Assembly (NCBI GenBank): GCA_963974125.1
Contig: CAXBCH010000014.1
Coordinates: 32,018 to 96,017 of the forward strand
Length of the DNA: 64,000 bases
Direction: 5' to 3'
From: an uncultured Haliea sp.
GTDB lineage: Bacteria; Pseudomonadota; Gammaproteobacteria; Pseudomonadales; Halieaceae
Each line of letters begins with the position of its first letter. Position 1 is the first letter of the stretch. The translations under genes and the position numbers were made by a program. The notes under the pieces were generated by a model. That model was given only the letters and a program-made list of their open reading frames with translations. It did no database searches and was not told the DNA's origin. This document shows, in pieces, positions 1-64,000 of this stretch.

Positions 1-441
1 TGCCTGTGGCGTCGCCTGCAGCATCAACGCCAACGGACGGTGGTAGCCCGCCACCGCAGCCATCACCACTGCCCGGAGGCGGCCGTTGGCCATCATGTCG
101 TTGTACAGGGCGCCGTGGGGTTTGACGTAGCTGATCTGCAGGCCGTGACAGACCGCCATGCCGTCCAGGGCAGCGATCTGGTAACGCAGGGCGCTGGCCA
201 GCTCCGCATCATCCAGGTGCATGGTGCGACGGCCGAAACCAACGAGGTCCGGGTAGGCGGGGTGGGCACCGACGCTGACGCCGTGGAGGGCGGCCAACGC
301 CAGGGTCTTGTCTATCGTGACAGGGTCGCCCCCGTGGAAGCCGCAGGCAATGTTGGCCTGGTCGATGTGGGGCATGACGTCGGCATCCATGCCCATTTCC
401 CAGCTGCCATAGCTTTCGCCGAGATCGCAATTGAGTAGCAT
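1..441 (-). CDS. pxpA: 5-oxoprolinase subunit A (LamB/YcsF family), partial, runs off window edge
   Basis: Reverse-strand translation from ATG at 441: MLLNCDLGESYGSWEMGMDADVMPHIDQANIACGFHGGDP...GAHPAYPDLVGFGRR...YVKPHGALYN, hallmark LamB/YcsF motifs. Not in the ORF track because it is truncated. Confidence 0.9.
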   Translation of the reverse strand, partial: MLLNCDLGESYGSWEMGMDADVMPHIDQANIACGFHGGDPVTIDKTLALAALHGVSVGAHPAYPDLVGFGRRTMHLDDAELASALRYQIAALDGMAVCHGLQISYVKPHGALYNDMMANGRLRAVVMAAVAGYHRPLALMLQATPQA

Positions 442-471
442 TGTCTATCCTGTGCGCGCAAACGCGTGTGA

Positions 472-1257
472 TCAGAGTATAGCCAGTTGGCTGTTGCGCA
501 GGTCAGTTACCAGCATGCAGCCCGGGCTGTGGGTAATTGCCAGCGGCGGCCGCGCCTGCTCCAGTGCCACCTGCGGAGTTACGCCGCAGGCCCAGAACAC
601 CGGCAGTTCCCCCGCCTTGATGCTGACCCGGTCTCCGTAGTCGGGTTGCTCCAGGTCGCGAATGCCGATCTGGGCCGGGTCGCCGAGGTGGATCGGAGCG
701 CCGTGGACCGAGGGGAAACGGGTGCAGATCTGGATCGCACGAATGGCATCCGCCGCCCTGAAGGGGCGCATGCTCACCACCATCTTGCCGGTGAAGGGTC
801 CCGCCGGCTGGCAGTCGATATCCGTGCGATACATCGGCACATTGACGCCCTCGGTCACGTTGCGCACTTCCAGCCCATCGGCCAACAGCGCTTCCTCGAA
901 AGAGAACGAGCAGCCCAGGGCGAAGGTGACCAGATCATCCTGCCAGAGGCCGGTGATGTCGTTGCGCTCTTCCTGCAGCTTGCCATCCCTGAAAACCCGA
1001 TAGCTTGGCACGTCGGAACGGATGTCTATATCCCCCAATAGTGGTAGCGCCGGGTCGCCCGGTACCGCGGAGCTGGCGATGAGCGGGCAGGGCTTGGGAT
1101 TGGCCTGGCAGAAGCGGAGAAAATCACTGGCCCAGGTCGCGGGCAGGATGACGATATTGCACTGTACGAAACCGGCGGCGAAACCCGATGTGTTGCCGGT
1201 GTGCTCCCCGTTGCGGATGCGGTGGCGCAGTTCTGCCGGGGTGGAATTGCTGGCCAT
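472..1257 (-). CDS. Putative hydro-lyase, DUF1445/YcsI (D-glutamate cyclase-like) family
   Basis: [20 protein letters not shown] and FWACGVTPQ motifs; start trimmed to MASNS; upstream of pxpA on the same strand. Confidence 0.85.
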
Positions 1258-1344
1258 GATAAACCTCGTCGGGCGGAGGGCGGGTCCCACCACTGGAGGC
1301 CGCGCCCGGAAAACAGGATAATGTGCTCTTGCCTGCCATCATAG

Positions 1345-2196
1345 ATGATTCCCCTCATGCTCGACCAGTTGCTGCAGATTCTCTCTCCCCGTGCCGCCAA
1401 CGAAGATGTCTTTATCGCCCACAATATGCATCCGGAGGCTCCCCGGGTCTACGGAGGGCAGGTGCTGGCCCAGGCGTTGCGGGCCGCGGCCGCGACCGTC
1501 GCCCCGGATCGGGCGGTGCATTCCCAGCACGCCTACTTCCTCCGCCCCGGCGATCCGGGGGAGGAAATTCGCCTGGAGGTGGACCGGGCCCTGGATGGCG
1601 GCAGCCTCAGTTCGCGCCGGGTTGTGGCCCTGCAGCGGGGCAAGCCGATCCTGGTGTCCTCGGTTTCTTTCCAGCGTGAAGGGCGTGGCGATGAATTCCA
1701 GCAGCCACTGCCGCCAGTGCCGGCGCCGGAAACCCTGCCCAGCGAGCGGGAGCGGGCACTGGCGGAGGGCACCATGGACCAGAGCTTCATGGTGGCCACC
1801 GGCCTGGATCTGGATGTACGGCTGGTGACCCCGGTGGACTGGCGCAATCCCAAACCCCTGCCCCCGCACCTGCAGGCCTGGGTGAAAACCACCGGGCCGG
1901 TGCCGGAGGAGCAGTCCCTGCATGCCAGTCTGCTGGCCTACATGTCGGACATTCTGCTGATTGATGTCTGCCTGGCAGCAACGGGCCGCAGCTTCCTGCT
2001 GGACGACTGCCAGATCGCGAGTCTTGATCATGCCCTCTGGTTCCACAACCCGGTCCGGGCTGACGACTGGCTGTTGCACACGGTCGAGGCCGAGCGGGTC
2101 AGTGGCGGACGCGGACTGGCGCGGGGCAAGTTCTACAACCCGGAGGGAGTGCTGGTGGCCTCGGTGGTCCAGCAGGGCCTGATGCGCCTGCGTTGA
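1345..2196 (+). CDS. Acyl-CoA thioesterase II (TesB family)
   Basis: VYGGQVLAQAL, HAYFLRPGD, DGGSLSSRRV, ASLDHALWFH and SVVQQGLMR motifs. Confidence 0.85.
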   Translation: MIPLMLDQLLQILSPRAANEDVFIAHNMHPEAPRVYGGQVLAQALRAAAATVAPDRAVHSQHAYFLRPGDPGEEIRLEVDRALDGGSLSSRRVVALQRGKPILVSSVSFQREGRGDEFQQPLPPVPAPETLPSERERALAEGTMDQSFMVATGLDLDVRLVTPVDWRNPKPLPPHLQAWVKTTGPVPEEQSLHASLLAYMSDILLIDVCLAATGRSFLLDDCQIASLDHALWFHNPVRADDWLLHTVEAERVSGGRGLARGKFYNPEGVLVASVVQQGLMRLR

Positions 2197-2265
2197 CGCG
2201 TTGCCTCGCCGGATGGGGCACCTTATGATGCTGGGCTGGACCGCGCCCATTATAAGGAACCCGAC

Positions 2266-3855
2266 ATGCCACACCCCGCGATAACCGCTGAAACCTACCC
2301 CCACAAGCCCGCCATCATCATGGGCGGCTCCGGCGAGATGGTCACTTATGCCGAGCTCGACGAGCGCAGCAACCAGGCGGCGCAGCTGTTTCGCTCACTG
2401 GGCCTGAAAAAGGGCGACCATATCGGCATGATGCTGCTGAACTGCCGCCAGTTCCTGGAAATCTGCTGGGGCGCGCAGCGGGCGGGCCTGATTTTCACCC
2501 CCATCAGCACCCACCTGAAGCGTGATGAAACCGCCTATATCCTTGAAAATTGCGGCGCCAAACTGTTTATTGCCTCCCATGGCCTGGCCGGCGTGGCCGA
2601 AGAGGTACTGACCGCCACGGACGGTACCATCCGCCATTTCTACATGGTTGACGGGATTATCGACGGCTTCGAGTCCTGGGACGACAGCGCCGGCCTGCAG
2701 CCTGCGGAGCGCATCGCCGACGAGGCCAACGGAGTGCCGATGCTGTATTCATCCGGCACCACCGGCAAGCCCAAGGGCGTATTCCTGCCGCCCGCCGGCG
2801 ATGACGTCAATACCCCCCATCCACTGGCGGCAAGTCTGGGAGCCGCCTTCGGCTTCAGCGAGGAAACGGTGTACCTTTCGCCGGCACCGCTTTACCACGC
2901 AGCCCCGCTGCACTACAACATGATGACGCTGTACCAGGGCGGTACCACCGTGGTGATGGAGAAGTTCGACCCCGAGGCCGCCCTGGCGCTGATCGAGGAA
3001 CACCGCGCCACCCACAGCCAGTGGGTGCCCATCATGTTCGTGCGCATGCTCAAGTTACCTGAGGAAGTGCGTAACAAATACGATCTCAGCAGCATGCAGT
3101 TTGCCATTCACGCCGCCGCACCGTGCCCGATTGAGGTGAAGGAAAAAATGATCGAATGGTGGGGCGAGGTCATCGTCGAGTACTACGCCGCCAGTGAAGG
3201 TATCGGCATCACCATCATCGATTCCGCCAACTGGCTGACCCACAAGGGTTCGGTAGGTCCCTCCCTGTCCGGCAAGATCCATATCCTCGATGACGATGGC
3301 AAGGAACTGCCCCCCGGCGAGATCGGCACCGTGTATTTCAGCGGTGAGCAGGCCCAGTTCAAGTATCACAACGAGCCTGACAAGACCGCCGAGGCTTTCA
3401 ATGAACACGGCTGGGCCACGACCGGTGATGTCGGCTACCTGGACCGGGACGGCTTCCTGTACCTGACCGATCGCAAGCATTTCATGATCATCAGCGGCGG
3501 CGTCAACATCTACCCGCAGGAAATCGAGAACCTGCTGATCACCCACGACAAGGTGGCGGATGTGGCCGTGTTCGGGATCCCCAACGAGGAGTTCGGAGAA
3601 GAGGTCAAGGCAGTAGTGCAGCCCATGAACTGGGTGGATGCCACCGATGAAGTGGCAATCGAGATCATGGAGTGGCTGCGCGAGCGCATCTCCCACATCA
3701 AGTTGCCGCGGTCGCTGGATTTCCACCGCGAGCTGCCGCGGATGGACAACGGCAAGCTGTACAAGCGGCACCTGATGGAAGAGTATCGCGGGGCGACCCG
3801 CACGGATGAGAAAGGTGACATGCTGGACAAGGGCAAGAATCCGCCCGAGGGGTAA
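2266..3855 (+). CDS. Acyl-CoA synthetase (AMP-forming ANL family)
   Basis: YSSGTTGKPKG P-loop, EYYAASE, TTGDVGYLD and ISGGVNIYPQEIE. Confidence 0.9.
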   Translation: MPHPAITAETYPHKPAIIMGGSGEMVTYAELDERSNQAAQLFRSLGLKKGDHIGMMLLNCRQFLEICWGAQRAGLIFTPISTHLKRDETAYILENCGAKLFIASHGLAGVAEEVLTATDGTIRHFYMVDGIIDGFESWDDSAGLQPAERIADEANGVPMLYSSGTTGKPKGVFLPPAGDDVNTPHPLAASLGAAFGFSEETVYLSPAPLYHAAPLHYNMMTLYQGGTTVVMEKFDPEAALALIEEHRATHSQWVPIMFVRMLKLPEEVRNKYDLSSMQFAIHAAAPCPIEVKEKMIEWWGEVIVEYYAASEGIGITIIDSANWLTHKGSVGPSLSGKIHILDDDGKELPPGEIGTVYFSGEQAQFKYHNEPDKTAEAFNEHGWATTGDVGYLDRDGFLYLTDRKHFMIISGGVNIYPQEIENLLITHDKVADVAVFGIPNEEFGEEVKAVVQPMNWVDATDEVAIEIMEWLRERISHIKLPRSLDFHRELPRMDNGKLYKRHLMEEYRGATRTDEKGDMLDKGKNPPEG

Positions 3856-3861
3856 TGCAGT

Positions 3862-3894
3862 GGCCTGCCCCCGCGGTTGCTGCGGGTGCAGGCC
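3862..3894. terminator. GC-rich stem-loop between convergent genes (possible bidirectional terminator)
   Basis: GGCCTGC-C-CCCGCGG-TTG-CTGCGGG-T-GCAGGCC; no strong U tract. Confidence 0.4.
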
Positions 3895-3906
3895 CTCGGC
3901 GATCCT

Positions 3907-4383
3907 TCAACGTTCGGCGACTTCCTGCCCGGACTGCAGGCTGCGCCCCGTCCTGCTGGCATGCATTTCCTCAAGACCCAGATGGCCCACGTTGCTGACC
4001 GCTTGATCCATCGCCGCCTCCAGGCAGGCCCTGCGGTCCCGGTTCATGGCGGCATTGCGGATGTCGGCCCGCGGAGAACACACATCGCTGGTCGCCTGGG
4101 TCAGGCGCACGTAAAGCTGCTCCAGGCCCGCGGGCCGACTCAAGTCGAGATCTGCCCAGGTGACCGTCGCTGACCGTTCCGTGCGCCCGGCAGCGGGGAA
4201 GCGTACGAAGTTGGCCCGGGTATCGCGAGTGATTTCCCGGGCGGTGGGCTGCTCCATGATGCGGCGGTAGTCCTCCGCTGCGACTGTCTGGCTGTTGACC
4301 AGTGGCAGGGCCAACGCCAGTGACAGGATCGCGGTGGCACCCAGGGGCAGTTTGCTGAGCTTCTCATTTTTTACAGTTTTCAT
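3907..4383 (-). CDS. UrcA family secreted small protein
   Basis: N-terminal signal peptide; V-x-W-A-D-L-D-L-S-x-x-A-G-x-x-x-L-Y-x-R-L-x-x-A...VC...RAC...A-M-D-Q-A-V core with a Cys pair; SD GAGGA upstream. Confidence 0.8.
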   Translation of the reverse strand: MKTVKNEKLSKLPLGATAILSLALALPLVNSQTVAAEDYRRIMEQPTAREITRDTRANFVRFPAAGRTERSATVTWADLDLSRPAGLEQLYVRLTQATSDVCSPRADIRNAAMNRDRRACLEAAMDQAVSNVGHLGLEEMHASRTGRSLQSGQEVAER

Positions 4384-4487
4384 GAGGTGTTCCTCGCTTG
4401 TGGGCTTTCGTTTACGGGCTTTTCGCCGGGAGGTATTCCCTGCTGTTCAGCCCTGAGCCAAGTTGAGCACAGGCGTTGGTGCGGCGC

Positions 4488-4560
4488 CGGATGAAGCCGT
4501 GATTTCGCCGGGAGGAAGTTGTGATTTACCTCTGATGGAAATGTGATGGCATGTAAATCA
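4488..4560. promoter_or_regulatory. Array of 11-bp-phased (G/C)TGAT(G/T) repeats plus 8-bp inverted repeat; putative OmpR-type wHTH operator
   Basis: GTGATT 4499, GTGATT 4521, CTGATG 4532, GTGATG 4543; degenerate copies at 4488 and 4510; inverted repeat TGATTTAC 4522-4529 / GTAAATCA 4553-4560. Confidence 0.55.
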
Positions 4561-4736
4561 ATAGGTTAGAGGCTCCTTCATGTCCGCGCCGCCGCTGGTA
4601 TCTGGCGAGCGCGGCATCTTTGCGGATCCGGTACCAGGCTGATCGGGTTCTGCCCGGGTGCCCGCCCGGCGCCTGTGACCCGATACGGGGCGAGGTCTGG
4701 TAAGCTTGCAAGGAGATTGACAGCAAGGATGGCGAC

Positions 4737-7079
4737 ATGGCGCGGCAAGTCCGCTTTGGTGACTGGCATTTTTGCCGCGACACCGGTGTGCTCGACAGGG
4801 ACGGTACGGTGGTTTCCCTGGAGCCGCGGGTGGCCGCGCTGCTGCAGCACTTTCTCGATCATCCCGGTGAGCTGCTGAGTCGCGACCAGCTGGTTGCGGA
4901 GGTCTGGGAGGGCAGGGTGGTGTCTGACGACGCCATCCGCCGGGCGGTATCGTCGCTGCGTCGCGCCCTGGCGCTGGATGGCAGCGACAAGCTGATCACT
5001 ACCGTGCACAAGAAAGGCTATCTGGCGAGTCTGCCGGTGCCAGTTCCCGTGCCGGCGCCGGGGCCAGCGCCAATGCCGATGGATGCTGGAGTTGAAGCGG
5101 CGCCAGCTGCGACTCGGCGCCGCAACCCGGTTTTGCCGCGACGATCGCTGTTGCTGCTGGCGGTCATGCTGTTATTCACGACCCTCGGTGCGGCCTGGCA
5201 CCTGCTGCAGTCCCCGATCCCTGACGCCCAGACTGACGATGTAAAGGGCCCGCCCTACACCCTTGCGGTGCTGCCGTTTGTGGACCTGAGTGAAAATGCG
5301 GACAACGGCTTTCTGGCCGACGGGCTGGCGGAAGAGCTGCTGGGGCTGCTGGGGCGCTTCGATGCATTCCGGGTACCCGCCCGCAGTTCCTCGTTTCAGT
5401 TCCGGGGCCAGGTGGTCAGCCCGCGAGAGGTCGGCGAGGCGCTGGGGGTGCGCTATCTGGTTGAAGGCAGCGTCCGGCGGGATGGCGACCAGGTCAGCGT
5501 TGATGTGCGTCTTGTTGAGGCTGCTACCGGCTTTCAGCTGTGGTCGGAAAACTACCAGCGCGACCTCGCGGGTTTGTTCGCCCTGCAGTCGGACATCGGC
5601 ACCCAGGTCGCCCGCGCGCTGCAGGTGGCCCTGGTGGAGCCGACGCTGCCCGCCGCCCGCGCGCTGGAAGCTGCCGGGCCCGCGGGTGCCAAGGCTTACC
5701 TCGAATACCTGCGCGCCCGGCAGCTGATGAGCAGCTGGGGAACCGCCGACCTGGAGGCAGCTATTGCTCATCTGCAGAACGCCATTGCCCTGGCGCCGGA
5801 TTTTGCCCCGGCCTATACCCGCTTGGCGGAAGCGATACTGACACAGGCCAGTGGTCGGGACGATAACGCGCGGATGCAGACCCGCGACACAGTAAAGGCC
5901 CTGATCGAGAAATCCCTGGCGCTGGATCCGGATCTGGGTGAAGCCTACGGCCTGCGCTCCAGCTTGTGGCCAGACGGGGAAGAAGCGTTGAAGGAGCAGG
6001 ATCTGCGCCGGAGCATAGCGCTCAGCCCGAGCTATACTTTGGCCTATCGATGGCTCGCGGAGTATCTCTATTTTCAACTCGGACGAGGCGATGAGGCAAT
6101 TGCGTTGATAGACCAGGCCCGGGCTCTGGATCCCCTGTTGCCTCGCAACCATTACCTCAAGGCGTTGATGATGCTGGACAGTTGTGAGCACGAGCGGGCC
6201 GCAGAGCTTGCCCGGGACGCGCTGCGGGTCAATCCCCGCTTTCGCTCCGGACTGGTCATGCTCGCCCGGGTTGCCGAACAGCGGGGCGAGCTGGCCGAGG
6301 CGGTGCGGCTGCAGGAGCAGGCACTCGAGCTGGATCCCCGCGCCGACTGGCTTAGAGAGCGGCTGCACATGACCTACACAGATCTGGGAGATATTGCCGC
6401 CGCGCGCGAGATGGGCGGCGATCATTTCCGGACCCTGCTGCGAGAGTCTCTTTTCCTTGCGAATCATGCTGCGACGAGTGATTTGATTTATTCGGCCGAA
6501 CCCCTTTCTCCGGAGGCCGCACCGCATCGTCTCTGGAGACAAACCGACGTGCTCCTTGTTACCGCCATGACCAGCGGAGATTATGCCCGGGCCCGCCGCT
6601 ACCTGAGTGACCATCTTGAATACAATGGTGGGCTGCCGCAAACCCTCGCCCCCAAAGACCTCTTTTATCTGCTCAATATGGTTCTCGTCTGGTATGGGCC
6701 GGACCATGACACCGCGGCCCAGGGCCTGATAAATCGTCTGTGGACGGAAATGAACGCAATGCGGGGGGAGTTCCGGAGTTGTCTGGCCAGCTATCAACCA
6801 CTGGCGCATGCGCTGGCCGGCGTGAGCCTGGGGCGCCATGACGAGGCAATCGCAGTGCTTGAGAGCGCAATCGACAACGCAGACATTGCGTCCAGCTGGC
6901 ACTGGATCATCCTCAACCACCCTGCATTTGCTCCTCTGCTGGAGGAACCCCGGCTGCAGGAATTGTTGCAGCAGCGGCAGGCTGTAGTGGCGGAGCAGCG
7001 CGAGATTCTGGAAAGGATGCGTGCCGAAGGCGTCGTGCCGCTGCGGGGGCAGGGCAGCGGAAGTCCCGCGCCGGGCTGA
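4737..7079 (+). CDS. CadC/ToxR-like membrane one-component regulator: wHTH + TM + TolB-like N domain + TPR (paralog 1)
   Basis: N-terminal Trans_reg_C (SRDQLVAEVW...ITTVHKKGY), one hydrophobic TM, LAVLPFVDLS...GLAEELL TolB-like domain, A-x-x-LDP TPR repeats. Confidence 0.85.
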   Translation: MARQVRFGDWHFCRDTGVLDRDGTVVSLEPRVAALLQHFLDHPGELLSRDQLVAEVWEGRVVSDDAIRRAVSSLRRALALDGSDKLITTVHKKGYLASLPVPVPVPAPGPAPMPMDAGVEAAPAATRRRNPVLPRRSLLLLAVMLLFTTLGAAWHLLQSPIPDAQTDDVKGPPYTLAVLPFVDLSENADNGFLADGLAEELLGLLGRFDAFRVPARSSSFQFRGQVVSPREVGEALGVRYLVEGSVRRDGDQVSVDVRLVEAATGFQLWSENYQRDLAGLFALQSDIGTQVARALQVALVEPTLPAARALEAAGPAGAKAYLEYLRARQLMSSWGTADLEAAIAHLQNAIALAPDFAPAYTRLAEAILTQASGRDDNARMQTRDTVKALIEKSLALDPDLGEAYGLRSSLWPDGEEALKEQDLRRSIALSPSYTLAYRWLAEYLYFQLGRGDEAIALIDQARALDPLLPRNHYLKALMMLDSCEHERAAELARDALRVNPRFRSGLVMLARVAEQRGELAEAVRLQEQALELDPRADWLRERLHMTYTDLGDIAAAREMGGDHFRTLLRESLFLANHAATSDLIYSAEPLSPEAAPHRLWRQTDVLLVTAMTSGDYARARRYLSDHLEYNGGLPQTLAPKDLFYLLNMVLVWYGPDHDTAAQGLINRLWTEMNAMRGEFRSCLASYQPLAHALAGVSLGRHDEAIAVLESAIDNADIASSWHWIILNHPAFAPLLEEPRLQELLQQRQAVVAEQREILERMRAEGVVPLRGQGSGSPAPG

Positions 7080-7171
7080 CCCGAATCCGCAGGCACTGCG
7101 GGGCACCGCCCGTCCCGCGCGCAGGCGAGAGCTGGTAAGCTTGTGGGCGGCGTGACTGCAGGGAAGGCGAC

Positions 7172-9520
7172 ATGGCGCGGCAAATCCGCTTTGGTGACTG
7201 GCACTTTTATCCCTATACCGGGGTGCTCGAGAGGGAGGGGGCAGCGGTCTCACTGGAGCCTCTGGTAGCGAGCCTGCTGGAATATTTTCTCGACCACACC
7301 GGCGAGCTGCTGAGTCGCGACCAGCTTATTGCGGAGGTCTGGGAGGGCAGGGTGGTGTCTGACGACGCCATTCGCCGGGCGGTATCCTCGCTGCGGCGCG
7401 CCCTGATACTGGATGGCAGCGACAAGCTGATCACTACCGTGCACAAAAAGGGCTACCTTGCGAGGCTGCCCCGCGTCGAGCCGCTGCCGCCCGATGCTGC
7501 TGTGCGGCCCCCCGCCGAACCGGCGCTTCCCGCTGCCCCGGTGTTGTCCGCCACCAGCTCAGCCCCCCGGGCTGTCGCTGGTTCCTTCAACCCTGCTATT
7601 GCGCGACGTCCACTGCTGCTGGTTGTATTGTTGTTGCTGGTCATGCTCGCCAGTGTCTGGGCCTGGCTGCAGCGGCCGCCGCCCGCCGCCACCGCGATGG
7701 ATGATCCGCCCTACACCCTGGCGGTGCTGCCCTTTGTTGACCTCAGCGAGAATGCCGACAATGCCTGGCTGGCGGACGGTCTGGCGGAGGAGCTGCTGGG
7801 ATTGCTGGGGCGCTTCAGTGACTTCCGCGTAGCTGCCCGCAGTTCCTCATTCCTGTTTCGCGATCCGGCGGCCAGTCCGCGGGAAGTGGGGACGGCGCTT
7901 GGGGTGCGCTACCTGGTGGAGGGTAGTGTGCGCCGGGATGTCGATCGGGTGCGCGTTGATGTGCGGTTGCTGGATACCGATTCCGGCTTCCAGCTCTGGT
8001 CGGAAAACTACACTCGCGGCCTGTCCGGTCTGTTGGCGTTGCAGTCGAATATCGCGACCCAGGTGGCACGGGCACTGCAGGTGGTGCTGGTGGAACCGGA
8101 GCAACCGGGTGCCCTGGCGCTGGAAGATGCAGGAGCCGAGGGTGGCCAGGCCTATCTCGAATACCTGAGGGCCCGGCAACTCACGGCCAGTTGGGCGACG
8201 GCCGATCTGGAGGCCGCTGCCCTGCGTTTGCAGAACATCATTGACCTGGCACCGGACTTTGCCCCGGCCTACGCGCAGTTGGCCGAGGTCATGCTGATTC
8301 AGGCCAGTCGGGGCGGGGGCGAACAAGGCCCACCGAAGCGCGAGCTTGCTGCCACCCTGGTGGAGAAAGCCCTGCAACTGGATCCCGATCTTGCGCCTGC
8401 CTACACCATACGGGCGGGCCTGTACCGCGATCCCGGAAATCCTGCAGTGGAGGCCGACCTGAGGCGCAGTATCACCCTGAATCCCAGCTACCCCAAGGCC
8501 TACGAGATTCTCGCGCAAAGGCTGTTTGCCAGCGCCGAGCGGCGGCAGGAAGCGCTGCAGCTGATTGATCAGGCCCGCGCGCTGGACCCGCTGCGCGCCC
8601 GGCTACATCATGTCAAAACCTACATGACCTTTGATCTCTGCCAGCTCGACGCTGCCGAGGATCTCGCCCGGCAGGCACTGCGGGTGAATCCCCGGTTTCC
8701 CGCTTCCCTGGTGATGCTGGGTCACATCAACAGCTGGCGGGGGGAGCTGGCGGAGGCGGTGAAGCTGCAGGAGCAGGCGCTGGCTATGGATCCCGACAGT
8801 ATCTGGACGCGACAGCACCTGCACAACGCCTACCTCGTGCTCGGGGAACGGGAAGCGGCGCGACAGGTGGACGTCAGCAGCGCCCGGTCGCTGTGGGCCG
8901 AGCGCCTGCTGCTGGAAGGTCCAGCCAGCGCGGGGGAGCTGGTCTACGGCAGTGACGCCGCCACCATGCGGCGCCAGCTGGGGCCCTGGTCCGAGACCTA
9001 CTCGGTGCTGGCGGCCGCGATTGTCAGCGGCGATTTTGCGCTTGCGCAGCGGCATATCGAGGAGCGGTTCGGCTTCGATGGCGGCCTGCCGGAGCACATC
9101 GATCCCGCCGAGTTGACGGCGCTGGTGAACATGGTGCTGATCTGGTTCGGAGGCTCGCTGGATCAGCGGGGCCTGGAGCTCATGCAAGACCTTGACGCGG
9201 AGATGGCGAGACAGGACTTGCAGGCTCCCAACTGCCTGCAGGGCCACATGCCTCTCGCGCGGGCGCTGGCGGCAACGGCCCTGGGAGAGCCCGACCGCGC
9301 GCTCGGTCTGCTGCGGGAGGGGGAGCAGCGGAACCGGCTTGCCGGCGGCTGGTATCGTTTGCTGGAGGTCCAGCCCGCGTTCGCGGCGCTGGTCGCGCAT
9401 CCGGAATTTACCGCCCTGCAGCGCGACTGGGAGCAGCGCCTGGCAGACCAGCGGGCACAGCTGGCGCAGCTGCGGGAGAATGGCAGCATCCCCGACCGCC
9501 GGGCGGCACCGCCGGGTTGA
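7172..9520 (+). CDS. CadC/ToxR-like membrane one-component regulator: wHTH + TM + TolB-like N domain + TPR (paralog 2)
   Basis: Same architecture as 4737-7079; tandem duplicate. Confidence 0.85.
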   Translation: MARQIRFGDWHFYPYTGVLEREGAAVSLEPLVASLLEYFLDHTGELLSRDQLIAEVWEGRVVSDDAIRRAVSSLRRALILDGSDKLITTVHKKGYLARLPRVEPLPPDAAVRPPAEPALPAAPVLSATSSAPRAVAGSFNPAIARRPLLLVVLLLLVMLASVWAWLQRPPPAATAMDDPPYTLAVLPFVDLSENADNAWLADGLAEELLGLLGRFSDFRVAARSSSFLFRDPAASPREVGTALGVRYLVEGSVRRDVDRVRVDVRLLDTDSGFQLWSENYTRGLSGLLALQSNIATQVARALQVVLVEPEQPGALALEDAGAEGGQAYLEYLRARQLTASWATADLEAAALRLQNIIDLAPDFAPAYAQLAEVMLIQASRGGGEQGPPKRELAATLVEKALQLDPDLAPAYTIRAGLYRDPGNPAVEADLRRSITLNPSYPKAYEILAQRLFASAERRQEALQLIDQARALDPLRARLHHVKTYMTFDLCQLDAAEDLARQALRVNPRFPASLVMLGHINSWRGELAEAVKLQEQALAMDPDSIWTRQHLHNAYLVLGEREAARQVDVSSARSLWAERLLLEGPASAGELVYGSDAATMRRQLGPWSETYSVLAAAIVSGDFALAQRHIEERFGFDGGLPEHIDPAELTALVNMVLIWFGGSLDQRGLELMQDLDAEMARQDLQAPNCLQGHMPLARALAATALGEPDRALGLLREGEQRNRLAGGWYRLLEVQPAFAALVAHPEFTALQRDWEQRLADQRAQLAQLRENGSIPDRRAAPPG

Positions 9521-9531
9521 GCGCCTTCTGT

Positions 9532-12432
9532 TCAGAAGCGAACACTGGCTCCGAGGAACCAGTACTGTCCCAGCGCATCGTAGACCCCGGGCAGGGTGTT
9601 GCCATTGCCGGCCGGGGGATTGACCTGCACCAGCGGTGGGGCCTTGTCCAGCAGGTTGTTCACCCCGGCCTGTAGCGTGACGCCTTCCCGGGCCGCCCAG
9701 CGCAGGGACAGGTCGAGATAATCATGGGCCGGTACCTCGGGCCCGACACCGGTAACCGGCGACAGCCCACCGATGTGCCGCCAGAGGCCGCTGACCTCCA
9801 GCTGCCAGGGGGTGTCCCAGGTCAGGCGCAGATAGTTGCGGACCTTCGGTATCACGCTGTTGCAGTTGCCGCCCCAGCGTCCGCGACATTCCAGTACGGC
9901 GCCCCCCGGCGCGTCCTGGAGCTCCCAGGACTGTACCCGGGTAAACAGATTGTGGAGGCGCAGGCGACCCGCGGCGCCCAGTTCCCGGCTGAACGCCAGT
10001 ACCAGGTCCAGGCCACGGGTACGCAGATAGCCGGCATTCTGTTTGCGCGCGTCCACGAGCCCGGTGCCGGTGGGGCGCCAAAGATCGCCGCGCTCGGGAT
10101 CGCGTTGCACTTGCCGGCACAGGCTTGCCAGGCCGGTGTCGAGGCAGCCCTGGAGCGTGCTGGCCGGGTCCGGCTCGGTGATTGCACGCTCGATTTCAAT
10201 GTCGTAGGCGTCCAGGCTCAGGAGCATCCCCTCGGCCCAGTCCGGCGTGTAGACCAGCCCCAGGGTGCGGGTGCTGGCATCCTCGGGCTGCAGCGCATTA
10301 TTGCCGCCAGCGAGGGAGCGCAAATTGTTGTTGGGGCTCTGGGGGATGCTGCCGTATTGTTCGGCGCTGACACCGCTGCGGGCGCAATCGGCCAGTGAGC
10401 GTGCAGGTGAGGCGCCGGCACAGGGGTCGCCCGTGCTGGCAGTGAACGTGCGGGTACCCTCGGGACTGAACAGTTCCTCGATATTGGCCACCCGGGTGGC
10501 CTCCTGCAGGCTGCCTCGCAGCCGCAGCGCGGGATTGATTGCCCAGACACTGGCCAGCTTGAAACTGTTGCTGGTGGTGTCGGTGGAATAGCGGGCATGG
10601 CGATAACCGAGATCCAGCGTCAGCAGTTCTATCCCCGGCCGGTTCTCCACCAGAGGCGTGTGCAGTTCCGCATAGGCTTCGGTGATGTCGAAGCGACCGT
10701 CCAGCACTGGCACGGGTAGGCCCGTGCCAGCGGCGTCACCCGACCGGTACAACTGATCCGGGTTGTAGCGCAGGGTCTCCTCCCGATATTCGCCGCCGAG
10801 GACGACGGCGGTCCGGCTTGCAGCCAGAGGCGATTGCAGCAGGGGCAGTGCCGGTTCACCGCCGATCCAGCCGGCGACCACCGCCTGGGAGGTGCGGCCA
10901 CGGGCGCTGAGCGGCGCGCCCAGATAGGCAATGGCTTCCGGGGTGACCGCACCCTCGGTAAAGATGTTCCAGGGCACACAGGCGGGATCGCTGCCATCGA
11001 GGCGGGACGCGCACACGGGCTCGCCGCTGGCCGGATCGCGAGTGACGTCAAGGGCCTTTCGCATCCGCGACACCAGCAGTTCATTGGCGGTCGAGTCGCG
11101 CAGGGTCACTTCCGCAAACTGGCCGTAGACTTCGTACTGCCAGCGTTGCCCCAGTTTTCCCTCCAGCCCCAGCAGGGCGCGGTGCGACTGGTGGTCAATG
11201 CTGCGGCGGCGCGGGCCGCCCTCGACATTGCGTCGGCCGATAAACAGCAGCGGTGGCTCATCCCCCTCAAGTCCGTAGCTGTCGCAAACCAGCGAGCGCT
11301 GCTGCGCGGACAATAGCGGATTGTCGCAGCGGAAGGCGCTGTCGAGGAAAAAGGCACCGGAGGGCGCGATCTGGGCCGTGGTGTTGTTGTCCATTGCCAT
11401 CAGCTGGGTGAACACCCGGACCCGGGGCGAGAATGCGTAGTGCCCCAGCACACCGGCGGTCCAGCGCCGGTCCGGGCGCTGGAAGTGGTTGAGGGAGGCA
11501 AAATTGTAGCTGCGGCCATCGTAGGGCAGGAAGCTGTCGCCCTGAACGATGACATCAATCGGGGGCAGTCCGAAGTCGACCGGCAGCAGGCCGAAATCCG
11601 TAAAGCGGCCCTCGCCGATCACAGAGGAGCCGAAACAGCGGCGATTGTCGCCTCTCTGCTGCAGGGCGCAGGCGCTGTGAATCCGGTCGGCCTGGATAAC
11701 GGCGTCGCTCTCGCGCCAGGTTGCGTAGGCAGTGAGGTTGCCCGCGCCGTCAGCGAAGTTGTGCCCCGCCCGTAGTGCGATGTGCTGGCTGTCGCCATCG
11801 CGGACGCTGCGAGCCGGCAAGTCGAAGCCGCCGGCATCCAGCAGCCTGGCAATGTCGCTGTCACTGTTCCGGTGCCAGTACTGGCTGAATTGCGCCTCCA
11901 GCCCCACACCCTCGAAGTCGTCGACGAGCAGGAAATTCACCACTCCCGCCACCGCATCCGAGCCGTAGGTGGCAGAGGCACCGCCGGAGAGGATTTCCAC
12001 CCGCTTGATCAGCGCCGCCGGGATCTGGTTGACATCCGCCACCCCGGCACTCAGCGGGGAGCCCCCCGGCAGGCGCCTGCCGTCCACCAGCACCAGGGTG
12101 CGCTGGGGGCCGAGGTTGCGCAGGTCGACAGTCGCGGTGCCGGTGCTGCCATTGGCGGTGTTGCGGTTCTGATCGGTGTAGACCTGGGGCAAGGCCCGCA
12201 GCAGATCTTCCAGCCGGTCGCTGCCGCCGTGGGAGAGATCATCCGCCGACAGGTCAACCACCGGGCTTGGGCTGCCGAGATTGACGCGCTGGATGCGGCT
12301 GCCGGTGACCAGCACTTCTTCAATGATCCTGTCCCGGTCCTTCGCCGTAAGGCTGGCGCCCGCGGCTTGCGGAATCAAAACCAGATTCCCCAGCAACGTA
12401 CCTGCAAGCAGGCACTTGCGGAAGTCATTCAT
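9532..12432 (-). CDS. TonB-dependent receptor (Cys-rich)
   Basis: Signal peptide from MNDFRKCLL, TonB box EEVLVTGSRI, plug motifs LRNLGPQRTLVLVDGRR and GASATYGSDAVAGVVNF, C-terminal Phe. Confidence 0.92.
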   Translation of the reverse strand: MNDFRKCLLAGTLLGNLVLIPQAAGASLTAKDRDRIIEEVLVTGSRIQRVNLGSPSPVVDLSADDLSHGGSDRLEDLLRALPQVYTDQNRNTANGSTGTATVDLRNLGPQRTLVLVDGRRLPGGSPLSAGVADVNQIPAALIKRVEILSGGASATYGSDAVAGVVNFLLVDDFEGVGLEAQFSQYWHRNSDSDIARLLDAGGFDLPARSVRDGDSQHIALRAGHNFADGAGNLTAYATWRESDAVIQADRIHSACALQQRGDNRRCFGSSVIGEGRFTDFGLLPVDFGLPPIDVIVQGDSFLPYDGRSYNFASLNHFQRPDRRWTAGVLGHYAFSPRVRVFTQLMAMDNNTTAQIAPSGAFFLDSAFRCDNPLLSAQQRSLVCDSYGLEGDEPPLLFIGRRNVEGGPRRRSIDHQSHRALLGLEGKLGQRWQYEVYGQFAEVTLRDSTANELLVSRMRKALDVTRDPASGEPVCASRLDGSDPACVPWNIFTEGAVTPEAIAYLGAPLSARGRTSQAVVAGWIGGEPALPLLQSPLAASRTAVVLGGEYREETLRYNPDQLYRSGDAAGTGLPVPVLDGRFDITEAYAELHTPLVENRPGIELLTLDLGYRHARYSTDTTSNSFKLASVWAINPALRLRGSLQEATRVANIEELFSPEGTRTFTASTGDPCAGASPARSLADCARSGVSAEQYGSIPQSPNNNLRSLAGGNNALQPEDASTRTLGLVYTPDWAEGMLLSLDAYDIEIERAITEPDPASTLQGCLDTGLASLCRQVQRDPERGDLWRPTGTGLVDARKQNAGYLRTRGLDLVLAFSRELGAAGRLRLHNLFTRVQSWELQDAPGGAVLECRGRWGGNCNSVIPKVRNYLRLTWDTPWQLEVSGLWRHIGGLSPVTGVGPEVPAHDYLDLSLRWAAREGVTLQAGVNNLLDKAPPLVQVNPPAGNGNTLPGVYDALGQYWFLGASVRF

Positions 12433-12574
12433 CTGTCTGCCCCCGGTCGACCCATTACCCAAGCCGCATCTGCGCACATGTCCATGGCAGGCACCCTGCA
12501 GCAACAAGCTTAACACCGGTCAATGAACTTCTCTGCACTACCTCTGCAGCAGGTTTGCGCCGATGGTATTGAGC

Positions 12575-15500
12575 TCAGGTGGACGGAACCTGGACAGTCG
12601 GGGTTGCAATCGTCTGCGTTTGCCGCAGCGGCAGGTAGTAGGCGGGCAGCACAAACAGGGTAAACAGCGTCCCCACCAGCATACCGGCGGTGATCACCAG
12701 GCCGATGCTGAAGCGGCTGTTGGCGCCGGCCCCGGTGGCAATAACCAGCGGCAATACGCCGAGCACGGTGGCGAAGGTGGTCATCAGGATCGGGCGCAGG
12801 CGCAGGGCCGCCGCCTCCAGCACTGCATCCCGGTGGCTGCGGCCATCCTGGCGCAGGTTGTTGGCGAACTCCACGATCAGGATCCCGTGCTTGCTGATCA
12901 GGCCGATCAGGGTCAGCAGCCCGATCTGGGTGTAGATGTTGAGGGTGGCGAAACCCAGGGCCAGCGGCACCGTGGCGCCAAAAATGGACAGCGGCACCCC
13001 CACCAGTACCACCAGCGGGTCGCGGAAGCTGTTGAACTGGGCTGACAGGACCAGAAAGATCAGGATCAGCGCCAGGCTGAACAGCAGCGGGAAGGAGGCG
13101 CTCTCCTCAATGAAGCGGCGGGAGCCGCCGGTGTAGCCGGCGCGGAAGCCGCTGGGGGCGATTTCCTCCAGTTTCGTTTCCAGGAACGCCAGCCCGTCGC
13201 CCAGCGAGTTCGGGGGCATCATCATGCCCTGGATGGTGGTGCTGTTGAGCTGCTGGTACTGGCTCAGTTCATTGGGTTCGACCCGCGAGCCCAGTGTCAC
13301 CAGCGCCGACAGGGGCACCAGTTCGTCGCTGGCGGTGCGCAGGTAATATTGCTCCAGCGCCTCCCGGGTGAGGCGGAAGTCGCGGCCGGCCTGGGGGATG
13401 ACCTTGTAGCTGCGGCCCTCGAGTTCGAAGCGGTTGATTTCCGCCTCGCCCAGCATCACCGCCAGGGTCTGGCCGATCTCCTCCATGGAGACACCCAGGC
13501 GCGATGCCAGCGGCCGGTCTATGCGCACTTCGATTTCGGGCCGGTCCAGGGCCAGGGTCTGGTTGACGAAGATGAACAGCCCCGATTCGCGAGCTGCTTC
13601 CAGCAATGTCACGCCGACCTGGTAGACCTCGCTGTGATCGGCCGTGGAGGCGACCACGAAGCTGACTGGCAGCCCCGCATCCGAGCCCGGTAGCGAGGGA
13701 GTCCCGAAAGAGAAGGCCTCCAGCCCGGCGATGCTGCCCAGCCGCTGCTGGAATTCGGCCTGTATCTCCTGCTGGCTGCGCTCGCGCTCGCTCCAGTGGT
13801 GCAGTGTCAGGCCGCCGAAGTTGAATTCCGGGGAAACCGCTTGCCAGGAGTGGCTCACCTCGGGAATCTCGCGCCAGATGTCCACCACCTGGTCCAGAAA
13901 GCGGTTGATGTACTCCAGGTTGGCGTAACGGGGTGTGCTGCCGACCACGTAGAGGGCGCCGGTATCCTCTTCCGGTGCCAGTTCCTCGCGCGTCAGCGAG
14001 AACAGCAGCGGCAGGCTGGCAATGAGCACCATGCTGAACATCAGCACCGCGCCGCGGTTATCCAGGCAGTGTGCCAGCAGACGCTGATAGGCCAGGGTGA
14101 AACGTTCGAAATGGTGATCCAGCCAGTTGGCAAAGCGCCCCTGGTGCGCCTGATCCTTGAGCAGGCGCGAGCACATCATCGGGCTCAGGGTCAGGGCGAT
14201 AATGCCAGAGACCATGACGGCACCGGCCAGGGTCAGGGCGAATTCGCTGAACAGGGTACCGGTGAGACCGCCGATAAAGGCGATGGGTGCATAGACTGCG
14301 GCCAGGGTGAGGGTCATTGCCACCACCGGCCAGGCTACCTCGCGCGCGCCCCGGATGGCCGCCTCCATCGGCGCCATGCCATGCTCGATGTGGCGATGGA
14401 CATTCTCCACCACCACGATGGCGTCATCCACCACCAGGCCGATGGCAATCACCATGGCCAGCAGGGTCAGCAGATTCAGGGAGAAGCCGAGGCTGAAGAT
14501 CAGGAACACCACGCCAATCAGGGACAGCGGGATGGCGACCAGCGGGATCAGCACCACCCGCAGCGAGCCCAGGAACAGGTAGATCACCAGAATGACAATA
14601 AGCACCGCTTCCAGCAGGGTGTTGCGCACTTCCTTGAGCGCGGCGTCAATGGCGATGGTACCGTCCCAGTCCAGGTACAGCTCCAGGTCCGCGGGCAGCG
14701 CCGCGGTGATGGCGGGCAGGGCATCGTGCACGGCGGCGCTCACCGCCAGCGGGTTGGCATCCGGGGTGGTGGTGATGGAGATGAAGGTGGCCTCGCGGCC
14801 GCTGGAGAGGGTCTGGAACTGGCTGTTTTCCTCTGCCAGCTCAATGTCGGCGACATCGCCCAGGCTGACCTGGCGGTCGTCCTCGCGGAACACCGTTAGC
14901 GCGGCGAATGCTTCCGGTGTCTGCAGGTCTGTGCGTGGATCCACGGTGGCCCGAATCAGTTCACTCTCGGTGCTGCCGGCCGTGGCGATGAAATTGTCCC
15001 GGCTGATGGTGGCGTGGACATCGCTGGCGGTGACGCCGTGGGCGGCCATGCGCAGTGGGTCCAGCCAGATCCGCATCGCCGGAAACCTGCCCCCGAGGAT
15101 CTCGGCCTTGCCAACGCCCTCCAAGGTGGCGAGTTCCGGTTGCACACTGCGCGCGAGGTAGTCGGAGATTTCCGCCGTGCTCATCTGCTCGCTGTAGAAC
15201 GCGAGGTAGATCAGGGCATCGTCGCCGCCACCGGTGGTCACCACCGGGTCATAGACCTCACGGGGCAGCTGGAACCGCGCTTCATTGACCTTGGCGATGA
15301 CTTCGGTGAGCACGTCGCTGCTGTTTTCGCCCAGACGCACGTGGACGCTGATTTCGGAAGTGCCGGGGTTGCTGGTCGAGGTCATGTACTCGACGCCGCG
15401 GGCGCCAGCGATGGTGCTTTGCAGGGGCGTGGTGACGAAACCCTGCACCGAGCGGGCGCTGGCGCCGGGATAGACCGTGACCACGCGGATGACGCTGCGC

Positions 15501-15622
15501 TCGACCTCGGGAAATTCCCGGATCGACGTTCTGTTGGCCGCCGCGATGCCCAGCAAAAGGATCAGCGCGCTGACCACGAGGGCCAGCACCGGGCGCTGGA
15601 TAAAGGTATCGGTGAAGCGCAC
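12575..15622 (-). CDS. RND efflux transporter permease subunit (HAE1, MexI/MexW-like)
   Basis: FIQRPVLA, IGLVVDDAIVVVEN, GLISKHGILIVEFAN and RLRPILMTT; 1015 aa. Confidence 0.93.
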   Translation of the reverse strand: MRFTDTFIQRPVLALVVSALILLLGIAAANRTSIREFPEVERSVIRVVTVYPGASARSVQGFVTTPLQSTIAGARGVEYMTSTSNPGTSEISVHVRLGENSSDVLTEVIAKVNEARFQLPREVYDPVVTTGGGDDALIYLAFYSEQMSTAEISDYLARSVQPELATLEGVGKAEILGGRFPAMRIWLDPLRMAAHGVTASDVHATISRDNFIATAGSTESELIRATVDPRTDLQTPEAFAALTVFREDDRQVSLGDVADIELAEENSQFQTLSSGREATFISITTTPDANPLAVSAAVHDALPAITAALPADLELYLDWDGTIAIDAALKEVRNTLLEAVLIVILVIYLFLGSLRVVLIPLVAIPLSLIGVVFLIFSLGFSLNLLTLLAMVIAIGLVVDDAIVVVENVHRHIEHGMAPMEAAIRGAREVAWPVVAMTLTLAAVYAPIAFIGGLTGTLFSEFALTLAGAVMVSGIIALTLSPMMCSRLLKDQAHQGRFANWLDHHFERFTLAYQRLLAHCLDNRGAVLMFSMVLIASLPLLFSLTREELAPEEDTGALYVVGSTPRYANLEYINRFLDQVVDIWREIPEVSHSWQAVSPEFNFGGLTLHHWSERERSQQEIQAEFQQRLGSIAGLEAFSFGTPSLPGSDAGLPVSFVVASTADHSEVYQVGVTLLEAARESGLFIFVNQTLALDRPEIEVRIDRPLASRLGVSMEEIGQTLAVMLGEAEINRFELEGRSYKVIPQAGRDFRLTREALEQYYLRTASDELVPLSALVTLGSRVEPNELSQYQQLNSTTIQGMMMPPNSLGDGLAFLETKLEEIAPSGFRAGYTGGSRRFIEESASFPLLFSLALILIFLVLSAQFNSFRDPLVVLVGVPLSIFGATVPLALGFATLNIYTQIGLLTLIGLISKHGILIVEFANNLRQDGRSHRDAVLEAAALRLRPILMTTFATVLGVLPLVIATGAGANSRFSIGLVITAGMLVGTLFTLFVLPAYYLPLRQTQTIATPTVQVPST

Positions 15623-15650
15623 CCTCAGGCTCCTGTCATGCGGTTGCTGG

Positions 15651-16721
15651 TCACAGTGGCGCGTTTTCGTCTATCTGGATGCTGGCGCCGCGGTACAGCT
15701 TGTTCTGGCCCGCGGTCACAATTCGCTCCCCGGCCGCCAGACCTTCAAGAATGGCGATCCGGCCGTTGGCTGCGGCGCCGATGCGCACCACCCGGGGCTG
15801 CACCTGCAGGCCGCCTTCTTCCCCGGGCTCGACCACGAAAACGGTATCGCCGCTGGTGGAGTAGGTGATGGCGGTCTCCGGCACGCTGACCCGGGTCTCG
15901 GTCCGGTCCAGGTCGATGCTGATCCTGGCAAACATGCCCGGCAGCAGGCCTTCACTCTCGCTCAGTTCAGCCCGCAGCAGCAGGCTGCGGGTGTCGGCAT
16001 CCACCAGCGAGTCCAGTGCCGTGAGGGTGGCAGCGAACAGCCGCTGTTCATACCCGGGCACCGCGACCCGCAGCCGCAGGCCGGGCCGCAGCAACGGCGC
16101 GAAGCGGCCGGGAACCGCAAAATCAACTTCCAGCGTGTCCAGGTCCTGCAGGCTCGCTACCCGGGTCCCGGCCTCGACATAGTCACCAACCCGGGCCTGG
16201 ACGATACCCACGGTGCCGGCGAACGGCGCCCGTAACTGCTTGTTGGCGAGCACTGCTTCGGTCTCCGCCAGCTGCGCCTCGGCCACCGCCAGATCAGCCC
16301 GGGAGCGGTCGTACTGGGTCTGGGGGATGGACTTCTGCTCCAGCAGGCGCGCATCGCGCTCGAACAGCAGTCGCGCCAGCTCGACAGCAGCCCGCTGGCG
16401 CTCGCGGCTGGCCAGCTCCGCGCGGTCGTTCAGCTGCAGCAGCAGTTGGCCTGCTGCCACGCGCTCTCCTGAGCGCACCGCGACCGCTGTTACTTCGCCG
16501 CTTTCTTCAGTGCTGAGCTCGACCCCGCGGGCGGCCCGGATGCTCCCGGTCGCCGTCAGCGTCTCTGGCCACAGGCTTTCTGCAGCAGTCGCCGCAGCGA
16601 CAGTGATCGGTGGCTGGCTGACGTCCTGGTTCGCATAGCCGGTAAACTGCTGATAGAGGTAGGCGGCAATCGTGCCGAATATCAGCAGCAACAGGGCGAG
16701 GGCAATAAGGTAAGCGCGCAA
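15651..16721 (-). CDS. RND efflux periplasmic adaptor subunit (MFP)
   Basis: N-terminal TM, lipoyl-like halves, RAPFAGTVG and LLPGMFARI; directly upstream of the RND permease; TTG start. Confidence 0.9.
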   Translation of the reverse strand: MRAYLIALALLLLIFGTIAAYLYQQFTGYANQDVSQPPITVAAATAAESLWPETLTATGSIRAARGVELSTEESGEVTAVAVRSGERVAAGQLLLQLNDRAELASRERQRAAVELARLLFERDARLLEQKSIPQTQYDRSRADLAVAEAQLAETEAVLANKQLRAPFAGTVGIVQARVGDYVEAGTRVASLQDLDTLEVDFAVPGRFAPLLRPGLRLRVAVPGYEQRLFAATLTALDSLVDADTRSLLLRAELSESEGLLPGMFARISIDLDRTETRVSVPETAITYSTSGDTVFVVEPGEEGGLQVQPRVVRIGAAANGRIAILEGLAAGERIVTAGQNKLYRGASIQIDENAPL

Positions 16722-16940
16722 AACGGGTCTCTTCTTTTTTTTGGTTGCCGACGGTGGCGTGTGGGTCGCCGTCGGTATCGTATTCTAGGGACTTTGGCCG
16801 GCGCCTGCACCGACTGAAAATGTAACAATGACCAACTCGGGGCCGCTGCCGCCCGGTGTCGCTGTGGCCTGATTCAACCTGTGCCCGGCCTTGGGTTTGC
16901 AGTATGCTAGCTGTAGGTCAAGTGGCAGAGAGGTCAGCCC

Positions 16941-18599
16941 GTGAGAACATCCCGCAAACTAGCCCAGCTGGAACGGCAAATGGCCGCCTGCAACTCCTAC
17001 GCTGAATGGTGCGAGGCGGCGCTGCAGCACGATGAGTTGTCCGGCATGCGGCGCTGGCGCGAAGTCGACCAGACCCGGCAGTACGACTACAGCCAGATCC
17101 GCCTGCGCCTGGACCGGCTGCGCAGCCTGCGTTCGCGCCACGACTACCAGGGCCTGCTGTTTACCCTCAACGAGGGCATTCACGGCAACATGGGCGGCAT
17201 GGGGCGCAGTACCCTCTACCAGCGCGCCAAGTTTGGCACCAAGCATCTTATTGAGCAGTACATCGACGAGGTGGATGATTCGCTCCGTTTCCTGGCGGAA
17301 TTGAAGAGTGATGACGTCACGCTGCAACAGAAGCTGGATTTTTTCTACCGCGCGAATATCTGTTTCGGTCGCTCGGCGCTGATGTTGAGTGGCGGCGGTG
17401 TGCTCGGGTTCTATCACCTGGGTGTGGTCAAGGCACTGCTGGAGCAGGGCCTGCTGCCCCGGGTAATTTCCGGCTCCAGCGCCGGCTCGCTGGTGGCCGG
17501 CGTCGTGGGGACCCATAGCGATGCTGAACTGGAGCACTTTTTCGACCCCGACAATGTGCACTTTGAGGCCGAGCGAGAAGCGAGCGTTTTTTCACGGATG
17601 TTTTTTGGCCGCAATCCCCAGATCGACGTGCACGACCTGGAGAAAATCATTGCCCGCCTGGTGCCGGAGATGACATTCCAGGAAGCCTACGAGAAGACCG
17701 GGCGCCAGATCAGCATTACCGTGGCGCCGGCGGAGACACACCAGCGCTCCAGGTTGCTGAATGCCATTACCTCGCCCAATGTCTATGTGCGCTCTGCGGT
17801 GATGGCGTCCTGTGCTGTCCCCGGCGTATTCCCGCCGGTGATGCTGATGGCGAAAAATGCCCACGGTGAAGCCCAGCCCTACCTGCCCACCCGCAAGTGG
17901 GTGGACGGCTCAATCGCCGACGATCTGCCAGCCAAGCGGCTGTCGCGCCTGTACAGCACCAATCACTACATCGTCAGCATGGTCAATCCCATCGCCACCC
18001 CGTTTCTGCGCGGCAATCGCAAAACCAGTGGCTTGACCGCGGCACTGGGCAGCCTGGGTGTCGGCATTGGCCGCGAAGTGCTGAATTTCTACCGTGGCAT
18101 GGTGCAGAAGAAAGGCGATAACTGGCCCCGCTTCAACCTGCTGATGAACGGCATTCATTCGCTGCTGGACCAGGAGTACAGCGGCGACATCAATATCGTT
18201 CCCAGTTTCCGCTGGTACAATCCGGCGAAGATTCTGTCGCACCTCTCCGAGAAGGAGCTGGTGGAGTTGATGCATGGCGGGGCGCACTCGGCCTTTCCCA
18301 ATATCGAGACTATCCGCATCTGTACCAAGATCAGCCGCACCATGGAGGAGATCCTGCACCGCTTCGAGTACGGGGATCTCAGGCCCAACTCCGAAGAGTA
18401 CCGCCGGCCGCGGGCTTCCCGGCGTCGACCGCCGCCCACCCGCGCGGACCGCGAGTCACAGCGGGACCTGGTCGGTGTTGTCGATGCAGCGGCGAAACCC
18501 CGGCGCCGGGCCAAGGCGAGTCGCAAGAAGGTGGCGCCTGCCCGGTCCCGGGACGGTAGCGAAAAGAGCGACGGAGGCGGTGACCGGGCCGCAGCCTGA
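16941..18599 (+). CDS. DUF3336 + patatin-like phospholipase / triacylglycerol lipase
   Basis: SGGGVLG oxyanion motif, GSSAG nucleophile elbow and WVDGS catalytic Asp. Confidence 0.88.
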   Translation: MRTSRKLAQLERQMAACNSYAEWCEAALQHDELSGMRRWREVDQTRQYDYSQIRLRLDRLRSLRSRHDYQGLLFTLNEGIHGNMGGMGRSTLYQRAKFGTKHLIEQYIDEVDDSLRFLAELKSDDVTLQQKLDFFYRANICFGRSALMLSGGGVLGFYHLGVVKALLEQGLLPRVISGSSAGSLVAGVVGTHSDAELEHFFDPDNVHFEAEREASVFSRMFFGRNPQIDVHDLEKIIARLVPEMTFQEAYEKTGRQISITVAPAETHQRSRLLNAITSPNVYVRSAVMASCAVPGVFPPVMLMAKNAHGEAQPYLPTRKWVDGSIADDLPAKRLSRLYSTNHYIVSMVNPIATPFLRGNRKTSGLTAALGSLGVGIGREVLNFYRGMVQKKGDNWPRFNLLMNGIHSLLDQEYSGDINIVPSFRWYNPAKILSHLSEKELVELMHGGAHSAFPNIETIRICTKISRTMEEILHRFEYGDLRPNSEEYRRPRASRRRPPPTRADRESQRDLVGVVDAAAKPRRRAKASRKKVAPARSRDGSEKSDGGGDRAAA

Positions 18600-18620
18600 T
18601 CGCGCCGCCGTGGTGCCGGA

Positions 18621-19253
18621 TCAGTCGACAGGCGTTGGCGGCAGGTCGGGCTTGGCGTAGGCCATGCGCCGCAGACGGCGGGTGTTGTAGTAGCTGTCCA
18701 GTCCGCTGAGGGCGACGGTGCCCGCGGTGCAGATATCCACCGCACCGTCAGCGCCCAGGCAATCGTCGGGTACCTCGGCCAGCACAATCTCCCCGATCAG
18801 GAAATGGGTATCGTTGATCTCCAGCTGCTGGTGCTCTCGCAGTTTCAGTCCCATGCGGATAGAGGCTTCGCGGACAAAAGGCGCAGCAAAACCCTCTACC
18901 CAGAGCTCCCCCAGGCCGGTGGCCGCAAACTCCGATTGCTTCCGTGGATAGCGGGCAGCAGTCTGGTGCGCGGCCTCGATAAACTGGTCGCTGACATGGT
19001 TGATGGTGTAGCAACCGGTGGCGAGGATGTTGTCCAGCGTGTGCCGTTCCACCGGGCTGGGGCGGATGATCAGCGCCAACAGCGGCGGCTGTGAGCCGAG
19101 ATGCACGACCGAGCTGATGATGGCCAGGTTGGTTTGACCCTGACGATCCGCGGTGCCCACGAGATTGGCCGGCTTGAAGCCGCTGAGGGAATTGACCAGG
19201 GCGGCGCGGTAGCGCGATTCCAGGGCGGCGATGTCCTTGCTGCTGAAGAGCAT
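18621..19253 (-). CDS. Flavin reductase family protein
   Basis: True start MLFSSKDI at 19253; NSLSGFKPANLVGT, NLAIISSVVHLGS and RHTLDNI motifs. Confidence 0.85.
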   Translation of the reverse strand: MLFSSKDIAALESRYRAALVNSLSGFKPANLVGTADRQGQTNLAIISSVVHLGSQPPLLALIIRPSPVERHTLDNILATGCYTINHVSDQFIEAAHQTAARYPRKQSEFAATGLGELWVEGFAAPFVREASIRMGLKLREHQQLEINDTHFLIGEIVLAEVPDDCLGADGAVDICTAGTVALSGLDSYYNTRRLRRMAYAKPDLPPTPVD

Positions 19254-19267
19254 GTTCGGATTCCGTG

Positions 19268-19627
19268 TTACGGATAGAGGCGCCGGTAGCGGCGTTCGGC
19301 CCACAGGCGATAGGCAGCATCGGCGATCGGGCGAATCAGGGGCCAGCGCAGCCAGCGCCACAGGGGCCCCAGGCGGGTGTGCTGCCACGCGGCCACGTTG
19401 GCATCGATCCCGGTCAGCAGGCGCCCGTCCGCGGTGCGCAGATGCAGGTTGCGCAGGAGCGTTTCCCGATCCGGCAGGGCCGGGTCGGGTTCCAGCGCGT
19501 GGATGTCGCGCAGTTGCAGGCCTGCGTCGCAGAGTTTCCCCAGGCGCGCCATTTCGGTGGTGCACAGGGGGCAGCGACCGTCGTAGTAGAGGATGTCGGC
19601 GAAGTCTTTGGCAGGGTCTGTGTTCAT
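19268..19627 (-). CDS. DCC1-like thiol-disulfide oxidoreductase (DUF393)
   Basis: YYDGRCPLC CxxC motif; AYRLWAERRY C-terminus. Confidence 0.85.
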   Translation of the reverse strand: MNTDPAKDFADILYYDGRCPLCTTEMARLGKLCDAGLQLRDIHALEPDPALPDRETLLRNLHLRTADGRLLTGIDANVAAWQHTRLGPLWRWLRWPLIRPIADAAYRLWAERRYRRLYP

Positions 19628-19637
19628 GTAGCATGGA

Positions 19638-19663
19638 TACGCACCCGGCTCGCCGCTGGATGA
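19638..19663 (-). promoter_or_regulatory. Putative sigmaE (RpoE-ChrR/ECF11) promoter
   Basis: Minus strand TCATCC-N15-GCGTA, one mismatch to the TGATCC-N15-GCGTA consensus, ending 11 bp before the DCC ATG. Confidence 0.55.
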
Positions 19664-19688
19664 CAGCAGCGCGCCGCGGCGCCGGGTT

Positions 19689-20708
19689 TCACTCGATCAG
19701 CTGTACCGCCAGCCGTGACAGGGGCTCGACAAGGTTGCCGCGGGCGTCTGCCTCGGCGCTGGACGCGGTGCCGATCTGCGCCCGCTTCTTGATACCCTGG
19801 ACAATGGCCGCCAGCCGGAACAGGGAGAACACCAGGTAGAAGTTCCAGTTGTCGATACCGTCGCGCCCTGTGCGCTCGCAGTAGCGGGCGATGTATTCCT
19901 CGTCACTGGGGATACCCAGCGATGCGCGGTCGACACCGGCGAGACCCTTCATGCTGCTGTCCCGTGGCAGCATCCAGGCCATGCACTGGTTGGCCAGGTC
20001 CGCCAGCGGATGACCCAGGGTGGAGAGCTCCCAGTCCAGCAGGGCGATGACCCGCGGCTCGGTGGCGTGAAACATCATGTTGTCCAGGCGATAGTCCCCG
20101 TGCACCAGGCTGACGGTGCCGTCGTCCACGGGCATGTTGGCCGGCAGCCACTTGAGCAGGGTTTCCATGTCCGCCACGGTTTCAGTCTCCGAAGCCCGGT
20201 ACTGCTTGGTCCAGCGCCCCAGCTGGCGCTCGAAGTAGTTGCCCGGCTTGCCGTAGTCCGCAAGTCCCACGGCTTCGACGTTGACGTTGTGCAGCGCCGC
20301 CAGGGTCTGGTTCATGGAATCGTAAATGGCGCTGCGCTCGGCATTGTCGGCGGCCTCGGGCAGTACCGGGTCCCAGAGAATACGGCCATCCATGTACTCC
20401 ATGACATAGAACATGGAGCCGATGACCGTTTCGTCCTCACAGAGCACATAGGTACGGGGCACCGGTACGTCGGTGTCCTGCAGGGCGGAAATGACCCGGA
20501 ATTCGCGGTCTACCGCGTGTGCGGAGGGCAGCAGTTCGCCCGGTGGCTTGCGGCGCAGGACATAGGATTGGCCGTTGGCGCTGAGCTTGTAGGTGGGGTT
20601 GGACTGGCCGCCGGGAAATTTTTCCGCCGTGAGTCCCTGGTCGATTCCGGGGATGTAATCTGCGAGGTAGGCGGCAAGCCGCTCCGTATCCATTTGCTGC
20701 GCGCTCAT
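19689..20708 (-). CDS. Phosphotransferase family protein (APH-like, ACAD10/11 kinase-domain type)
   Basis: FPGGQSNPTY, AHAVDREFRV, HGDYRLDN and LDWELSTLGHPLAD; start trimmed to MSAQQMD. Confidence 0.88.
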   Translation of the reverse strand: MSAQQMDTERLAAYLADYIPGIDQGLTAEKFPGGQSNPTYKLSANGQSYVLRRKPPGELLPSAHAVDREFRVISALQDTDVPVPRTYVLCEDETVIGSMFYVMEYMDGRILWDPVLPEAADNAERSAIYDSMNQTLAALHNVNVEAVGLADYGKPGNYFERQLGRWTKQYRASETETVADMETLLKWLPANMPVDDGTVSLVHGDYRLDNMMFHATEPRVIALLDWELSTLGHPLADLANQCMAWMLPRDSSMKGLAGVDRASLGIPSDEEYIARYCERTGRDGIDNWNFYLVFSLFRLAAIVQGIKKRAQIGTASSAEADARGNLVEPLSRLAVQLIE

Positions 20709-20892
20709 GCAAATCCTTGTTTTCAGAAAAAGGTTAACGAACCAGTCTGTCGCCCTGTTGACAGGCAGACAATGACGTGCCGCGACAAAAAAATTGACCG
20801 CAGGGCCCATGGCGCCGGCGGCGTTGAGCGGGCCGCCGGCTCAGGGTATGCTGCCGCCTCCGCGAATGTATAAGTCTAACAGAGGTCAAGTC

Positions 20893-22593
20893 GTGTACGA
20901 ACACTTGCAGCAGGCATGGCAGCAACTGACAGCCACCGGGCAGTTTTTTGAGGTAGAGACCATTGATGTCGGCGGCGTGCCGATTCGCAGCTACAAACAT
21001 GCGCCACCCTCCCTGCGCGAGATCTGGCTGAGCACGGCCGGGCACGGTGACAAGGATTACCTGGTGTTTGCCGGCGAGCGCTGCAGCTATGCCCAGGCCC
21101 AGACCTTTACCGCCAGTATTGCCCACTGGTTGCACACGGAGGGGGTCAAGCCCGGGGACCGCGTCGCCATTGCCATGCGCAACTATCCCGAGTGGATGCT
21201 GGCCTACTGGGCCGTTACCTCCATGGGCGCGGTGGTCGTGGGCATGAATGCCTGGTGGGTCGCCCACGAGATGGAGTTTGCGCTGGAAGACGCGGCGCCG
21301 GTAGTGCTGATCTGTGACCGCGAGCGCCTGCAACGCTTCGAAGCGGTGCGCGATAAGTTCCCCTCACTCAGGGTCGTGGCGGTGCGCCTGCAGGACGAGG
21401 CCCCGGACTGGGCTGCCGACTGGATGGAGTTGATCAATGCGGAACCGGCGCTGCCGAGCGTCAGCATCGATCCCAATGACGACGCCTGTATTTTCTATAC
21501 CTCCGGCACCACCGGTCGCCCCAAGGGCGCGCGGCTGACCCACCGTGGCTGCGTCGCCAATATCCTCAATGTCGGTTTCATCAATACCGTGCAGCCCGTG
21601 GCGATGGCCCTGGCCCGGGGTGAGACGCCACCGGCACCCGGTTCGACGCCGGCGCCCAACTCCCTGGTGGCAACGCCCCTGTTCCACGTCACCGCCAACA
21701 ACTGCGTTGCCCACGCCACTACCGTGGCGGGAGGCAAACTGGTGCACATGTACAAGTGGGATCCGGCGGAGGCGCTGCGCCTGATCGAGGAAGAGCGCAT
21801 TACCACCTTCAACGGTGTACCGATGATGGCGCGGGAAATTCTCGCGCACCCGGATTTTGCCCGTCGCGACACTTCCTCCCTGACCGTGCTCGGGGGCGGC
21901 GGCGCTGCGCTGCAACCGGATCTGGTGGAGAAGATCCAGCAGCGCTCGAAGTCCGCGCGGCCCAACACCGGTTATGGCATGACCGAGACCAGTGGCATTA
22001 TCGCCGCGGTTTCCGCCGAGTTCTTTGTCGACAAGCCCGCCAGCGTCGGTCCCGCCATGCCGACCTTCGAAGCCAAGTGTGTCGGCGCCAGCGGGGAGGA
22101 TCTCGGCGCCAATGCGACAGGCGAACTCTGGGTGCGGGGCGCGCCGGTGATCAAGGGCTACCTGAACCGCCCCGACGCCACCGCAGAGTCGATTACCGAT
22201 GGCTGGCTGCACACCGGCGATATCGCCTACATCGACGACGAGGGCTTCATCTTTCTGGTGGACCGGGCCAAGGACATGGTGCTGCGGGGGGGCGAGAACA
22301 TCTACTGTGCGGAAGTGGAGAACGCCCTGTTTGCCCACGAGGACGTGGCCGAATGTGTGGTGTTTGCGGTGGCCGATCAGCGTCTGGGGGAGGAGGTGGG
22401 CGCTGCCGTCCATCTGCGACCCGGTGCCAGCGCTGATCCCGCACACCTGCGCGCCCACTGCGCCGGCCTGCTCGCGCCCTACAAGGTGCCGCGCTATCTC
22501 TGGCTCATGCCCGAGCCTCTGCCACGCAACGCCAATGGCAAGTTCCTCAAGCGTGAGCTGCGGGAGTCCCTGCAGGTAGCCGACGCGCTCTGA
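20893..22593 (+). CDS. Long-chain acyl-CoA synthetase (class I adenylate-forming enzyme)
   Basis: YTSGTTGRPKG, GYGMTET and LHTGDIA; GTG start after AGAGG. Confidence 0.9.
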   Translation: MYEHLQQAWQQLTATGQFFEVETIDVGGVPIRSYKHAPPSLREIWLSTAGHGDKDYLVFAGERCSYAQAQTFTASIAHWLHTEGVKPGDRVAIAMRNYPEWMLAYWAVTSMGAVVVGMNAWWVAHEMEFALEDAAPVVLICDRERLQRFEAVRDKFPSLRVVAVRLQDEAPDWAADWMELINAEPALPSVSIDPNDDACIFYTSGTTGRPKGARLTHRGCVANILNVGFINTVQPVAMALARGETPPAPGSTPAPNSLVATPLFHVTANNCVAHATTVAGGKLVHMYKWDPAEALRLIEEERITTFNGVPMMAREILAHPDFARRDTSSLTVLGGGGAALQPDLVEKIQQRSKSARPNTGYGMTETSGIIAAVSAEFFVDKPASVGPAMPTFEAKCVGASGEDLGANATGELWVRGAPVIKGYLNRPDATAESITDGWLHTGDIAYIDDEGFIFLVDRAKDMVLRGGENIYCAEVENALFAHEDVAECVVFAVADQRLGEEVGAAVHLRPGASADPAHLRAHCAGLLAPYKVPRYLWLMPEPLPRNANGKFLKRELRESLQVADAL

Positions 22594-23367
22594 TCAGCTC
22601 TCGACGAAGGCCCGCTCGATCACGTAGTGGGCCGCTGTGCCGTGGCGGGACTCTTTGAAGCCGCGCTCGTTCAGCAGTCGGGTCATGTCCTTGAGCATGC
22701 TCGGGCTGCCGCAGATCATGAAGCGGTCCCGCTCCGGGTCGATGGCCTCGAGACCCAGGTCAGCGGGCATTTTGCCGCTGGCGAGCAGGTCTGTCAGGCG
22801 CCCGGTGTTGCGGAAGGCCTCACGGGTCACCGTGGGGTAGTAGCGCAGTTTCTGCCTGATGTCCTCGCCCAGGTATTCGTGTGCAGGCAGTTCCCGGGTA
22901 ATGCTGTCCTGGTAAGCCAATTCGCTGGCATGGCGGCAGCCGTGGGCGAGAATGACCTTGTCGAAACGCTCGTAGATTGCCGGGTCCTTGATGATGCTGA
23001 GGAAGGGCGCCAGCCCGGTGCCCGTGCCCAGCAGGTAGAGATTCTTCCCCGGCAGCAGGTTGTCCGCGACCAGGGTTCCGGTGGCCTTGCTGTTAACCAG
23101 CAGTTCGTCACCGACGCGGATATTCTGCAATTGGGAAGTGAGCGGGCCATCGGCGACCTTGATGCTGAAAAACTCCAGCTGGTCCTCGTAGTTGGCGCTG
23201 GCCATGCTGTAGGCCCGCAGCAGGGGTTTGCCCTCCCGTTCCAGCCCGATCATGGTGAAGTGGCCGTTCTCGAAGCGGAAGCCCGGGTTGCGGGTGGTCT
23301 TGAAACTGAACAGACGATCGGTCCAGTGGTGGACCTCGGTCACCTGTTCGCGCAGCAGCGTTGCCAT
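22594..23367 (-). CDS. fpr: Ferredoxin--NADP+ reductase (subclass I)
   Basis: RAYSMAS FAD motif, GTGTGLAPF, MICGSPSM and C-terminal IERAFVE; divergent from a LysR gene as in Pseudomonas. Confidence 0.93.
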   Translation of the reverse strand: MATLLREQVTEVHHWTDRLFSFKTTRNPGFRFENGHFTMIGLEREGKPLLRAYSMASANYEDQLEFFSIKVADGPLTSQLQNIRVGDELLVNSKATGTLVADNLLPGKNLYLLGTGTGLAPFLSIIKDPAIYERFDKVILAHGCRHASELAYQDSITRELPAHEYLGEDIRQKLRYYPTVTREAFRNTGRLTDLLASGKMPADLGLEAIDPERDRFMICGSPSMLKDMTRLLNERGFKESRHGTAAHYVIERAFVES

Positions 23368-23419
23368 ATCGTGGTCCTCATGTGCGGTTGATAGCCAGGT
23401 GACAGAGCATAGAGCCTTC

Positions 23420-23477
23420 CCCTATATTGATAAAACAGTTTTTATGGATATAATATATCGATTAAATCAATATAGGG
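23420..23477. promoter_or_regulatory. AT-rich fpr/finR divergent control region with 12-bp inverted repeat and LysR T-N11-A box
   Basis: CCCTATATTGAT 23420-23431 / ATCAATATAGGG 23466-23477; ATCGAT-TAA-ATCAAT at 23457-23471. Confidence 0.6.
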
Positions 23478-23484
23478 TTCGGTC

Positions 23485-24369
23485 TTGCGCTACACGCTGC
23501 GACAACTGGAGGTCTTTCTTGCCACCGCGCACCATGAGAACGTCAGCCGCGCAGCGGACAGCCTGGCGATGTCCCAGTCAGCCGCCAGCGGGGCGCTGCG
23601 CGAACTGGAACAGCAGTTTGACGTGCAGCTGTTCGATCGCATTGGCAAGCGCCTGCGCCTGAGCGAACTCGGCCGCCAGTTGCGCCCGGCGGCGGAGGAT
23701 TTGCAGGCCCGGGCCCGGGCCTTCGAACAGTCGCTGACCGGGGATGAGGTCAGCGGCCGCCTGCAGGTGGGCGCTACATTGACCATCGGCAATTACCTGG
23801 CAGTGCCCATGATTGCAGACTTCCGCCAGCGCTATCCAGCTGCCGACATCGCCCTGACAGTGGCCAATACAGCGGCGATCGCCGAGGGGGTGGCAAATTT
23901 CGAGCTCGATATCGGCCTGGTCGAGGGCGAGTTCGTGCACCCTGATCTGCACAGTCAACACTGGCAGGCGGACGAGCTGGCCGTTTTTGCCGCCCCCGGT
24001 CATCCCCTGGCCCGGCGCCGCGCGTTGAGCGATCGGGACCTGCTGCAGCTGGAATGGATCGTGCGGGAGCCGGGCTCGGGCACCCGCCAGACCTTCGAGC
24101 GCGCCATGCACGGCCTGTTGCCGGAGCTGCGGATAGTGCTGGAGCTGCAGCACACCGAGGCGATCAAGCGGGCAGTGGAAGCGGGCCTGGGCGTGGGCTG
24201 CCTGTCCAGGATCAGTCTGGTGGAGGCGTTCGCCCGCGGCTCCCTGGTCCCGCTGCGGGTGCCCGGGCGCGATTTCAGCCGCCAGCTCCATATCGTTCTG
24301 CACCGTCACAAGTACCATACTGCAGGCCTCAGGCACTGGCTGCAGCTGTGCCGGGAGCGGGCCCATTAA
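23485..24369 (+). CDS. finR: LysR family regulator FinR
   Basis: MRYTLRQLEVFLATAHHENVSRAA HTH, GATLTIGNYL and REPGSGTR; divergent from fpr. Confidence 0.85.
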   Translation: MRYTLRQLEVFLATAHHENVSRAADSLAMSQSAASGALRELEQQFDVQLFDRIGKRLRLSELGRQLRPAAEDLQARARAFEQSLTGDEVSGRLQVGATLTIGNYLAVPMIADFRQRYPAADIALTVANTAAIAEGVANFELDIGLVEGEFVHPDLHSQHWQADELAVFAAPGHPLARRRALSDRDLLQLEWIVREPGSGTRQTFERAMHGLLPELRIVLELQHTEAIKRAVEAGLGVGCLSRISLVEAFARGSLVPLRVPGRDFSRQLHIVLHRHKYHTAGLRHWLQLCRERAH

Positions 24370-24402
24370 CCCGGCGGCTGGATCCGGTTACACTTTGCGT
24401 CC

Positions 24403-24951
24403 ATGACGACACTCATTTCCACGGAGCACCCGCCCAGGGTGCGGCCAATCGACGCACAGCAGCGGCGACAGGTGGTGGCTGCCACCGAAGGCTGGATCGA
24501 TCGTGCGGGGCAGCTGCTGGGCTTGTCGCTGGCGCCGGTGCCGGTGCTGTTTGATCTCCGCGGCGCTACCGCAGGCATGTTTCGCGCCCGCGGCAGGGAA
24601 TGCTGGATTCGTTTCAACCCCTGGATTTTCGCCAAGCATTTTGACGACAACCTCCACGTTACGGTGCCCCATGAAGTGGCGCACTACGCGGTGCACTGTC
24701 AGCGCCACCGGCGTCGGGTGCGGCCACACGGGCCGGAGTGGCAGCGGGTCATGCGGGGCTTCGGCCTGCCTCCGGAGGTGACCTTCAAGCTGGATTTGGC
24801 GGGAGTTCCGGTCCGGCGCCAGCAGCGCCACGCCTACCGCTGCGCCTGTCGCGACCACGAGGTATCCACTGTGCGCCACAAGCGCATGCTGGAGGGCCGG
24901 GCCCGCTACCTGTGCCGCTACTGCGACGCGCCCCTGCTCCCTGTCCTCTGA
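24403..24951 (+). CDS. SprT family zinc metalloprotease
   Basis: VPHEVAH HExxH, HGPEWQRVM and C-terminal YRCAC...LCRYC zinc ribbon. Confidence 0.87.
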   Translation: MTTLISTEHPPRVRPIDAQQRRQVVAATEGWIDRAGQLLGLSLAPVPVLFDLRGATAGMFRARGRECWIRFNPWIFAKHFDDNLHVTVPHEVAHYAVHCQRHRRRVRPHGPEWQRVMRGFGLPPEVTFKLDLAGVPVRRQQRHAYRCACRDHEVSTVRHKRMLEGRARYLCRYCDAPLLPVL

Positions 24952-24960
24952 GGCGACACC

Positions 24961-27834
24961 TCAGGTGTCCACGGACAGCTCTACGCCGCTGAAAGTATTG
25001 GCTTCGGCCTCCAGCTCCGGGGCTGCCAGAACCACCCGCTCAGGGTCGACAGCCCCCTCATTGACCAGGAAGCGCTTGCTGCTGGCAGCGCGATCGCTGG
25101 CCAGCGCCAGCAGCGCGCTGTCCGGCACCGGCCACTGGTCGCGCAGGATCCGCGCCTGCTGCAACAGGGACGGCGCCGGCTGCTCCGGATTCTGCGACGC
25201 AGCCGTGTCCAGTTGGGCGTAGCGTTCGGCGATTTCCGCCTGCCAGGCCTCGCTGCGCTCGCTGATGTCCTCCGCGCTGAGCCCCTGTTGCAGCAGCGCT
25301 GCCCGCAGCAACTGCTCCTGCAGGCTCGCCCGGTCTGTCTCCGGGTCGATCAGACCGGTGACAACCAGGCTCAGCCCCGGTCGCTGTTGCATGGCGGCGG
25401 CCAGATCGCGCAGCTTGCCTTGACCGTGACTGTCCAGGTCACTGCCGCCGGCAGGAAAATCAACGGTGCGCAGATCCTCGCTGCTGCCCACCAGGCTGGC
25501 AAGAAAGCTGAAGGGTGCGGTGATCGCCTTGCCGACCAGGTTCACGAAGGCGCCGGCGATGACGCTGCCGAGACTGAACTGCGGGTTGTTTACATCCCCG
25601 CTGACCGGGACCGCGAGGTCGATGACGCCGTTGCTGTCGGTCAGCAGGGCAATCCCCAGGCGCAGCGGCAGGTCGAGGGCCTTGTCGCTGGCTACCCGGT
25701 CGCCCAGCTTGAGCTGGTTGATCACGATCCGGTTGTCGCCCTGCAGGCGGTTGTTTTGCAGGCTGTAACCCAGTTGGGCATTGAGTGTGCCGCGCTCAAT
25801 CGCATAACCGGCATAGGTCCCGGAATAGGGCGTCAGGCGGGACATGTCGAGGCCGCGAAAGTCCAGGTCCAGATCCAGGGCCGGTGGCGACCGCAGGGGG
25901 CTGGCGGTGCCGGTCAGGGTCACCGGCGCGTAACCGTCAACCGAGCCGCGCAGGTCCACCTGCAGCGCTTCCGCGGGGTCACTGCTGAGGTTGGTAATGG
26001 TGCCGTCGAGGTCGCCAATGACGGTGCGGAACTGGATCGGCAGTGATTGGTCCTGGAAGTCAATGGCACTGTCGGCGACGAAGATCGCCGGAGCGCTGAA
26101 CTGCCAGGGAGTCTGCTCCCCGGACCCGGACCCGGAATCGGAATCGGACCCGACTTCGGACTTGGACGCGGACCCGGAAGAGGTGTCCATCTCGGCGTCC
26201 GCTTGCTGTTCCAGCAGGCGCTGGATGTTGATGCTGCCATCCTCCTGAATGTGCAGGCGCCCCTGGTAGCCCTCCAGATGCAGCTCTGCCAGAGTGATGC
26301 TGCGTTCCTGCAGGGCTACGGTCAGTCCCTGCCAGTGCAGGTTGTCCCAGCGCGTGAGGGCGTCCTCGGCGCCGTGCAGGACCATGGCGAAGTCGGTCAC
26401 GGCGCCGTCTACGGCCACTGTCTCGGGCTGAAAGTCGGCCAGCGTGAGGCGGCCCGCGGTCCGCGCTGCGCCGCTGCTGATTTCGGCGCGCAGGAGCGAC
26501 GGCAGGTTGGGGCCGAACCAGGCCAGCGGCAGTCCCTCCAGGGCAAAGTCGAGTTCCGCGCTACCCGCACCGGGATCCACGCTGCCCTCGGCTTCCAGGC
26601 TGGCGAGCTGGTTGATCTGCAGGGCCAGGGTGAGGGGGCTGGCGCCCCGGCCAGGCCAGTGCAGATCGCGCAGCTCCGCGGTCAGCGGCCGGACCGTGAG
26701 CAGGCCCGGCTCGGTGAACTCGCTGCGCCAGGCCGCTTCGCTGTTGCGCAATTCGAACAGGCCCAGATGCAGGCGCCAGGGGGAGTCCGTGGCTGTTTCG
26801 TCTTCGTCACCCGCCTCGGTTGCGGGCAGTGCAAACAGCTCCGCCAGGCTCACCTGGTCGCCCTGACTCCAGCCGCGCAGGTTCAGACCATCCGCTGTGA
26901 CGCGCCCCAGGCCGAGGGTTTGCTGGCTGCCGTCAAGGCTGATAGCGGACAACTTCAGGGATGCCAGTGCCACTCCTGTATCCGGCAGGCGCTCGCTGTC
27001 GCGGGGACTGATCCGCGTATCGATGATCTCGATGTCGCCGTCAGTCACCGAGTAATCCACAGCGTCCTGCCAGGAGGCGCTGTACTGCAGGGACAGATTG
27101 AGCCGGCTGCTGACAAGTTCGAAAGCGAGCCACGGTTCGGCGAAGCGCCAGATCGGGCGCAGGTCAATGTCCTCCAGCTCCAGGCTGCCCCTGCTGCTGC
27201 CGGCGGCGAGGGACAGGTCCCCCTGCCATTGCAGCTGACCGCCACCCTCGCCGCGGGCCTGGAGGCGATAGGGTTGGCCCGCTGCCGTGACGGTGGACAG
27301 GTCGGTGACTGCCAGCTGCAGGCCGTCCAGGTAGGTATTGTAGCCATCGGGATGCTGCTGGTCGGTGACTTCGATCCGCTGCGCGCTCAGCTGCAGGGAG
27401 CCGATGGCGAGCGCTGGCAGCTCAGCGGAGTCGGTGTCTGGCGGGTTTTCCTCCTCCGTTCCGGGGGACGACGGCAGCAGGTCGCCGATATTGAGGCTGC
27501 CGTCGGCATTGCGCTGCAAATGCAGGTACAGTTGCTCCAGCGCCACGCTATCGAACACCAGGCCCGGGCGGATCAGGCTGGCCAGGGAAAAATTGACCTC
27601 CGCCCGATCGAAGTCCAGGAAGCGACTGCCGTCGGGCTCGGCCAGGGCGCCCTGGCGGATTTCCAGCGCCAGGGTGAACGGGTTGAAGAGCACCAGCTCG
27701 GTGGTGAGGGTGCGCCCCCACTGCTCTTTCGCCAGCCAGGGCGGGAGAAAATTCAGCGCTGGCAGCAGGATAAAAAAGGCAACGGCGAGATAGGCGGCGT
27801 AGGCGTAAATCAAACCTCGGAACGCGGTTCGCAC
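24961..27834 (-). CDS. DUF748 domain (AsmA-like) envelope protein
   Basis: N-terminal TM, repeated beta-rich DUF748 segments, PYSGTYAGYAIERG and LPLRLGIALLTDSNGVIDL; GTG start after AAGGAG. Confidence 0.8.
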   Translation of the reverse strand: MRTAFRGLIYAYAAYLAVAFFILLPALNFLPPWLAKEQWGRTLTTELVLFNPFTLALEIRQGALAEPDGSRFLDFDRAEVNFSLASLIRPGLVFDSVALEQLYLHLQRNADGSLNIGDLLPSSPGTEEENPPDTDSAELPALAIGSLQLSAQRIEVTDQQHPDGYNTYLDGLQLAVTDLSTVTAAGQPYRLQARGEGGGQLQWQGDLSLAAGSSRGSLELEDIDLRPIWRFAEPWLAFELVSSRLNLSLQYSASWQDAVDYSVTDGDIEIIDTRISPRDSERLPDTGVALASLKLSAISLDGSQQTLGLGRVTADGLNLRGWSQGDQVSLAELFALPATEAGDEDETATDSPWRLHLGLFELRNSEAAWRSEFTEPGLLTVRPLTAELRDLHWPGRGASPLTLALQINQLASLEAEGSVDPGAGSAELDFALEGLPLAWFGPNLPSLLRAEISSGAARTAGRLTLADFQPETVAVDGAVTDFAMVLHGAEDALTRWDNLHWQGLTVALQERSITLAELHLEGYQGRLHIQEDGSINIQRLLEQQADAEMDTSSGSASKSEVGSDSDSGSGSGEQTPWQFSAPAIFVADSAIDFQDQSLPIQFRTVIGDLDGTITNLSSDPAEALQVDLRGSVDGYAPVTLTGTASPLRSPPALDLDLDFRGLDMSRLTPYSGTYAGYAIERGTLNAQLGYSLQNNRLQGDNRIVINQLKLGDRVASDKALDLPLRLGIALLTDSNGVIDLAVPVSGDVNNPQFSLGSVIAGAFVNLVGKAITAPFSFLASLVGSSEDLRTVDFPAGGSDLDSHGQGKLRDLAAAMQQRPGLSLVVTGLIDPETDRASLQEQLLRAALLQQGLSAEDISERSEAWQAEIAERYAQLDTAASQNPEQPAPSLLQQARILRDQWPVPDSALLALASDRAASSKRFLVNEGAVDPERVVLAAPELEAEANTFSGVELSVDT

Positions 27835-27914
27835 AGTACGGTCTCCTTGCACGTCAGTGGTCGGCTCGTCACCGTACTATAGTCAAGTGGCTGCCCGCGG
27901 GCATCCACGCAGGT

Positions 27915-28913
27915 TCAGAGTCCCTTGCGATAGGTATAGGGGGTGACGCCGGTCCAGCCCTTGAAGGCGCGAATAAAGGCGCTGGACTCGGAAAAGCCCG
28001 CACGGCAGGCGATATCCTCAATCGACAGTCCCTGCTTGCCCAGGTAGTGCAGGGCAGTATCGCGCCGCAGCTGGTTTTTGATGTCCTTGAAAGTGGTGCC
28101 TTCGGCGGACAGGCGTCGTCGCAGGGTCTGCGGATGGATGTCGAGGGACTCCGCTACCGCGCCCAGTTCCGGCATCTCGTGCAGGCTGTGGCGTATCTGG
28201 TCGCGGACCCGCGCGGTCCAGCTGTTGCGCTGGAAGTCCTGGGTCAGCATCATCAATACCGGATGGCGCAGATAGTGGCGCAGGCTCTGTTCGGTCTGGG
28301 AGATGCGCTTGTCCATCAGTGTCGTCGAAAATACCAGCTCACAGTATTCGGCATCGAAATGGACAGGGTTGGCAAGGAACATGTGCCGGTAGTCCTCTGG
28401 CCGCGCAGCGGGTGCATAGGCCAGGTTGACCGCTTGCAGCGGCAGGTGCTCCTGCACCAGCCAGCTGCCGAAGCGGTGGGCATTGAACAGCATCAGCTCG
28501 ACCGGATAGGGCTTGGGCGGGTCCTGTGTGTCCTGCTGCAGCCGCAGCCTTACCAGGTCGGCCTCTTCCAGCAGGGCGGGGAAGGGCGTTGCTTCAAACA
28601 GCTGGAAAAAGCGGCAGTAGCGGTTCAGGGCCTGCCCCAGGGTTTCGCAGCCGATGACCGCGTGGCACATCATCGACCAGGTGCCGATTGGCAGGCGGCG
28701 ACTGGTGTAGCCCAGGGCTTCGTCGTTCATGGCCAGCATGGTGCTGACCTGGAGGTCGGCGAAGCGCTCAATGGAGATGCGTGCGCCTTCCTCCAGCAAC
28801 AGGCGGGGGGATATCCGGTTCTTGCGCAGCAGCTGCATGGGATCCAGGCCAATGGCGACGGCGTTGCGCAGCACCGCGCGGGCGAAGTACACCGATATCG
28901 ACAGTTCGCGCAC
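27915..28913 (-). CDS. AraC family transcriptional regulator (OruR-like N domain)
   Basis: C-terminal double HTH (PQTLRRRL...AGFSESSAFIRAFKGWTGVTP). Confidence 0.88.
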   Translation of the reverse strand: MRELSISVYFARAVLRNAVAIGLDPMQLLRKNRISPRLLLEEGARISIERFADLQVSTMLAMNDEALGYTSRRLPIGTWSMMCHAVIGCETLGQALNRYCRFFQLFEATPFPALLEEADLVRLRLQQDTQDPPKPYPVELMLFNAHRFGSWLVQEHLPLQAVNLAYAPAARPEDYRHMFLANPVHFDAEYCELVFSTTLMDKRISQTEQSLRHYLRHPVLMMLTQDFQRNSWTARVRDQIRHSLHEMPELGAVAESLDIHPQTLRRRLSAEGTTFKDIKNQLRRDTALHYLGKQGLSIEDIACRAGFSESSAFIRAFKGWTGVTPYTYRKGL

Positions 28914-30098
28914 TCAGAGTCCTGCCGTACTGTTGCTGATCTGGAGCGACCGGTGCTCGACGGCGGCTACCCGGTTGCGTCCGCTGCGCTTGGCCAGTTG
29001 CAGGGCCAGCCCGGCGTCCTTGCAGAGCCGGTCGAGACTCACGGCACCCAGCGCTTCGGCGATGCCCAGGCTCACCGTAGCCGCTATCGGCTGGTCGTCG
29101 ACCTGCAGCGAGGTGTCCGCAAGCCGGCTGCGGATGCGCTCGGCGAGTTTGCGGGCTGCAGCCAGATCCGAGTTGGGCAGAATCGCCAGGAACGTGTCGC
29201 CGTCATAGCGGGAGAGGACATCGCTGGCCCGGCACTCCACCTCCAGGCACTGGGAAACCTGCTGCAGTACCTTGTCACCGGCGTCTGCACCGAAGTGGTC
29301 GTTCAGCCGCCGCAGGTGGTCGACATTGAGCATTACCGCTGCCGTGGACTGGTTGTGTCGTTCGGCAGTGGCGAGAGTCACGTGCAGGGCTTTTTCCAGC
29401 CCGCGTCGGTTAAGCAGTCGGGTCAGGGGGTCGAGCGTGGTCAGTTGCGCGAGTTGCTGTCGCTGGTCGACCAGAATGCTGGCCAGGAAGCCGACTCCCG
29501 CAAGCACGTGAGCACCACCCTGCAGGGCGTAGGCGAGTCCGGCGGCCGTGGCGGGAGCAACCGCGGTGGCCAATGAGGGCATCGAGGGCAGGGCCAGCGC
29601 CAGCATGGCTGCGCACATGACTACCCCGCCGAGGGCCATGATGCTGTCACCGGCGTTGTGCGAATGCCAGCCGCGGCTAGCGGACACCGCTGCCAGTACC
29701 CCCCAGAATAGCGCCGTGGTCGCCACGTAGGCCTGCAGCATCGGTGCCGGCTCGAGAAAAAAGACCGCCAGGCAGGCTCCGGTACAGCAGATGCCCGCGG
29801 CGTAGCGGCCGCGCCGCATTTCCGCGCGCTGCATGATTGCCAGTAACAGTACATAGCTGCTGATCATGGCGGCTACCGCGGGAACGTTGATCGCCACCTC
29901 AAGGTTGGCCACTTCGGCAACCGTGAATGCAATCCAGGCCAGCAGCGCGGTCATGAAATACACGCTGTAGAAACCGAGGCCCGCAGGCGCCCGGGGGGAG
30001 TTGCTGAGGGCGTACAATACCAGCAACTGGGCGCAGACCATGGCCGTGGCCAGACCGTAGTGGGCGATGAGTATGGTGTCGGCAAGACTGCTCTGCAT
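28914..30098 (-). CDS. Membrane-bound GGDEF-domain protein with degenerate active site
   Basis: Multiple TM helices followed by DPLTRLLNRR, NDHFGADAGD and RASDVLSRYDGDTF. Confidence 0.85.
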   Translation of the reverse strand: MQSSLADTILIAHYGLATAMVCAQLLVLYALSNSPRAPAGLGFYSVYFMTALLAWIAFTVAEVANLEVAINVPAVAAMISSYVLLLAIMQRAEMRRGRYAAGICCTGACLAVFFLEPAPMLQAYVATTALFWGVLAAVSASRGWHSHNAGDSIMALGGVVMCAAMLALALPSMPSLATAVAPATAAGLAYALQGGAHVLAGVGFLASILVDQRQQLAQLTTLDPLTRLLNRRGLEKALHVTLATAERHNQSTAAVMLNVDHLRRLNDHFGADAGDKVLQQVSQCLEVECRASDVLSRYDGDTFLAILPNSDLAAARKLAERIRSRLADTSLQVDDQPIAATVSLGIAEALGAVSLDRLCKDAGLALQLAKRSGRNRVAAVEHRSLQISNSTAGL

Positions 30099-30229
30099 CG
30101 ATGGTCAGGACTCTGGGTGCTGGCGCTGTCAGTTTAGGTCAATTTATTTGTCGGCACAGGTCATTGCTGGTACTGGCGCCGCTGAACATACTGGCCGATG
30201 TTGATTTTTACCCACCAGAGGCAACAGAC

Positions 30230-31405
30230 ATGCTGCAACGCGACTTCACCGATGAACAGAACATGTTCCGGGATGCCTACCGCAAATTCCTCGCTGCGGA
30301 GATTGTGCCACATATGGAGTCCTGGCGAGAGGCCGGAATTGTCGATCGCTCCGCCTTCCGCAAGGCGGGTGAGCAGGGGTTCCTCATGGTCTGGCCCGAG
30401 GAAAAGTATGGCGGCATGGGAGATCCCGACTTCCGCTTCGAGCAGGTGATCATCGAAGAGACCGCCTACGCCCGGGCAGGGGACTGGTACAGCACCCTGC
30501 ACAGCCGTCTGGTTGGCCCCTACTTCACCCGCTTTGGCAGTGAGGAGCAGTGCCAGCGCTTCCTGCCCGGCTGCGTCAGTGGCGAAACCATTCTCGGTAT
30601 CGCCATGACCGAGCCGGATGCGGGCAGCGACCTCGCCGGCATGCGCTCCACCGCGGTGGAGGCCGACGACCACTGGGTTCTGAACGGCTCCAAGACCTAC
30701 ATTTCCAATGGCATCAACGCCGATGTGGTGATCGTGGCGGCCAAGACCGATCCCGACAACAACCCGCACCACATGACCCTGTTCATCGTGGAACGCGGCA
30801 TGCAGGGCTTCGAGCGTGGCCGCAACCTGAAGAAAATGGGGATGAAAGCCCAGGATACCTCCGAGCTCTTCTTCAACGAGGTCAAGGTGCCCAAGGCCAA
30901 TGTGCTGGGCGAGCCGGGCAAGGGGTTCATTTACCTGATGGAGGGCCTGGCCGAGGAGCGCCTGATCGGCGCCTGTGGCTACCTGTCCGCAGCGCAGCTG
31001 TCCTGGGATCTGACCGCCGAATTCGTGCGCGAGCGCAAGGTCTTTGGCAAGCCGCTGGCGGCGTTCCAGAATACCCAGTTCAAGCTGGCTGAGATGCGCA
31101 CCCAGCTCGATATTGCGCAAATTTATGTCGACCAGTGCGTGCGGGCGTTCAATAATGGCGCCCTGACGGCGGTGGATGCGGCCAAGGCGAAGCTGGTGAC
31201 CAGTGAACTGCAGGTCGCAGCTGCGGACCTCGGGGTGCAGCTCCACGGCGGTGCCGGTTACATGGATGAGTATCCGATCAGTCGCCAGTGCACTGACGCC
31301 AAGATCGCCACCATTTATGCGGGCAGCTCCGAGGTCATGAAAATCATCATCAGCCGGGACTGCCTGTCGGACAACTACACACCGTTCAACACGCGCAATT
31401 TCTGA
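30230..31405 (+). CDS. Acyl-CoA dehydrogenase (long/branched-chain type)
   Basis: IAMTEPDAGSD, LNGSKTYISNG, RKVFGKPL, QLHGGAGYMDEY and IYAGSSEVMK. Confidence 0.92.
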   Translation: MLQRDFTDEQNMFRDAYRKFLAAEIVPHMESWREAGIVDRSAFRKAGEQGFLMVWPEEKYGGMGDPDFRFEQVIIEETAYARAGDWYSTLHSRLVGPYFTRFGSEEQCQRFLPGCVSGETILGIAMTEPDAGSDLAGMRSTAVEADDHWVLNGSKTYISNGINADVVIVAAKTDPDNNPHHMTLFIVERGMQGFERGRNLKKMGMKAQDTSELFFNEVKVPKANVLGEPGKGFIYLMEGLAEERLIGACGYLSAAQLSWDLTAEFVRERKVFGKPLAAFQNTQFKLAEMRTQLDIAQIYVDQCVRAFNNGALTAVDAAKAKLVTSELQVAAADLGVQLHGGAGYMDEYPISRQCTDAKIATIYAGSSEVMKIIISRDCLSDNYTPFNTRNF

Positions 31406-31427
31406 TCAACTGTACCAGGAGAACAGC

Positions 31428-32201
31428 ATGGAACTCGCAGGAAAAGTAGCAATCGTAACCGGTGGCGCCTCCGGGCTTGGCCGCGCCACCGTGGAGGCCT
31501 ACGTCGCCAAGGGCGCCAGGGTCGCGATCTTTGACCTCAACGAGGACAACGCCAAAGAAGTCATTGGCCAGCTGGGCGAGGACAAGGTCGCCTTCTGGAG
31601 CGTCAACGTGGCCGACGAAAATGTGGTCCGAGAAGCCGTCGCCGGCGTGGTCGAGAAGTTCGGCGCCGTGCACATTTGCAACAATTACGCCGGCATCGGC
31701 AGCGCCTGCAAGACTTTGAGCAAGAACGGCCCGTTCCCGCTGGACCAGTTCATGCCGATCATTAACGTGAACCTGGTGGGCACCTTCAACGTCTCCCGTT
31801 TCGCCGCCGAGCAGATGGCGAAGAACGAGCCAATCAACAACGACGGTGGCCGCGGCGTGATCATCAACACGGCGTCCATCGCAGCGATGGAAGGCCAGGT
31901 GGGCCAGCTGGCCTACAGCGCCAGCAAGGGTGGCATCGTTGGCATGACCCTGCCCATGGCCCGCGATCTGGCCAGCTACGGCATCCGGGTCAACACCATC
32001 GTGCCCGGCCTGATCCACACGCCCCTGTTCGAGATGATCCCGGAAGAAGCCTACAAGTCGCTGGAGAGCAGTGTCTGCTACCCGCGCCGCCTGGGCAAGC
32101 CGGAGGAGATCGCGCACCTGTCGGTCTTTATTGCCGAGAACGACTATGTCAACGGCGAGTGCATCCGTCTCGACGGCGCCATACGCATGCAGCCGCGCTG
32201 A
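31428..32201 (+). CDS. SDR 3-hydroxyacyl-CoA dehydrogenase (HSD10 type)
   Basis: TGGASGLG, YSASKGG and NGECIRLDGAIRMQPR. Confidence 0.9.
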   Translation: MELAGKVAIVTGGASGLGRATVEAYVAKGARVAIFDLNEDNAKEVIGQLGEDKVAFWSVNVADENVVREAVAGVVEKFGAVHICNNYAGIGSACKTLSKNGPFPLDQFMPIINVNLVGTFNVSRFAAEQMAKNEPINNDGGRGVIINTASIAAMEGQVGQLAYSASKGGIVGMTLPMARDLASYGIRVNTIVPGLIHTPLFEMIPEEAYKSLESSVCYPRRLGKPEEIAHLSVFIAENDYVNGECIRLDGAIRMQPR

Positions 32202-32213
32202 GGAGCGCTTGAT

Positions 32214-33347
32214 ATGGGTCCCTTGAATGGTTTCACCGTTATCGAGCTTGCGGGGATAGGTCCCGCGCCCATGGGCGGGATGATACTCGCGGACATGGGC
32301 GCCGAGGTCATCCGCATCGAGCGCGCCAACGGCAACGATCTGAAGCAGATGCATGATGTCAGCGCCCGCGGCAAGAAGTCCGTGGTTCTCAACCTGAAGC
32401 AGCCCGACGGGGTGGAGACCCTGCTGCGGATGATCGAGAACGCGGACGTGCTTATCGATCCCTATCGCCCGGGCGTCTGTGAAAAGCTGGGCGTGGGGCC
32501 AGAGGTCTGCCTGCAGCGCAATCCGCGCCTGGTATTCGCGCGAATGACCGGCTGGGGCCAGGAGGGTCCCCTGGCCCACGCTGCGGGACACGACATCAAT
32601 TACATCTCTCTCACCGGGGCGCTGTTTGCCACCGGACGCCGCGGCGAGAAGCCGGTGCCGCCGCTCAATCTGGTGGGTGACATGGGCGGCGGTGGCATGC
32701 TGCTGGTCAACGGCGTGCTGGCGGCCTTGCTGGAAACGGCGAATTCCGGCAAGGGCCAGGTCATCGACGTGGCCATGGTGGATGGCGCCGCCCAGCTGAT
32801 GTGGATGTTCCACGGCTTCCAGTCCATCGGCGGCTGGGATGCCAGCCAGCGTGGCGTCAACCTGCTGGATGGCGCGGCCCACTTCTACGATACCTATGAG
32901 TGCGCCGACGGCCAGTACATTTCGGTGGGCTCCATTGAACCGCAGTTCTACGCCCTGCTGAAGCAGCTTGCGGAATTGCCGGAAGAAGACTTCGGCAACC
33001 AGAACGACCCGTCGCTGTGGCCGGAACTAACGGACAAGCTGGCCGCGGTCTTCAAGCGCAAGACCCAGGCCGAGTGGTGCGAGATCATGGAGGGCACGGA
33101 CGTCTGTTTTGCGCCGGTGCTGTCATTCATGGATGCACCCGGCCATCACGCCAACGTCGCCCGCAACACCTACATCGAAGTGGATGGGGTCACGCAGCCG
33201 GCACCCGCGCCGCGTTTCAGTCGCACGCCGTCGCATGTTTCCCATGGCCCCCACAGCCTCGGGGAGGATACCGAGGCCACGCTGGCAGCGATGGGGTTTG
33301 CGGAAAGCGAGATCAAGCAGCTGCGGGAATCCGGTACCCTGGGCTGA
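32214..33347 (+). CDS. CaiB/BaiF family CoA-transferase, alpha-methylacyl-CoA racemase-like
   Basis: AGHDINY, NLVGDMGGGG, NLLDGAAHFY and PAPAPRFSRTP. Confidence 0.9.
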   Translation: MGPLNGFTVIELAGIGPAPMGGMILADMGAEVIRIERANGNDLKQMHDVSARGKKSVVLNLKQPDGVETLLRMIENADVLIDPYRPGVCEKLGVGPEVCLQRNPRLVFARMTGWGQEGPLAHAAGHDINYISLTGALFATGRRGEKPVPPLNLVGDMGGGGMLLVNGVLAALLETANSGKGQVIDVAMVDGAAQLMWMFHGFQSIGGWDASQRGVNLLDGAAHFYDTYECADGQYISVGSIEPQFYALLKQLAELPEEDFGNQNDPSLWPELTDKLAAVFKRKTQAEWCEIMEGTDVCFAPVLSFMDAPGHHANVARNTYIEVDGVTQPAPAPRFSRTPSHVSHGPHSLGEDTEATLAAMGFAESEIKQLRESGTLG

Positions 33348-33378
33348 TGCCGGGCAGCGCCACCAACGAGGAGCAATC

Positions 33379-34161
33379 ATGGCCAATTATGCAACAGTGA
33401 CGGTAGCACGGCACGATCAGGTGGCCCTGGTCAGCCTGAATCGCCCGGACAGCCTCAACGCCTTCAATGCCTCGCTGCGCCGGGATCTTTTGCAGGCAGT
33501 GCAGGAAGTCAATGCAGACGACCGTATCCGCGCCGTGGTGCTGGCCGGTGAGGGTCGGGCCTTCTGCGCCGGCGCCGATCTGACGGAAGTGGCGGGGGAT
33601 GATTTCGATGTTGAAAAGCAGCTCAACACCGAATACAAGCCGGTACTGATGGCAATAACTGACGCGCCCAAGCCCTGGATCAGCGCTGTGAACGGGGCCG
33701 CGGCCGGGGTCGGCAGCTCCTTCGCCATGGTCTGCGATCTCACGGTGATGGCTGAGAACGCCTATATTTACCAGGCGTTTGCCGCCATCAGCCTGGTGCC
33801 CGACGGCGGTGCTACCTGGCATCTTGCCCGCACCCTGGGCCGCAAGCGCGCCTATGAACTGATCGTGTCCGGCGAAAAACTGCCCGCGGCACGCTGCCTG
33901 GAACTGGGGCTGTGCAATCGCGTGGTGCCCGCCGAGTCCCTGCTGGCGGATACGCTGCAGTGGGCGCAGGAGCTGGCGGGCAAGGCGCCGCTGGCCCTGC
34001 GCCATGCCAAGGCGGCGCTCAATTTCGCCATGGAACATGGTGTCGATGACGTCATTTCCGAGGAGGCCCGGCTGCAGGCACTCTGTATTGCCAGTGCCGA
34101 CGCTCGCGAGGGCGTGACCGCCTTCGCGGAGAAGCGTGCGCCGGTGTGGCGGGGCAAATAG
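33379..34161 (+). CDS. Enoyl-CoA hydratase/isomerase
   Basis: AFCAGADL, NGAAAGVG and LVPDGG; start MANYATV after GAGGAG. Confidence 0.9.
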   Translation: MANYATVTVARHDQVALVSLNRPDSLNAFNASLRRDLLQAVQEVNADDRIRAVVLAGEGRAFCAGADLTEVAGDDFDVEKQLNTEYKPVLMAITDAPKPWISAVNGAAAGVGSSFAMVCDLTVMAENAYIYQAFAAISLVPDGGATWHLARTLGRKRAYELIVSGEKLPAARCLELGLCNRVVPAESLLADTLQWAQELAGKAPLALRHAKAALNFAMEHGVDDVISEEARLQALCIASADAREGVTAFAEKRAPVWRGK

Positions 34162-34172
34162 AGGGGTTATGC

Positions 34173-34961
34173 ATGTCGGAAGCTGAACTGCTGGTCGAAC
34201 GCGATGGCGCCGTGGCCACGCTGACCCTGAACCGCCCGGCGGCGATGAACGCGCTGTCGCCGTCGCTGCTGCGGGACCTGTGCAATACCTTCCGCGAGTT
34301 GCAGGAAGACCGGGATATTCGTGTCGTTATTGTCACCGGCAAGGGGCGGGCCTTCTGTGCTGGCCTGGACCTGAAGGCGCTCGGCAATCATCCCGACGGC
34401 CTCGCCGCTTTCGCGATTCACGGGGACAACGATGTCTACGCCGCCCTGCGCGCCTTTGACCGGCCCATTATCATGGGCATCAACGGTGTCGCCGCCACCG
34501 GAGGCTTCGAACTGGCGCTGATGGGGGATATTCTCATTGCCTCCAGCGATGCCCGCTTTGGCGACACCCACTGCCGCGTCGGCCTGGCCCCGGGCTGGGG
34601 GCTGTCGCAGAAACTGGCGCGCATCATTGGCCACAGCCGTGCCCGGGAAGCCCATTTCAGCGGCAACTTCATCAGCGCCGGACAGGCTGACGCCTGGGGC
34701 CTGGTGAGCCGGGTCGTGGAACCGGATGCGCTGGCCGCTGCCTGCCGCCAATTGGCGGATGATATTGCCGGCTGTGTGCCCTGGACGGTGAAAGCGTACA
34801 AGGCGCTGGTCAACGACGGCCTGGAAATGACCATGGGTGCGGGGCTGGCGATGGAGAAACAGGTCATGACGCATGCCAATGCCCGGGTCTCCGGCGACGA
34901 TATTGCCGCCCAGCGGCAGGCGGTAATAGGCAGGGGCCAGCAGCAGAAGCAGCAGGGCTGA
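34173..34961 (+). CDS. Enoyl-CoA hydratase/isomerase
   Basis: AFCAGLDL, GGFELAL and FGDTHCRVG. Confidence 0.88.
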   Translation: MSEAELLVERDGAVATLTLNRPAAMNALSPSLLRDLCNTFRELQEDRDIRVVIVTGKGRAFCAGLDLKALGNHPDGLAAFAIHGDNDVYAALRAFDRPIIMGINGVAATGGFELALMGDILIASSDARFGDTHCRVGLAPGWGLSQKLARIIGHSRAREAHFSGNFISAGQADAWGLVSRVVEPDALAAACRQLADDIAGCVPWTVKAYKALVNDGLEMTMGAGLAMEKQVMTHANARVSGDDIAAQRQAVIGRGQQQKQQG

Positions 34962-34995
34962 GCCTTGCTGCGGCGGCCAAAGCGAGTGCGGCGCC

Positions 34996-36530
34996 ATGGA
35001 TGATCAGCTGCGCCCGGAATTGCTGGCCCTTCGAGAGCGCCTCCTGCGGACCCTGGATGCAGGCCGGACGCAGGCCCGGGAACGACGCCACGGTACCGGC
35101 TACCGGACCGCCCGGGAGAATCTGGCTGACCTGGTGGACCCCGACAGCTTTCAGGAATACGGCCAGCTGGCGGTTGCCGCCCAGCGTAGCCGCCGTGACT
35201 ATCAGGAGCTGCAGTCCAGCACCGCCGCCGACGGCATCATCACCGGCACTGCAACCATCAACGCCGAGCGGGTGGGCAAGACAGCGGCGCGAGCGGCTGT
35301 CATTGTCAATGACTACGCGGTGCTCGCGGGAACCCAGGGTTTCTTTCATCACGCCAAGCTGGACCGCCTGTGTGAACTGGCGGAGCAGCAGGGCCTGCCG
35401 GTGGTCATGTATACCGAAGGCGGTGGCGGGCGCCCCGGCGACACCGATGTTCTGACCCAGATCGCCGGTCTGCACCTGCATTCATTTCGCAATTGGGCGC
35501 GACTGGCCGGCAAGGTGCCGCGGATCGCCGTCAACAACGGCTACTGTTTCGCCGGCAATGCGGCCCTGTTCGGCTGCGCCGATTTCACGATCGCGACCCG
35601 CAGCTCCTGGATCGGCATGGCAGGGCCGGCGATGATTGAAGGTGGCGGCCTGGGCAAGGTCGAGGCCAGGGCCATCGGCCCATTGAGGTGCAGCTCAGGA
35701 ACGGCGTGGTCGACATTGCCGCGGAGGATGAAGCGGAAGCGACCGCCCTGGCGCGACAGTTGCTCGGATATTTCCAGGGTCCGGTCGCAGACTGGGCCTG
35801 CGCTGACCAGTCTCCGCTGCGCGAGCTGGTACCAGCCGATCGGCGCTGGGCCTATCCGGTACGCAAGGTTGTCGAGACCATTGCCGATCGCGGCTCCTTT
35901 CTTGAATTGCGCCGCGTCTATGGCCGCGGCATCATCACCGGCTTCATTCGCCTGGAGGGCACGCCGGTCGCCCTGCTTGCCAACGATTGCCAGCAGCTTG
36001 GCGGCGCCGTGGATGCGGAATCCGCGGAGAAGGCAGCGCGTTTCCTGCAACTGTGCAATGCATTCCGCCTGCCGGTGCTGTCACTCACCGACACTCCCGG
36101 GTTCATGGTGGGTCCCGCCAGCGAGCAGGAGGCTGCGGTACGGCGCATGTCGTCCCTGTTCCTTGCCGGTGCCAGTCTCACGGTGCCAGTGGTGGCGATT
36201 TTTCTGCGCAAGGGTTACGGCCTGGGCGCCATGGCCATGACCGGAGGCAGTTTCCGGGCCCCCGTGTACGCGGCTTCATGGCCTACCGGAGAGTTTGGCG
36301 GCATGGGCCTGGAGGGGGCGGTGAAGCTGGGCTATCGCAAGGAACTGGAGGCGATAGCCGATCCTGTCGAGCGCGAGGCGCTGTTCGAGCAATTGCTGGC
36401 GCGCCTGTACGAGTCGGGCAAGGCCACCGAGGCGGCCTCCTTTCTGGAAATCGATGCCGTGATTGACCCGGCGGACACCCGCGCCGAGGTGCTCAAGGCA
36501 CTGCGCACGGCGGCATTCGTTGCGCGCTGA
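34996..36530 (+). pseudogene. Acyl-CoA carboxylase carboxyltransferase, split by a 1-nt frameshift at 35679-35681 (pseudogene or sequencing error)
   Basis: The 5' half (TARENLADLVD, EGGGGRPGD, GPAMIEGGG) and the 3' half (NGVVDI, DTPGFMVGP, RKGYGLGA, GGMGLEGAV) lie in different frames; one extra C restores G-P-I-E-V-Q-L-R-N-G. Confidence 0.8.
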
Positions 36531-36577
36531 CAGGGCGCGCAATACCGACTATCAACCCGTTTAACCGGAGAATATCG

Positions 36578-37345
36578 ATGAAGAACCTGTTTGATGTTAG
36601 TGGCAAGGTCGCGGTGGTGACCGGAGGCTCGCGCGGCATTGGTGCCATGATCGCCGAGGGTTTTGTCGCCAACGGCGTGCGCACCTACATCACTGCGCGC
36701 CGGGAAGACGAACTGCAGGCGACGGCGGCGGCGCTGTCACAGCAGGGGGAGTGCATCGCACTGGTCGCGGACCTGTCGACCGTGGAAGGTGCCACCCGCT
36801 TTGCCACAGAGATCCGCGCGCGTGAGCCCGAGCTGCATATCCTGGTGAACAACGCCGGCGCCACCTGGGGCGCCAGTGTCGATGAGTTTCCCGAGAATGG
36901 CTGGGACAAGGTCATGGACCTCAACGTCAAGTCCATCTTCTTCCTCACCCAGCAACTGCTGCCGGCGCTGCGGGCGGCGGGCACGGATGCGGATCCGGCC
37001 CGGGTGATCAACATCGGTTCAGTGAACGGTATCACCAACAGCCACATGCAGAACTACAGCTATACCGCGAGCAAGGCTGCGGTGCACCACCTTACCCGGC
37101 ATATGGGAGCCGAGCTGGCGCGGGAGCGGGTTAACGTCAACGCCATCGCGCCGGGCCTGTTTCCCAGCAAGATGACCGCGCACATGGCGGGGCACGAGGA
37201 AGAAATGGTCAAGGCGTTTCCCGTCAGCCGCATGGGTGCGCCGGAAGACGCAGCCGGTACCGCAATTTACCTGAGCTCCAGGGCCTCCGCCTGGGTAACC
37301 GGCCACGTGCTGGTACTGGACGGCGGGCTGGTTGCGGTTTCCTGA
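36578..37345 (+). CDS. SDR oxidoreductase (RhlG/FabG-like)
   Basis: TGGSRGIG, NNAGATWG, YTASKAA and NAIAPGLFPSKM. Confidence 0.88.
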   Translation: MKNLFDVSGKVAVVTGGSRGIGAMIAEGFVANGVRTYITARREDELQATAAALSQQGECIALVADLSTVEGATRFATEIRAREPELHILVNNAGATWGASVDEFPENGWDKVMDLNVKSIFFLTQQLLPALRAAGTDADPARVINIGSVNGITNSHMQNYSYTASKAAVHHLTRHMGAELARERVNVNAIAPGLFPSKMTAHMAGHEEEMVKAFPVSRMGAPEDAAGTAIYLSSRASAWVTGHVLVLDGGLVAVS

Positions 37346-37348
37346 CGC

Positions 37349-38893
37349 CTAGTAGTTTCCCGCGTACAGCTTCACCCACTCTGTCAGCAGGCGCACGCCG
37401 TATCCGGTGGCGCCGATCAGCGGCGGCAGGCTGGTCTCCTCGTAGCGGCCATTGCCGGCCATGTCGATATGGACCCAGGGCGTGTCGCCGGCGAAGCGCT
37501 GCAGGAAGACCGCGCCGGCCTGGGCGCCAGGTTGGCCACTGTTCTTCATGTCGGCAACCGGGCTGTCGATGATTTTTTCATAGGGCCCCAGCGGTAACTG
37601 CCAGACCCGTTCCCGGGTCAGTTCTCCGGCGGTCTTCAGGGTTTCGATGAGCTCTTCCTCCTCGCTGAACACCGCCGCGTAGTCGCGTCCCAGGGCGCGG
37701 ACCTTGGAGCCGGTGAGGGTGGCGATATCGGCAATGACCTGCGGCTGGAAGTGCTCGCGTGCATACCAGATGCCGTCCGCGAGGACCAGGCGGCCCTCGG
37801 CGTCGGTATTCACGACTTCAATTGTCATGCCGTTGCCTGCAGTCACAATATCCCCTGGCAGTTGGGCAGTGCCGGAGATGGCGTTCTGCGCCAGCGGCAT
37901 TACGCCGACGACATTGAGCGCTGCCTTCTGCCGCGACAGTGCCTCCAGGGTGCCGGCCACAGCACCGGCGCCAGCCTTGTCGCCGGTCATGGCGAGAATG
38001 GATGCTGCGTCGGTCTTCAGGTTGTAGCCACCGCTGTCGAAAGTAATACCCTTGCCCACCAGCGCAATAGGGGCGTCATCGCTGCCGCGCCAGTGGGCAA
38101 TGAGCAGATGAGCGCCGTGCTGGCTGCCCTTGCTGACCCCGTAGAGGGCGCCCATGCCCGCTTTCAGCACCTGCTGCGGACCGAGGATGGTCACCTTGAC
38201 CCCAAGCGGTTGCAGACGCTTGCGCACATACTCGGCGAAGGCGGCGGGGTTGCCATCGCTGGCGGACAGGTTGGTCAGCTCGCGGGCGGTAAAGACACCC
38301 TGCGACAGGGCGTGCAGGTGCTTCCAGGCTTCCTCGGTCGGCTCCCGTGCCGCCACCAGCCATTCGTAGGTTTGTGCCGGGCGTGGTTCGGCTTCGGTCT
38401 TGAACCGGTCGAAGCGGTAGTTGGCCAGGTCGGTGCCGTGGGCGATGGCGGTGACGATAGCGGTGTTCAGCGCCGGATCGGAGATCAGGGCAGATTGGAC
38501 CTGCACCGAACCTGCTTTACCCGGGTTCAGGTAATTGGCCAGGTTGGTGCCCAGCATTTCGGCATCGGCGCGAGCAAGTTCGGCCGGTTCTCCGAGGCCG
38601 ACGGCGATAAGGCGGTCGACGGGCAGGCCCGCGGGCGCCAGGATTTCCAGCTGCTGGGTCATGCTGCCGTCAAAATCCTGGGCGGCGAGGGCACGGCTGA
38701 AGTGCTCGCGAGTCGCCTCGCCCCATTCCGGCAGACCGTCGGTGCTGTTGAGCGGCACCAGAACCACCAGGGTGTCCGGCTCGCTGGCGGGTTGTTCCCG
38801 GAAAGCATGGGTGGTGTCGACGTAGTCTGCGGCGGCAACCGCTGCCACCAGTGTCAATGCCAGTCCCGTAATGAAGCGATGCAACGTTGTCAT
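37349..38893 (-). CDS. M17 leucyl aminopeptidase family protein with signal peptide
   Basis: GKGITFDSGG..K and NTDAEGRL metal ligands; N-terminal signal sequence ending VAAA-D. Confidence 0.85.
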   Translation of the reverse strand: MTTLHRFITGLALTLVAAVAAADYVDTTHAFREQPASEPDTLVVLVPLNSTDGLPEWGEATREHFSRALAAQDFDGSMTQQLEILAPAGLPVDRLIAVGLGEPAELARADAEMLGTNLANYLNPGKAGSVQVQSALISDPALNTAIVTAIAHGTDLANYRFDRFKTEAEPRPAQTYEWLVAAREPTEEAWKHLHALSQGVFTARELTNLSASDGNPAAFAEYVRKRLQPLGVKVTILGPQQVLKAGMGALYGVSKGSQHGAHLLIAHWRGSDDAPIALVGKGITFDSGGYNLKTDAASILAMTGDKAGAGAVAGTLEALSRQKAALNVVGVMPLAQNAISGTAQLPGDIVTAGNGMTIEVVNTDAEGRLVLADGIWYAREHFQPQVIADIATLTGSKVRALGRDYAAVFSEEEELIETLKTAGELTRERVWQLPLGPYEKIIDSPVADMKNSGQPGAQAGAVFLQRFAGDTPWVHIDMAGNGRYEETSLPPLIGATGYGVRLLTEWVKLYAGNY

Positions 38894-38927
38894 GAGTCGA
38901 TACCTTGTATTCTCTGGTGAATGTCGC

Positions 38928-41732
38928 TCAGGTGGTAATGATAAGGCGCAGTGCCTGCAGTTGCAGGCCGGCGTGTTGAATATGGATGGCGCACTCCTCG
39001 ATCCTGTAGTCGAGGTGGTCCAGTTCTTCCTGGCGGATGGAGGGGTTTACCTCCCGCAGAGCCTGCAGCCTCTCCCGCTCGGCTCCCAGATCTTCGCGCA
39101 TCCGCGCTTCCGCGTCTGCCAGGGTGGGTGCCAGCTGTTGTTCGGCAAGCGTTGTTGCCAGCAGCATCTTGGCGTCGACGTCCGGCTGGACCTGCTTGAT
39201 GATGGCCAGGGCGGTGCTCTTGTTTACCCTCTCCACCAGGCCGTTGAGGCGCTCGTGTGGGACCAGCCCGGCCAGGTCCTTGCCGCGTGCATCCACCAGC
39301 AGCCGCAGGGGTGACAGTGGCAGGAAGCGCTCCAGCTGCAGGGCGCGGGGTGCCACGCAGTTGATGGTGAAGATGCTCTCCAGCAGCATGGTGCCAGGGG
39401 CTATGCCCTTGAGCTTGATGGTACCGAGGGCGGCGTTACCCAGCTCCGTGGAGCGCACCATGTCCATGGCTTCCACCAGCATGGGATGTTCCCAGGTCAG
39501 GAAGGCGATGTCTTCCCGGGTCAGTGCCTTGTCGCGGGAGAAGGTGACGGTGGTGCCTTCCTCCTCCAGGCCGGGGAAGTGGCCGGTGAGCATGTGATCG
39601 GTAGGACGCAGAATCAAGGTGTGCTCGGAGTGATGTTCGTGCTCGACACCATAGGCGTCACAGAGTGACTCGAGATAGACCTGCAGCTTGTCGCTGTCCT
39701 CGTTGGCCTCGATTTCGGCGATGACCGCGGCGGCCACATCCGCCTTGCATGAGTTGCGTTCCAGCAGGCGATCCCGTCCTTCGCGCAACTCGCGACGGGT
39801 GTCCAGAGTGAAGGCGGCGGTGTCGACCAGCAGGTCCTCAAAGTCGGCACTGCGCCCGCGCAACTGCGCCAGCAAGCGTTCCTCGAAGCGATCGAAGATC
39901 AGGGTGCCCGCGGAGCAGCTCTCGTGGAACAGGTCGAGGCCGCGGTCGTACCAGTCGAGCAGGGTCTCCTGGGCGCTGCCCTGTAGATAGGGCACATGGA
40001 TTTGCACATCCTCGGTCTGGCCAATGCGGTCGAGGCGGCCGATGCGCTGCTCCAGCAGGTCGGGGTTCAGCGGCAGGTCAAACAGGACCAGGTGGTGGGC
40101 AAACTGGAAGTTGCGCCCTTCGCTGCCGATTTCCGAGCAGACGAGGGTCTGGGCGCCGGCAACGTCATCGGCAAAGTAGGCGGCGGCGCGATCCCGCTCA
40201 ATGATGGACAGCCCCTCATAAAAAGCAGCGGAGCGGATCCCGGCACGCAGGTGCAGGTAGTGCTCCAGCATGACGGCAGTAGCGGCGCGGGCGCAGATCA
40301 CCAGTACCTTTTCCGGGCGCAGCTGTTTCAGGGTCTGCTCCAGCCAGGTGACCCGCGGGTCGAAGGCCAGCCAGCTGTCATCGTGATAGGGGGATTCCGG
40401 GTGCAGGGCCTCCAGCACATCGCTGTTGGCATGGCTGTAGGCGTCCGGAGTCGGCAGCGGATAGCGGTGCATGACCCGCTGCGGGAAGCCGCTGATGGCG
40501 GCCCGGGTGTTGCGGAACATGACGCGACCGGTACCGTGGCGGTCGAGAATCTGCTCGATCAGCACCTCACCGGGGCTGGCCGGGTCCAGCCCGGGCGGCA
40601 GGTCCGGGGGGATTTCGCCCCGCTCCAGCTGTTGTGCCATCTCGCTCCAGTGGCGGTATTGCTGCTCCTCCGCCCGGAAGGCATCCAGCGAATGAAAGCG
40701 CTCCGGGTCCAGCAATTGCAGCCGGGCAAAATGGCTGTCGATGCCGACCTGTTCCGGCGTTGCCGTCAGCAGCAGCAGGCCAGGGCTCTGGCGGGCGAGG
40801 GCAGCGACGAAGCGATAGTCTTCGCCCGGTGCTTCCGGCGACCAGTGCAGGTGATGGGCCTCATCCACAACCACCAGGTCCCAGGGGGCGGTCAGGGCGT
40901 GCAGCTGATGCTGCGGGAACTCCCGGAACAGGTCGAGGCTGCACAGCACCAGCTGTTCGCTCTCGAACGGGTTGAATTCGTCAAGTTCCGGCAGCGCCTC
41001 GTCGCCAAACTCGTCGACCGCGGACAGCTCCTGCAGCCGCTCCTGGTCAAACAGCGAAAAATGCAGGTTGAAACGCCGCAGCATTTCTATCAGCCACTGG
41101 TGCAGCAGGGTCTGTGGCACCAGGATCAACACCCGGGCCGCGCGCCCGGTCAACAGCTGCTGGTGCAGGATCATGCCCGCTTCGATGGTCTTGCCGAGAC
41201 CGACCTCGTCCGCGAGCAGGACCCGTGGCGCGTGGCGCTGGCCGACTTCATTGGCGATGTAGACCTGGTGTGGCAGCAGGCTGGTGCGGGACCCCATCAG
41301 TCCCCGGGCCGGCGAGCGCTGCAGGCGGTCGAGCTGGTTCAGGGTGGCCACCCGCAGTGCGAAGTCACTGGTCTTGTCAAAGTGACCGTTAAGCAAACGT
41401 TGCTGGGGGGTGGTGATCTGCACGAAGGCATCGAGTTCCAGCTCGGATACCGTCACTGACTGCTCGTGGTGATCGGTGCCGGTATACAGCAGCAGGCCGC
41501 CACTCTCTTCGACTTCGGTGACCACCAGCTCCAGGTTGCCCGAGGTGGAAATGTGATCCCCCTCCTTGAAGCGCAGGCGCGTCAGCGGAGCGTTTTCCGC
41601 GGCATAGGTGCGCTCTTCGCCAACGGCGGGGAAGCTCAAGGTCACCCGTCGCGGCTCTACTTCAACAATGACTCCGAGCCCGAGCTGGGCATCCGCGTGG
41701 CTGACCCAGCGTTGGCCGACAATATAGTCCAT
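38928..41732 (-). CDS. rapA: RNA polymerase-associated SWI2/SNF2 ATPase RapA
   Basis: GQRWVS N-terminus, LLADEVGLGKTIEAG, DEAHH and SEGRNFQFAHHL. Confidence 0.95.
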   Translation of the reverse strand: MDYIVGQRWVSHADAQLGLGVIVEVEPRRVTLSFPAVGEERTYAAENAPLTRLRFKEGDHISTSGNLELVVTEVEESGGLLLYTGTDHHEQSVTVSELELDAFVQITTPQQRLLNGHFDKTSDFALRVATLNQLDRLQRSPARGLMGSRTSLLPHQVYIANEVGQRHAPRVLLADEVGLGKTIEAGMILHQQLLTGRAARVLILVPQTLLHQWLIEMLRRFNLHFSLFDQERLQELSAVDEFGDEALPELDEFNPFESEQLVLCSLDLFREFPQHQLHALTAPWDLVVVDEAHHLHWSPEAPGEDYRFVAALARQSPGLLLLTATPEQVGIDSHFARLQLLDPERFHSLDAFRAEEQQYRHWSEMAQQLERGEIPPDLPPGLDPASPGEVLIEQILDRHGTGRVMFRNTRAAISGFPQRVMHRYPLPTPDAYSHANSDVLEALHPESPYHDDSWLAFDPRVTWLEQTLKQLRPEKVLVICARAATAVMLEHYLHLRAGIRSAAFYEGLSIIERDRAAAYFADDVAGAQTLVCSEIGSEGRNFQFAHHLVLFDLPLNPDLLEQRIGRLDRIGQTEDVQIHVPYLQGSAQETLLDWYDRGLDLFHESCSAGTLIFDRFEERLLAQLRGRSADFEDLLVDTAAFTLDTRRELREGRDRLLERNSCKADVAAAVIAEIEANEDSDKLQVYLESLCDAYGVEHEHHSEHTLILRPTDHMLTGHFPGLEEEGTTVTFSRDKALTREDIAFLTWEHPMLVEAMDMVRSTELGNAALGTIKLKGIAPGTMLLESIFTINCVAPRALQLERFLPLSPLRLLVDARGKDLAGLVPHERLNGLVERVNKSTALAIIKQVQPDVDAKMLLATTLAEQQLAPTLADAEARMREDLGAERERLQALREVNPSIRQEELDHLDYRIEECAIHIQHAGLQLQALRLIITT

Positions 41733-41871
41733 AGCGTCCTGTCATCTTGGCAGGCTGAGCGCCCGCGAAAAAGGCGACAGTTTAACATCGACTGTCTTTG
41801 GGTTCAGGCCTCCGGGGCAAATTTCCGGGCCAACTGTGCTTTCCAGTCACTCTCGTCAACGCCGGCGCCGA

Positions 41872-42690
41872 TCAGCTCAGCGCCGCCGGGAAAAACAGCG
41901 CCAGGCTGTTGTGGCGGACTGCACGCAGAAGATCCTCAACCGGCACCTGCTTGACCTCGGCTACCCGCTCGGCGACAAAGGGCAGGTAGAACGGGGCATT
42001 GGGGCGGCCCCTGTAGGGTACGGGGGTCAGGTAGGGCGAGTCGGTCTCCAGCACCAGCTGGTCCAGCGGAGTAGCGGCCACCACTTCCCGCACGTTGTCG
42101 GCCCGGTTGAAGGTGGTGATGCCGTTGAAACCCAGCATGAATCCCTCGTCGAGACAGAATTCCGCCAGCGCCAGGCCCGAGGTGAAGCTGTGAATCACGC
42201 CCTTGCGGCCGAGGTCGCGGCTGAATTCACCGAGAATGGCGCGGGTATCGTCGTCGGCTTCGCGGGTATGGATGACCACTGGCAGGTTCAGTTCCACCGC
42301 CAGTGCCAATTGTGCGGCGAATACCCGGCGCTGTACCGCCCGGTCGGCATGGTCGTAGAAGTAGTCGAGACCGATTTCGCCGACGGCAACGATGCGGGGA
42401 TCGCTGCCGCGCTCGCGGATGGTGTTCGCCACGCTGTTGTTGTAACTCTCCGCCTCGTGCGGATGAATGCCCTGGGTGCCCCAGATGTCCTCCGCAGCCC
42501 GGGTCAGGGCAAACACCCGGTCGAGGTTGGCAGCCGATACCGCAATCGTCACGATGCGTTCAATGCCGACTTCGCGTGCACGGGCCAGGGTCTGTGCCAG
42601 TTGCTCCTGGTCCAGATAATCGAGGTGGCAATGGGTTTCAATCAGCGGGGTCGCGTAGATCGGGATGTCGCGTCGCTTGCTGGTGCTCAT
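41872..42690 (-). CDS. TatD family hydrolase
   Basis: ETHCHLD, GIHPH, GEIGLDY and ETDSPYL. Confidence 0.9.
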   Translation of the reverse strand: MSTSKRRDIPIYATPLIETHCHLDYLDQEQLAQTLARAREVGIERIVTIAVSAANLDRVFALTRAAEDIWGTQGIHPHEAESYNNSVANTIRERGSDPRIVAVGEIGLDYFYDHADRAVQRRVFAAQLALAVELNLPVVIHTREADDDTRAILGEFSRDLGRKGVIHSFTSGLALAEFCLDEGFMLGFNGITTFNRADNVREVVAATPLDQLVLETDSPYLTPVPYRGRPNAPFYLPFVAERVAEVKQVPVEDLLRAVRHNSLALFFPAALS

Positions 42691-42712
42691 TGTCTGTCCG
42701 GAAAGCCGAGGT

Positions 42713-43702
42713 TCAGTGCGGGTTCAGGGGCGACAGCATAGCAGGATAACGGACTCGCTGGGCCGCCGTGTTGTCCGCGGCCATGGCCCGGATGGTGTCC
42801 AGTACCTGGTCCCAGAGCCAGCAGTGCATGGCGGAGTGGCTGGTGCGCCTGTGGGCCACCAGCATGTACTTGAGGGTGTACTCGCTCCCGGGCGGCGTCG
42901 GCAGCGCCACAATGCCGTCGGTGGCATGGGAATTCTGCAGCACATAGGCAGGACCCGGCAGGAAGTAGTCGGTGCTGCGCAGCACCTCCATCGCGGTCAT
43001 GAGGTGTGAGGTTTCCAGCGATCCCTGTTGCGGGTGGCGCACGCGCATGAAGGCTTCGGAAGTCCGGGCCAGCTCGACCTGTTCGAGGTCGGGCACGTAA
43101 ACCCGGATCACCGGGTACAGCGCCAGCCGCTCCCAGGTGATCTCGCCGTGAGTCAGGGGGTGGCCCTCGCGAACCAGGATCGCGGGTGGCGCGGTACCCA
43201 GCACCTGGGTCCGGAATTCCTCGGGATAGTGGGCCTGGGCGATGTGGATGGCAAAATCGAGACTCCCTGTGGCCAACTGTTCGAGCTGGTTTTCCACCCG
43301 GGTAATGGTGCGGATTGAAAGTCTCGGGGCATACTGGTGCAGACGCCGGATCAGGCCTGGCAGCAGGGCTACTCCCACATACTCGGAGAGGGCGAAGGTG
43401 ATTTCACCGCTGTAGGTATAGGGATCGAAGCGCGAGCCCGATACCAGCCGGGTAATGTCGTGGAGCACGACCCCGAGTTCGGTGGCCAGCTCCCGGGCGC
43501 GGGGCGTGGGCTGTATCCCGCGATTGCTGCGGGTGAACAACGGGTCGCCAAAGAGGTCACGCAGGCGGGCCAGGGTTTTGCTCATGGCTGGCTGGGTGAT
43601 GTGCAGCCGCTCCGCGGCCCGCGAAACGCTGCGCTCCTCCAGCAGGGCCTGCAGGGCAACCAGCAGGTTCAGGTCGACTTTGTGGAGATTGAGGGTATCC
43701 AT
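42713..43702 (-). CDS. LysR family regulator (NodD/DntR/YidZ-like)
   Basis: DLNLLVALQALLEERSVSRAAERLHITQPAMSKTLARLRDLFGDPLF HTH. Confidence 0.9.
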   Translation of the reverse strand: MDTLNLHKVDLNLLVALQALLEERSVSRAAERLHITQPAMSKTLARLRDLFGDPLFTRSNRGIQPTPRARELATELGVVLHDITRLVSGSRFDPYTYSGEITFALSEYVGVALLPGLIRRLHQYAPRLSIRTITRVENQLEQLATGSLDFAIHIAQAHYPEEFRTQVLGTAPPAILVREGHPLTHGEITWERLALYPVIRVYVPDLEQVELARTSEAFMRVRHPQQGSLETSHLMTAMEVLRSTDYFLPGPAYVLQNSHATDGIVALPTPPGSEYTLKYMLVAHRRTSHSAMHCWLWDQVLDTIRAMAADNTAAQRVRYPAMLSPLNPH

Positions 43703-43711
43703 CGCTGCTAC

Positions 43712-43777
43712 ATGATTTCAATTCATGAAGATCATAACAAAAATACATTGGATATATATTAGTGGTTTGCCTAAAAT
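43712..43777 (+). promoter_or_regulatory. LysR box and sigma70-like promoter firing away from the LysR gene
   Basis: ATGA-N7-TCAT (T-N11-A) at 43712-43726; -35 TTGGAT 43748-43753, 18-bp spacer, -10 TAAAAT 43772-43777; AT-rich. Confidence 0.55.
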
Positions 43778-43783
43778 TTTCCT

Positions 43784-43878
43784 ATGCGACAAATCCTTCC
43801 GGGCAGGAGTCTCCGGAAGGGTCCGTCCAGGTCCAGACAGACTGTAATTTCAAACCCGCCGCGAGGCGGGGTTTTTTT
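43784..43878 (+). ncRNA. Candidate ~95-nt small regulatory RNA
   Basis: Promoter upstream, 5' hairpin CCTTCCGG/CCGGAAGG and an intrinsic terminator on the + strand with no + strand gene to terminate. Confidence 0.55.
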
Positions 43879-45316
43879 GTCTGCGGCGTCTGTCCGGACG
43901 CGGCAGGACTGCGGTCTCCAGCTCCTCAAGAGCGCTCTCCAGGCAGGCCTTGTAGCGCTCTGGCTGGGGCAGCATCTCGCGATCCGCGAGCACTGAGATG
44001 GTTACCTTGCCGCAATAGCTGAAGAACATGTGGAAGATGCCCAGCCCCGGGGTGAGTACACCCAGACCGTAGTAGTCCACCAGCCGCGCGCCGGCGCAAT
44101 AGAGCGGGAAGTCCGGTCCGGCTACGTTCGAGACCACGGTGGTGACATTGACCGGCATGTAGCTCGACAGGTGATTGCGTGCCCAGAACCCCAGCACTGG
44201 CCGGGTCAGCGCGGGGGCAAACACGCCCGCCAGTTTGAGTACGTCCACCATGGGGCTGGCTTCGCCCGAGCGCTGGGCCTCGATCGCGCTCCGGTGAATG
44301 GATTGCAACCTTTGCGCCGGGTCGGCGATGTCCGTGTGCAGGGACGCGAACACCGAGCCCACCTGGTTGTTGTCTTCACTGCTGTCCCGACGGGTGCGCA
44401 TGTTCAGGGGGATTGTCGCCACCAACGCAGTCTCCGCCGCTTCATCCAGCTCGGTCAAATAGCGTCGCAGGGCGCCGCCGGTGATGGCCAGGGCGACATC
44501 ATTGACCTTGACCCCGGCCGCGTCCTTGATGGCCCGGATACGCTCCAGACTGAACTCGGCGGCAGTGAACACCCGATGCGGTCCCACCGGCCGGTTGAAC
44601 CGGGTTTTGGGTGCGCTGATCTCCGGGGGCGGGACCTCTTTGCGCAATATCGCTGTGAGGTAGCGGGCGAGCTGGGCCGAGGTGCTGAGCCCACCGCTGA
44701 CCACACCGGCGACGTTGCGGATACCGTTGATCGAAGCTCGCGCCAGCAGTTCGGCGACACTGGGCTGCGGGTCCACCAGCTTCGCCGGTTCAGCCTCTGT
44801 CGCGGCGGCCTGCGGGTCGGCGACCAGGTCGTGAATCAGGGCGACGATGCTGGTGCCCGCCATGCCATCGACCAGGGAGTGATGAATCTTGGTATAGATG
44901 GCGAAACTGCCCTTTGGCAGCCCCGGTATCCGGTCCAGACCTTCAATGATCCAGGCCTCCCAAAGGGGCCTGCCCATGTCCAGGGGGCGGGAGTGCAGGC
45001 GGGCTACCTGGATGCACAGCTGGCGCCAGTCTCCCGGTTTCGGCAGGGCGATATGGCGCAGATGAAATTCGACATCGAAACGCGCATCCTTGACCCAGTA
45101 GGGGCGGTCCAGTCCCCCGGGGACCCGCACCAGCCGGGTGCGAAACAGCGGCTGGTTGGCGAGACGCCGCTCGAAAGTGGCGATCACCTGCTTGAAGCGA
45201 ACTTTGCCGCCGGGAGCGGTCGAAGGATCATAGATTCCCAGCGAGCCCACGTGCTGGGGGGTGTTGGGTTGCTCCATGTTGATGAATGCGGAGTCGAGGA
45301 TGCCAAGTTGCTTCAT
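43850..45316 (-). CDS. Wax ester/triacylglycerol synthase (WS/DGAT) O-acyltransferase
   Basis: HHSLVDG catalytic HHxxxDG, DVEFHLRHIALPKPG, RPLWE and VVSNVAGP. Confidence 0.92.
   Translation of the reverse strand: MKQLGILDSAFINMEQPNTPQHVGSLGIYDPSTAPGGKVRFKQVIATFERRLANQPLFRTRLVRVPGGLDRPYWVKDARFDVEFHLRHIALPKPGDWRQLCIQVARLHSRPLDMGRPLWEAWIIEGLDRIPGLPKGSFAIYTKIHHSLVDGMAGTSIVALIHDLVADPQAAATEAEPAKLVDPQPSVAELLARASINGIRNVAGVVSGGLSTSAQLARYLTAILRKEVPPPEISAPKTRFNRPVGPHRVFTAAEFSLERIRAIKDAAGVKVNDVALAITGGALRRYLTELDEAAETALVATIPLNMRTRRDSSEDNNQVGSVFASLHTDIADPAQRLQSIHRSAIEAQRSGEASPMVDVLKLAGVFAPALTRPVLGFWARNHLSSYMPVNVTTVVSNVAGPDFPLYCAGARLVDYYGLGVLTPGLGIFHMFFSYCGKVTISVLADREMLPQPERYKACLESALEELETAVLPRPDRRRRQKNPASRRV
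43852..43878 (+). terminator. Rho-independent terminator
   Basis: AAA-CCCGCC-GCGA-GGCGGG-G-T7; GNRA tetraloop. Confidence 0.8.
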
Positions 45317-45440
45317 GTGTGTGCGGTCCCGCCCTGTTTGCGCGCCAGGGTAATCAGTGTGTAACGTCTGTAGCCGTTATATCATTAAGCCACTGGCTGC
45401 TCTACCCGGCAGCCCTCCCGACTCAGGGCAGGAACAAGTG

Positions 45441-46748
45441 ATGACTCCATGGCTGACTATCCGGCAGCTGGCCACCGCGACGTTGCTGGCACTGCTGCTG
45501 GCCAACGCTGTTGCGGCCGCCCCGGCGGCGACTTACGGGCGCGAGTTCGTGCGCCTGGACCGATACTGGCCCGACGAAGCCCCGGTGGCGCTGCTGCCGA
45601 AGCCGCCACGGCAGGGGCAGGCGGCAGCGGTGGCGGCCCAGCGCGAGCGGCTGCTGGAACTGGAGCAGGAGCAGGGGCCCTATGCCGCGGCCCTGGCGGA
45701 ACCGCTGATGGATATGGGGCGCTTCCTGCAGGAAGCCGGAGACGCGGAACAGGCGGGGCAGCTCTACCAGCGGGCGCTGCATGTCCTGCGGATCAATGAG
45801 GGACTCTACAGCGACAACCAGATGCCGCTGCTGCGCAATCTGTTCGCCGTCCACCGCAGCCTGGGTGACTGGCAGGCGCTGGATGCACGCTACGAGTATT
45901 TTTTCCGGCTCGCAGCCACTTCGGGCCAGATGGACGTGGAATCTGCGGTGGCATACTTCCGCTGGCAGCGGGAGGCGCTGCGACGACAACTCGATAGCAG
46001 TGACCACCGCCGCCTGCTGCGCCTGTACGAGGCCAATGAGCAGTTGCTTGCCGCTGCCGACCCGGGGCAGGACGCGGCGGGCTACTGGCAACTGCTGGAC
46101 AGCCAGCTGCGCAACCTGTATCTGGTGCAGGCGCTGGCAACCCCCCGCAGGGTGAGCACGACACGCGGTTTTACCTCGGCAGCGCCTTTTCGCGGCGAGC
46201 CCATGCAGGAAATGGATGTCCATGAGCAACGCCTGGCGAATGTCCAGCGCACTGCGGTGGCGCGAGGCAGTGAGCTGCTCGTCGACTTCATTGACTCGCC
46301 CGCCCTGGGGGATGCAGGGCTGCGGGCGCAGGCACTGCTGGCGCTGGCGGACTGGCACCAGTGGAACGGTCTCCGCGGACGGGCCGGCGAGGATTACCGG
46401 CAGGTGGTCAGTTTCCTGCAGACGACCCGCCAGGAAGGCCGGCTGCAGGAGTGGTTTGGCAGCCCGGTGGAGCTGCCGGACAACGGTGCCTTTTCCCGTG
46501 ATCCCGGGGCGGGCGGCGTGCGGGTATCTGCGCGCTTTGCTGTTACCGCGGAAGGGCGCCCGCAGGATATCGAAACGGTGGCTGCGGAGGAGAGCGAGAA
46601 GGGTTTCGCCATGCGCCTGTACCGGAGCCTGCTCGCGACCCGGTTCCGGCCGCGATTCGAGGCCGGGACTGCGGTGGCCACCGCGGAGGTCGAGCGCAAC
46701 TACCGCTACCTGGACCCCGAGGCGCTCAGGCGTTTTCGATCACCATGA
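45441..46748 (+). CDS. Exported TPR protein with C-terminal TonB_C-like domain
   Basis: Signal peptide, ALHVLRINEGLYS TPR-like helices and C-terminal RFAVTAEGRP...RFRPRFEAG. Confidence 0.6.
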   Translation: MTPWLTIRQLATATLLALLLANAVAAAPAATYGREFVRLDRYWPDEAPVALLPKPPRQGQAAAVAAQRERLLELEQEQGPYAAALAEPLMDMGRFLQEAGDAEQAGQLYQRALHVLRINEGLYSDNQMPLLRNLFAVHRSLGDWQALDARYEYFFRLAATSGQMDVESAVAYFRWQREALRRQLDSSDHRRLLRLYEANEQLLAAADPGQDAAGYWQLLDSQLRNLYLVQALATPRRVSTTRGFTSAAPFRGEPMQEMDVHEQRLANVQRTAVARGSELLVDFIDSPALGDAGLRAQALLALADWHQWNGLRGRAGEDYRQVVSFLQTTRQEGRLQEWFGSPVELPDNGAFSRDPGAGGVRVSARFAVTAEGRPQDIETVAAEESEKGFAMRLYRSLLATRFRPRFEAGTAVATAEVERNYRYLDPEALRRFRSP

Positions 46749-47334
46749 GCGCACCGCGAGCCTCGACACTGCCGCGGCAGCGCCAGGGCAGCAGTTCCGC
46801 GCAGTGGCGATCGACGCAGGTCTGGGCCATCTCCAGGAAGGTCGAGCGCTCCGGGTCGGCGATGACAATGTGCTTGACGCCGGCTTTTAGCGCGCGGTTT
46901 ACCAGGTTGGTGACCGGCTTCACCAACTCATCCCAAAAGCAGATGTCGGCGGCGATGAGCATGTCGTACTGTGCCAGTTCGCGTGTGGTCAGCTGCTCGA
47001 AGCGCCTGACCAGATGGCGGCTGCTGACACCGTTGAGCGTGGCGACGGCATCCAGATAGGGAAACACATCCGGGTCGGCGTCCATGGAAGTGACCTCGGA
47101 ACCCAGTTTGGCCGCACACCAGAGTCCGGCAATGCCCCAACCGCAGCCTACGTCGAGTACCCGCCCGTGGTGTTCGGGGGTATGCTTGCCGAGATAATCG
47201 AGCAGCAGGCAGCTGGATTTCCACAGCTTGTTGCCGTGAATGCTGGGCTGACTGCCCTGGCGCCGGACCCGACGGATGGCAGGGTGCGATGTGGTGGGCA
47301 TGATCATGCCGCGGAATTTGCGCTCGTTGGCCAC
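46726..47334 (-). CDS. Class I SAM-dependent methyltransferase (Methyltransf_16-like)
   Basis: KLWKSSCLLLDYL, VLDVGCGWG motif I and IAADICF. Confidence 0.8.
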   Translation of the reverse strand: MANERKFRGMIMPTTSHPAIRRVRRQGSQPSIHGNKLWKSSCLLLDYLGKHTPEHHGRVLDVGCGWGIAGLWCAAKLGSEVTSMDADPDVFPYLDAVATLNGVSSRHLVRRFEQLTTRELAQYDMLIAADICFWDELVKPVTNLVNRALKAGVKHIVIADPERSTFLEMAQTCVDRHCAELLPWRCRGSVEARGALMVIENA

Positions 47335-47335
47335 C

Positions 47336-47785
47336 TCAGCTTGCCTTGCCCAGGATTTCCACGTCTTCTGCCTGCGGCCCCTTCTTGCTGCTGGCCGTGT
47401 GGAAGGCTACCCGTTGGCCGTCCTGGAGGCTGCGGCGGCCTTCGCCGCGGATGGAACGAAAGTGGACAAAGATCTCGTCGCCGTCATCGCGGGTGATGAA
47501 GCCGAATCCCTTGGCGGAATTGAACCACTTGACGGTCCCCTGTTCCCGGTTGCCTGTGCTGCCGGGTTTCGAAGCGGGCGCCCCGCTGGCACGCCTGGGG
47601 CTGGCGGCTTTGGCGCCCTTGTCGGCAGGTACAAGGCCAACCGCCAGGGCAGTGCCGACAGTGGCGATGGTAAAGGTGGCGAGGAGGGCCAGGTCCGGGA
47701 ACTGGCCTCCCTGCAGGAAGGTGGCGATGGTGGAGACCGCAGCCGCGATCACAATACTGATAATTAACCTGGCGCTGAACTGCAT
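47336..47785 (-). CDS. Cold-shock domain protein with N-terminal membrane segments
   Basis: Two hydrophobic segments, a linker, then GTVKWFNSAKGFGFI (RNP1) and EIFVHF (RNP2). Confidence 0.88.
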   Translation of the reverse strand: MQFSARLIISIVIAAAVSTIATFLQGGQFPDLALLATFTIATVGTALAVGLVPADKGAKAASPRRASGAPASKPGSTGNREQGTVKWFNSAKGFGFITRDDGDEIFVHFRSIRGEGRRSLQDGQRVAFHTASSKKGPQAEDVEILGKAS

Positions 47786-47956
47786 TGTTGCCCTCTTGTG
47801 GTAATGGCTAAGTTGGTAATGGTGGTGCTGTGGTGACAGGACACAAAGGCCCGCCGCGGCGCAAGCACAGCCGGCACCTGAATAACGGGGTGAACACAGT
47901 AGCCTTGTAGCGGTGCCAACGGGCTCGACAGCCGGTTGTTACCGCGAGTTGCTGTG

Positions 47957-48169
47957 CTACAGCTTTTGCACGTCCTCAGCCTGCAGGCCCTTGGGCCCCT
48001 CGACAAGACTGAATTCAACGACTTGACCCTCGTTCAGGGTGCGATAACCATCCCCCTGAATGGAACGAAAGTGCACGAAAACATCGTCGCTGCTTTCTTC
48101 CCGGGTGATAAAACCAAACCCCTTGGCGTTATTGAACCACTTCACCGTGCCGCTCACACGTTCACTCAT
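47957..48169 (-). CDS. Cold-shock protein (CspA/CspD family)
   Basis: 70 aa; [15 protein letters not shown] and DVFVHF. Confidence 0.93.
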
Positions 48170-48261
48170 ACCGCTTTCCTCGGTGTAGCCTGCTGCTTTT
48201 TATTATTCCCCGCAGCGTTGCCGCAGCGGGGTACCGAAAATTCGCCCATCCGGCTGCCGAG

Positions 48262-51096
<2,835 letters not shown>

Positions 51097-51129
51097 CGCT
51101 AGAGGTGTCCGGCTGCAAAAAGAGCGGGA

Positions 51130-51558
51130 TTATACGCCGGTGAGGTCGTGCTTTTCCAATTCATAGCCACGGGACTGGTAGAAACGCCAGGAGGCGCGCG
51201 AGGCTGCGAGGCTTTCCGGATCCTGGGTCACCACTTCGGCGACCCGGTGGAAGCGGCTGAAAAACGAGGGAATGACACGCTGCAGATTGATCAGCAGGTC
51301 GTCGTGACCCCCGGGTTCCTCACCCCAGCCAATGGCGATCAGCTCCGAGCCCGGTTCCCCGGGGAGGCCGTGCGGCAGGAAGCTGCCGGGCCGGAACTCC
51401 CACAGCAGGGTGTCCAGCGCCCGGGCCTGGTCTTCATCGTCGGCGTTGATGAAAATCCGGTGGCCGCGCTGGAAGGCCTTGTCAGCCAGGCGGGCAGCCA
51501 CGTGCAGGCGCCGGGTTTGATCGGCGGCCTGTACCACGTAGAACCCGACCCGGGTCAT
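51130..51558 (-). CDS. holC: DNA polymerase III chi subunit
   Basis: MTRVGFYV, LWEFRPGSFLPH and LLINL; located between pepA and valS. Confidence 0.92.
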   Translation of the reverse strand: MTRVGFYVVQAADQTRRLHVAARLADKAFQRGHRIFINADDEDQARALDTLLWEFRPGSFLPHGLPGEPGSELIAIGWGEEPGGHDDLLINLQRVIPSFFSRFHRVAEVVTQDPESLAASRASWRFYQSRGYELEKHDLTGV

Positions 51559-51559
51559 G

Positions 51560-53149
51560 TCAGCTGGAGGCCTTCGGGGCGGCCTTCCGTGGGGCGGCCT
51601 TCCGCGGGGCGGCCTTCCGCGGGGCGGTCTTCTTCTGTCCGCCCCGGCCCGAGGTGCCCTGGTCCGCGGCCCGATCCTGCAGGTAGCGGGCCAGCATCGC
51701 CACCGGCCGGCCGGTGGCGCCCTTGGGGCTGCTGTTCCAGGCAGAACCGGCGATGTCCAGGTGGGCCCAGGGATAGTCCTCGGCGAATTGGGACAGGAAG
51801 CAGGCAGCGGTGACACTGCCACCCTCGGGGCCGCCGATATTCGCGAGGTCGGCAAAGTTGCTTTTCAGCTGCTTGCGGTAATCGTCCCACAGGGGCATGC
51901 GCCAGCCGCGATCATGGCTGGTCTCGCCGGCAGCCAGCAGGTTGGCAGCCAGCTCTTCATTGTTGGCGTAAACCGCGGAGGCGTGCGAACCCAGCGCGAT
52001 CACGCAGGCTCCGGTGAGCGTGGCGAGATCGACCACAGCCGCGGGCTTGAAGCGCCTGGCGTAGCTCAGGGCATCGCACAACACCAGCCGGCCCTCGGCA
52101 TCCGTATTCAGGACCTCGATGGTCTTGCCCGCCATGCTGGTAATAACGTCGCCGGGCTTGGTGGCGCGGCCGCTGGGCATGTTTTCCGCCGCTGCGATAA
52201 CGCCGGTGACGTTGAGTGGCAGAGCCATTTCAATCACCGCCTGCAGGGTGCCGAGCACGCCGGCCGCGCCACACATGTCGTATTTCATTTCGTCCATCTT
52301 GGCGCCGGGCTTGAGGGAGATACCGCCGGAGTCGAAGGTAATGCCCTTGCCGACCAGTACCTGGGGCGCTTCTCCGGACTTGCCACCCTTGTATTCGATG
52401 ACGATCAGCTTGGCGGGTTCGTCACTGCCGGCCGAGACCGACAGCAGCGCGCCCATGCCCAGTTCACGCATTTTTTTCTCTTCCAGCACCTGGGTTCGAA
52501 CCTTGCTGTTGCCCCGAGCCAGCTTGCGGGCTTCGCTGGCCAGGTAGCTCGGAGTACAGATATTGCCGGGCAGGTTGCCGAGCTCACGGGTATAATTGAT
52601 GCCGCGTCCTACTGCGGCCCCGGTGTCCAGCGCCAGCTGTGCCGCTTTTACCGCCAGCGTGTCGCCGGGATTGACGACCAGCTTGCTCAAGGCCAGGGGA
52701 TCCTTGGGCTTGGTGACAGTGGCCGAGTAGCGGTAGCTGCTGCTGACCAGGCTGCGGGACAGGAGTTCCAGCAGCCAGTCCGGTGCGACCGTGGCAGAGC
52801 CCAGGTCGGCGACGTGGAACAGGGCTTCGGTGGCACTGCTGGCACCGAGGGCGCTGTTCAGGCCCTGCAGGGTTTCGCGGGCAGCGCTCTGGTCAAACTT
52901 TGCCTGTTCGCCGCAGCCCAGCAGCAGCACCCTCGCGGCGCCGCCGATACCGGGCAGCATCAAGGTCTGGCCGGCCTTGCCCTTGAAGTCGCCGAGCTTG
53001 AGCGCCGTGTCGAGACTGCCACTGCTGGCGCTGTCCAGGGCCTGCGCTGCCGAAGACAGCTGGCCGCCGTAAACCGGCACGATGGCGCACTGGGTTTTGG
53101 CCTTGGCGATGTCGCTAGTGGTACGTGCAGTAAAAGTCAGTTTGCTCAT
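51560..53149 (-). CDS. pepA: Cytosol leucyl aminopeptidase PepA with basic C-terminal extension
   Basis: GKGITFDSGGISLKP, MKYDMCG, NTDAEGRL and WAHLDIAG; canonical pepA-holC-valS/lptF synteny. Confidence 0.95.
   Translation of the reverse strand: MSKLTFTARTTSDIAKAKTQCAIVPVYGGQLSSAAQALDSASSGSLDTALKLGDFKGKAGQTLMLPGIGGAARVLLLGCGEQAKFDQSAARETLQGLNSALGASSATEALFHVADLGSATVAPDWLLELLSRSLVSSSYRYSATVTKPKDPLALSKLVVNPGDTLAVKAAQLALDTGAAVGRGINYTRELGNLPGNICTPSYLASEARKLARGNSKVRTQVLEEKKMRELGMGALLSVSAGSDEPAKLIVIEYKGGKSGEAPQVLVGKGITFDSGGISLKPGAKMDEMKYDMCGAAGVLGTLQAVIEMALPLNVTGVIAAAENMPSGRATKPGDVITSMAGKTIEVLNTDAEGRLVLCDALSYARRFKPAAVVDLATLTGACVIALGSHASAVYANNEELAANLLAAGETSHDRGWRMPLWDDYRKQLKSNFADLANIGGPEGGSVTAACFLSQFAEDYPWAHLDIAGSAWNSSPKGATGRPVAMLARYLQDRAADQGTSGRGGQKKTAPRKAAPRKAAPRKAAPKASS
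51576..51635. repeat. 15-bp tandem repeat (3 near-perfect + 1 degenerate) encoding KAAPR repeats of the PepA tail
   Basis: GGGGCGGCCTTCCG(T/C) at 51576, 51591 and 51606; degenerate copy at 51621. Confidence 0.9.
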
Positions 53150-53273
53150 CAGGTATCCCTGTCAGTTTTCGTGGGCGGGTGTCAGGGCGCTAGTGTATGA
53201 TGATGGGCGATGAAACTGAACCGCTGGTGTTGCTCTTCTCCGGGCGATCTCTGGCGCTGCAACCCGGGCTTGC

Positions 53274-54392
53274 ATGAAAATCCTGGCATACCTCACACGC
53301 GATGTTCTGCTGCATACGGTAGCCGTCAGCTTCACGCTGCTGGTTATCATCTTCAGCGGTCGCTTCGTCAAATACCTGGCCGAGGCCGCCGTTGGCAACC
53401 TGGCCGGTGACATATTGCTGCCGGTCATGTTCTACCGGCTCCCGGGCTTTCTTGAGCTGATCCTGCCGCTGGGGCTGTTTATCGGCATTCTGATGGCCTA
53501 TGGGCGGCTCTATGTCGAGAGCGAGATGGTGGTCCTGTCAGCCTGTGGCGTGAGTCCTTCCCGGCTGGCAGCCTATACCCTGGTGCCGGCCCTGCTGATC
53601 ATGGTCGTGGTGACCGGGCTGAGCCTGCTGGTGACGCCCATGGGTGCTGCCCGCTCTTCCGCCCTGCTGGATGACCCGGAAAAGTCCCAGGGGCTGCAGA
53701 CCCTGGCCTCTGGCCGGTTCCAGACCCGCAGCGGCAGCAACCTGGTCAGCTATGCAGAAACCATTGCGCCCGACACCGGTCTCATGCGCGGCGTGTTTCT
53801 GTCGCAGCAATCACCTCCCGGCGAGAGTCGCCCGCAACTGACGGTGACGGTGGCAGCTGAAGGCGAGATCGTCCTTGATACCCGCACCGGGGCCCGTTAT
53901 CTGGAACTCCGCGATGGCTATCGTTACCAGGGCCTGCCCGGGCATCGCGATTACCAGGTGATACAGTTTGCAACCTTCGGCGAGCGAATCCCGGAGCCGG
54001 AGGGCAGCATTCGCAGCGTACCCCGGGTGGATGGCCGGTCCACGGCATCGTTGCTCACATCAGATGCGCCCGAAGATATCGCCGCCCTGCACTGGCGCCT
54101 GTCCCTGCCTGTTACCGTGCCGATCGTCGCGATTATTGCCCTCTGCCTCAGCCGCACCGATCATCGGCGCGGGCGTTACATCAAGATGGCACCTGCTTTC
54201 GCACTCTACCTGGTTTATCTGGTGTTGTTGACCAATGCCAGGGCAGCGATGGAGGCCGGCGCGGGTCCGCTGGTGCTTTGGCGCGTGCACTTGCTGTATC
54301 TGGGACTGGCCCTGTGGTTGCTTTACGGCGACAGCCTCCGGCGCCGGTTGTGGCATCGCCTTCGCCAAAAGGTCACCCATGCGGCTGCTTGA
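53274..54392 (+). CDS. lptF: LPS export permease LptF
   Basis: YGRLYVESEMVVLSACG and ALHWRLSLP; divergent from pepA. Confidence 0.93.
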   Translation: MKILAYLTRDVLLHTVAVSFTLLVIIFSGRFVKYLAEAAVGNLAGDILLPVMFYRLPGFLELILPLGLFIGILMAYGRLYVESEMVVLSACGVSPSRLAAYTLVPALLIMVVVTGLSLLVTPMGAARSSALLDDPEKSQGLQTLASGRFQTRSGSNLVSYAETIAPDTGLMRGVFLSQQSPPGESRPQLTVTVAAEGEIVLDTRTGARYLELRDGYRYQGLPGHRDYQVIQFATFGERIPEPEGSIRSVPRVDGRSTASLLTSDAPEDIAALHWRLSLPVTVPIVAIIALCLSRTDHRRGRYIKMAPAFALYLVYLVLLTNARAAMEAGAGPLVLWRVHLLYLGLALWLLYGDSLRRRLWHRLRQKVTHAAA

Positions 54393-55440
54393 TCGCTACA
54401 TTGGCCGCACTGTCTTCGCAGCCATAATGATGGTGCTGTTGGTTATCGTTGGCATCGATGTGGTGTCGGCCTTTATCGATGAGTCCGGTGATGTCAGCGC
54501 CAGCTACGGTTTTGTCGAGATCGCGCTCTATATCGCCCTGACCATTCCCGGTCGCCTGTATGAGTACATGCCCTTTGCGGCCCTGATCGGCTGTCTCGTC
54601 GGCCTCGGTCAGCTGGCCAGTGCCAGTGAGTTGATTATCATGCGCAGTGCCGGTGTCTCCATTGCCAGGCTGGTGGTGATCGTAATGAAGTCTGCACTGC
54701 TGGTGGCACTGGCGGGTTTCCTGCTGGGAGAGTATGTGGCGCCCCCGGCAGAGCAGTTGGCCCAGAGCCGGCGGGCGATGGCGCAGAACCCCGGCGAAGG
54801 TGTAGCGGGTCGCTACGGCATCTGGAACCGGGAGGGGAACTCTTTCCTGCACTTCAATGCCATGGAGAGCGAGCGAGTGGTCCACGGTGTCACTCTGCTG
54901 CAGTTCGATGACCGGCGCCGCATGCAGTCTGCACTGCGCGCCCAGCGCGCTGTCCATGCCGGCGATCACTGGCAGTTGGAGCAGGCAGTCAAGACCGATT
55001 TCAGCAGCTGGGAAACCACCCAGACACGGCACGAGAGCCTGCGCTGGGATACCGGTATCACACCGCAGTTGCTGGTCATGGAGGTGGTGGCACCAGAGCG
55101 GTTGCCGCTAACGGATCTCTATCGCTACAGTCGCTATCTGCAGCAGCAGGGCCTGGATGCAGACGACTTCGAGCTCGCCCTCTGGCGCAAGCTGCTGCAG
55201 CCGGTATCCATCGCCGGCCTGGTGCTGGTGGCGATCGCCTTTATTTTCGGGCCGCTGCGGGACGGGACCATGGGCTTGCGCATCTTTATCGGGGTCCTGG
55301 CAGGCGTGGTTTTCCAGATCAGCCAGGATCTGTTGGGGCCGGCGAGCCTGGTGTTCGGGTTTTCACCGCTGTACGCCGCCCTGGCCCCCATCCTGCTGTG
55401 CATTGCCGTGGGCTTCGTGCTGCTGGCGAAAACCCGCTAG
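54379..55440 (+). CDS. lptG: LPS export permease LptG
   Basis: MRLLDRYIG, LASASELIIMRSAGVS and FIFGPLR. Confidence 0.93.
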   Translation: MRLLDRYIGRTVFAAIMMVLLVIVGIDVVSAFIDESGDVSASYGFVEIALYIALTIPGRLYEYMPFAALIGCLVGLGQLASASELIIMRSAGVSIARLVVIVMKSALLVALAGFLLGEYVAPPAEQLAQSRRAMAQNPGEGVAGRYGIWNREGNSFLHFNAMESERVVHGVTLLQFDDRRRMQSALRAQRAVHAGDHWQLEQAVKTDFSSWETTQTRHESLRWDTGITPQLLVMEVVAPERLPLTDLYRYSRYLQQQGLDADDFELALWRKLLQPVSIAGLVLVAIAFIFGPLRDGTMGLRIFIGVLAGVVFQISQDLLGPASLVFGFSPLYAALAPILLCIAVGFVLLAKTR

Positions 55441-55931
55441 CCCGTTTTGGCGCCGCCCTTGGGGGGTTTCGGCAGCAGCACCAGATGGGTGCCGCTCAGG
55501 TAGTCGTGCCAATAGCGCTTGCGCTTGTCTACCAGGCACCACCAGTAGCCCAGGCCCGCCGGGGCCAGGGATACCAGCGCGGCCAGGCAACGCAGCACGC
55601 AGCGGCTTGTGCCGGGACTATCCCCCTGGGCATCGTCTACCAGTTTTACTCGCCATGCCTGCATGCCCAGAGTCTGGCCGCTTTTGCGCCAGAACGCGGT
55701 GAAGAAGACGATGACACAGGCAAGGCTGAGCGCCTGCACCAGCTGGGGATGCATCTGATAGTAGTCACCGCCAGTGCCGGCGTTCAGCAGCCACATTTCC
55801 ACTGCGGTGGCGGCGGCTATGGTCACGCCGATAAACGGGATCACCAGCAACGTATCGTAGAGCATGGCCGCGAGTCGCCGCAGCAGCGGGGGAGGGGCCA
55901 GAGTGGCGGAGTCCTGCATCGAAGTTCCCAT
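55437..55931 (-). CDS. RDD family membrane protein
   Basis: RRLAAMLYD, GQTLGMQAWRV and WHDYLSGT. Confidence 0.88.
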   Translation of the reverse strand: MGTSMQDSATLAPPPLLRRLAAMLYDTLLVIPFIGVTIAAATAVEMWLLNAGTGGDYYQMHPQLVQALSLACVIVFFTAFWRKSGQTLGMQAWRVKLVDDAQGDSPGTSRCVLRCLAALVSLAPAGLGYWWCLVDKRKRYWHDYLSGTHLVLLPKPPKGGAKTG

Positions 55932-56083
55932 GGTCTGGTTCAGGCAGTGATCGGCGTTGCCGACAGCGTCCCCGGAAGCCTGGTGCCAGGGGTTGGGCCG
56001 GCGCGTATTACCGGATTGTAAATTGTCCCGGGGACTCCGGCAGTGCTAAATTGCCCGGGCATGATAATAACGGGTTTCGCGAG

Positions 56084-56764
56084 ATGAAAGTGCTGTTGGT
56101 GGAAGATGATCGTGCCGTCGCGGACTTTATTGTCTCCGAGCTGGCGCAGGCGGGGCATGAATGCACGCATTGCGCGGATGGCGACAGCGGCCTCGATGCT
56201 GCCCGCGCGGATTATCATGATGTGCTGGTGGTGGATCGGATGCTGCCCAGACTCGATGGCCTGGCACTGCTGCGTACCCTGCGGCAGGAGGGTGATGACA
56301 CGCCGGTGCTGATCCTGAGTGCGCTGGGGGATGTGGATGACCGGGTCCAGGGGCTGCACTGCGGCGCCGATGATTACCTGGTCAAGCCCTTTGCCATGGC
56401 CGAGTTGCTGGCGCGCCTGCAGATCCTTTGCCGTCGCAGCAGCCAGGCCGGTGGCGAGGTGCCGACCCGCCTCCAGGTCGCAGACCTCGAGATGGACCTG
56501 CTGAGCCAGGAAGTGCGGCGGCGGGGCGAACTGCTGACGCTGCAGCCCCGCGAGTACAAGCTGCTCGAATATCTCATGCGCAATGCTGGCCAGGTTGTTA
56601 CCCGGGCCATGTTGCTGGAGCATGTCTGGGGCTACCATTTCGATCCCCAGACCAATGTCATCGATGTGCATGTATCGCGGCTGCGGCAAAAGATCGATCG
56701 TGATTTTTCCCCGCCGCTGCTGGCGACGGTGCGTGGCGCCGGCTACTGCCTCGGCGGCGGCTGA
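56084..56764 (+). CDS. OmpR/PhoB family response regulator
   Basis: LLVEDD, VVDRMLP (phospho-Asp), DDYLVKPF and HFDPQTNVIDVH...TVRGAGY. Confidence 0.93.
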   Translation: MKVLLVEDDRAVADFIVSELAQAGHECTHCADGDSGLDAARADYHDVLVVDRMLPRLDGLALLRTLRQEGDDTPVLILSALGDVDDRVQGLHCGADDYLVKPFAMAELLARLQILCRRSSQAGGEVPTRLQVADLEMDLLSQEVRRRGELLTLQPREYKLLEYLMRNAGQVVTRAMLLEHVWGYHFDPQTNVIDVHVSRLRQKIDRDFSPPLLATVRGAGYCLGGG

Positions 56765-56769
56765 CCGCC

Positions 56770-58152
56770 ATGCGCATCCTGGATGTCCTGAACAGCCTCA
56801 CGTTTCGCTACATCGTCAAGTACGTCACCGCACTCAGTGCCACGGTATTCCTGCTGCTGGCCGTGCTCTACGTCTATTTCAGCTACGACTACTTCACCGA
56901 GTTGCGCTCCTCGATCCTCGATGAACTGGAGGCGCTGCAGCTGGTCTACAACGGCCAGGGGCTGGCAGGTGTGGAACAGTACCTGGCGGATCAACGCAAC
57001 CTGCCCACCATAGGGCGCTACAGCTACCTGATTGTTGACGCGGAAGGCAACAGGGTGGCGGGCGATCTCGCCCAGACCCCGCGCTACCGCGAATTTTCCG
57101 GCGGCTGGCTGGGGTTCCAGCTGGCCCTGCTGAACTGGGGTGAAACCGTTGACGCGGATTTCCTCGCCCGGCGTGAGCTGCTGGGCGACGGCTACGCAGC
57201 CCTGGTGGCGCGCAATTATGCCGACGCAGTGGCCAGCGGTGGCCTGGTCTTTGTGACCCTGTTCCGGGCGATGATCGCCACCCTGCTGTTGGGCATTGCC
57301 GGTGGATTCTTCAGCGCCGCGACCACGCTGCATCGCTTTGAGCGCCTGAATACGGAGCTGTCGGGCATCGTTCGCGGCAACCTCTCGAAGCGTCTTTCGG
57401 TCGAGGGCAAGAAGGGCTACCCGCGCGAACTGGCCCGGGCCATGAACCAGATGCTGGACCAGATAGGATCGCTGATGCAGGGGGTGAAGCTGGTCTCGGA
57501 CAATATTGCCCACGACCTGCGCACCCCGCTGACACGCATCCGCAATCAGCTCAGCCAGCTGCGCCAGCGCCTCGACCCTGCCGGCCAGGACGAAGTTGAC
57601 CGGATCATCGAGGAATGTGACAACCTGTTGTCCTCGTTCAATGCCCTGTTGCGGATCTCGGCCCTGGAGTCTGGCAGTCGCGCGCCGGTACAGGCCCGGG
57701 TGGCCCTCTCGGGATTGCTGGAGGACCTGGCGGAATTGTATGAGCCGGTGGCCAATGACAAGCAGGTCGACCTGCGCCTGGCGCTGGCGACTGGGGTGGA
57801 GTGTGCTGGCGACAGCGACCTCCTGTTCCAGATGTGTGCCAATCTGCTGGACAACGCCATCAAGTACACTGCAGCCGGTGGCAGCATTGAGGTGGCGCTG
57901 GCGGCGAACCGGGGTAGCGTAGAGATTGTGGTCGCTGATTCAGGGCCGGGTATCGACCCGATGGAGCACAGGAACGTGTTCCGCCGTTTCTACCGGGTCG
58001 AGTCCAGCCGCGGCGAACAGCCGGGCCATGGTCTGGGCCTGAGCCTGGTGCAGGCCATCGTCCACTATCATCACGGTAGCATCGCTCTGGAAGACAACGA
58101 ACCCGGCCTGCGTGTGGTGGTCAATCTCCCCGAGACGATTCCTCAAGACTGA
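56770..58152 (+). CDS. Sensor histidine kinase (HAMP-HisKA-HATPase)
   Basis: Two TMs, IAHDLRTPL H-box, NLLDNAIKY, DSGPGI and GHGLGL. Confidence 0.93.
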   Translation: MRILDVLNSLTFRYIVKYVTALSATVFLLLAVLYVYFSYDYFTELRSSILDELEALQLVYNGQGLAGVEQYLADQRNLPTIGRYSYLIVDAEGNRVAGDLAQTPRYREFSGGWLGFQLALLNWGETVDADFLARRELLGDGYAALVARNYADAVASGGLVFVTLFRAMIATLLLGIAGGFFSAATTLHRFERLNTELSGIVRGNLSKRLSVEGKKGYPRELARAMNQMLDQIGSLMQGVKLVSDNIAHDLRTPLTRIRNQLSQLRQRLDPAGQDEVDRIIEECDNLLSSFNALLRISALESGSRAPVQARVALSGLLEDLAELYEPVANDKQVDLRLALATGVECAGDSDLLFQMCANLLDNAIKYTAAGGSIEVALAANRGSVEIVVADSGPGIDPMEHRNVFRRFYRVESSRGEQPGHGLGLSLVQAIVHYHHGSIALEDNEPGLRVVVNLPETIPQD

Positions 58153-58837
58153 GACCGCTGGTGTCCGGAGCTGTCGCGGTATCCCGCTTGCGATACTGCT
58201 CCTCCAGGACATCAGCACCCGCTGCTGCAAGTTCCAGGTGCGAGAGGTCGATTGCGGGCGTCGGCGCTGGCGGTGGGGCGCAGTCGCTGAAGTCGCCCCC
58301 CTCTGGCTCCAGCGCAAGGCTGGCGCTGATGTTTACCGCGACCGGTGCCGGTCCGGCCAGGCCGGGGATGTCCTCGCCGGCCTCTCCCAGGGTCAGATGG
58401 CTGGTGTCGGGCGCTGGCGGTGCCGGCGGTGCAGGTTCTGCAAGGCGCTCCCCGACCGCGGCGACATCCAGGGTGGGGGCGCGGACCGTGGGTGCAGCCG
58501 TTGCTGCACGCTCGCCGGGAGCAAGTACCTCTGTGCCTGCCGGTGCGAGTGCCAGGCCGGATTGCGGCGCCGCAGTGGCTGCCGCGGCAGGTACGGTCTC
58601 TGTCGCATTGCAGGGTCGCAGCTCGGCCAGGGCGCCCGCTTTTTCCAGCGCCTGCTGGTACTTGTGGGCTGTTGCTGCATCCGCGTCGCGTTTCAGGATC
58701 TGGGGCTTGCCGCTGAAAAGTTTGTCCAGGGTCGCCTCGTCGGCATTGAACAGGCGGCCGAGGTTGGCGCGTACCGTGGCCGCATCGCGACCCTCAAGCA
58801 GTTGCCCCGCAAACAGCACATCGAAGCGTGCAGCCAT
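58121..58837 (-). CDS. Conserved hypothetical protein: N-terminal L7/L12-CTD-like domain + repetitive acidic/Pro-Ala tail
   Basis: Start MAARFDVLF after GAGGA; KYQQALEKAGA segment; repeated L-x-L-x-x-x-G-x-x-hydrophobic motifs. Confidence 0.6.
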   Translation of the reverse strand: MAARFDVLFAGQLLEGRDAATVRANLGRLFNADEATLDKLFSGKPQILKRDADAATAHKYQQALEKAGALAELRPCNATETVPAAAATAAPQSGLALAPAGTEVLAPGERAATAAPTVRAPTLDVAAVGERLAEPAPPAPPAPDTSHLTLGEAGEDIPGLAGPAPVAVNISASLALEPEGGDFSDCAPPPAPTPAIDLSHLELAAAGADVLEEQYRKRDTATAPDTSGLSLEESSRGD

Positions 58838-59004
58838 GTTCTTGTCCTCCGCTCTTGTCCCTGCGGCCCAGTATAGGCGCTGGCGGCGGGCCGACCAAGC
58901 GCCCGGGCAGCGCGGCCTCTGCGGCCCGGCCTCCGCGGCGCGGCCTCCGCGGCCCGATCTGTTAACATGTGCGACTTCTGCTTGCACTGAGGTAGCCCCG
59001 GTCG

Positions 59005-60051
59005 ATGTCTGAACAACTGCCCACCCGCTTCGTGCGGACTCTCGTGCGCATGGTGGAGGAGCGCGGCCACGACCCGGGGGCGGTGCTGGCCGCGGCAGGA
59101 CTGGACTTCGATCCCCGGGACGAGACTGCGGGCGGCTACCGCGACCAGGTCAGTGCCATGGAGTACTCCCGGGTCTACCAGCAGGTCTTGCGTCTGCTGC
59201 AGGATGCCACCTTCGGCGTCACCCGCAGTGATCTGGCGGCGCCCGGCGCCTTTCGGATGATGTGCTACTGCATCATTTCCTGCCGCAACCTGGGTCATGC
59301 GATCCAGCGGGCGGCGGAATTCTACCGGACCTTTTTCGACGAGCAGAGCCAGCTGTATGCCAATTTCAGCGACGATACCGCCCGCGTTGGTTATCTGCAC
59401 CGGAGCGGGCCGGAGCAGCCAGCAGTGGCGGCGGCAGAGGTCTACGGCCTGTCTCTCTGGCACCGCTTTTTTGGCTGGCTGTGCGGTCGGCCGCTGCCGC
59501 TGCAGCGGGTCGATTTCCAGGGCAGTGAAGCTGCCAGTGCAGACAAGTACCGGGATCTGTTCCAGGCGCCGTTGTATTTCGATCAGCCGCGGGATCTGCT
59601 GTACTTCGAGGCGTCCTGTCTGGCCTGGCCGGTGGTGCATACCGAGCATTCACTGGACGAGTTCCTGCGCACGGCGCCCTATCAGTTGCTGTTGATGGAT
59701 GCGCGTTCCGCCAAGGATCGCTTGTCGGCGCAGGTGCGCGCGATGCTGGGGCACGACTTTCAGCAGGGGGTCCCGGGGTTTGAGACCATCAGCCAGGCGC
59801 TGAACATGTCGGCGCCGACCCTGCGCCGTAAACTCAGGCGCGAGGGCACGACCTTTCAGGCACTGAAGGACGAAGCCCGCTCCGAGGCCGCCTGCCTGGC
59901 CCTGGACCGCCCAGAGCTGTCGATACAGGAGGTGGCGCTGCAGCTGGGTTTCACTGATCCCAGCGCCTTCCACCGCGCCTTTCGCAAATGGTCCGGACAG
60001 ACACCGGGGCAGTACCGGGCCGGCCGCAAGCGGCGGCGTCTGGAGACCTGA
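59005..60051 (+). CDS. AraC family transcriptional regulator (OruR-like N domain)
   Basis: PTLRRKL...LGFTDPSAFHRAFRKWSGQTPG. Confidence 0.88.
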   Translation: MSEQLPTRFVRTLVRMVEERGHDPGAVLAAAGLDFDPRDETAGGYRDQVSAMEYSRVYQQVLRLLQDATFGVTRSDLAAPGAFRMMCYCIISCRNLGHAIQRAAEFYRTFFDEQSQLYANFSDDTARVGYLHRSGPEQPAVAAAEVYGLSLWHRFFGWLCGRPLPLQRVDFQGSEAASADKYRDLFQAPLYFDQPRDLLYFEASCLAWPVVHTEHSLDEFLRTAPYQLLLMDARSAKDRLSAQVRAMLGHDFQQGVPGFETISQALNMSAPTLRRKLRREGTTFQALKDEARSEAACLALDRPELSIQEVALQLGFTDPSAFHRAFRKWSGQTPGQYRAGRKRRRLET

Positions 60052-60110
60052 GCAGCGGTACCCCGGCTGCCGGCTCTCGGGTATAATTCACAGCCCTTGA
60101 CGGAGGCCCT

Positions 60111-60443
60111 ATGTCAGTCCAACAACAGATCACCGAGCAACTTGCCGCAGCCCTGGCGCCCATGCATCTGGAAGTGGCCAATGAGAGCCACATGCACAGT
60201 GTGCCGCCGGATTCAGAGACCCATTTCCGGGTGGTGATAGTGAGCGAGGCCTTTGACGGCCAACGCCAGGTGGCGCGGCACCAGAAGATCTACGGCCTGC
60301 TTGCGGCACAGCTGCAGGGCCCCGTGCACGCGCTCGCCCTGCACACCTATTCGCCGGGAGAGTGGGAGGCCCGCGACGCGGCTGCGCCGGCATCGCCCGA
60401 CTGCATGGGCGGCAGCAAGGCGGATGCGGGAGGAGCCAACTGA
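60111..60443 (+). CDS. bolA: BolA family protein
   Basis: [19 protein letters not shown] and VHALALH. Confidence 0.9.
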
Positions 60444-61393
60444 TGAGCGGGTTCGTGGTTGCGGCGCTATACCGCTTCGTCACTCTGGATGACTATCGCG
60501 AGCTGCGCGAGCCCCTGTTGGACGAGTGCCTGGCCGCCGGCGTCAAGGGCACGCTGCTGCTGGCGGCCGAGGGCATCAACGGCACCATCGCCGGCACCCG
60601 CGAGGGCATCGACCGGGTACTCGCCTGGCTGCGCAGCGATCCTCGCCTGGCCGCTCTGGAACACAAGGAGTCGGTCGACGACGAGATGCCGTTCTACCGC
60701 ATGAAGGTGAAACTGAAGCGGGAAATCGTCACCCTCGGTGTCGCCGGTATCGACCCCAATCGCGTGGTCGGCACCTATGTTGCGCCGCGGGACTGGAACG
60801 CCCTGGTCAATGATCCCGGGGTGGTGCTGATCGATACCCGCAACCGCTATGAATATGATATCGGTACTTTCCGTGGGGCGATCGATCCGGCGACGACCTC
60901 CTTTCGCGAATTTCCGCGCTACGTTCGCGAGCACCTGGACCCGGCCCGGCACAAGAAGGTCGCGATGTTCTGCACCGGCGGTATCCGCTGCGAGAAAGCG
61001 TCGGCCTATATGCTGCAGGAGGGTTTCGAGGAGGTCTATCACCTGCAGGGAGGCATCCTCAAGTATCTGGAAGAGGTACCGGAAGCAGAGAGCACCTGGG
61101 AAGGGGAGTGCTTTGTGTTCGACAACCGGGTCGCGGTCAATCATCGCCTGGAAAAGGGCCGCTACGACCAGTGCCACGGTTGCCGCCACCCCATCACTGC
61201 ACAAGACAAGGATTCCGACCGCTACCAGCAGGGTGTCTGTTGCCCGCACTGTTACGACAGCCTGACCGAAGACCAGAAGGCCCGGTTTGCCGAGCGCCAG
61301 AAGCAGATCGAGCTGGCGGCACAGCGGGGCGAACAGCACGTCGGCGCGCCGCCGCCCGCGCGCCAGCTGCGTGCCGGCAGCGGCGGGGCCTAG
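60443..61393 (+). CDS. trhO: Rhodanese-related tRNA uridine(34) hydroxylase (UPF0176/YceA)
   Basis: [41 protein letters not shown] and CFVFDNR; overlaps the bolA stop (TGATG). Confidence 0.88.
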
Positions 61394-62193
61394 CGCGGCG
61401 CCGGTTGCGCGGCGGCAGTGACTGCTGCCGCAAGTTCCGGCGGCAGCGCCTGGCGGAACACCGAGACCGGCACGTAGCGACTGTAGTCCACGCTGTTGCC
61501 CTCGGAGATCACACCGCTGAGCAGCGGAGTGCCAGCCTCGGTGAGTTGAATCACCGCGCCCCCGGACGCGCCCTTGTAGGCGCGGCAATCACTGTCGCCG
61601 CTGACACTGTCAGCCGCCGTGATCCGGCAGGCCGGATCATAGCTGAGATCCTTGCCGGAGGACCCGGTGCCCGCATCCCTTGAATAGCCCGCCATCACCA
61701 CCGGCAAGGCCGGGTCGGCCTGTTGCGGGTGCAGGTACAGCGCGGGCACCTCTGCAATCGCGACCGGCTGCCGCAGTCGCAGCACGGCCCAGTCCGCTGC
61801 CATGCTGCCGCCATCGGCGTAGCGCACCGCTTCTATTTCCCGCGGCGCCTGGCTGGCGGGCAGCAGGGTAAAGGTGATCCGCTGGCTCAGGTCCCGGTAG
61901 AACTCCAGACAATGCCAGGCCGAGACGATTACCCTGGCATGGGCGTCACCCGGTGCCGCAACCAGCGTGGCGCTGCAGCGCTCGGTGTGGTGCCGCGCAT
62001 AGCCATTCTCCAGCCTCATGCTGGGTACAGTGAGCTGGCCAACGGCACGCAACCAGTCCGGTGATGTCTGCGAGTAGCGCAGTCGGGAATCCTCGCTCGC
62101 CGCGGTAGCGGTGGCCAGGAGCAATAACAGCAGTGCCTGGGGCAGATGGTAGTGCAGGGCAATTTCTCCAGGGTGGCCTAATATATTGGTCAA
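61390..62193 (-). CDS. Secreted trypsin-like serine protease
   Basis: Catalytic triad SAWHC, ADWAVL and GASGG; hydrophobic leader; start uncertain. Confidence 0.75.
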
Positions 62194-62279
62194 TGGCTTT
62201 CGGCCCGGGCTTGGCGCCCGCCACTGGGGCCAGTAGCATGGTGGAATATAGCAGCCGAAGTAGCAAGTGGGAGAGCCGG

Positions 62280-63143
62280 ATGGGGCAGGGCAGGGATTGT
62301 ATCGCGGTAGTGACCGGCGCCAGTCGCGGTGCCGGCAAGGGTATCGCCAGGGCGCTCGCGGCTGCAGGCGCGACCGTGTACATCACTGGTCGCAGCTGGC
62401 AAGCGGGTGAGGCCGCGCTGCCCGGCTCCCTCACCGAAACGGCGGAGGAGATTGCCGCGGCGGGCGGTGTGGCGGTTCCCGTCCGCTGCGACCACAGCCG
62501 TGACGAAGAAGTGGAGGCGCTGTTTGCCCGGGTACGCAAGGATCACGGACGGCTCGATATCCTGGTCAACAATGCCACCAGCCTGCACGAGGCGCTCACC
62601 GCCACCGGGCCGTTCTGGGAGAAGCCCCTGGACCTGACCACGATCTGGGATGTGGGCATGCGTTCCCACTATACGGCCAGCTGGTACGCGGCGCCGCTGC
62701 TGCTGGCCAACGGCGAGGGGCTGGTGGTGAATACATCCTCCTTCGGCGGCCGCATCTACATGCACGGCCCCGCCTATGGCGCCGGCAAGGCCGCGGTCGA
62801 CAAGATGGCGCACGATATGGCGGTCGACTTCCGGCCCCACAATGTCGCGGTCATCTCGCTGTGGATGGGCCTGCTGCTCACCGAGCGCACCCGGCAGGTG
62901 TTCGACGCAGAGCCCGACAAGTATGCGGACCTGATCGCCACGGCGGAGCACCCCGAGTTCAGTGGCCGGGTGATTGCGGCCCTGTGGGCGGATGCCGGCC
63001 GCATGGTGCACAGCGGCACCGTCTGTATTGGCGCCGAACTCGGCGAGGCCTACGGTGTCACCGATATTACCGGTGGCCAGCCGCCCTCGCACCGTGCTTT
63101 CTTTGGCCCGCCCACCACCTTTGGCGACGCGGTGGTCGAGTAG
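62280..63143 (+). CDS. SDR oxidoreductase (DHRS1-like)
   Basis: TGASRGAGKG, LVNNA and YGAGKAAVD. Confidence 0.85.
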   Translation: MGQGRDCIAVVTGASRGAGKGIARALAAAGATVYITGRSWQAGEAALPGSLTETAEEIAAAGGVAVPVRCDHSRDEEVEALFARVRKDHGRLDILVNNATSLHEALTATGPFWEKPLDLTTIWDVGMRSHYTASWYAAPLLLANGEGLVVNTSSFGGRIYMHGPAYGAGKAAVDKMAHDMAVDFRPHNVAVISLWMGLLLTERTRQVFDAEPDKYADLIATAEHPEFSGRVIAALWADAGRMVHSGTVCIGAELGEAYGVTDITGGQPPSHRAFFGPPTTFGDAVVE

Positions 63144-63236
63144 AGCAATACCTCATATGGAGGATGATTGTCCACGCCCGGCGACGTTTAATGGTGTCGC
63201 TGAGAGAACAGCAATAACATTGAGCAGGAGTTTTTC

Positions 63237-64000
63237 ATGACGGCGCAGCAGGCAATGCAATCCACGGTAGGCGACACTTCCTACAGTCTTGGGTCCCCAC
63301 GGGCAGAAGAGCTGCTGGCCGCGGCCCGGGCCATGGGTCCCGCGCTGCGCGAGCGCGCCGCGCAGTGCCAGGCCGAGAGGAAGGTGCCGGCGGAGACGAT
63401 AGCCGACTTCCAGGCGGCGGGTTTTTTCAAGGTGCTGCAGCCCGAGCAGTGGGGGGGCTACGCCATGGACCCGCAGGTGTTCTACACGCTCGGCCTGGAG
63501 GTTGCCAAACACTGTACCTCCAGTGCCTGGGTGCTCGGTGTGGTCGCCGTGCACAACTGGCAGCTGGCGCTTTTCGATGATCAGGCGGCGAAGGATGTCT
63601 GGGGTGACGATCCCTCCGTGCTGATTTCCTCCTCCTACGCCCCGGTGGGCAAGGTGACGCCGGTGGAGGGTGGTTTCCGCCTGAGCGGCCGCTGGAGCTT
63701 CTCCTCGGGCTCCGAGCACTGTGAATGGGCATTCCTGGGTGCCGTGGTGCCCACAGCGGAGGCGCCCTTCGACATGGCCAACTACCGCACCTTCCTGGTG
63801 CCGATCAGCGATTACAGGATTGTCGACAATTGGGACGTGGTGGGGCTGCAGGGCACCGGCAGTCACGACATCGTGGTGGAAGATGCTTTCGTGCCTGGGC
63901 ACCGCACCCACAGGGTCATGGATGCGTTCTTCTGTGAAAACCCCGGCAACAGGGTCAACGATGCGCCGCTCTTCAAGCTGCCCTTCATGCAGGTGTTCGT
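63237..64000 (+). CDS. Flavin-dependent monooxygenase oxygenase subunit (HsaA-like), partial
   Basis: LQPEQWGG, VHNWQLALFD, ISSSYAP, WSFSSGSEH and GLQGTGSHD; ATG after AGGAG; open to the window end. Confidence 0.85.
   Translation, partial: MTAQQAMQSTVGDTSYSLGSPRAEELLAAARAMGPALRERAAQCQAERKVPAETIADFQAAGFFKVLQPEQWGGYAMDPQVFYTLGLEVAKHCTSSAWVLGVVAVHNWQLALFDDQAAKDVWGDDPSVLISSSYAPVGKVTPVEGGFRLSGRWSFSSGSEHCEWAFLGAVVPTAEAPFDMANYRTFLVPISDYRIVDNWDVVGLQGTGSHDIVVEDAFVPGHRTHRVMDAFFCENPGNRVNDAPLFKLPFMQVF

Follow-up and report, generated by a model that had tools for sequence, protein, structure and literature searches.

A long-form urcA gene beside CadC-type transmembrane regulators in Haliea and related bacteria: a putative two-gene cassette

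Genes for small periplasmic proteins that lie divergent from sensor genes are known from cpxP-cpxRA and zraP-zraSR, where CpxP and ZraP exert feedback. UrcA proteins, to our knowledge, are known almost only through the Caulobacter gene most strongly induced by uranium and through a biosensor promoter. In Caulobacter, the winged-helix (wHTH) regulator UzcR controls urcA directly; UzcR is an OmpR-type protein that activates the gene on U, Zn and Cu and whose regulon also includes TonB-dependent receptors (TBDRs) and MDR efflux pumps (PMC8963506). A further group of described systems, ToxR/ToxS, VtrA/VtrC and PsaE/PsaF, combines a CadC-like wHTH regulator with a small extracytoplasmic neighbour, which is co-transcribed downstream, is membrane-anchored and joins the regulator's short periplasmic domain in a beta-barrel-like heterodimer (PMC9214523). 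The fold of the periplasmic sensor of CadC has been described as well (PMC9214523). Here, we compare with these systems a locus in a stretch of 64,000 nucleotides from an uncultured Haliea sp. (GCA_963974125.1, CAXBCH010000014.1:32018-96017), referred to below as the window.

The Haliea locus and its CadC-type regulators

The urcA-like gene (3907-4383, minus strand) and the regulator gene regA (4737-7079, plus strand; 780 aa) are divergent and separated by an intergenic region of 353 bp. regA is followed by its tandem paralog regB (7172-9520, plus strand; 782 aa). A TBDR gene (9532-12432, minus strand; 966 aa) converges on regB with a gap of 11 bp, and 142 bp upstream of it lies an RND efflux permease gene (12575-15622, minus strand; ACR_tran, 840 bits), accompanied by a gene for an RND periplasmic adaptor (15651-16721, minus strand; RND_mfp, 241 bits). 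A sequence-only reading of the window had listed the same genes at or near these coordinates and had placed the TBDR gene convergent with the regulators and downstream of an RND operon, as the gene coordinates confirm.

The UrcA protein of 158 aa belongs to the long form of the family and matches TIGR04433 with 53.4 bits (cut-off 25) over profile positions 20-88 of 92. At its N-terminus a hydrophobic signal-like segment is followed by VAA-ED; the signal looks cleavable, a second TM helix is absent, and export is predicted. In the AlphaFold model the core (residues 70-150, pLDDT >90) consists of three helices and residues 1-63 are disordered. The disordered N-terminal extension comprises about 45 aa and holds a semi-conserved acidic motif, (M/I)E(E/Q)(T/P)T. 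In alignments of 12 and of 14 sequences C102 and C120 are invariant, as is the core. A Foldseek search of the model against the PDB gave no fold match at E<=0.001, and similarity to CpxP, Spy or ZraP was not detected in sequence or fold.

Both regulators carry a PF00486 Trans_reg_C domain at residues ~24-96 (56.5 bits in RegA and 54.3 bits in RegB, cut-off 26.2) as well as TPR matches, and Pfam detected no Response_reg domain in either. Hydropathy predicts a topology with a single hydrophobic helix, at about residues 135-158 in RegA and 139-170 in RegB. In the AlphaFold model of RegA (pLDDT 82) the wHTH domain (1-100) is followed by a linker, the TM helix (135-158, between disordered linkers), an alpha/beta domain (174-294) and a helical TPR solenoid (305-763). 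Foldseek matched this model to the periplasmic domain of CadC (3LY7, 3LY8, 3LY9 and 3LYA; target TM 0.61-0.66, E 4e-7 to 1e-5, ~320 columns) and to its DNA-binding domain (5JU7; TM 0.85, rmsd 2.0 A, 34% identity). The regulators thus have the build of ToxR/CadC-like proteins, with an N-terminal wHTH, one TM helix and a C-terminal sensor but no receiver, and the modelled sensor follows the CadC type, an alpha/beta domain and then a TPR-like helical subdomain. Their earlier description as CadC/ToxR-type transmembrane one-component regulators is borne out by the Pfam/NCBIfam matches, the single TM helix and the CadC fold matches, and the part called 'TolB-like' in that description is a real domain, namely the alpha/beta domain, which in the AlphaFold and Foldseek comparison resembles the CadC periplasmic domain.

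With E. coli CadC the two proteins share the cytoplasmic wHTH, the disordered linker, the single TM helix, the alpha/beta plus TPR-like sensor and the lack of a receiver. However, an assignment as CadC proper was rejected: NF007540 scores of 103.8 and 97.8 bits lie far below the cut-off of 400, and beside urcA, the TBDR gene, the RND pump and FadD there is neither cadBA nor a lysP context. Furthermore, their helical part is longer by ~300 residues, the alpha/beta domain holds no Cys and the periplasmic disulfide of CadC is missing, the target would be a gene for a small secreted protein, and the regulators occur in tandem arrays. The locus also departs from ToxR/ToxS and its relatives, with which it shares a CadC-like regulator and a small extracytoplasmic neighbour. 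UrcA is soluble, its core consists of three helices and its gene is usually divergent, so that it does not correspond to a downstream-encoded, anchored partner of lipocalin-like beta fold, and the regulator has a full CadC-type sensor of its own.

Pairing of urcA with the regulator and a putative operator

A urcA gene paired with a regulator of this kind was found about 30 times, at loci that belong to several genera of Halieaceae and to one neighbouring family. Orthologs of RegA adjoin urcA in every related locus. A RegA-like wHTH gene was adjacent in 12 of 12 loci found via long-form UrcA, and comparing the coordinates of a UrcA search with those of a wHTH search in 151 Halieaceae genomes yielded 11 paired genomes in 7 genera. 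All five metagenomic loci inspected, with regulators at 38-57% identity, contained a UrcA gene, as did 15 of the 34 loci recovered when 185,579 species genomes were scanned with the regulator alignment, in each case beside the regulator. In the orthologous loci of G011 and G013 the gene order is FadD-urcA-Reg-patatin and in that of G008 urcA-Reg-RND; all three lack the TBDR gene and the second regulator. A literature search returned no description of a UrcA protein paired with a CadC-like/TPR regulator. Among 400 Gammaproteobacteria sampled at class level, only a single further genome gave a UrcA-family match, which was unlinked to a regulator; thus, the cassette is phylogenetically narrow.

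The adjacency of UrcA and regulator genes is far beyond chance. A fortuitous juxtaposition of functionally unlinked genes is extremely improbable, since UrcA-family genes number only 1-3 per genome and yet the long form lies next to the regulator across genera and families, in loci whose other flanks differ and with conserved repeats in between. Together, the adjacent loci and the phased repeats argue for the tie between regulators and urcA that had been proposed from the window. The pairing is restricted to the long form; the canonical short copies that accompany it in a genome are unpaired. A general rule that UrcA always adjoins a sensor was considered on the basis of a LytS-type histidine kinase gene beside a short UrcA gene and was rejected, as this arrangement occurs in 4 of ~17 relatives.

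The repeats lie in the urcA/regA intergenic region (4465-4560) as units of consensus (T/C)GTGAT in an 11-bp phase: CGTGA at 4498, CGGGA at 4509, TGTGA at 4520, TCTGA at 4531 and TGTGA at 4542. Beside this phased array there is an inverted unit, GTAAATCA, at 4553-4560. Upstream of the array lie an inverted TGTGCTC (4465-4471, minus strand) and, at 4486-4492, a conserved GCCGGAT. The array is kept in 6 orthologous loci, among which another genus is represented, and in 13 further UrcA-linked loci, and its three-unit pattern occurs a single time in the 4.2-Mb genome. It is also the best PWM match of the window, a result that is partly circular as the site itself contributed to the PWM. Regex and PWM searches found no further copy upstream of the TBDR gene (12433-12574), in the gap from regA to regB or in front of the RND operon, and a simple scan of 3700-12800 gave no sigma-70-like promoter. 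We read the phased repeats as a putative operator.

The CadC-type regulator and the long-form urcA gene with its repeat operator therefore probably constitute a functional unit. The regulator would reside in the inner membrane, with the winged helix in the cytoplasm and the alpha/beta domain and the solenoid of ~460 residues in the periplasm. What we infer for DNA binding and for the direction of regulation is that the winged-helix domains would bind head-to-tail on the 11-bp-phased repeats and would from there control the transcription of urcA and probably also their own. By analogy with Caulobacter, envelope or metal stress is our leading guess for the periplasmic signal. The arrangement gives a testable handle on the UrcA family outside Alphaproteobacteria, with the long form beside a CadC-type regulator and a clear candidate operator.

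In UzcRS, too, a urcA-family gene is under the control of an OmpR-family wHTH protein that responds to extracytoplasmic conditions, and its regulon comprises the gene classes that are clustered here. However, the two-component system UzcRS is not encoded beside urcA and recognizes the motif CATTAC-N6-TTAA, whereas the Haliea regulator is a one-component membrane protein that adjoins urcA and has GTGAT repeats beside it; a metal response would be carried over from UzcRS by analogy. In layout the locus matches cpxP-cpxRA and zraP-zraSR, where a small helical protein that is secreted is encoded divergently from the gene or genes of its controlling membrane sensor, but these are two-component or sigma-54 systems, and feedback by UrcA is hypothetical.

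A rival reading gives UrcA a different role. Instead of, or besides, being the target, UrcA could be a periplasmic partner of the regulator, acting as ligand, co-sensor or feedback modulator in the way CpxP acts on CpxA, ZraP on ZraS or ToxS on ToxR, with the acidic motif of its disordered extension docking on the TPR solenoid. TPR domains typically bind extended peptides, the long form with the extension motif alone is paired, and it is mainly in the TPR half that RegA and RegB have diverged, all of which would fit such a contact. Adjacency moreover persists at three loci (L054/L075, G112 and L059) in which urcA either converges on the regulator gene or follows it. This hints at a tie that goes further than a common promoter, and a shared promoter region is thus not universal. 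On the other hand, pairing is kept where the regulator is cut down to wHTH and TM helix (G314, G410) or to a soluble wHTH (G349, G439), and also where the alpha/beta domain is missing (G054), and the UrcA proteins beside regulators without periplasmic domain or TM helix still have a similar acidic motif. The reduced regulators could, however, be genes in decay and not working minimal forms. ToxS/VtrC-type partners, furthermore, are co-translated and membrane-anchored, unlike the helical, soluble and usually divergently encoded UrcA (PMC9214523). We therefore regard a partner role as rather unlikely, and the earlier suggestion that UrcA is the ligand of the TPR domain is weakened. Because the pairing outlives the loss of periplasmic domain and TM helix, we favour urcA as the regulated target, with no obligatory contact between UrcA and the TPR solenoid; the regulator family tolerates loss of the sensor domain while the target is kept.

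Duplication of the regulator

RegA and RegB are 54% identical overall, with identity falling from the wHTH (84%) and the alpha/beta domain (79%) to the N-terminal (55%) and C-terminal (32%) parts of the TPR solenoid. In a phylogenetic tree RegB and TARA_reg3, from a TARA relative with three tandem regulators, are sister to the clade of RegA and its orthologs, inside the Haliea clade (100/100 support). RegB was found only in G000, G010 and TARA scaffolds. These data show that this Haliea lineage has duplicated its regulator in tandem.

The recognition helix is identical in both proteins; therefore, RegA and RegB should address the same operator, to which they may bind as mixed oligomers. The wHTH parts also show an elevated third-position identity (0.76) and the 5' leader is duplicated, allowing for partial gene conversion between the two genes. 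Since gene conversion is possible, selection for a shared operator is not the sole explanation for the likeness of the wHTH domains. The diverged C-terminal TPR halves would allow distinct periplasmic inputs to meet at a single promoter. The regulator family thus expands into tandem arrays with a common DNA-reading head and differing sensors, and the RegA/RegB type would illustrate, compactly and in nature, how paralogous one-component regulators integrate signals.

The TonB-dependent receptor and the variable flank

The sequence-only reading had joined UrcA, both regulators and the TBDR into one module, in which the TPR domains would read the occupancy or cargo of the receptor and control urcA and the TBDR gene, as an alternative to FecIR-type signalling. 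The receptor has a Plug domain and a barrel (PF07715, 73 bits; PF00593, 92 bits). Pfam found these two domains alone, and no STN or N-terminal signalling extension; the Plug (82-192) starts ~50 residues past the predicted start, where an STN domain would not fit. The mature protein has 12 Cys in six close pairs, and because a core paralog in another part of the genome (C9:100135, 47% identity) has the same six pairs, the 'Cys-rich' character noted for the receptor is a clade trait. The window TBDR is a lineage-specific paralog, and the orthologous loci in G008, G011, G013 and G017 lack it. In G000, G010 and the TARA scaffolds it always accompanies extra regulator copies, which lends the module some support; however, the co-occurrence of RegB and TBDR comes from a single lineage and therefore counts as one event, and TBDRs are very numerous in these genomes (51 candidates in G000 at first look).

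Regulators of a monophyletic sister clade are operonic with another TBDR, of ~746 aa and orthologous across 8 loci from Haliea, Halioglobus and other Pseudomonadales MAGs, which is encoded on the same strand 25-50 bp after the regulator gene. The distant locus L059 even has regulator, UrcA and TBDR together. Both findings speak for a module with the receptor, but homology between the window TBDR and that of the sister clade is limited to the Plug. Besides the absence of an STN domain, the window TBDR gene stands convergent with regB and downstream of the RND operon, with no operator-like repeat in front of it (12433-12574) or in the rest of the locus outside the urcA/regA region. We thus consider the four-part module very unlikely. 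Conservation of the neighbourhood upheld the linkage of UrcA and regulator but not that of the window TBDR, which appears as a lineage-specific neighbour outside the conserved cassette whose adjacency may be a matter of chance.

The resemblance to FecA-FecR-FecI is confined to the idea of coupling a TBDR to transcription across the inner membrane. Among ten genes scanned in 1-18600 there were no Sigma70_r2/r4 domains of an ECF sigma factor and no FecR domains, the receptor lacks STN, and it is not a conserved partner. The proposed FecIR-like alternative is not supported, and on present evidence the cassette is not a new cell-surface signalling mechanism. At the level of the family the idea that these regulators govern TBDRs fared better than for the window TBDR, and it is plausible since the sister clade is operonic with such a receptor. 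Conserved partners are swapped by clade, UrcA in one and a TBDR in its sister.

A broader reading would unite both clades in a TPR-based trans-envelope signalling that dispenses with a sigma/anti-sigma pair and in which the solenoid recognizes envelope proteins by short peptide motifs. For the clade linked to UrcA, this could be the acidic N-terminal extension of the long form, so that a feedback loop is closed; for the sister clade it could be the TonB-box or plug of the co-transcribed TBDR, and RegA/RegB-like arrays could integrate several inputs on one operator. We judge this quite unlikely. NCBIfam made no substrate-specific call for the TBDRs of the window, the sister clade or L059, and a metal-uptake reading of the receptors was set aside as unsupported, its sole pointer being a FieF-like CDF gene by one sister-clade locus.

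The RND genes are present in the loci of G000, G010, G008 and TARA and missing from those of G011, G013 and G017. The pair is best described as neighbours of the cassette, in a part of the locus that varies. On the other side of urcA, a minus-strand ORF (1339-2304) was rejected as a gene, being the shadow of a thioesterase gene that occupies 1345-2196 on the plus strand.

Conservation of the urcA-regulator pair

All genes that the sequence-only reading had listed for positions 3907-12432 are present in the source genome (4.2 Mb, 78 contigs; the window lies on contig C14), to which Haliea MAGs (family Halieaceae) are the nearest among public genomes. The urcA-like gene (3907-4383, minus strand) encodes a protein of 158 aa that scores 53.4 bits with TIGR04433 (UrcA_uranyl, cut-off 25) and has no Pfam match. 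Two tandem regulator genes on the plus strand, encoding RegA (4737-7079, 780 aa) and RegB (7172-9520, 782 aa), share 54% protein identity, and both products combine an N-terminal Trans_reg_C domain with a single, strongly hydrophobic segment and numerous TPR matches. The TonB-dependent receptor (TBDR; 9532-12432, minus strand, 966 aa) contains Plug and barrel domains and nothing else; its stop codon is 11 bp away from that of RegB, and 142 bp separate its start from the RND permease/adaptor pair upstream (12575-16721, minus strand). Genes of lipid metabolism form the flanks, namely an acyl-CoA thioesterase (1345-2196, plus strand, 283 aa; its annotated ortholog carries 4HBT_3 and lies on L052, a TARA scaffold of a close Haliea relative), a FadD4-like ligase (2266-3855) and a patatin (16941-18599). 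A minus-strand ORF at 1339-2304 (321 aa) was rejected as a shadow ORF of the thioesterase gene.

Orthologous loci were compared by tblastn with the window proteins. The layout of relative G010 is identical to that of the window, G008 shows the order FadD-urcA-Reg-RND-MFP-patatin, and G011 and G013 show FadD-urcA-Reg-patatin. In G017, which belongs to another genus, the divergent Reg/urcA pair alone is found and the flanks differ. The observation behind the four-part envelope-signalling module of the sequence-only reading is confirmed, and its interpretation is supported in part: the linkage of urcA to the regulator is conserved across genera, whereas the TBDR is missing from the G008, G011, G013 and G017 layouts. 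As judged from gene order, the conserved partner of the regulator is urcA and not the TBDR.

Furthermore, when 301 genomes of the order were searched with the UrcA protein, 7 were positive, including five from another family, and a RegA-like wHTH gene adjoins urcA at every locus fetched. When the coordinates of TIGR04433 and wHTH searches were compared over the same 151 Halieaceae genomes, the pairing was found in 11 genomes from 7 genera; short canonical UrcA genes, including the copies on contigs C24 and C25 of the source genome, are commoner and unpaired. Five loci from metagenomes or assemblies with regulators 38-57% identical to RegB were inspected, and each contains an UrcA gene. Finally, a scan with the regulator alignment against one genome per species (185,579 species) yielded 34 loci, and an UrcA gene adjoins the regulator in 15 of these. 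As a genome holds only 1-3 UrcA-family genes, this linkage cannot be due to chance. A literature search found no paper describing such a UrcA/CadC-like cassette.

Phased repeats and the role of UrcA

The intergenic region shared by urcA and regA (353 bp) contains the units CGTGA (4498), CGGGA (4509), TGTGA (4520), TCTGA (4531) and TGTGA (4542) in exact 11-bp register, followed by an inverted unit, GTAAATCA (4553-4560). This array is (nearly) invariant in six orthologous loci, among them that of G017, where the spacer outside the array cannot be aligned. Another 13 loci linked to UrcA show two to four (T/C)GTGAT-N4 units with a downstream AAATCA, and the three-unit pattern occurs a single time in the 4.2-Mb genome. 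Sites of PhoB/OmpR-type wHTH proteins consist of a 7-bp core and a 4-bp spacer. RegA and RegB carry the same recognition helix, VSDDAIRRAVSSLRRAL, which hardly varies across the clade, in keeping with the conservation of the repeats. The distance from the array is about 85-135 bp to the start codon of urcA and about 125-185 bp to that of the regulator; a simple sigma-70 promoter scan of the region returned no site. We read the phased repeats as a conserved putative operator.

Most UrcA-linked loci encode a full-length regulator of 750-800 aa. The alpha/beta domain is absent from the G054 protein (619 aa), those of G314 and G410 are reduced to the wHTH and a C-terminal TM helix (about 167 aa), and those of G349 and G439 are soluble wHTH proteins with a short tail. 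urcA is kept beside the regulator in all of these variants, and the GTGA repeats are kept at least at the G314 locus. urcA is read as the regulated target mainly because it remains constant together with the DNA-binding head while the sensor varies. UrcA might instead, or in addition, be a partner of the regulator (a ligand, co-sensor or feedback modulator), as the two genes are adjacent even in three convergent arrangements and the pairing is confined to the long form of UrcA, with its disordered extension and semi-conserved acidic motif; the retention of urcA beside regulators lacking the periplasmic domain or the TM helix makes such a role rather unlikely. The motif, (M/I)E(E/Q)(T/P)T, lies within the disordered N-terminal extension (UrcA residues 36-63), is absent from short canonical UrcA proteins and is a candidate short linear motif. 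The UrcA core is predicted with confidence as a three-helix unit with two invariant cysteines positioned to bridge helices, and a Foldseek search of this model against the PDB gave no relative at E<=0.001.

For urcA as a regulated target there is a precedent in Caulobacter, where UzcR acts on urcA and the UzcR regulon also holds TBDRs and efflux pumps (PMC8963506). In its layout the urcA/regulator pair resembles cpxP/cpxRA and zraP/zraSR, whereas it falls outside the definition of ToxRS/VtrAC systems.

Architecture and duplication of the regulators

A RegA model was generated with AlphaFold from an 11-sequence alignment (mean pLDDT 82, pTM 0.70). It comprises a winged helix (residues 1-100), a disordered linker (108-134), a helix coinciding with the hydrophobic segment (135-158), an alpha/beta domain (174-294) and an uninterrupted helical solenoid (305-763). 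Foldseek against the PDB matched the model to two parts of E. coli CadC, its periplasmic domain (3LY7, 3LY8, 3LY9 and 3LYA; target TM 0.61-0.66 over about 320 columns) and its DNA-binding domain (5JU7; TM 0.85, rmsd 2.0 A, 34% identity), and also to generic TPR superhelices. The segment previously noted as TolB-like is therefore real and equals the alpha/beta subdomain of CadC, whose sensor consists of this subdomain and a TPR-like helical one (PMC9214523). In the model, the TPR part of RegA is an extension of the latter by about 300 residues. RegA and RegB thus have the same architecture as CadC; their NF007540 scores, about 100 bits where the cut-off is 400, rule them out as CadC orthologs. 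In metagenomes, the TolB-like plus TPR module is also found joined to Ser/Thr kinases and to adenylate cyclases; it is a widespread, uncharacterised extracytoplasmic module.

A maximum-likelihood tree unites RegA, RegB, the single regulators from other Haliea and three tandem regulators from a TARA scaffold in one clade (100/100), in which RegB and TARA_reg3 are sister to the remainder; the array has therefore expanded through duplication inside Haliea. On the TARA scaffold ERZ2783061 (L052, 4750-15687), three tandem CadC-like regulators (771, 774 and 782 aa) separate urcA from the TBDR, so that the copy number varies from one to three within the genus. Identity between RegA and RegB falls from 84% in the wHTH and 79% in the alpha/beta domain to 55% in the N-terminal and 32% in the C-terminal TPR part, and synonymous-site identity peaks in the wHTH part. 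A leader of about 50 bp is duplicated ahead of both start codons (4684-4736 and 7119-7171; GGTAAGCTTG...GGCGACATGGCGCGGCAA) and is missing from single-regulator loci, which suggests that the duplication or a gene conversion took in the 5' UTR. Together with the high synonymous identity of the wHTH part, the shared leader makes some gene conversion at the 5' ends possible. With or without conversion, RegA and RegB should read one operator and present different periplasmic surfaces. In the isolate Haliea sp. E1-2-M8 (G008; L042, 3277-5264), the single regulator is probably a decayed copy: it lacks residues ~64-172 (wing, linker, TM), is broken into two frames and has been annotated as a hypothetical protein of 627 aa.

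The TonB-dependent receptor and further loci

The window TBDR occurs only together with RegB, in the source genome, G010 and TARA scaffolds. A paralog with 47% identity (contig C9, 100135-102966) represents the copy common to the whole genus. Both proteins have the same six closely spaced cysteine pairs (e.g. 255/266, 369/383, 474/485), which probably staple extracellular loops by disulfide bonds, a feature typical of this TBDR clade. The window TBDR has no STN extension according to Pfam (Plug and barrel alone), no operator-like site lies ahead of its gene, and none of the ten genes scanned at 1-18600 encodes a sigma or anti-sigma factor. On these grounds, its restriction to the RegB lineage and the core paralog elsewhere included, it was rejected as a member of the module, and the cassette/TBDR locus lies outside the definition of a FecIR system.

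However, the regulator-seeded scan revealed a sister clade that is monophyletic (100/100). At its eight loci (L057, L065, L066, L069, L074, L076, L077 and L081), which come from Haliea, Halioglobus and additional Pseudomonadales MAGs, an orthologous TBDR of about 746 aa follows the regulator 25-50 bp downstream in a conserved operon. Its homology to the window TBDR is limited to the Plug. At one distant locus (L059), regulator, UrcA and TBDR occur together. Governance of TBDRs is thus a theme in this regulator family, and such control is plausible; the UrcA link, being paraphyletic on the tree, looks ancestral within the family. Close to the sister-clade loci there are recurrent small secreted proteins whose family is unknown (166 and 171 aa), a FieF-like CDF gene is divergent at L057, and the upstream region of L069 contains CGTTA units in 11-bp phase and AAAAATCAAT.

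Elsewhere in the source genome (contig C24, 49790-51301), a short canonical UrcA gene is located directly upstream of a LytS-type histidine kinase gene (PF06580 and HATPase_c) on the same strand. This linkage recurs in G010; in G017 and G022 about 1 kb separates the two genes, and 13 other relatives lack the linkage. Another ToxR-like wHTH gene (contig C19, 41224-41945) contains an in-frame TGA, and a phased TGA-N8-TGA-N8-TGA motif lies about 450 bp upstream of it on the same strand.

Follow-up and report, generated by a model that had tools for sequence, protein, structure and literature searches.

The sRNA gene oxyS of Escherichia coli is divergent from the gene for a LysR-type regulator, OxyR, which is its activator; it encodes an RNA of approximately 100 nt that ends at an intrinsic terminator and targets stress mRNAs. 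GcvB of enterobacteria is likewise divergent from a LysR-type transcriptional regulator (LTTR), GcvA. It is Hfq-dependent and approximately 200 nt long, and it uses a conserved, single-stranded, G/U-rich seed on many ABC-transporter mRNAs. GcvB is itself sponged by another RNA, SroC, and sRNA-sRNA sponging is already known.

A second relevant system is CrcZ (Rfam RF01675), an Hfq-sponge RNA of Pseudomonas and Azotobacter that is encoded between cbrB and pcnB, is transcribed from a sigma-54 promoter and carries several AAnAAnAA/ARN motifs (PMC8395346). Hfq RIL-seq and GRIL-seq in P. aeruginosa yielded chimeras of CrcZ with RhlS, AS2779, and PrrF1, and the authors raised the possibility that CrcZ acts as a sponge of sRNAs besides Hfq, the significance of which is undetermined. 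The CrcZ-sRNA chimeras are abundant and are possibly artefacts of CrcZ abundance (PMC10214189).

Here we analyse a locus from the Halieaceae for which the best explanation, with a probability of roughly 60% in the absence of any transcript or binding data, is a LysR-controlled, Hfq-type, trans-acting sRNA that pairs with CrcZ; within this explanation, we propose the sRNA as the founding example of a Halieaceae-specific family. The Halieaceae (OM60/NOR5 clade) are abundant coastal marine bacteria, and in a literature search on small RNAs in this family no Halieaceae riboregulator was described, judged by titles and abstracts. The locus shares with oxyS and gcvB the divergent LTTR, with oxyS the length of the RNA and the intrinsic terminator, and with gcvB a conserved single-stranded seed. 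However, it has no sequence or Rfam similarity to OxyS, its seed is C-rich, its regulator is neither OxyR nor GcvA, and its proposed target is another regulatory RNA. As in the P. aeruginosa chimeras, a base-pairing sRNA would be paired with the Hfq sponge CrcZ. Those chimeras are experimental, whereas here there is no experiment but a dedicated, conserved complementarity of 12 to 15 bp with compensatory changes, and an sRNA with a LysR regulator of its own. As far as our searches show, a regulator-linked, dedicated sRNA with a conserved seed that matches a conserved CrcZ module would be undescribed.

A putative sRNA gene divergent from a LysR-type regulator

The locus lies in a 64,000-nucleotide stretch of DNA from an uncultured Haliea sp., which was analysed as a whole and is referred to below as the window (Table 1). 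An initial annotation, made from the letters alone, had proposed an sRNA gene here, and each of the sequence features on which it drew is present in the window where it had been placed. It had also remarked that the LysR gene lacks a protein-coding divergent partner, which holds because the LysR gene and the WS/DGAT (wax ester synthase) gene on the other side of the 147-bp spacer are both encoded on the minus strand. The predicted start of the sRNA is inferred from the promoter alone, 7 nt past the -10 hexamer, and there are no transcript data. A promoter scan reads the site as TGGATA-17-TAAAAT and finds no other sigma-70-like site between positions 42500 and 45500 (0.6 expected). The promoter has weak features, namely 3 of 6 matches at -35 and the 18-bp spacer.

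Table 1. Coordinates of genes, promoter elements, and predicted RNA features at the locus.
Feature	Position	Strand	Description
LysR-type regulator gene	42713-43702	-	329 aa; Pfam HTH_1 and LysR_substrate
Dyad (T-N11-A LysR box)	43712-43726		15 bp, ATGAtttcaatTCAT, ATGA-N7-TCAT; centred 65 bp upstream of the predicted sRNA start
Conserved block	43744-43762	+	ATACATTGGATATATATTA, with the -35 hexamer; near-invariant in 56 distinct intergenic sequences
-35 hexamer	43748-43753	+	TTGGAT; 18-bp spacer to -10
-10 hexamer	43772-43777	+	TAAAAT; aligned hexamers keep T-A-n-n-n-T
Predicted sRNA	43784-43878	+	Approximately 95 nt; model R1 scores 95.5 bits here; 3' end at the U tract
5' hairpin	43793-43822	+	Core stem 43795-43802/43813-43820, perfect 8 bp, CCTTCCGG/CCGGAAGG
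Single-stranded seed	43822-43835	+	UCCGUCCAGGUCCA; family consensus CCCAUCCAGGUCCA, 14 nt
Hfq-type 3' module	43847-43878	+	A/U-rich stretch AAUUUCAAA, then intrinsic terminator CCCGCC-GCGA-GGCGGG-G-U7
Terminator stem	43855-43870	+	CCCGCC-GCGA-GGCGGG, then G; unstructured segment 5' of the stem
T7 tract	43872-43878	+	Follows the terminator stem and G
WS/DGAT gene	43850-45316	-	Wax ester synthase; Pfam, TIGR02946

The terminator of the sRNA was said to overlap the end of the WS/DGAT coding sequence in antisense. This is indeed so in the window, where it is contained in the last 29 nt of that sequence, but the overlap is restricted to Haliea: in other genera, the WS/DGAT gene is 0.4 to 2.2 kb off or did not turn up in the retrieved locus. 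A cis-antisense RNA to WS/DGAT is unsupported, given that the overlap is not conserved outside Haliea while the sRNA is unchanged there.

Distribution and conserved architecture in the Halieaceae

A 251-bp DNA query found the locus in 14 of 14 other Haliea genomes and in two other genera. The covariance model R1, built from 15 Haliea sequences, was run on 151 Halieaceae genomes and detects a single copy in each of 76 of them (28 of 40 genera); the model R2, which represents the conserved 3' half of the sRNA, adds two further genera. At least 28 of the 40 Halieaceae genera are covered. Matches of a pattern scan include H. salexigens, H. alexandrii, Halioglobus, Pseudohalioglobus, Parahaliea, Kineobactrum, Sediminihaliea, Mangrovimicrobium, Seongchinamella, and Luminiphilus/HTCC2080. 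The recurrence of the whole arrangement in all 14 other Haliea genomes and in many other genera exceeds chance.

In 150 genomes of the order, R2 gave only terminator-level matches of 25 to 32 bits outside the family. These are ordinary terminators after tRNA, groEL, and other genes, with neither seed nor LysR. The multi-copy 39-nt matches of the pattern scan in Alteromonas and its scattered matches in unrelated phyla were treated as unrelated, and none has a LysR neighbour. Five genomes that carry the CrcZ motif described below but belong to other families likewise lack the seed-plus-terminator pattern. The sRNA has thus not been found in other families of the order, and from its predicted distribution it looks like a Halieaceae innovation aimed at the CrcZ motif.

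The initial annotation did not recognise a known family, and Rfam 15 agrees. For the window, the best matches were anti-hemB (17.9 bits) and a Betaproteobacteria toxic sRNA (18 bits), with thresholds of approximately 50 and E > 0.6; these sub-threshold matches arise from the shape of a hairpin and a terminator. Six orthologous loci reached no family either, the best being Trp_leader at 28 bits versus 41.

The 95-nt RNA has a predicted fold of -37.7 kcal/mol (z = -2.7). Elsewhere in the family, the sRNA is longer, at approximately 110 to 130 nt; it begins AACUCGAAACA and has one or two variable hairpins, and frequently also a GAUGG as a pairing partner for CCAUC in the seed. Covarying helices (AACUC/GAGUU, UGUCAU/GUGACA, AUCUGA/UCAGAU, and UGCAA/UUGCA) join the 5' end to bases 3' of the seed, and the 5' part changes length through insertions of whole hairpins, after which the ends still pair. 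On these predicted folds, the Haliea sRNA is a shortened version of the family form, with a weak end-closing helix in the clade of the window. All members have in common CC(A/G)U(C/U)CAGGUCCA, followed by approximately 15 nt ending in UUUCAAA and then by the terminator. Predicted folds leave the seed unpaired or pair it only weakly; its core CAGGU is invariant and the flanking bases are near-invariant (51 sequences). The terminator stem and a U7-9 tract are kept in all members, including those without a downstream gene in need of a terminator. Conservation beyond the terminator, without which the initial proposal would have fallen, is therefore evident in the promoter, hairpin, and seed, all of which are kept family-wide. 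Equally, the hairpin is not merely the terminator of WS/DGAT, because the U tract, and with it the RNA, is kept in genera in which WS/DGAT is distant or was not found.

The genome encodes an Hfq that is 89% identical to the first 66 residues of the E. coli protein, and the sRNA in the window has sequence features of an Hfq class I sRNA: a U-tailed terminator after an A/U-rich stretch, a tract of U7-9 in all members, and a conserved single-stranded seed. Hfq dependence is plausible on these grounds, with no binding data. The additional suggestion of CsrA/RsmA binding via the GGA of the hairpin loop did not stand up, as even among Haliea genomes the loop is not conserved in sequence. A sequestering RNA of the CsrB or RsmY/Z type was rejected as well: the window has a single loop GGA, and other loci of the genus, among them L003, L004, and L006, have no GGA there.

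Association with the LysR-type regulator

By NCBIfam, the regulator is not OxyR (43 bits, cut-off 329) and not GcvA (46 bits, cut-off 288); the best matches are BsrA and LeuO, both far below cut-off, which makes it a LeuO/BsrA-like LTTR without an equivalog. Across 151 family genomes, 71 have both the sRNA and an orthologue of this LysR, 5 have the sRNA only, 14 the LysR only, and 61 neither. Four of the five sRNA-only genomes rest on borderline matches of 30 to 32 bits. Eight of the 14 LysR-only genomes come from one genus (g54, which includes G107, a genome with a Luminiphilus-type seed), two further ones are positive with R2, and the named Luminiphilus genomes have a variant sRNA that R1 could miss. 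A LysR orthologue was also absent from five sRNA-negative genomes. Of the 71 genomes with both genes, 68 have them next to each other, separated by a gap of 79 to 229 nt, and in these 68 genomes, as in the window, the layout is divergent without an intervening coding gene. The LysR orthologues are 52% to 100% identical. Although the counts are not corrected for relatedness, the module has plainly been inherited and lost as one unit.

The dyad has the consensus TATGAATnnAATTCATG across genera and keeps a fixed distance to the -35 element. The block spanning -35 (ATACATTGGATATATAT, with the conserved form ATACA-N5-TATAT) is nearly invariant across the family, and it probably doubles as a LysR activation site and as part of the lysR promoter. 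In the -10 hexamer, the inner three bases vary freely across the aligned sequences while T-A-n-n-n-T is kept, and the -35/-10 spacing is 17 to 18 bp. This geometry resembles that of the E. coli oxyR-oxyS spacer, where OxyR-binding repeats have been predicted (PProCoM) with centres at -66, -44, and -35: IR1 at -66 and IR3 at -35 have counterparts here in the dyad at -65 and the site over -35 (PMC5002191). Both positions depend on the inferred transcription start. The original proposal, a new sRNA that is divergent from the LysR and probably under its control, is supported by the adjacency, the dyad, the family-wide conservation, and the lack of an Rfam match. We consider transcriptional control by LysR likely, although it is inferred only from phyletic co-occurrence, without mutant or binding data.

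The seed is complementary to a CrcZ-like RNA

A whole-genome search for perfect complements of the seed of at least 13 nt returned, besides the sRNA gene, a single site, UGGACCUGGACGG, in the cbrB-pcnB spacer on contig C12. Over the 14 nt of the seed in the window, 13 Watson-Crick pairs and one G-U pair are possible, and a second site of 11 to 12 nt follows approximately 100 nt downstream of the first. The spacer is flanked upstream by a sigma-54-dependent, NtrC-family response regulator and downstream by PcnB (488 bits versus a cut-off of 306). It contains a sigma-54 promoter, TGGCACggcacCTGCAT (TGGCAC-N5-CTGCAT), rows of AAUAACAAUAA motifs and AAUAA repeats, and its position and promoter type are those of Pseudomonas crcZ (PMC8395346). 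The match to the Rfam CrcZ model is sub-threshold (20.7 bits, E = 0.026; gathering score 95), and the RNA is of the CrcZ type by its cbrB-pcnB position, its sigma-54 promoter, and its multiple ARN motifs. Unlike RF01675, the Halieaceae RNA is shorter (approximately 200 to 400 nt) and has one or two units, each ending GGACCUGGAUGGGGAAG...CUUCCCC. The motif complementary to the seed, UGGACCUGGA(U/C)GGG, occurs once or twice per CrcZ-like RNA; each site lies directly 3' of A-rich (ARN) tracts and overlaps the first G residues, or the 5' arm, of a GGGGAAG...CUUCCCC hairpin.

The duplex between the seed region and CrcZ has a predicted energy of -33.0 kcal/mol, compared to -20.8 ± 3.0 for 1,000 shuffles, none of which was as low. 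Cofolding of both full RNAs gains approximately 15 kcal/mol over the separate folds and uses site 1. Chance alone would give approximately 0.1 perfect 13-mers in the genome. When the query is the 22-nt region specific to the window, CrcZ ranks 15th by duplex energy among 2,766 crude intergenic strands, and complements of at least 11 nt occur at 91 sites genome-wide, almost all of them within coding sequences, because CUGGACCUGGA is a common Leu-Asp-Leu codon string. In one genome alone, the predicted seed-CrcZ match is not significant. Single-genome prediction of mRNA targets proved too noisy with crude gene calls, the top matches being internal GTG "starts". The seed occurs once more in this genome, in the 3' UTR of groEL; this copy is probably due to chance, since it is kept in the closest relatives only.

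Covariation of seed and CrcZ motif across the family

We took the cbrB-pcnB spacers from 49 further Halieaceae genomes, and the pairing statistics refer to the 45 genomes, including that of the window, in which both RNAs were read. The consensus seed complements the consensus CrcZ motif, UGGACCUGGAUGGG, exactly. For the longest uninterrupted helix, the median is 13 bp; 36 of the 45 genomes reach 12 bp or more and 39 reach 10 bp or more, whereas a control with reversed sequences has a median of 7 and never exceeds 9. Pairing is poor in G306 and in two genomes of an ORF-bearing type (G098 and G309). In four genomes (G019, G066, G021, and G101), site 1 has a mismatch and site 2 is intact.

The two partners change together. 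Haliea clade B and most other genera combine a seed with CCAUCC and a site with GGAUGG. In Haliea clade A, which includes the window, and in two other genomes (G307 and G308), the A-U pair has become G-C by a change of A to G in the seed and of U to C in the site, giving CCGUCC and GGACGG. Four Luminiphilus-type genomes have the seed CACUCAGG and the site CCUGGGUG, with the neighbouring pair changed from U-A to C-G. Most of the other variants in the seed are transitions after which a G-U pair remains (C to U in several lineages, or A to G opposite an unchanged U), and one clear A-C mismatch is present, in G098. On the LysR tree, the G-C state turns up in two or more places that lie well apart and are separated by A-U lineages. 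Seed and CrcZ motif are both conserved, so the independent evidence from covariation comes down to few events. A sign test for paired changes on the tree is underpowered (median p of 0.5), and we therefore claim no p-value for them.

It is possible, if unlikely in our view, that the sRNA is real and linked to LysR but has mRNAs as its targets, the match to CrcZ being incidental or that of a mere sponge or competitor without effect on CrcZ. The rank of CrcZ in this genome, only 15th by energy, and the many sites of 11 to 12 nt inside coding sequences are compatible with this, as are the presence of the CrcZ motif in genomes without the sRNA and the reservation that the P. aeruginosa chimeras may be artefacts of abundance (PMC10214189). 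There is also one candidate translation-initiation site, 5' of a 340-aa ORF on contig C67, with approximately 15 complementary bases; however, that site needs the bases AGACA, which are not conserved outside the clade of the window. No other non-coding site of at least 13 nt exists, and double changes keep the helix with CrcZ Watson-Crick paired in at least three lineages, which an incidental match does not predict. Functional pairing of the sRNA with CrcZ is what we favour, as a rather probable inference from complementarity and covariation that no experiment backs as yet.

The CrcZ motif is intact in Halieaceae genomes that have neither sRNA nor LysR, and other families, without any sign of such an sRNA, have it in the cbrB-pcnB spacer too. 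Since the motif is older and more widespread than the sRNA, it needs a function of its own.

Strand and coding potential

Complementarity to the plus strand is the same as identity to the minus strand, which leaves the strand undecided if covariation between seed and motif is the only evidence. The strand was assigned from promoter, U tract, and G-U bias, as read from the alignments. In the 5' hairpin, eight of nine pairs have changes on both sides within the genus (4.1 ± 0.9 in shuffles) and 92.2% of the alignment cells are paired (83.4 ± 1.3 in shuffles); none of 500 shuffles reached either value. The hairpin has 17 G-U cells and 2 A-C cells, the latter of which would be G-U on the minus strand, and the selected strand is therefore the plus strand. 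The U7-9 tract sits solely on the plus-strand side of the terminator, and it persists where WS/DGAT is not adjacent.

We think it very unlikely that there is no separate RNA gene and that the elements act on the minus strand or as DNA, i.e., as the terminator of WS/DGAT, LysR operators, and the promoter or 5' UTR of lysR. Such an arrangement would suit the orientation of both flanking genes and a terminator hairpin that is palindromic enough for both strands (its continuation on the minus strand is UUUGAAAUU). Identity between the minus strand and the CrcZ motif would also produce the same pattern of "covariation", and a minus-strand RNA might hold a copy of the motif that binds the same protein. 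This leaves unaccounted for a U tract that is confined to the plus side and conserved in genera in which no minus-strand gene ends there, and a conserved TAnnnT -10 element and -35 element at a distance that suits the plus strand. Moreover, the hairpin would have 2 G-U cells on the minus strand versus 17 on the plus strand, the differences between seed and site are mostly of the G-U type for plus-strand pairing (with the single clear A-C in G098), and insertions of whole hairpins with ends that still pair are RNA-like, not operator-like. Four independent lines, i.e., the promoter, the covarying hairpin, the G-U bias, and the U tract, point the same way, and we consider the predicted plus-strand sRNA gene very probably real, even without transcript evidence.

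That the transcript is a small-protein mRNA or a dual-function RNA, as opposed to a pure riboregulator, is extremely improbable: a subclade of six loci (L037, L039, L040, L043, L056, and L162) does combine the same promoter with a ribosome-binding site and a hydrophobic ORF of approximately 28 aa 5' of seed and terminator, G017 has a LysR paralogue with a similar small ORF as its divergent neighbour, and 14 of 15 Haliea sequences have ATG at the start of the transcript, but in the window a leaderless ORF from this ATG has no ribosome-binding site and no stop before the terminator (the frame is open over 43784-43996, beyond the U tract), its frame is broken by indels of 1 to 3 nt between the Haliea clades, and the ATG is absent in L013 and most other genera, in which the start is AACUCG.

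Proposed mechanism and implications

In the mechanism that we propose for a LysR-controlled sRNA pairing with CrcZ, LysR would bind the T-N11-A dyad at -65 and the block over -35 and so activate the weak sigma-70 promoter. Hfq is inferred to bind the sRNA via its U tail, and the seed would base-pair with the CrcZ motif, as complementarity and covariation suggest. Given the position of the motif next to the ARN tracts, an Hfq that holds CrcZ by these tracts may anneal the seed to the adjoining motif; more speculatively, CrcZ would occupy the distal face of Hfq and the sRNA the proximal face. The duplex could open the adjacent hairpin and remodel or destabilise CrcZ, or lower its hold on Hfq, with stronger catabolite repression as the outcome. 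The converse, in which CrcZ sponges the sRNA, is equally speculative as a step.

Whether the sRNA is a dedicated anti-CrcZ riboregulator, driven by LysR and with pairing to the 3' module of each CrcZ repeat unit as its sole conserved function, we regard as an even call. If it is, such an RNA would override or sharpen carbon catabolite control by CbrAB-CrcZ-Hfq in the OM60/NOR5 clade, and an Hfq sponge would for the first time have a base-pairing antagonist, or a dedicated partner, with intermolecular covariation in support. Pairing with CrcZ would couple the signal sensed by LysR to CbrAB-CrcZ-Hfq as a second input to the carbon-source hierarchy. If the pairing is real, it also bears on a question from RIL-seq in Pseudomonas, i.e., whether CrcZ is functional with sRNAs or is just soaking up Hfq. 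The analysis defines a family-wide putative sRNA together with its cognate LysR, its seed, and a concrete partner that can be tested. With regard to method, sRNA-sRNA pairs may be findable from sequence alone via intermolecular covariation.

As a separate observation on the surroundings of the module, WS/DGAT, a wax-ester/triacylglycerol storage gene, is its neighbour in many genera.

CrcZ-like RNA and its conserved module

An unannotated CrcZ-like RNA, the proposed pairing partner of the sRNA, lies outside the window in the same genome (Table). It has a sigma-54 promoter (TGGCACggcacCTGCAT) and AAUAACAAUAA tracts, and it consists of two units, each of which ends in GGACCUGGA(C/U)GGGGAAG-loop-CUUCCCC; its match to the Rfam CrcZ model reaches only 20.7 bits. 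Several families of the order other than Halieaceae (loci L272-L275, L277, and L278) also carry the GAGACCUGGAUGGGGAAGG...CUUCCCC module in their cbrB-pcnB spacer, with A-rich tracts 5' of it, and no copy of the sRNA was seen in these module-containing families. Judged from sequence, its presence in families without the sRNA marks the module as an ancient, conserved element of CrcZ-like RNAs, with a function of its own that is unknown.

Table. Features of the Haliea sp. genome within and outside the window.
Feature	Position	Strand	Setting
CrcZ-like RNA, unannotated	contig C12 ~52944-53200 (locus L180 1944-2200), outside window		between cbrB-like sigma-54 regulator gene and pcnB
Same-sense seed copy, CUCCAUCCAGGUCCC	contig C7 93490-93553 (locus L181 ~2008-2054), outside window		groEL 3' UTR
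WS/DGAT stop codon, TGA	window 43850-43852	-	in UUUGAAAUU tail, just past terminator hairpin
Long ORF, 463 aa	window 45357-46748	+	upstream of WS/DGAT
Long ORF, 311 aa	window 45423-46358	-	upstream of WS/DGAT

Possible origin of the sRNA

In one Halieaceae subclade (L037, L039, L040, L043, L056, and L162), the same LysR-divergent promoter as that of the sRNA gives rise to a transcript of 180-190 nt, in which a ribosome-binding site and a hydrophobic ORF of approximately 28 aa (MFITATFGLYFALLGWIAWDEFHKAS) precede the seed and terminator. In genome G017, the same dyad recurs next to a LysR paralogue (41% identity; L237 2415-2750) together with a comparable small ORF, and the seed is absent. These loci suggest either a small-protein mRNA whose 3' end became the sRNA, or a family with some dual-function members.

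Neighbouring sequences and other seed-like matches

Within window 43850-43878, the terminator hairpin encodes the last residues of WS/DGAT and might terminate transcription in both directions; this arrangement of stop codon and hairpin is Haliea-specific. Neither of the overlapping long ORFs upstream of WS/DGAT has a Pfam or NCBIfam match, and the coding status of either is undecided.

The seed copy in the groEL 3' UTR is separated by 6 nt from the downstream terminator. G010, G013, and G003 alone retain it, with part of it left in G001; since it has diverged in the other Haliea genomes, it is probably due to chance.

Hits of the search pattern CAGGTCC ... ACCCGCC-loop-GGCGGGTTTT extend to a 39-nt element in Alteromonas (L048, L050, L053, and approximately 40 other loci), which has no LysR neighbour. 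Each genome has several copies of this element, often close to contig ends; it possibly represents the terminal part of a repeat or mobile element.
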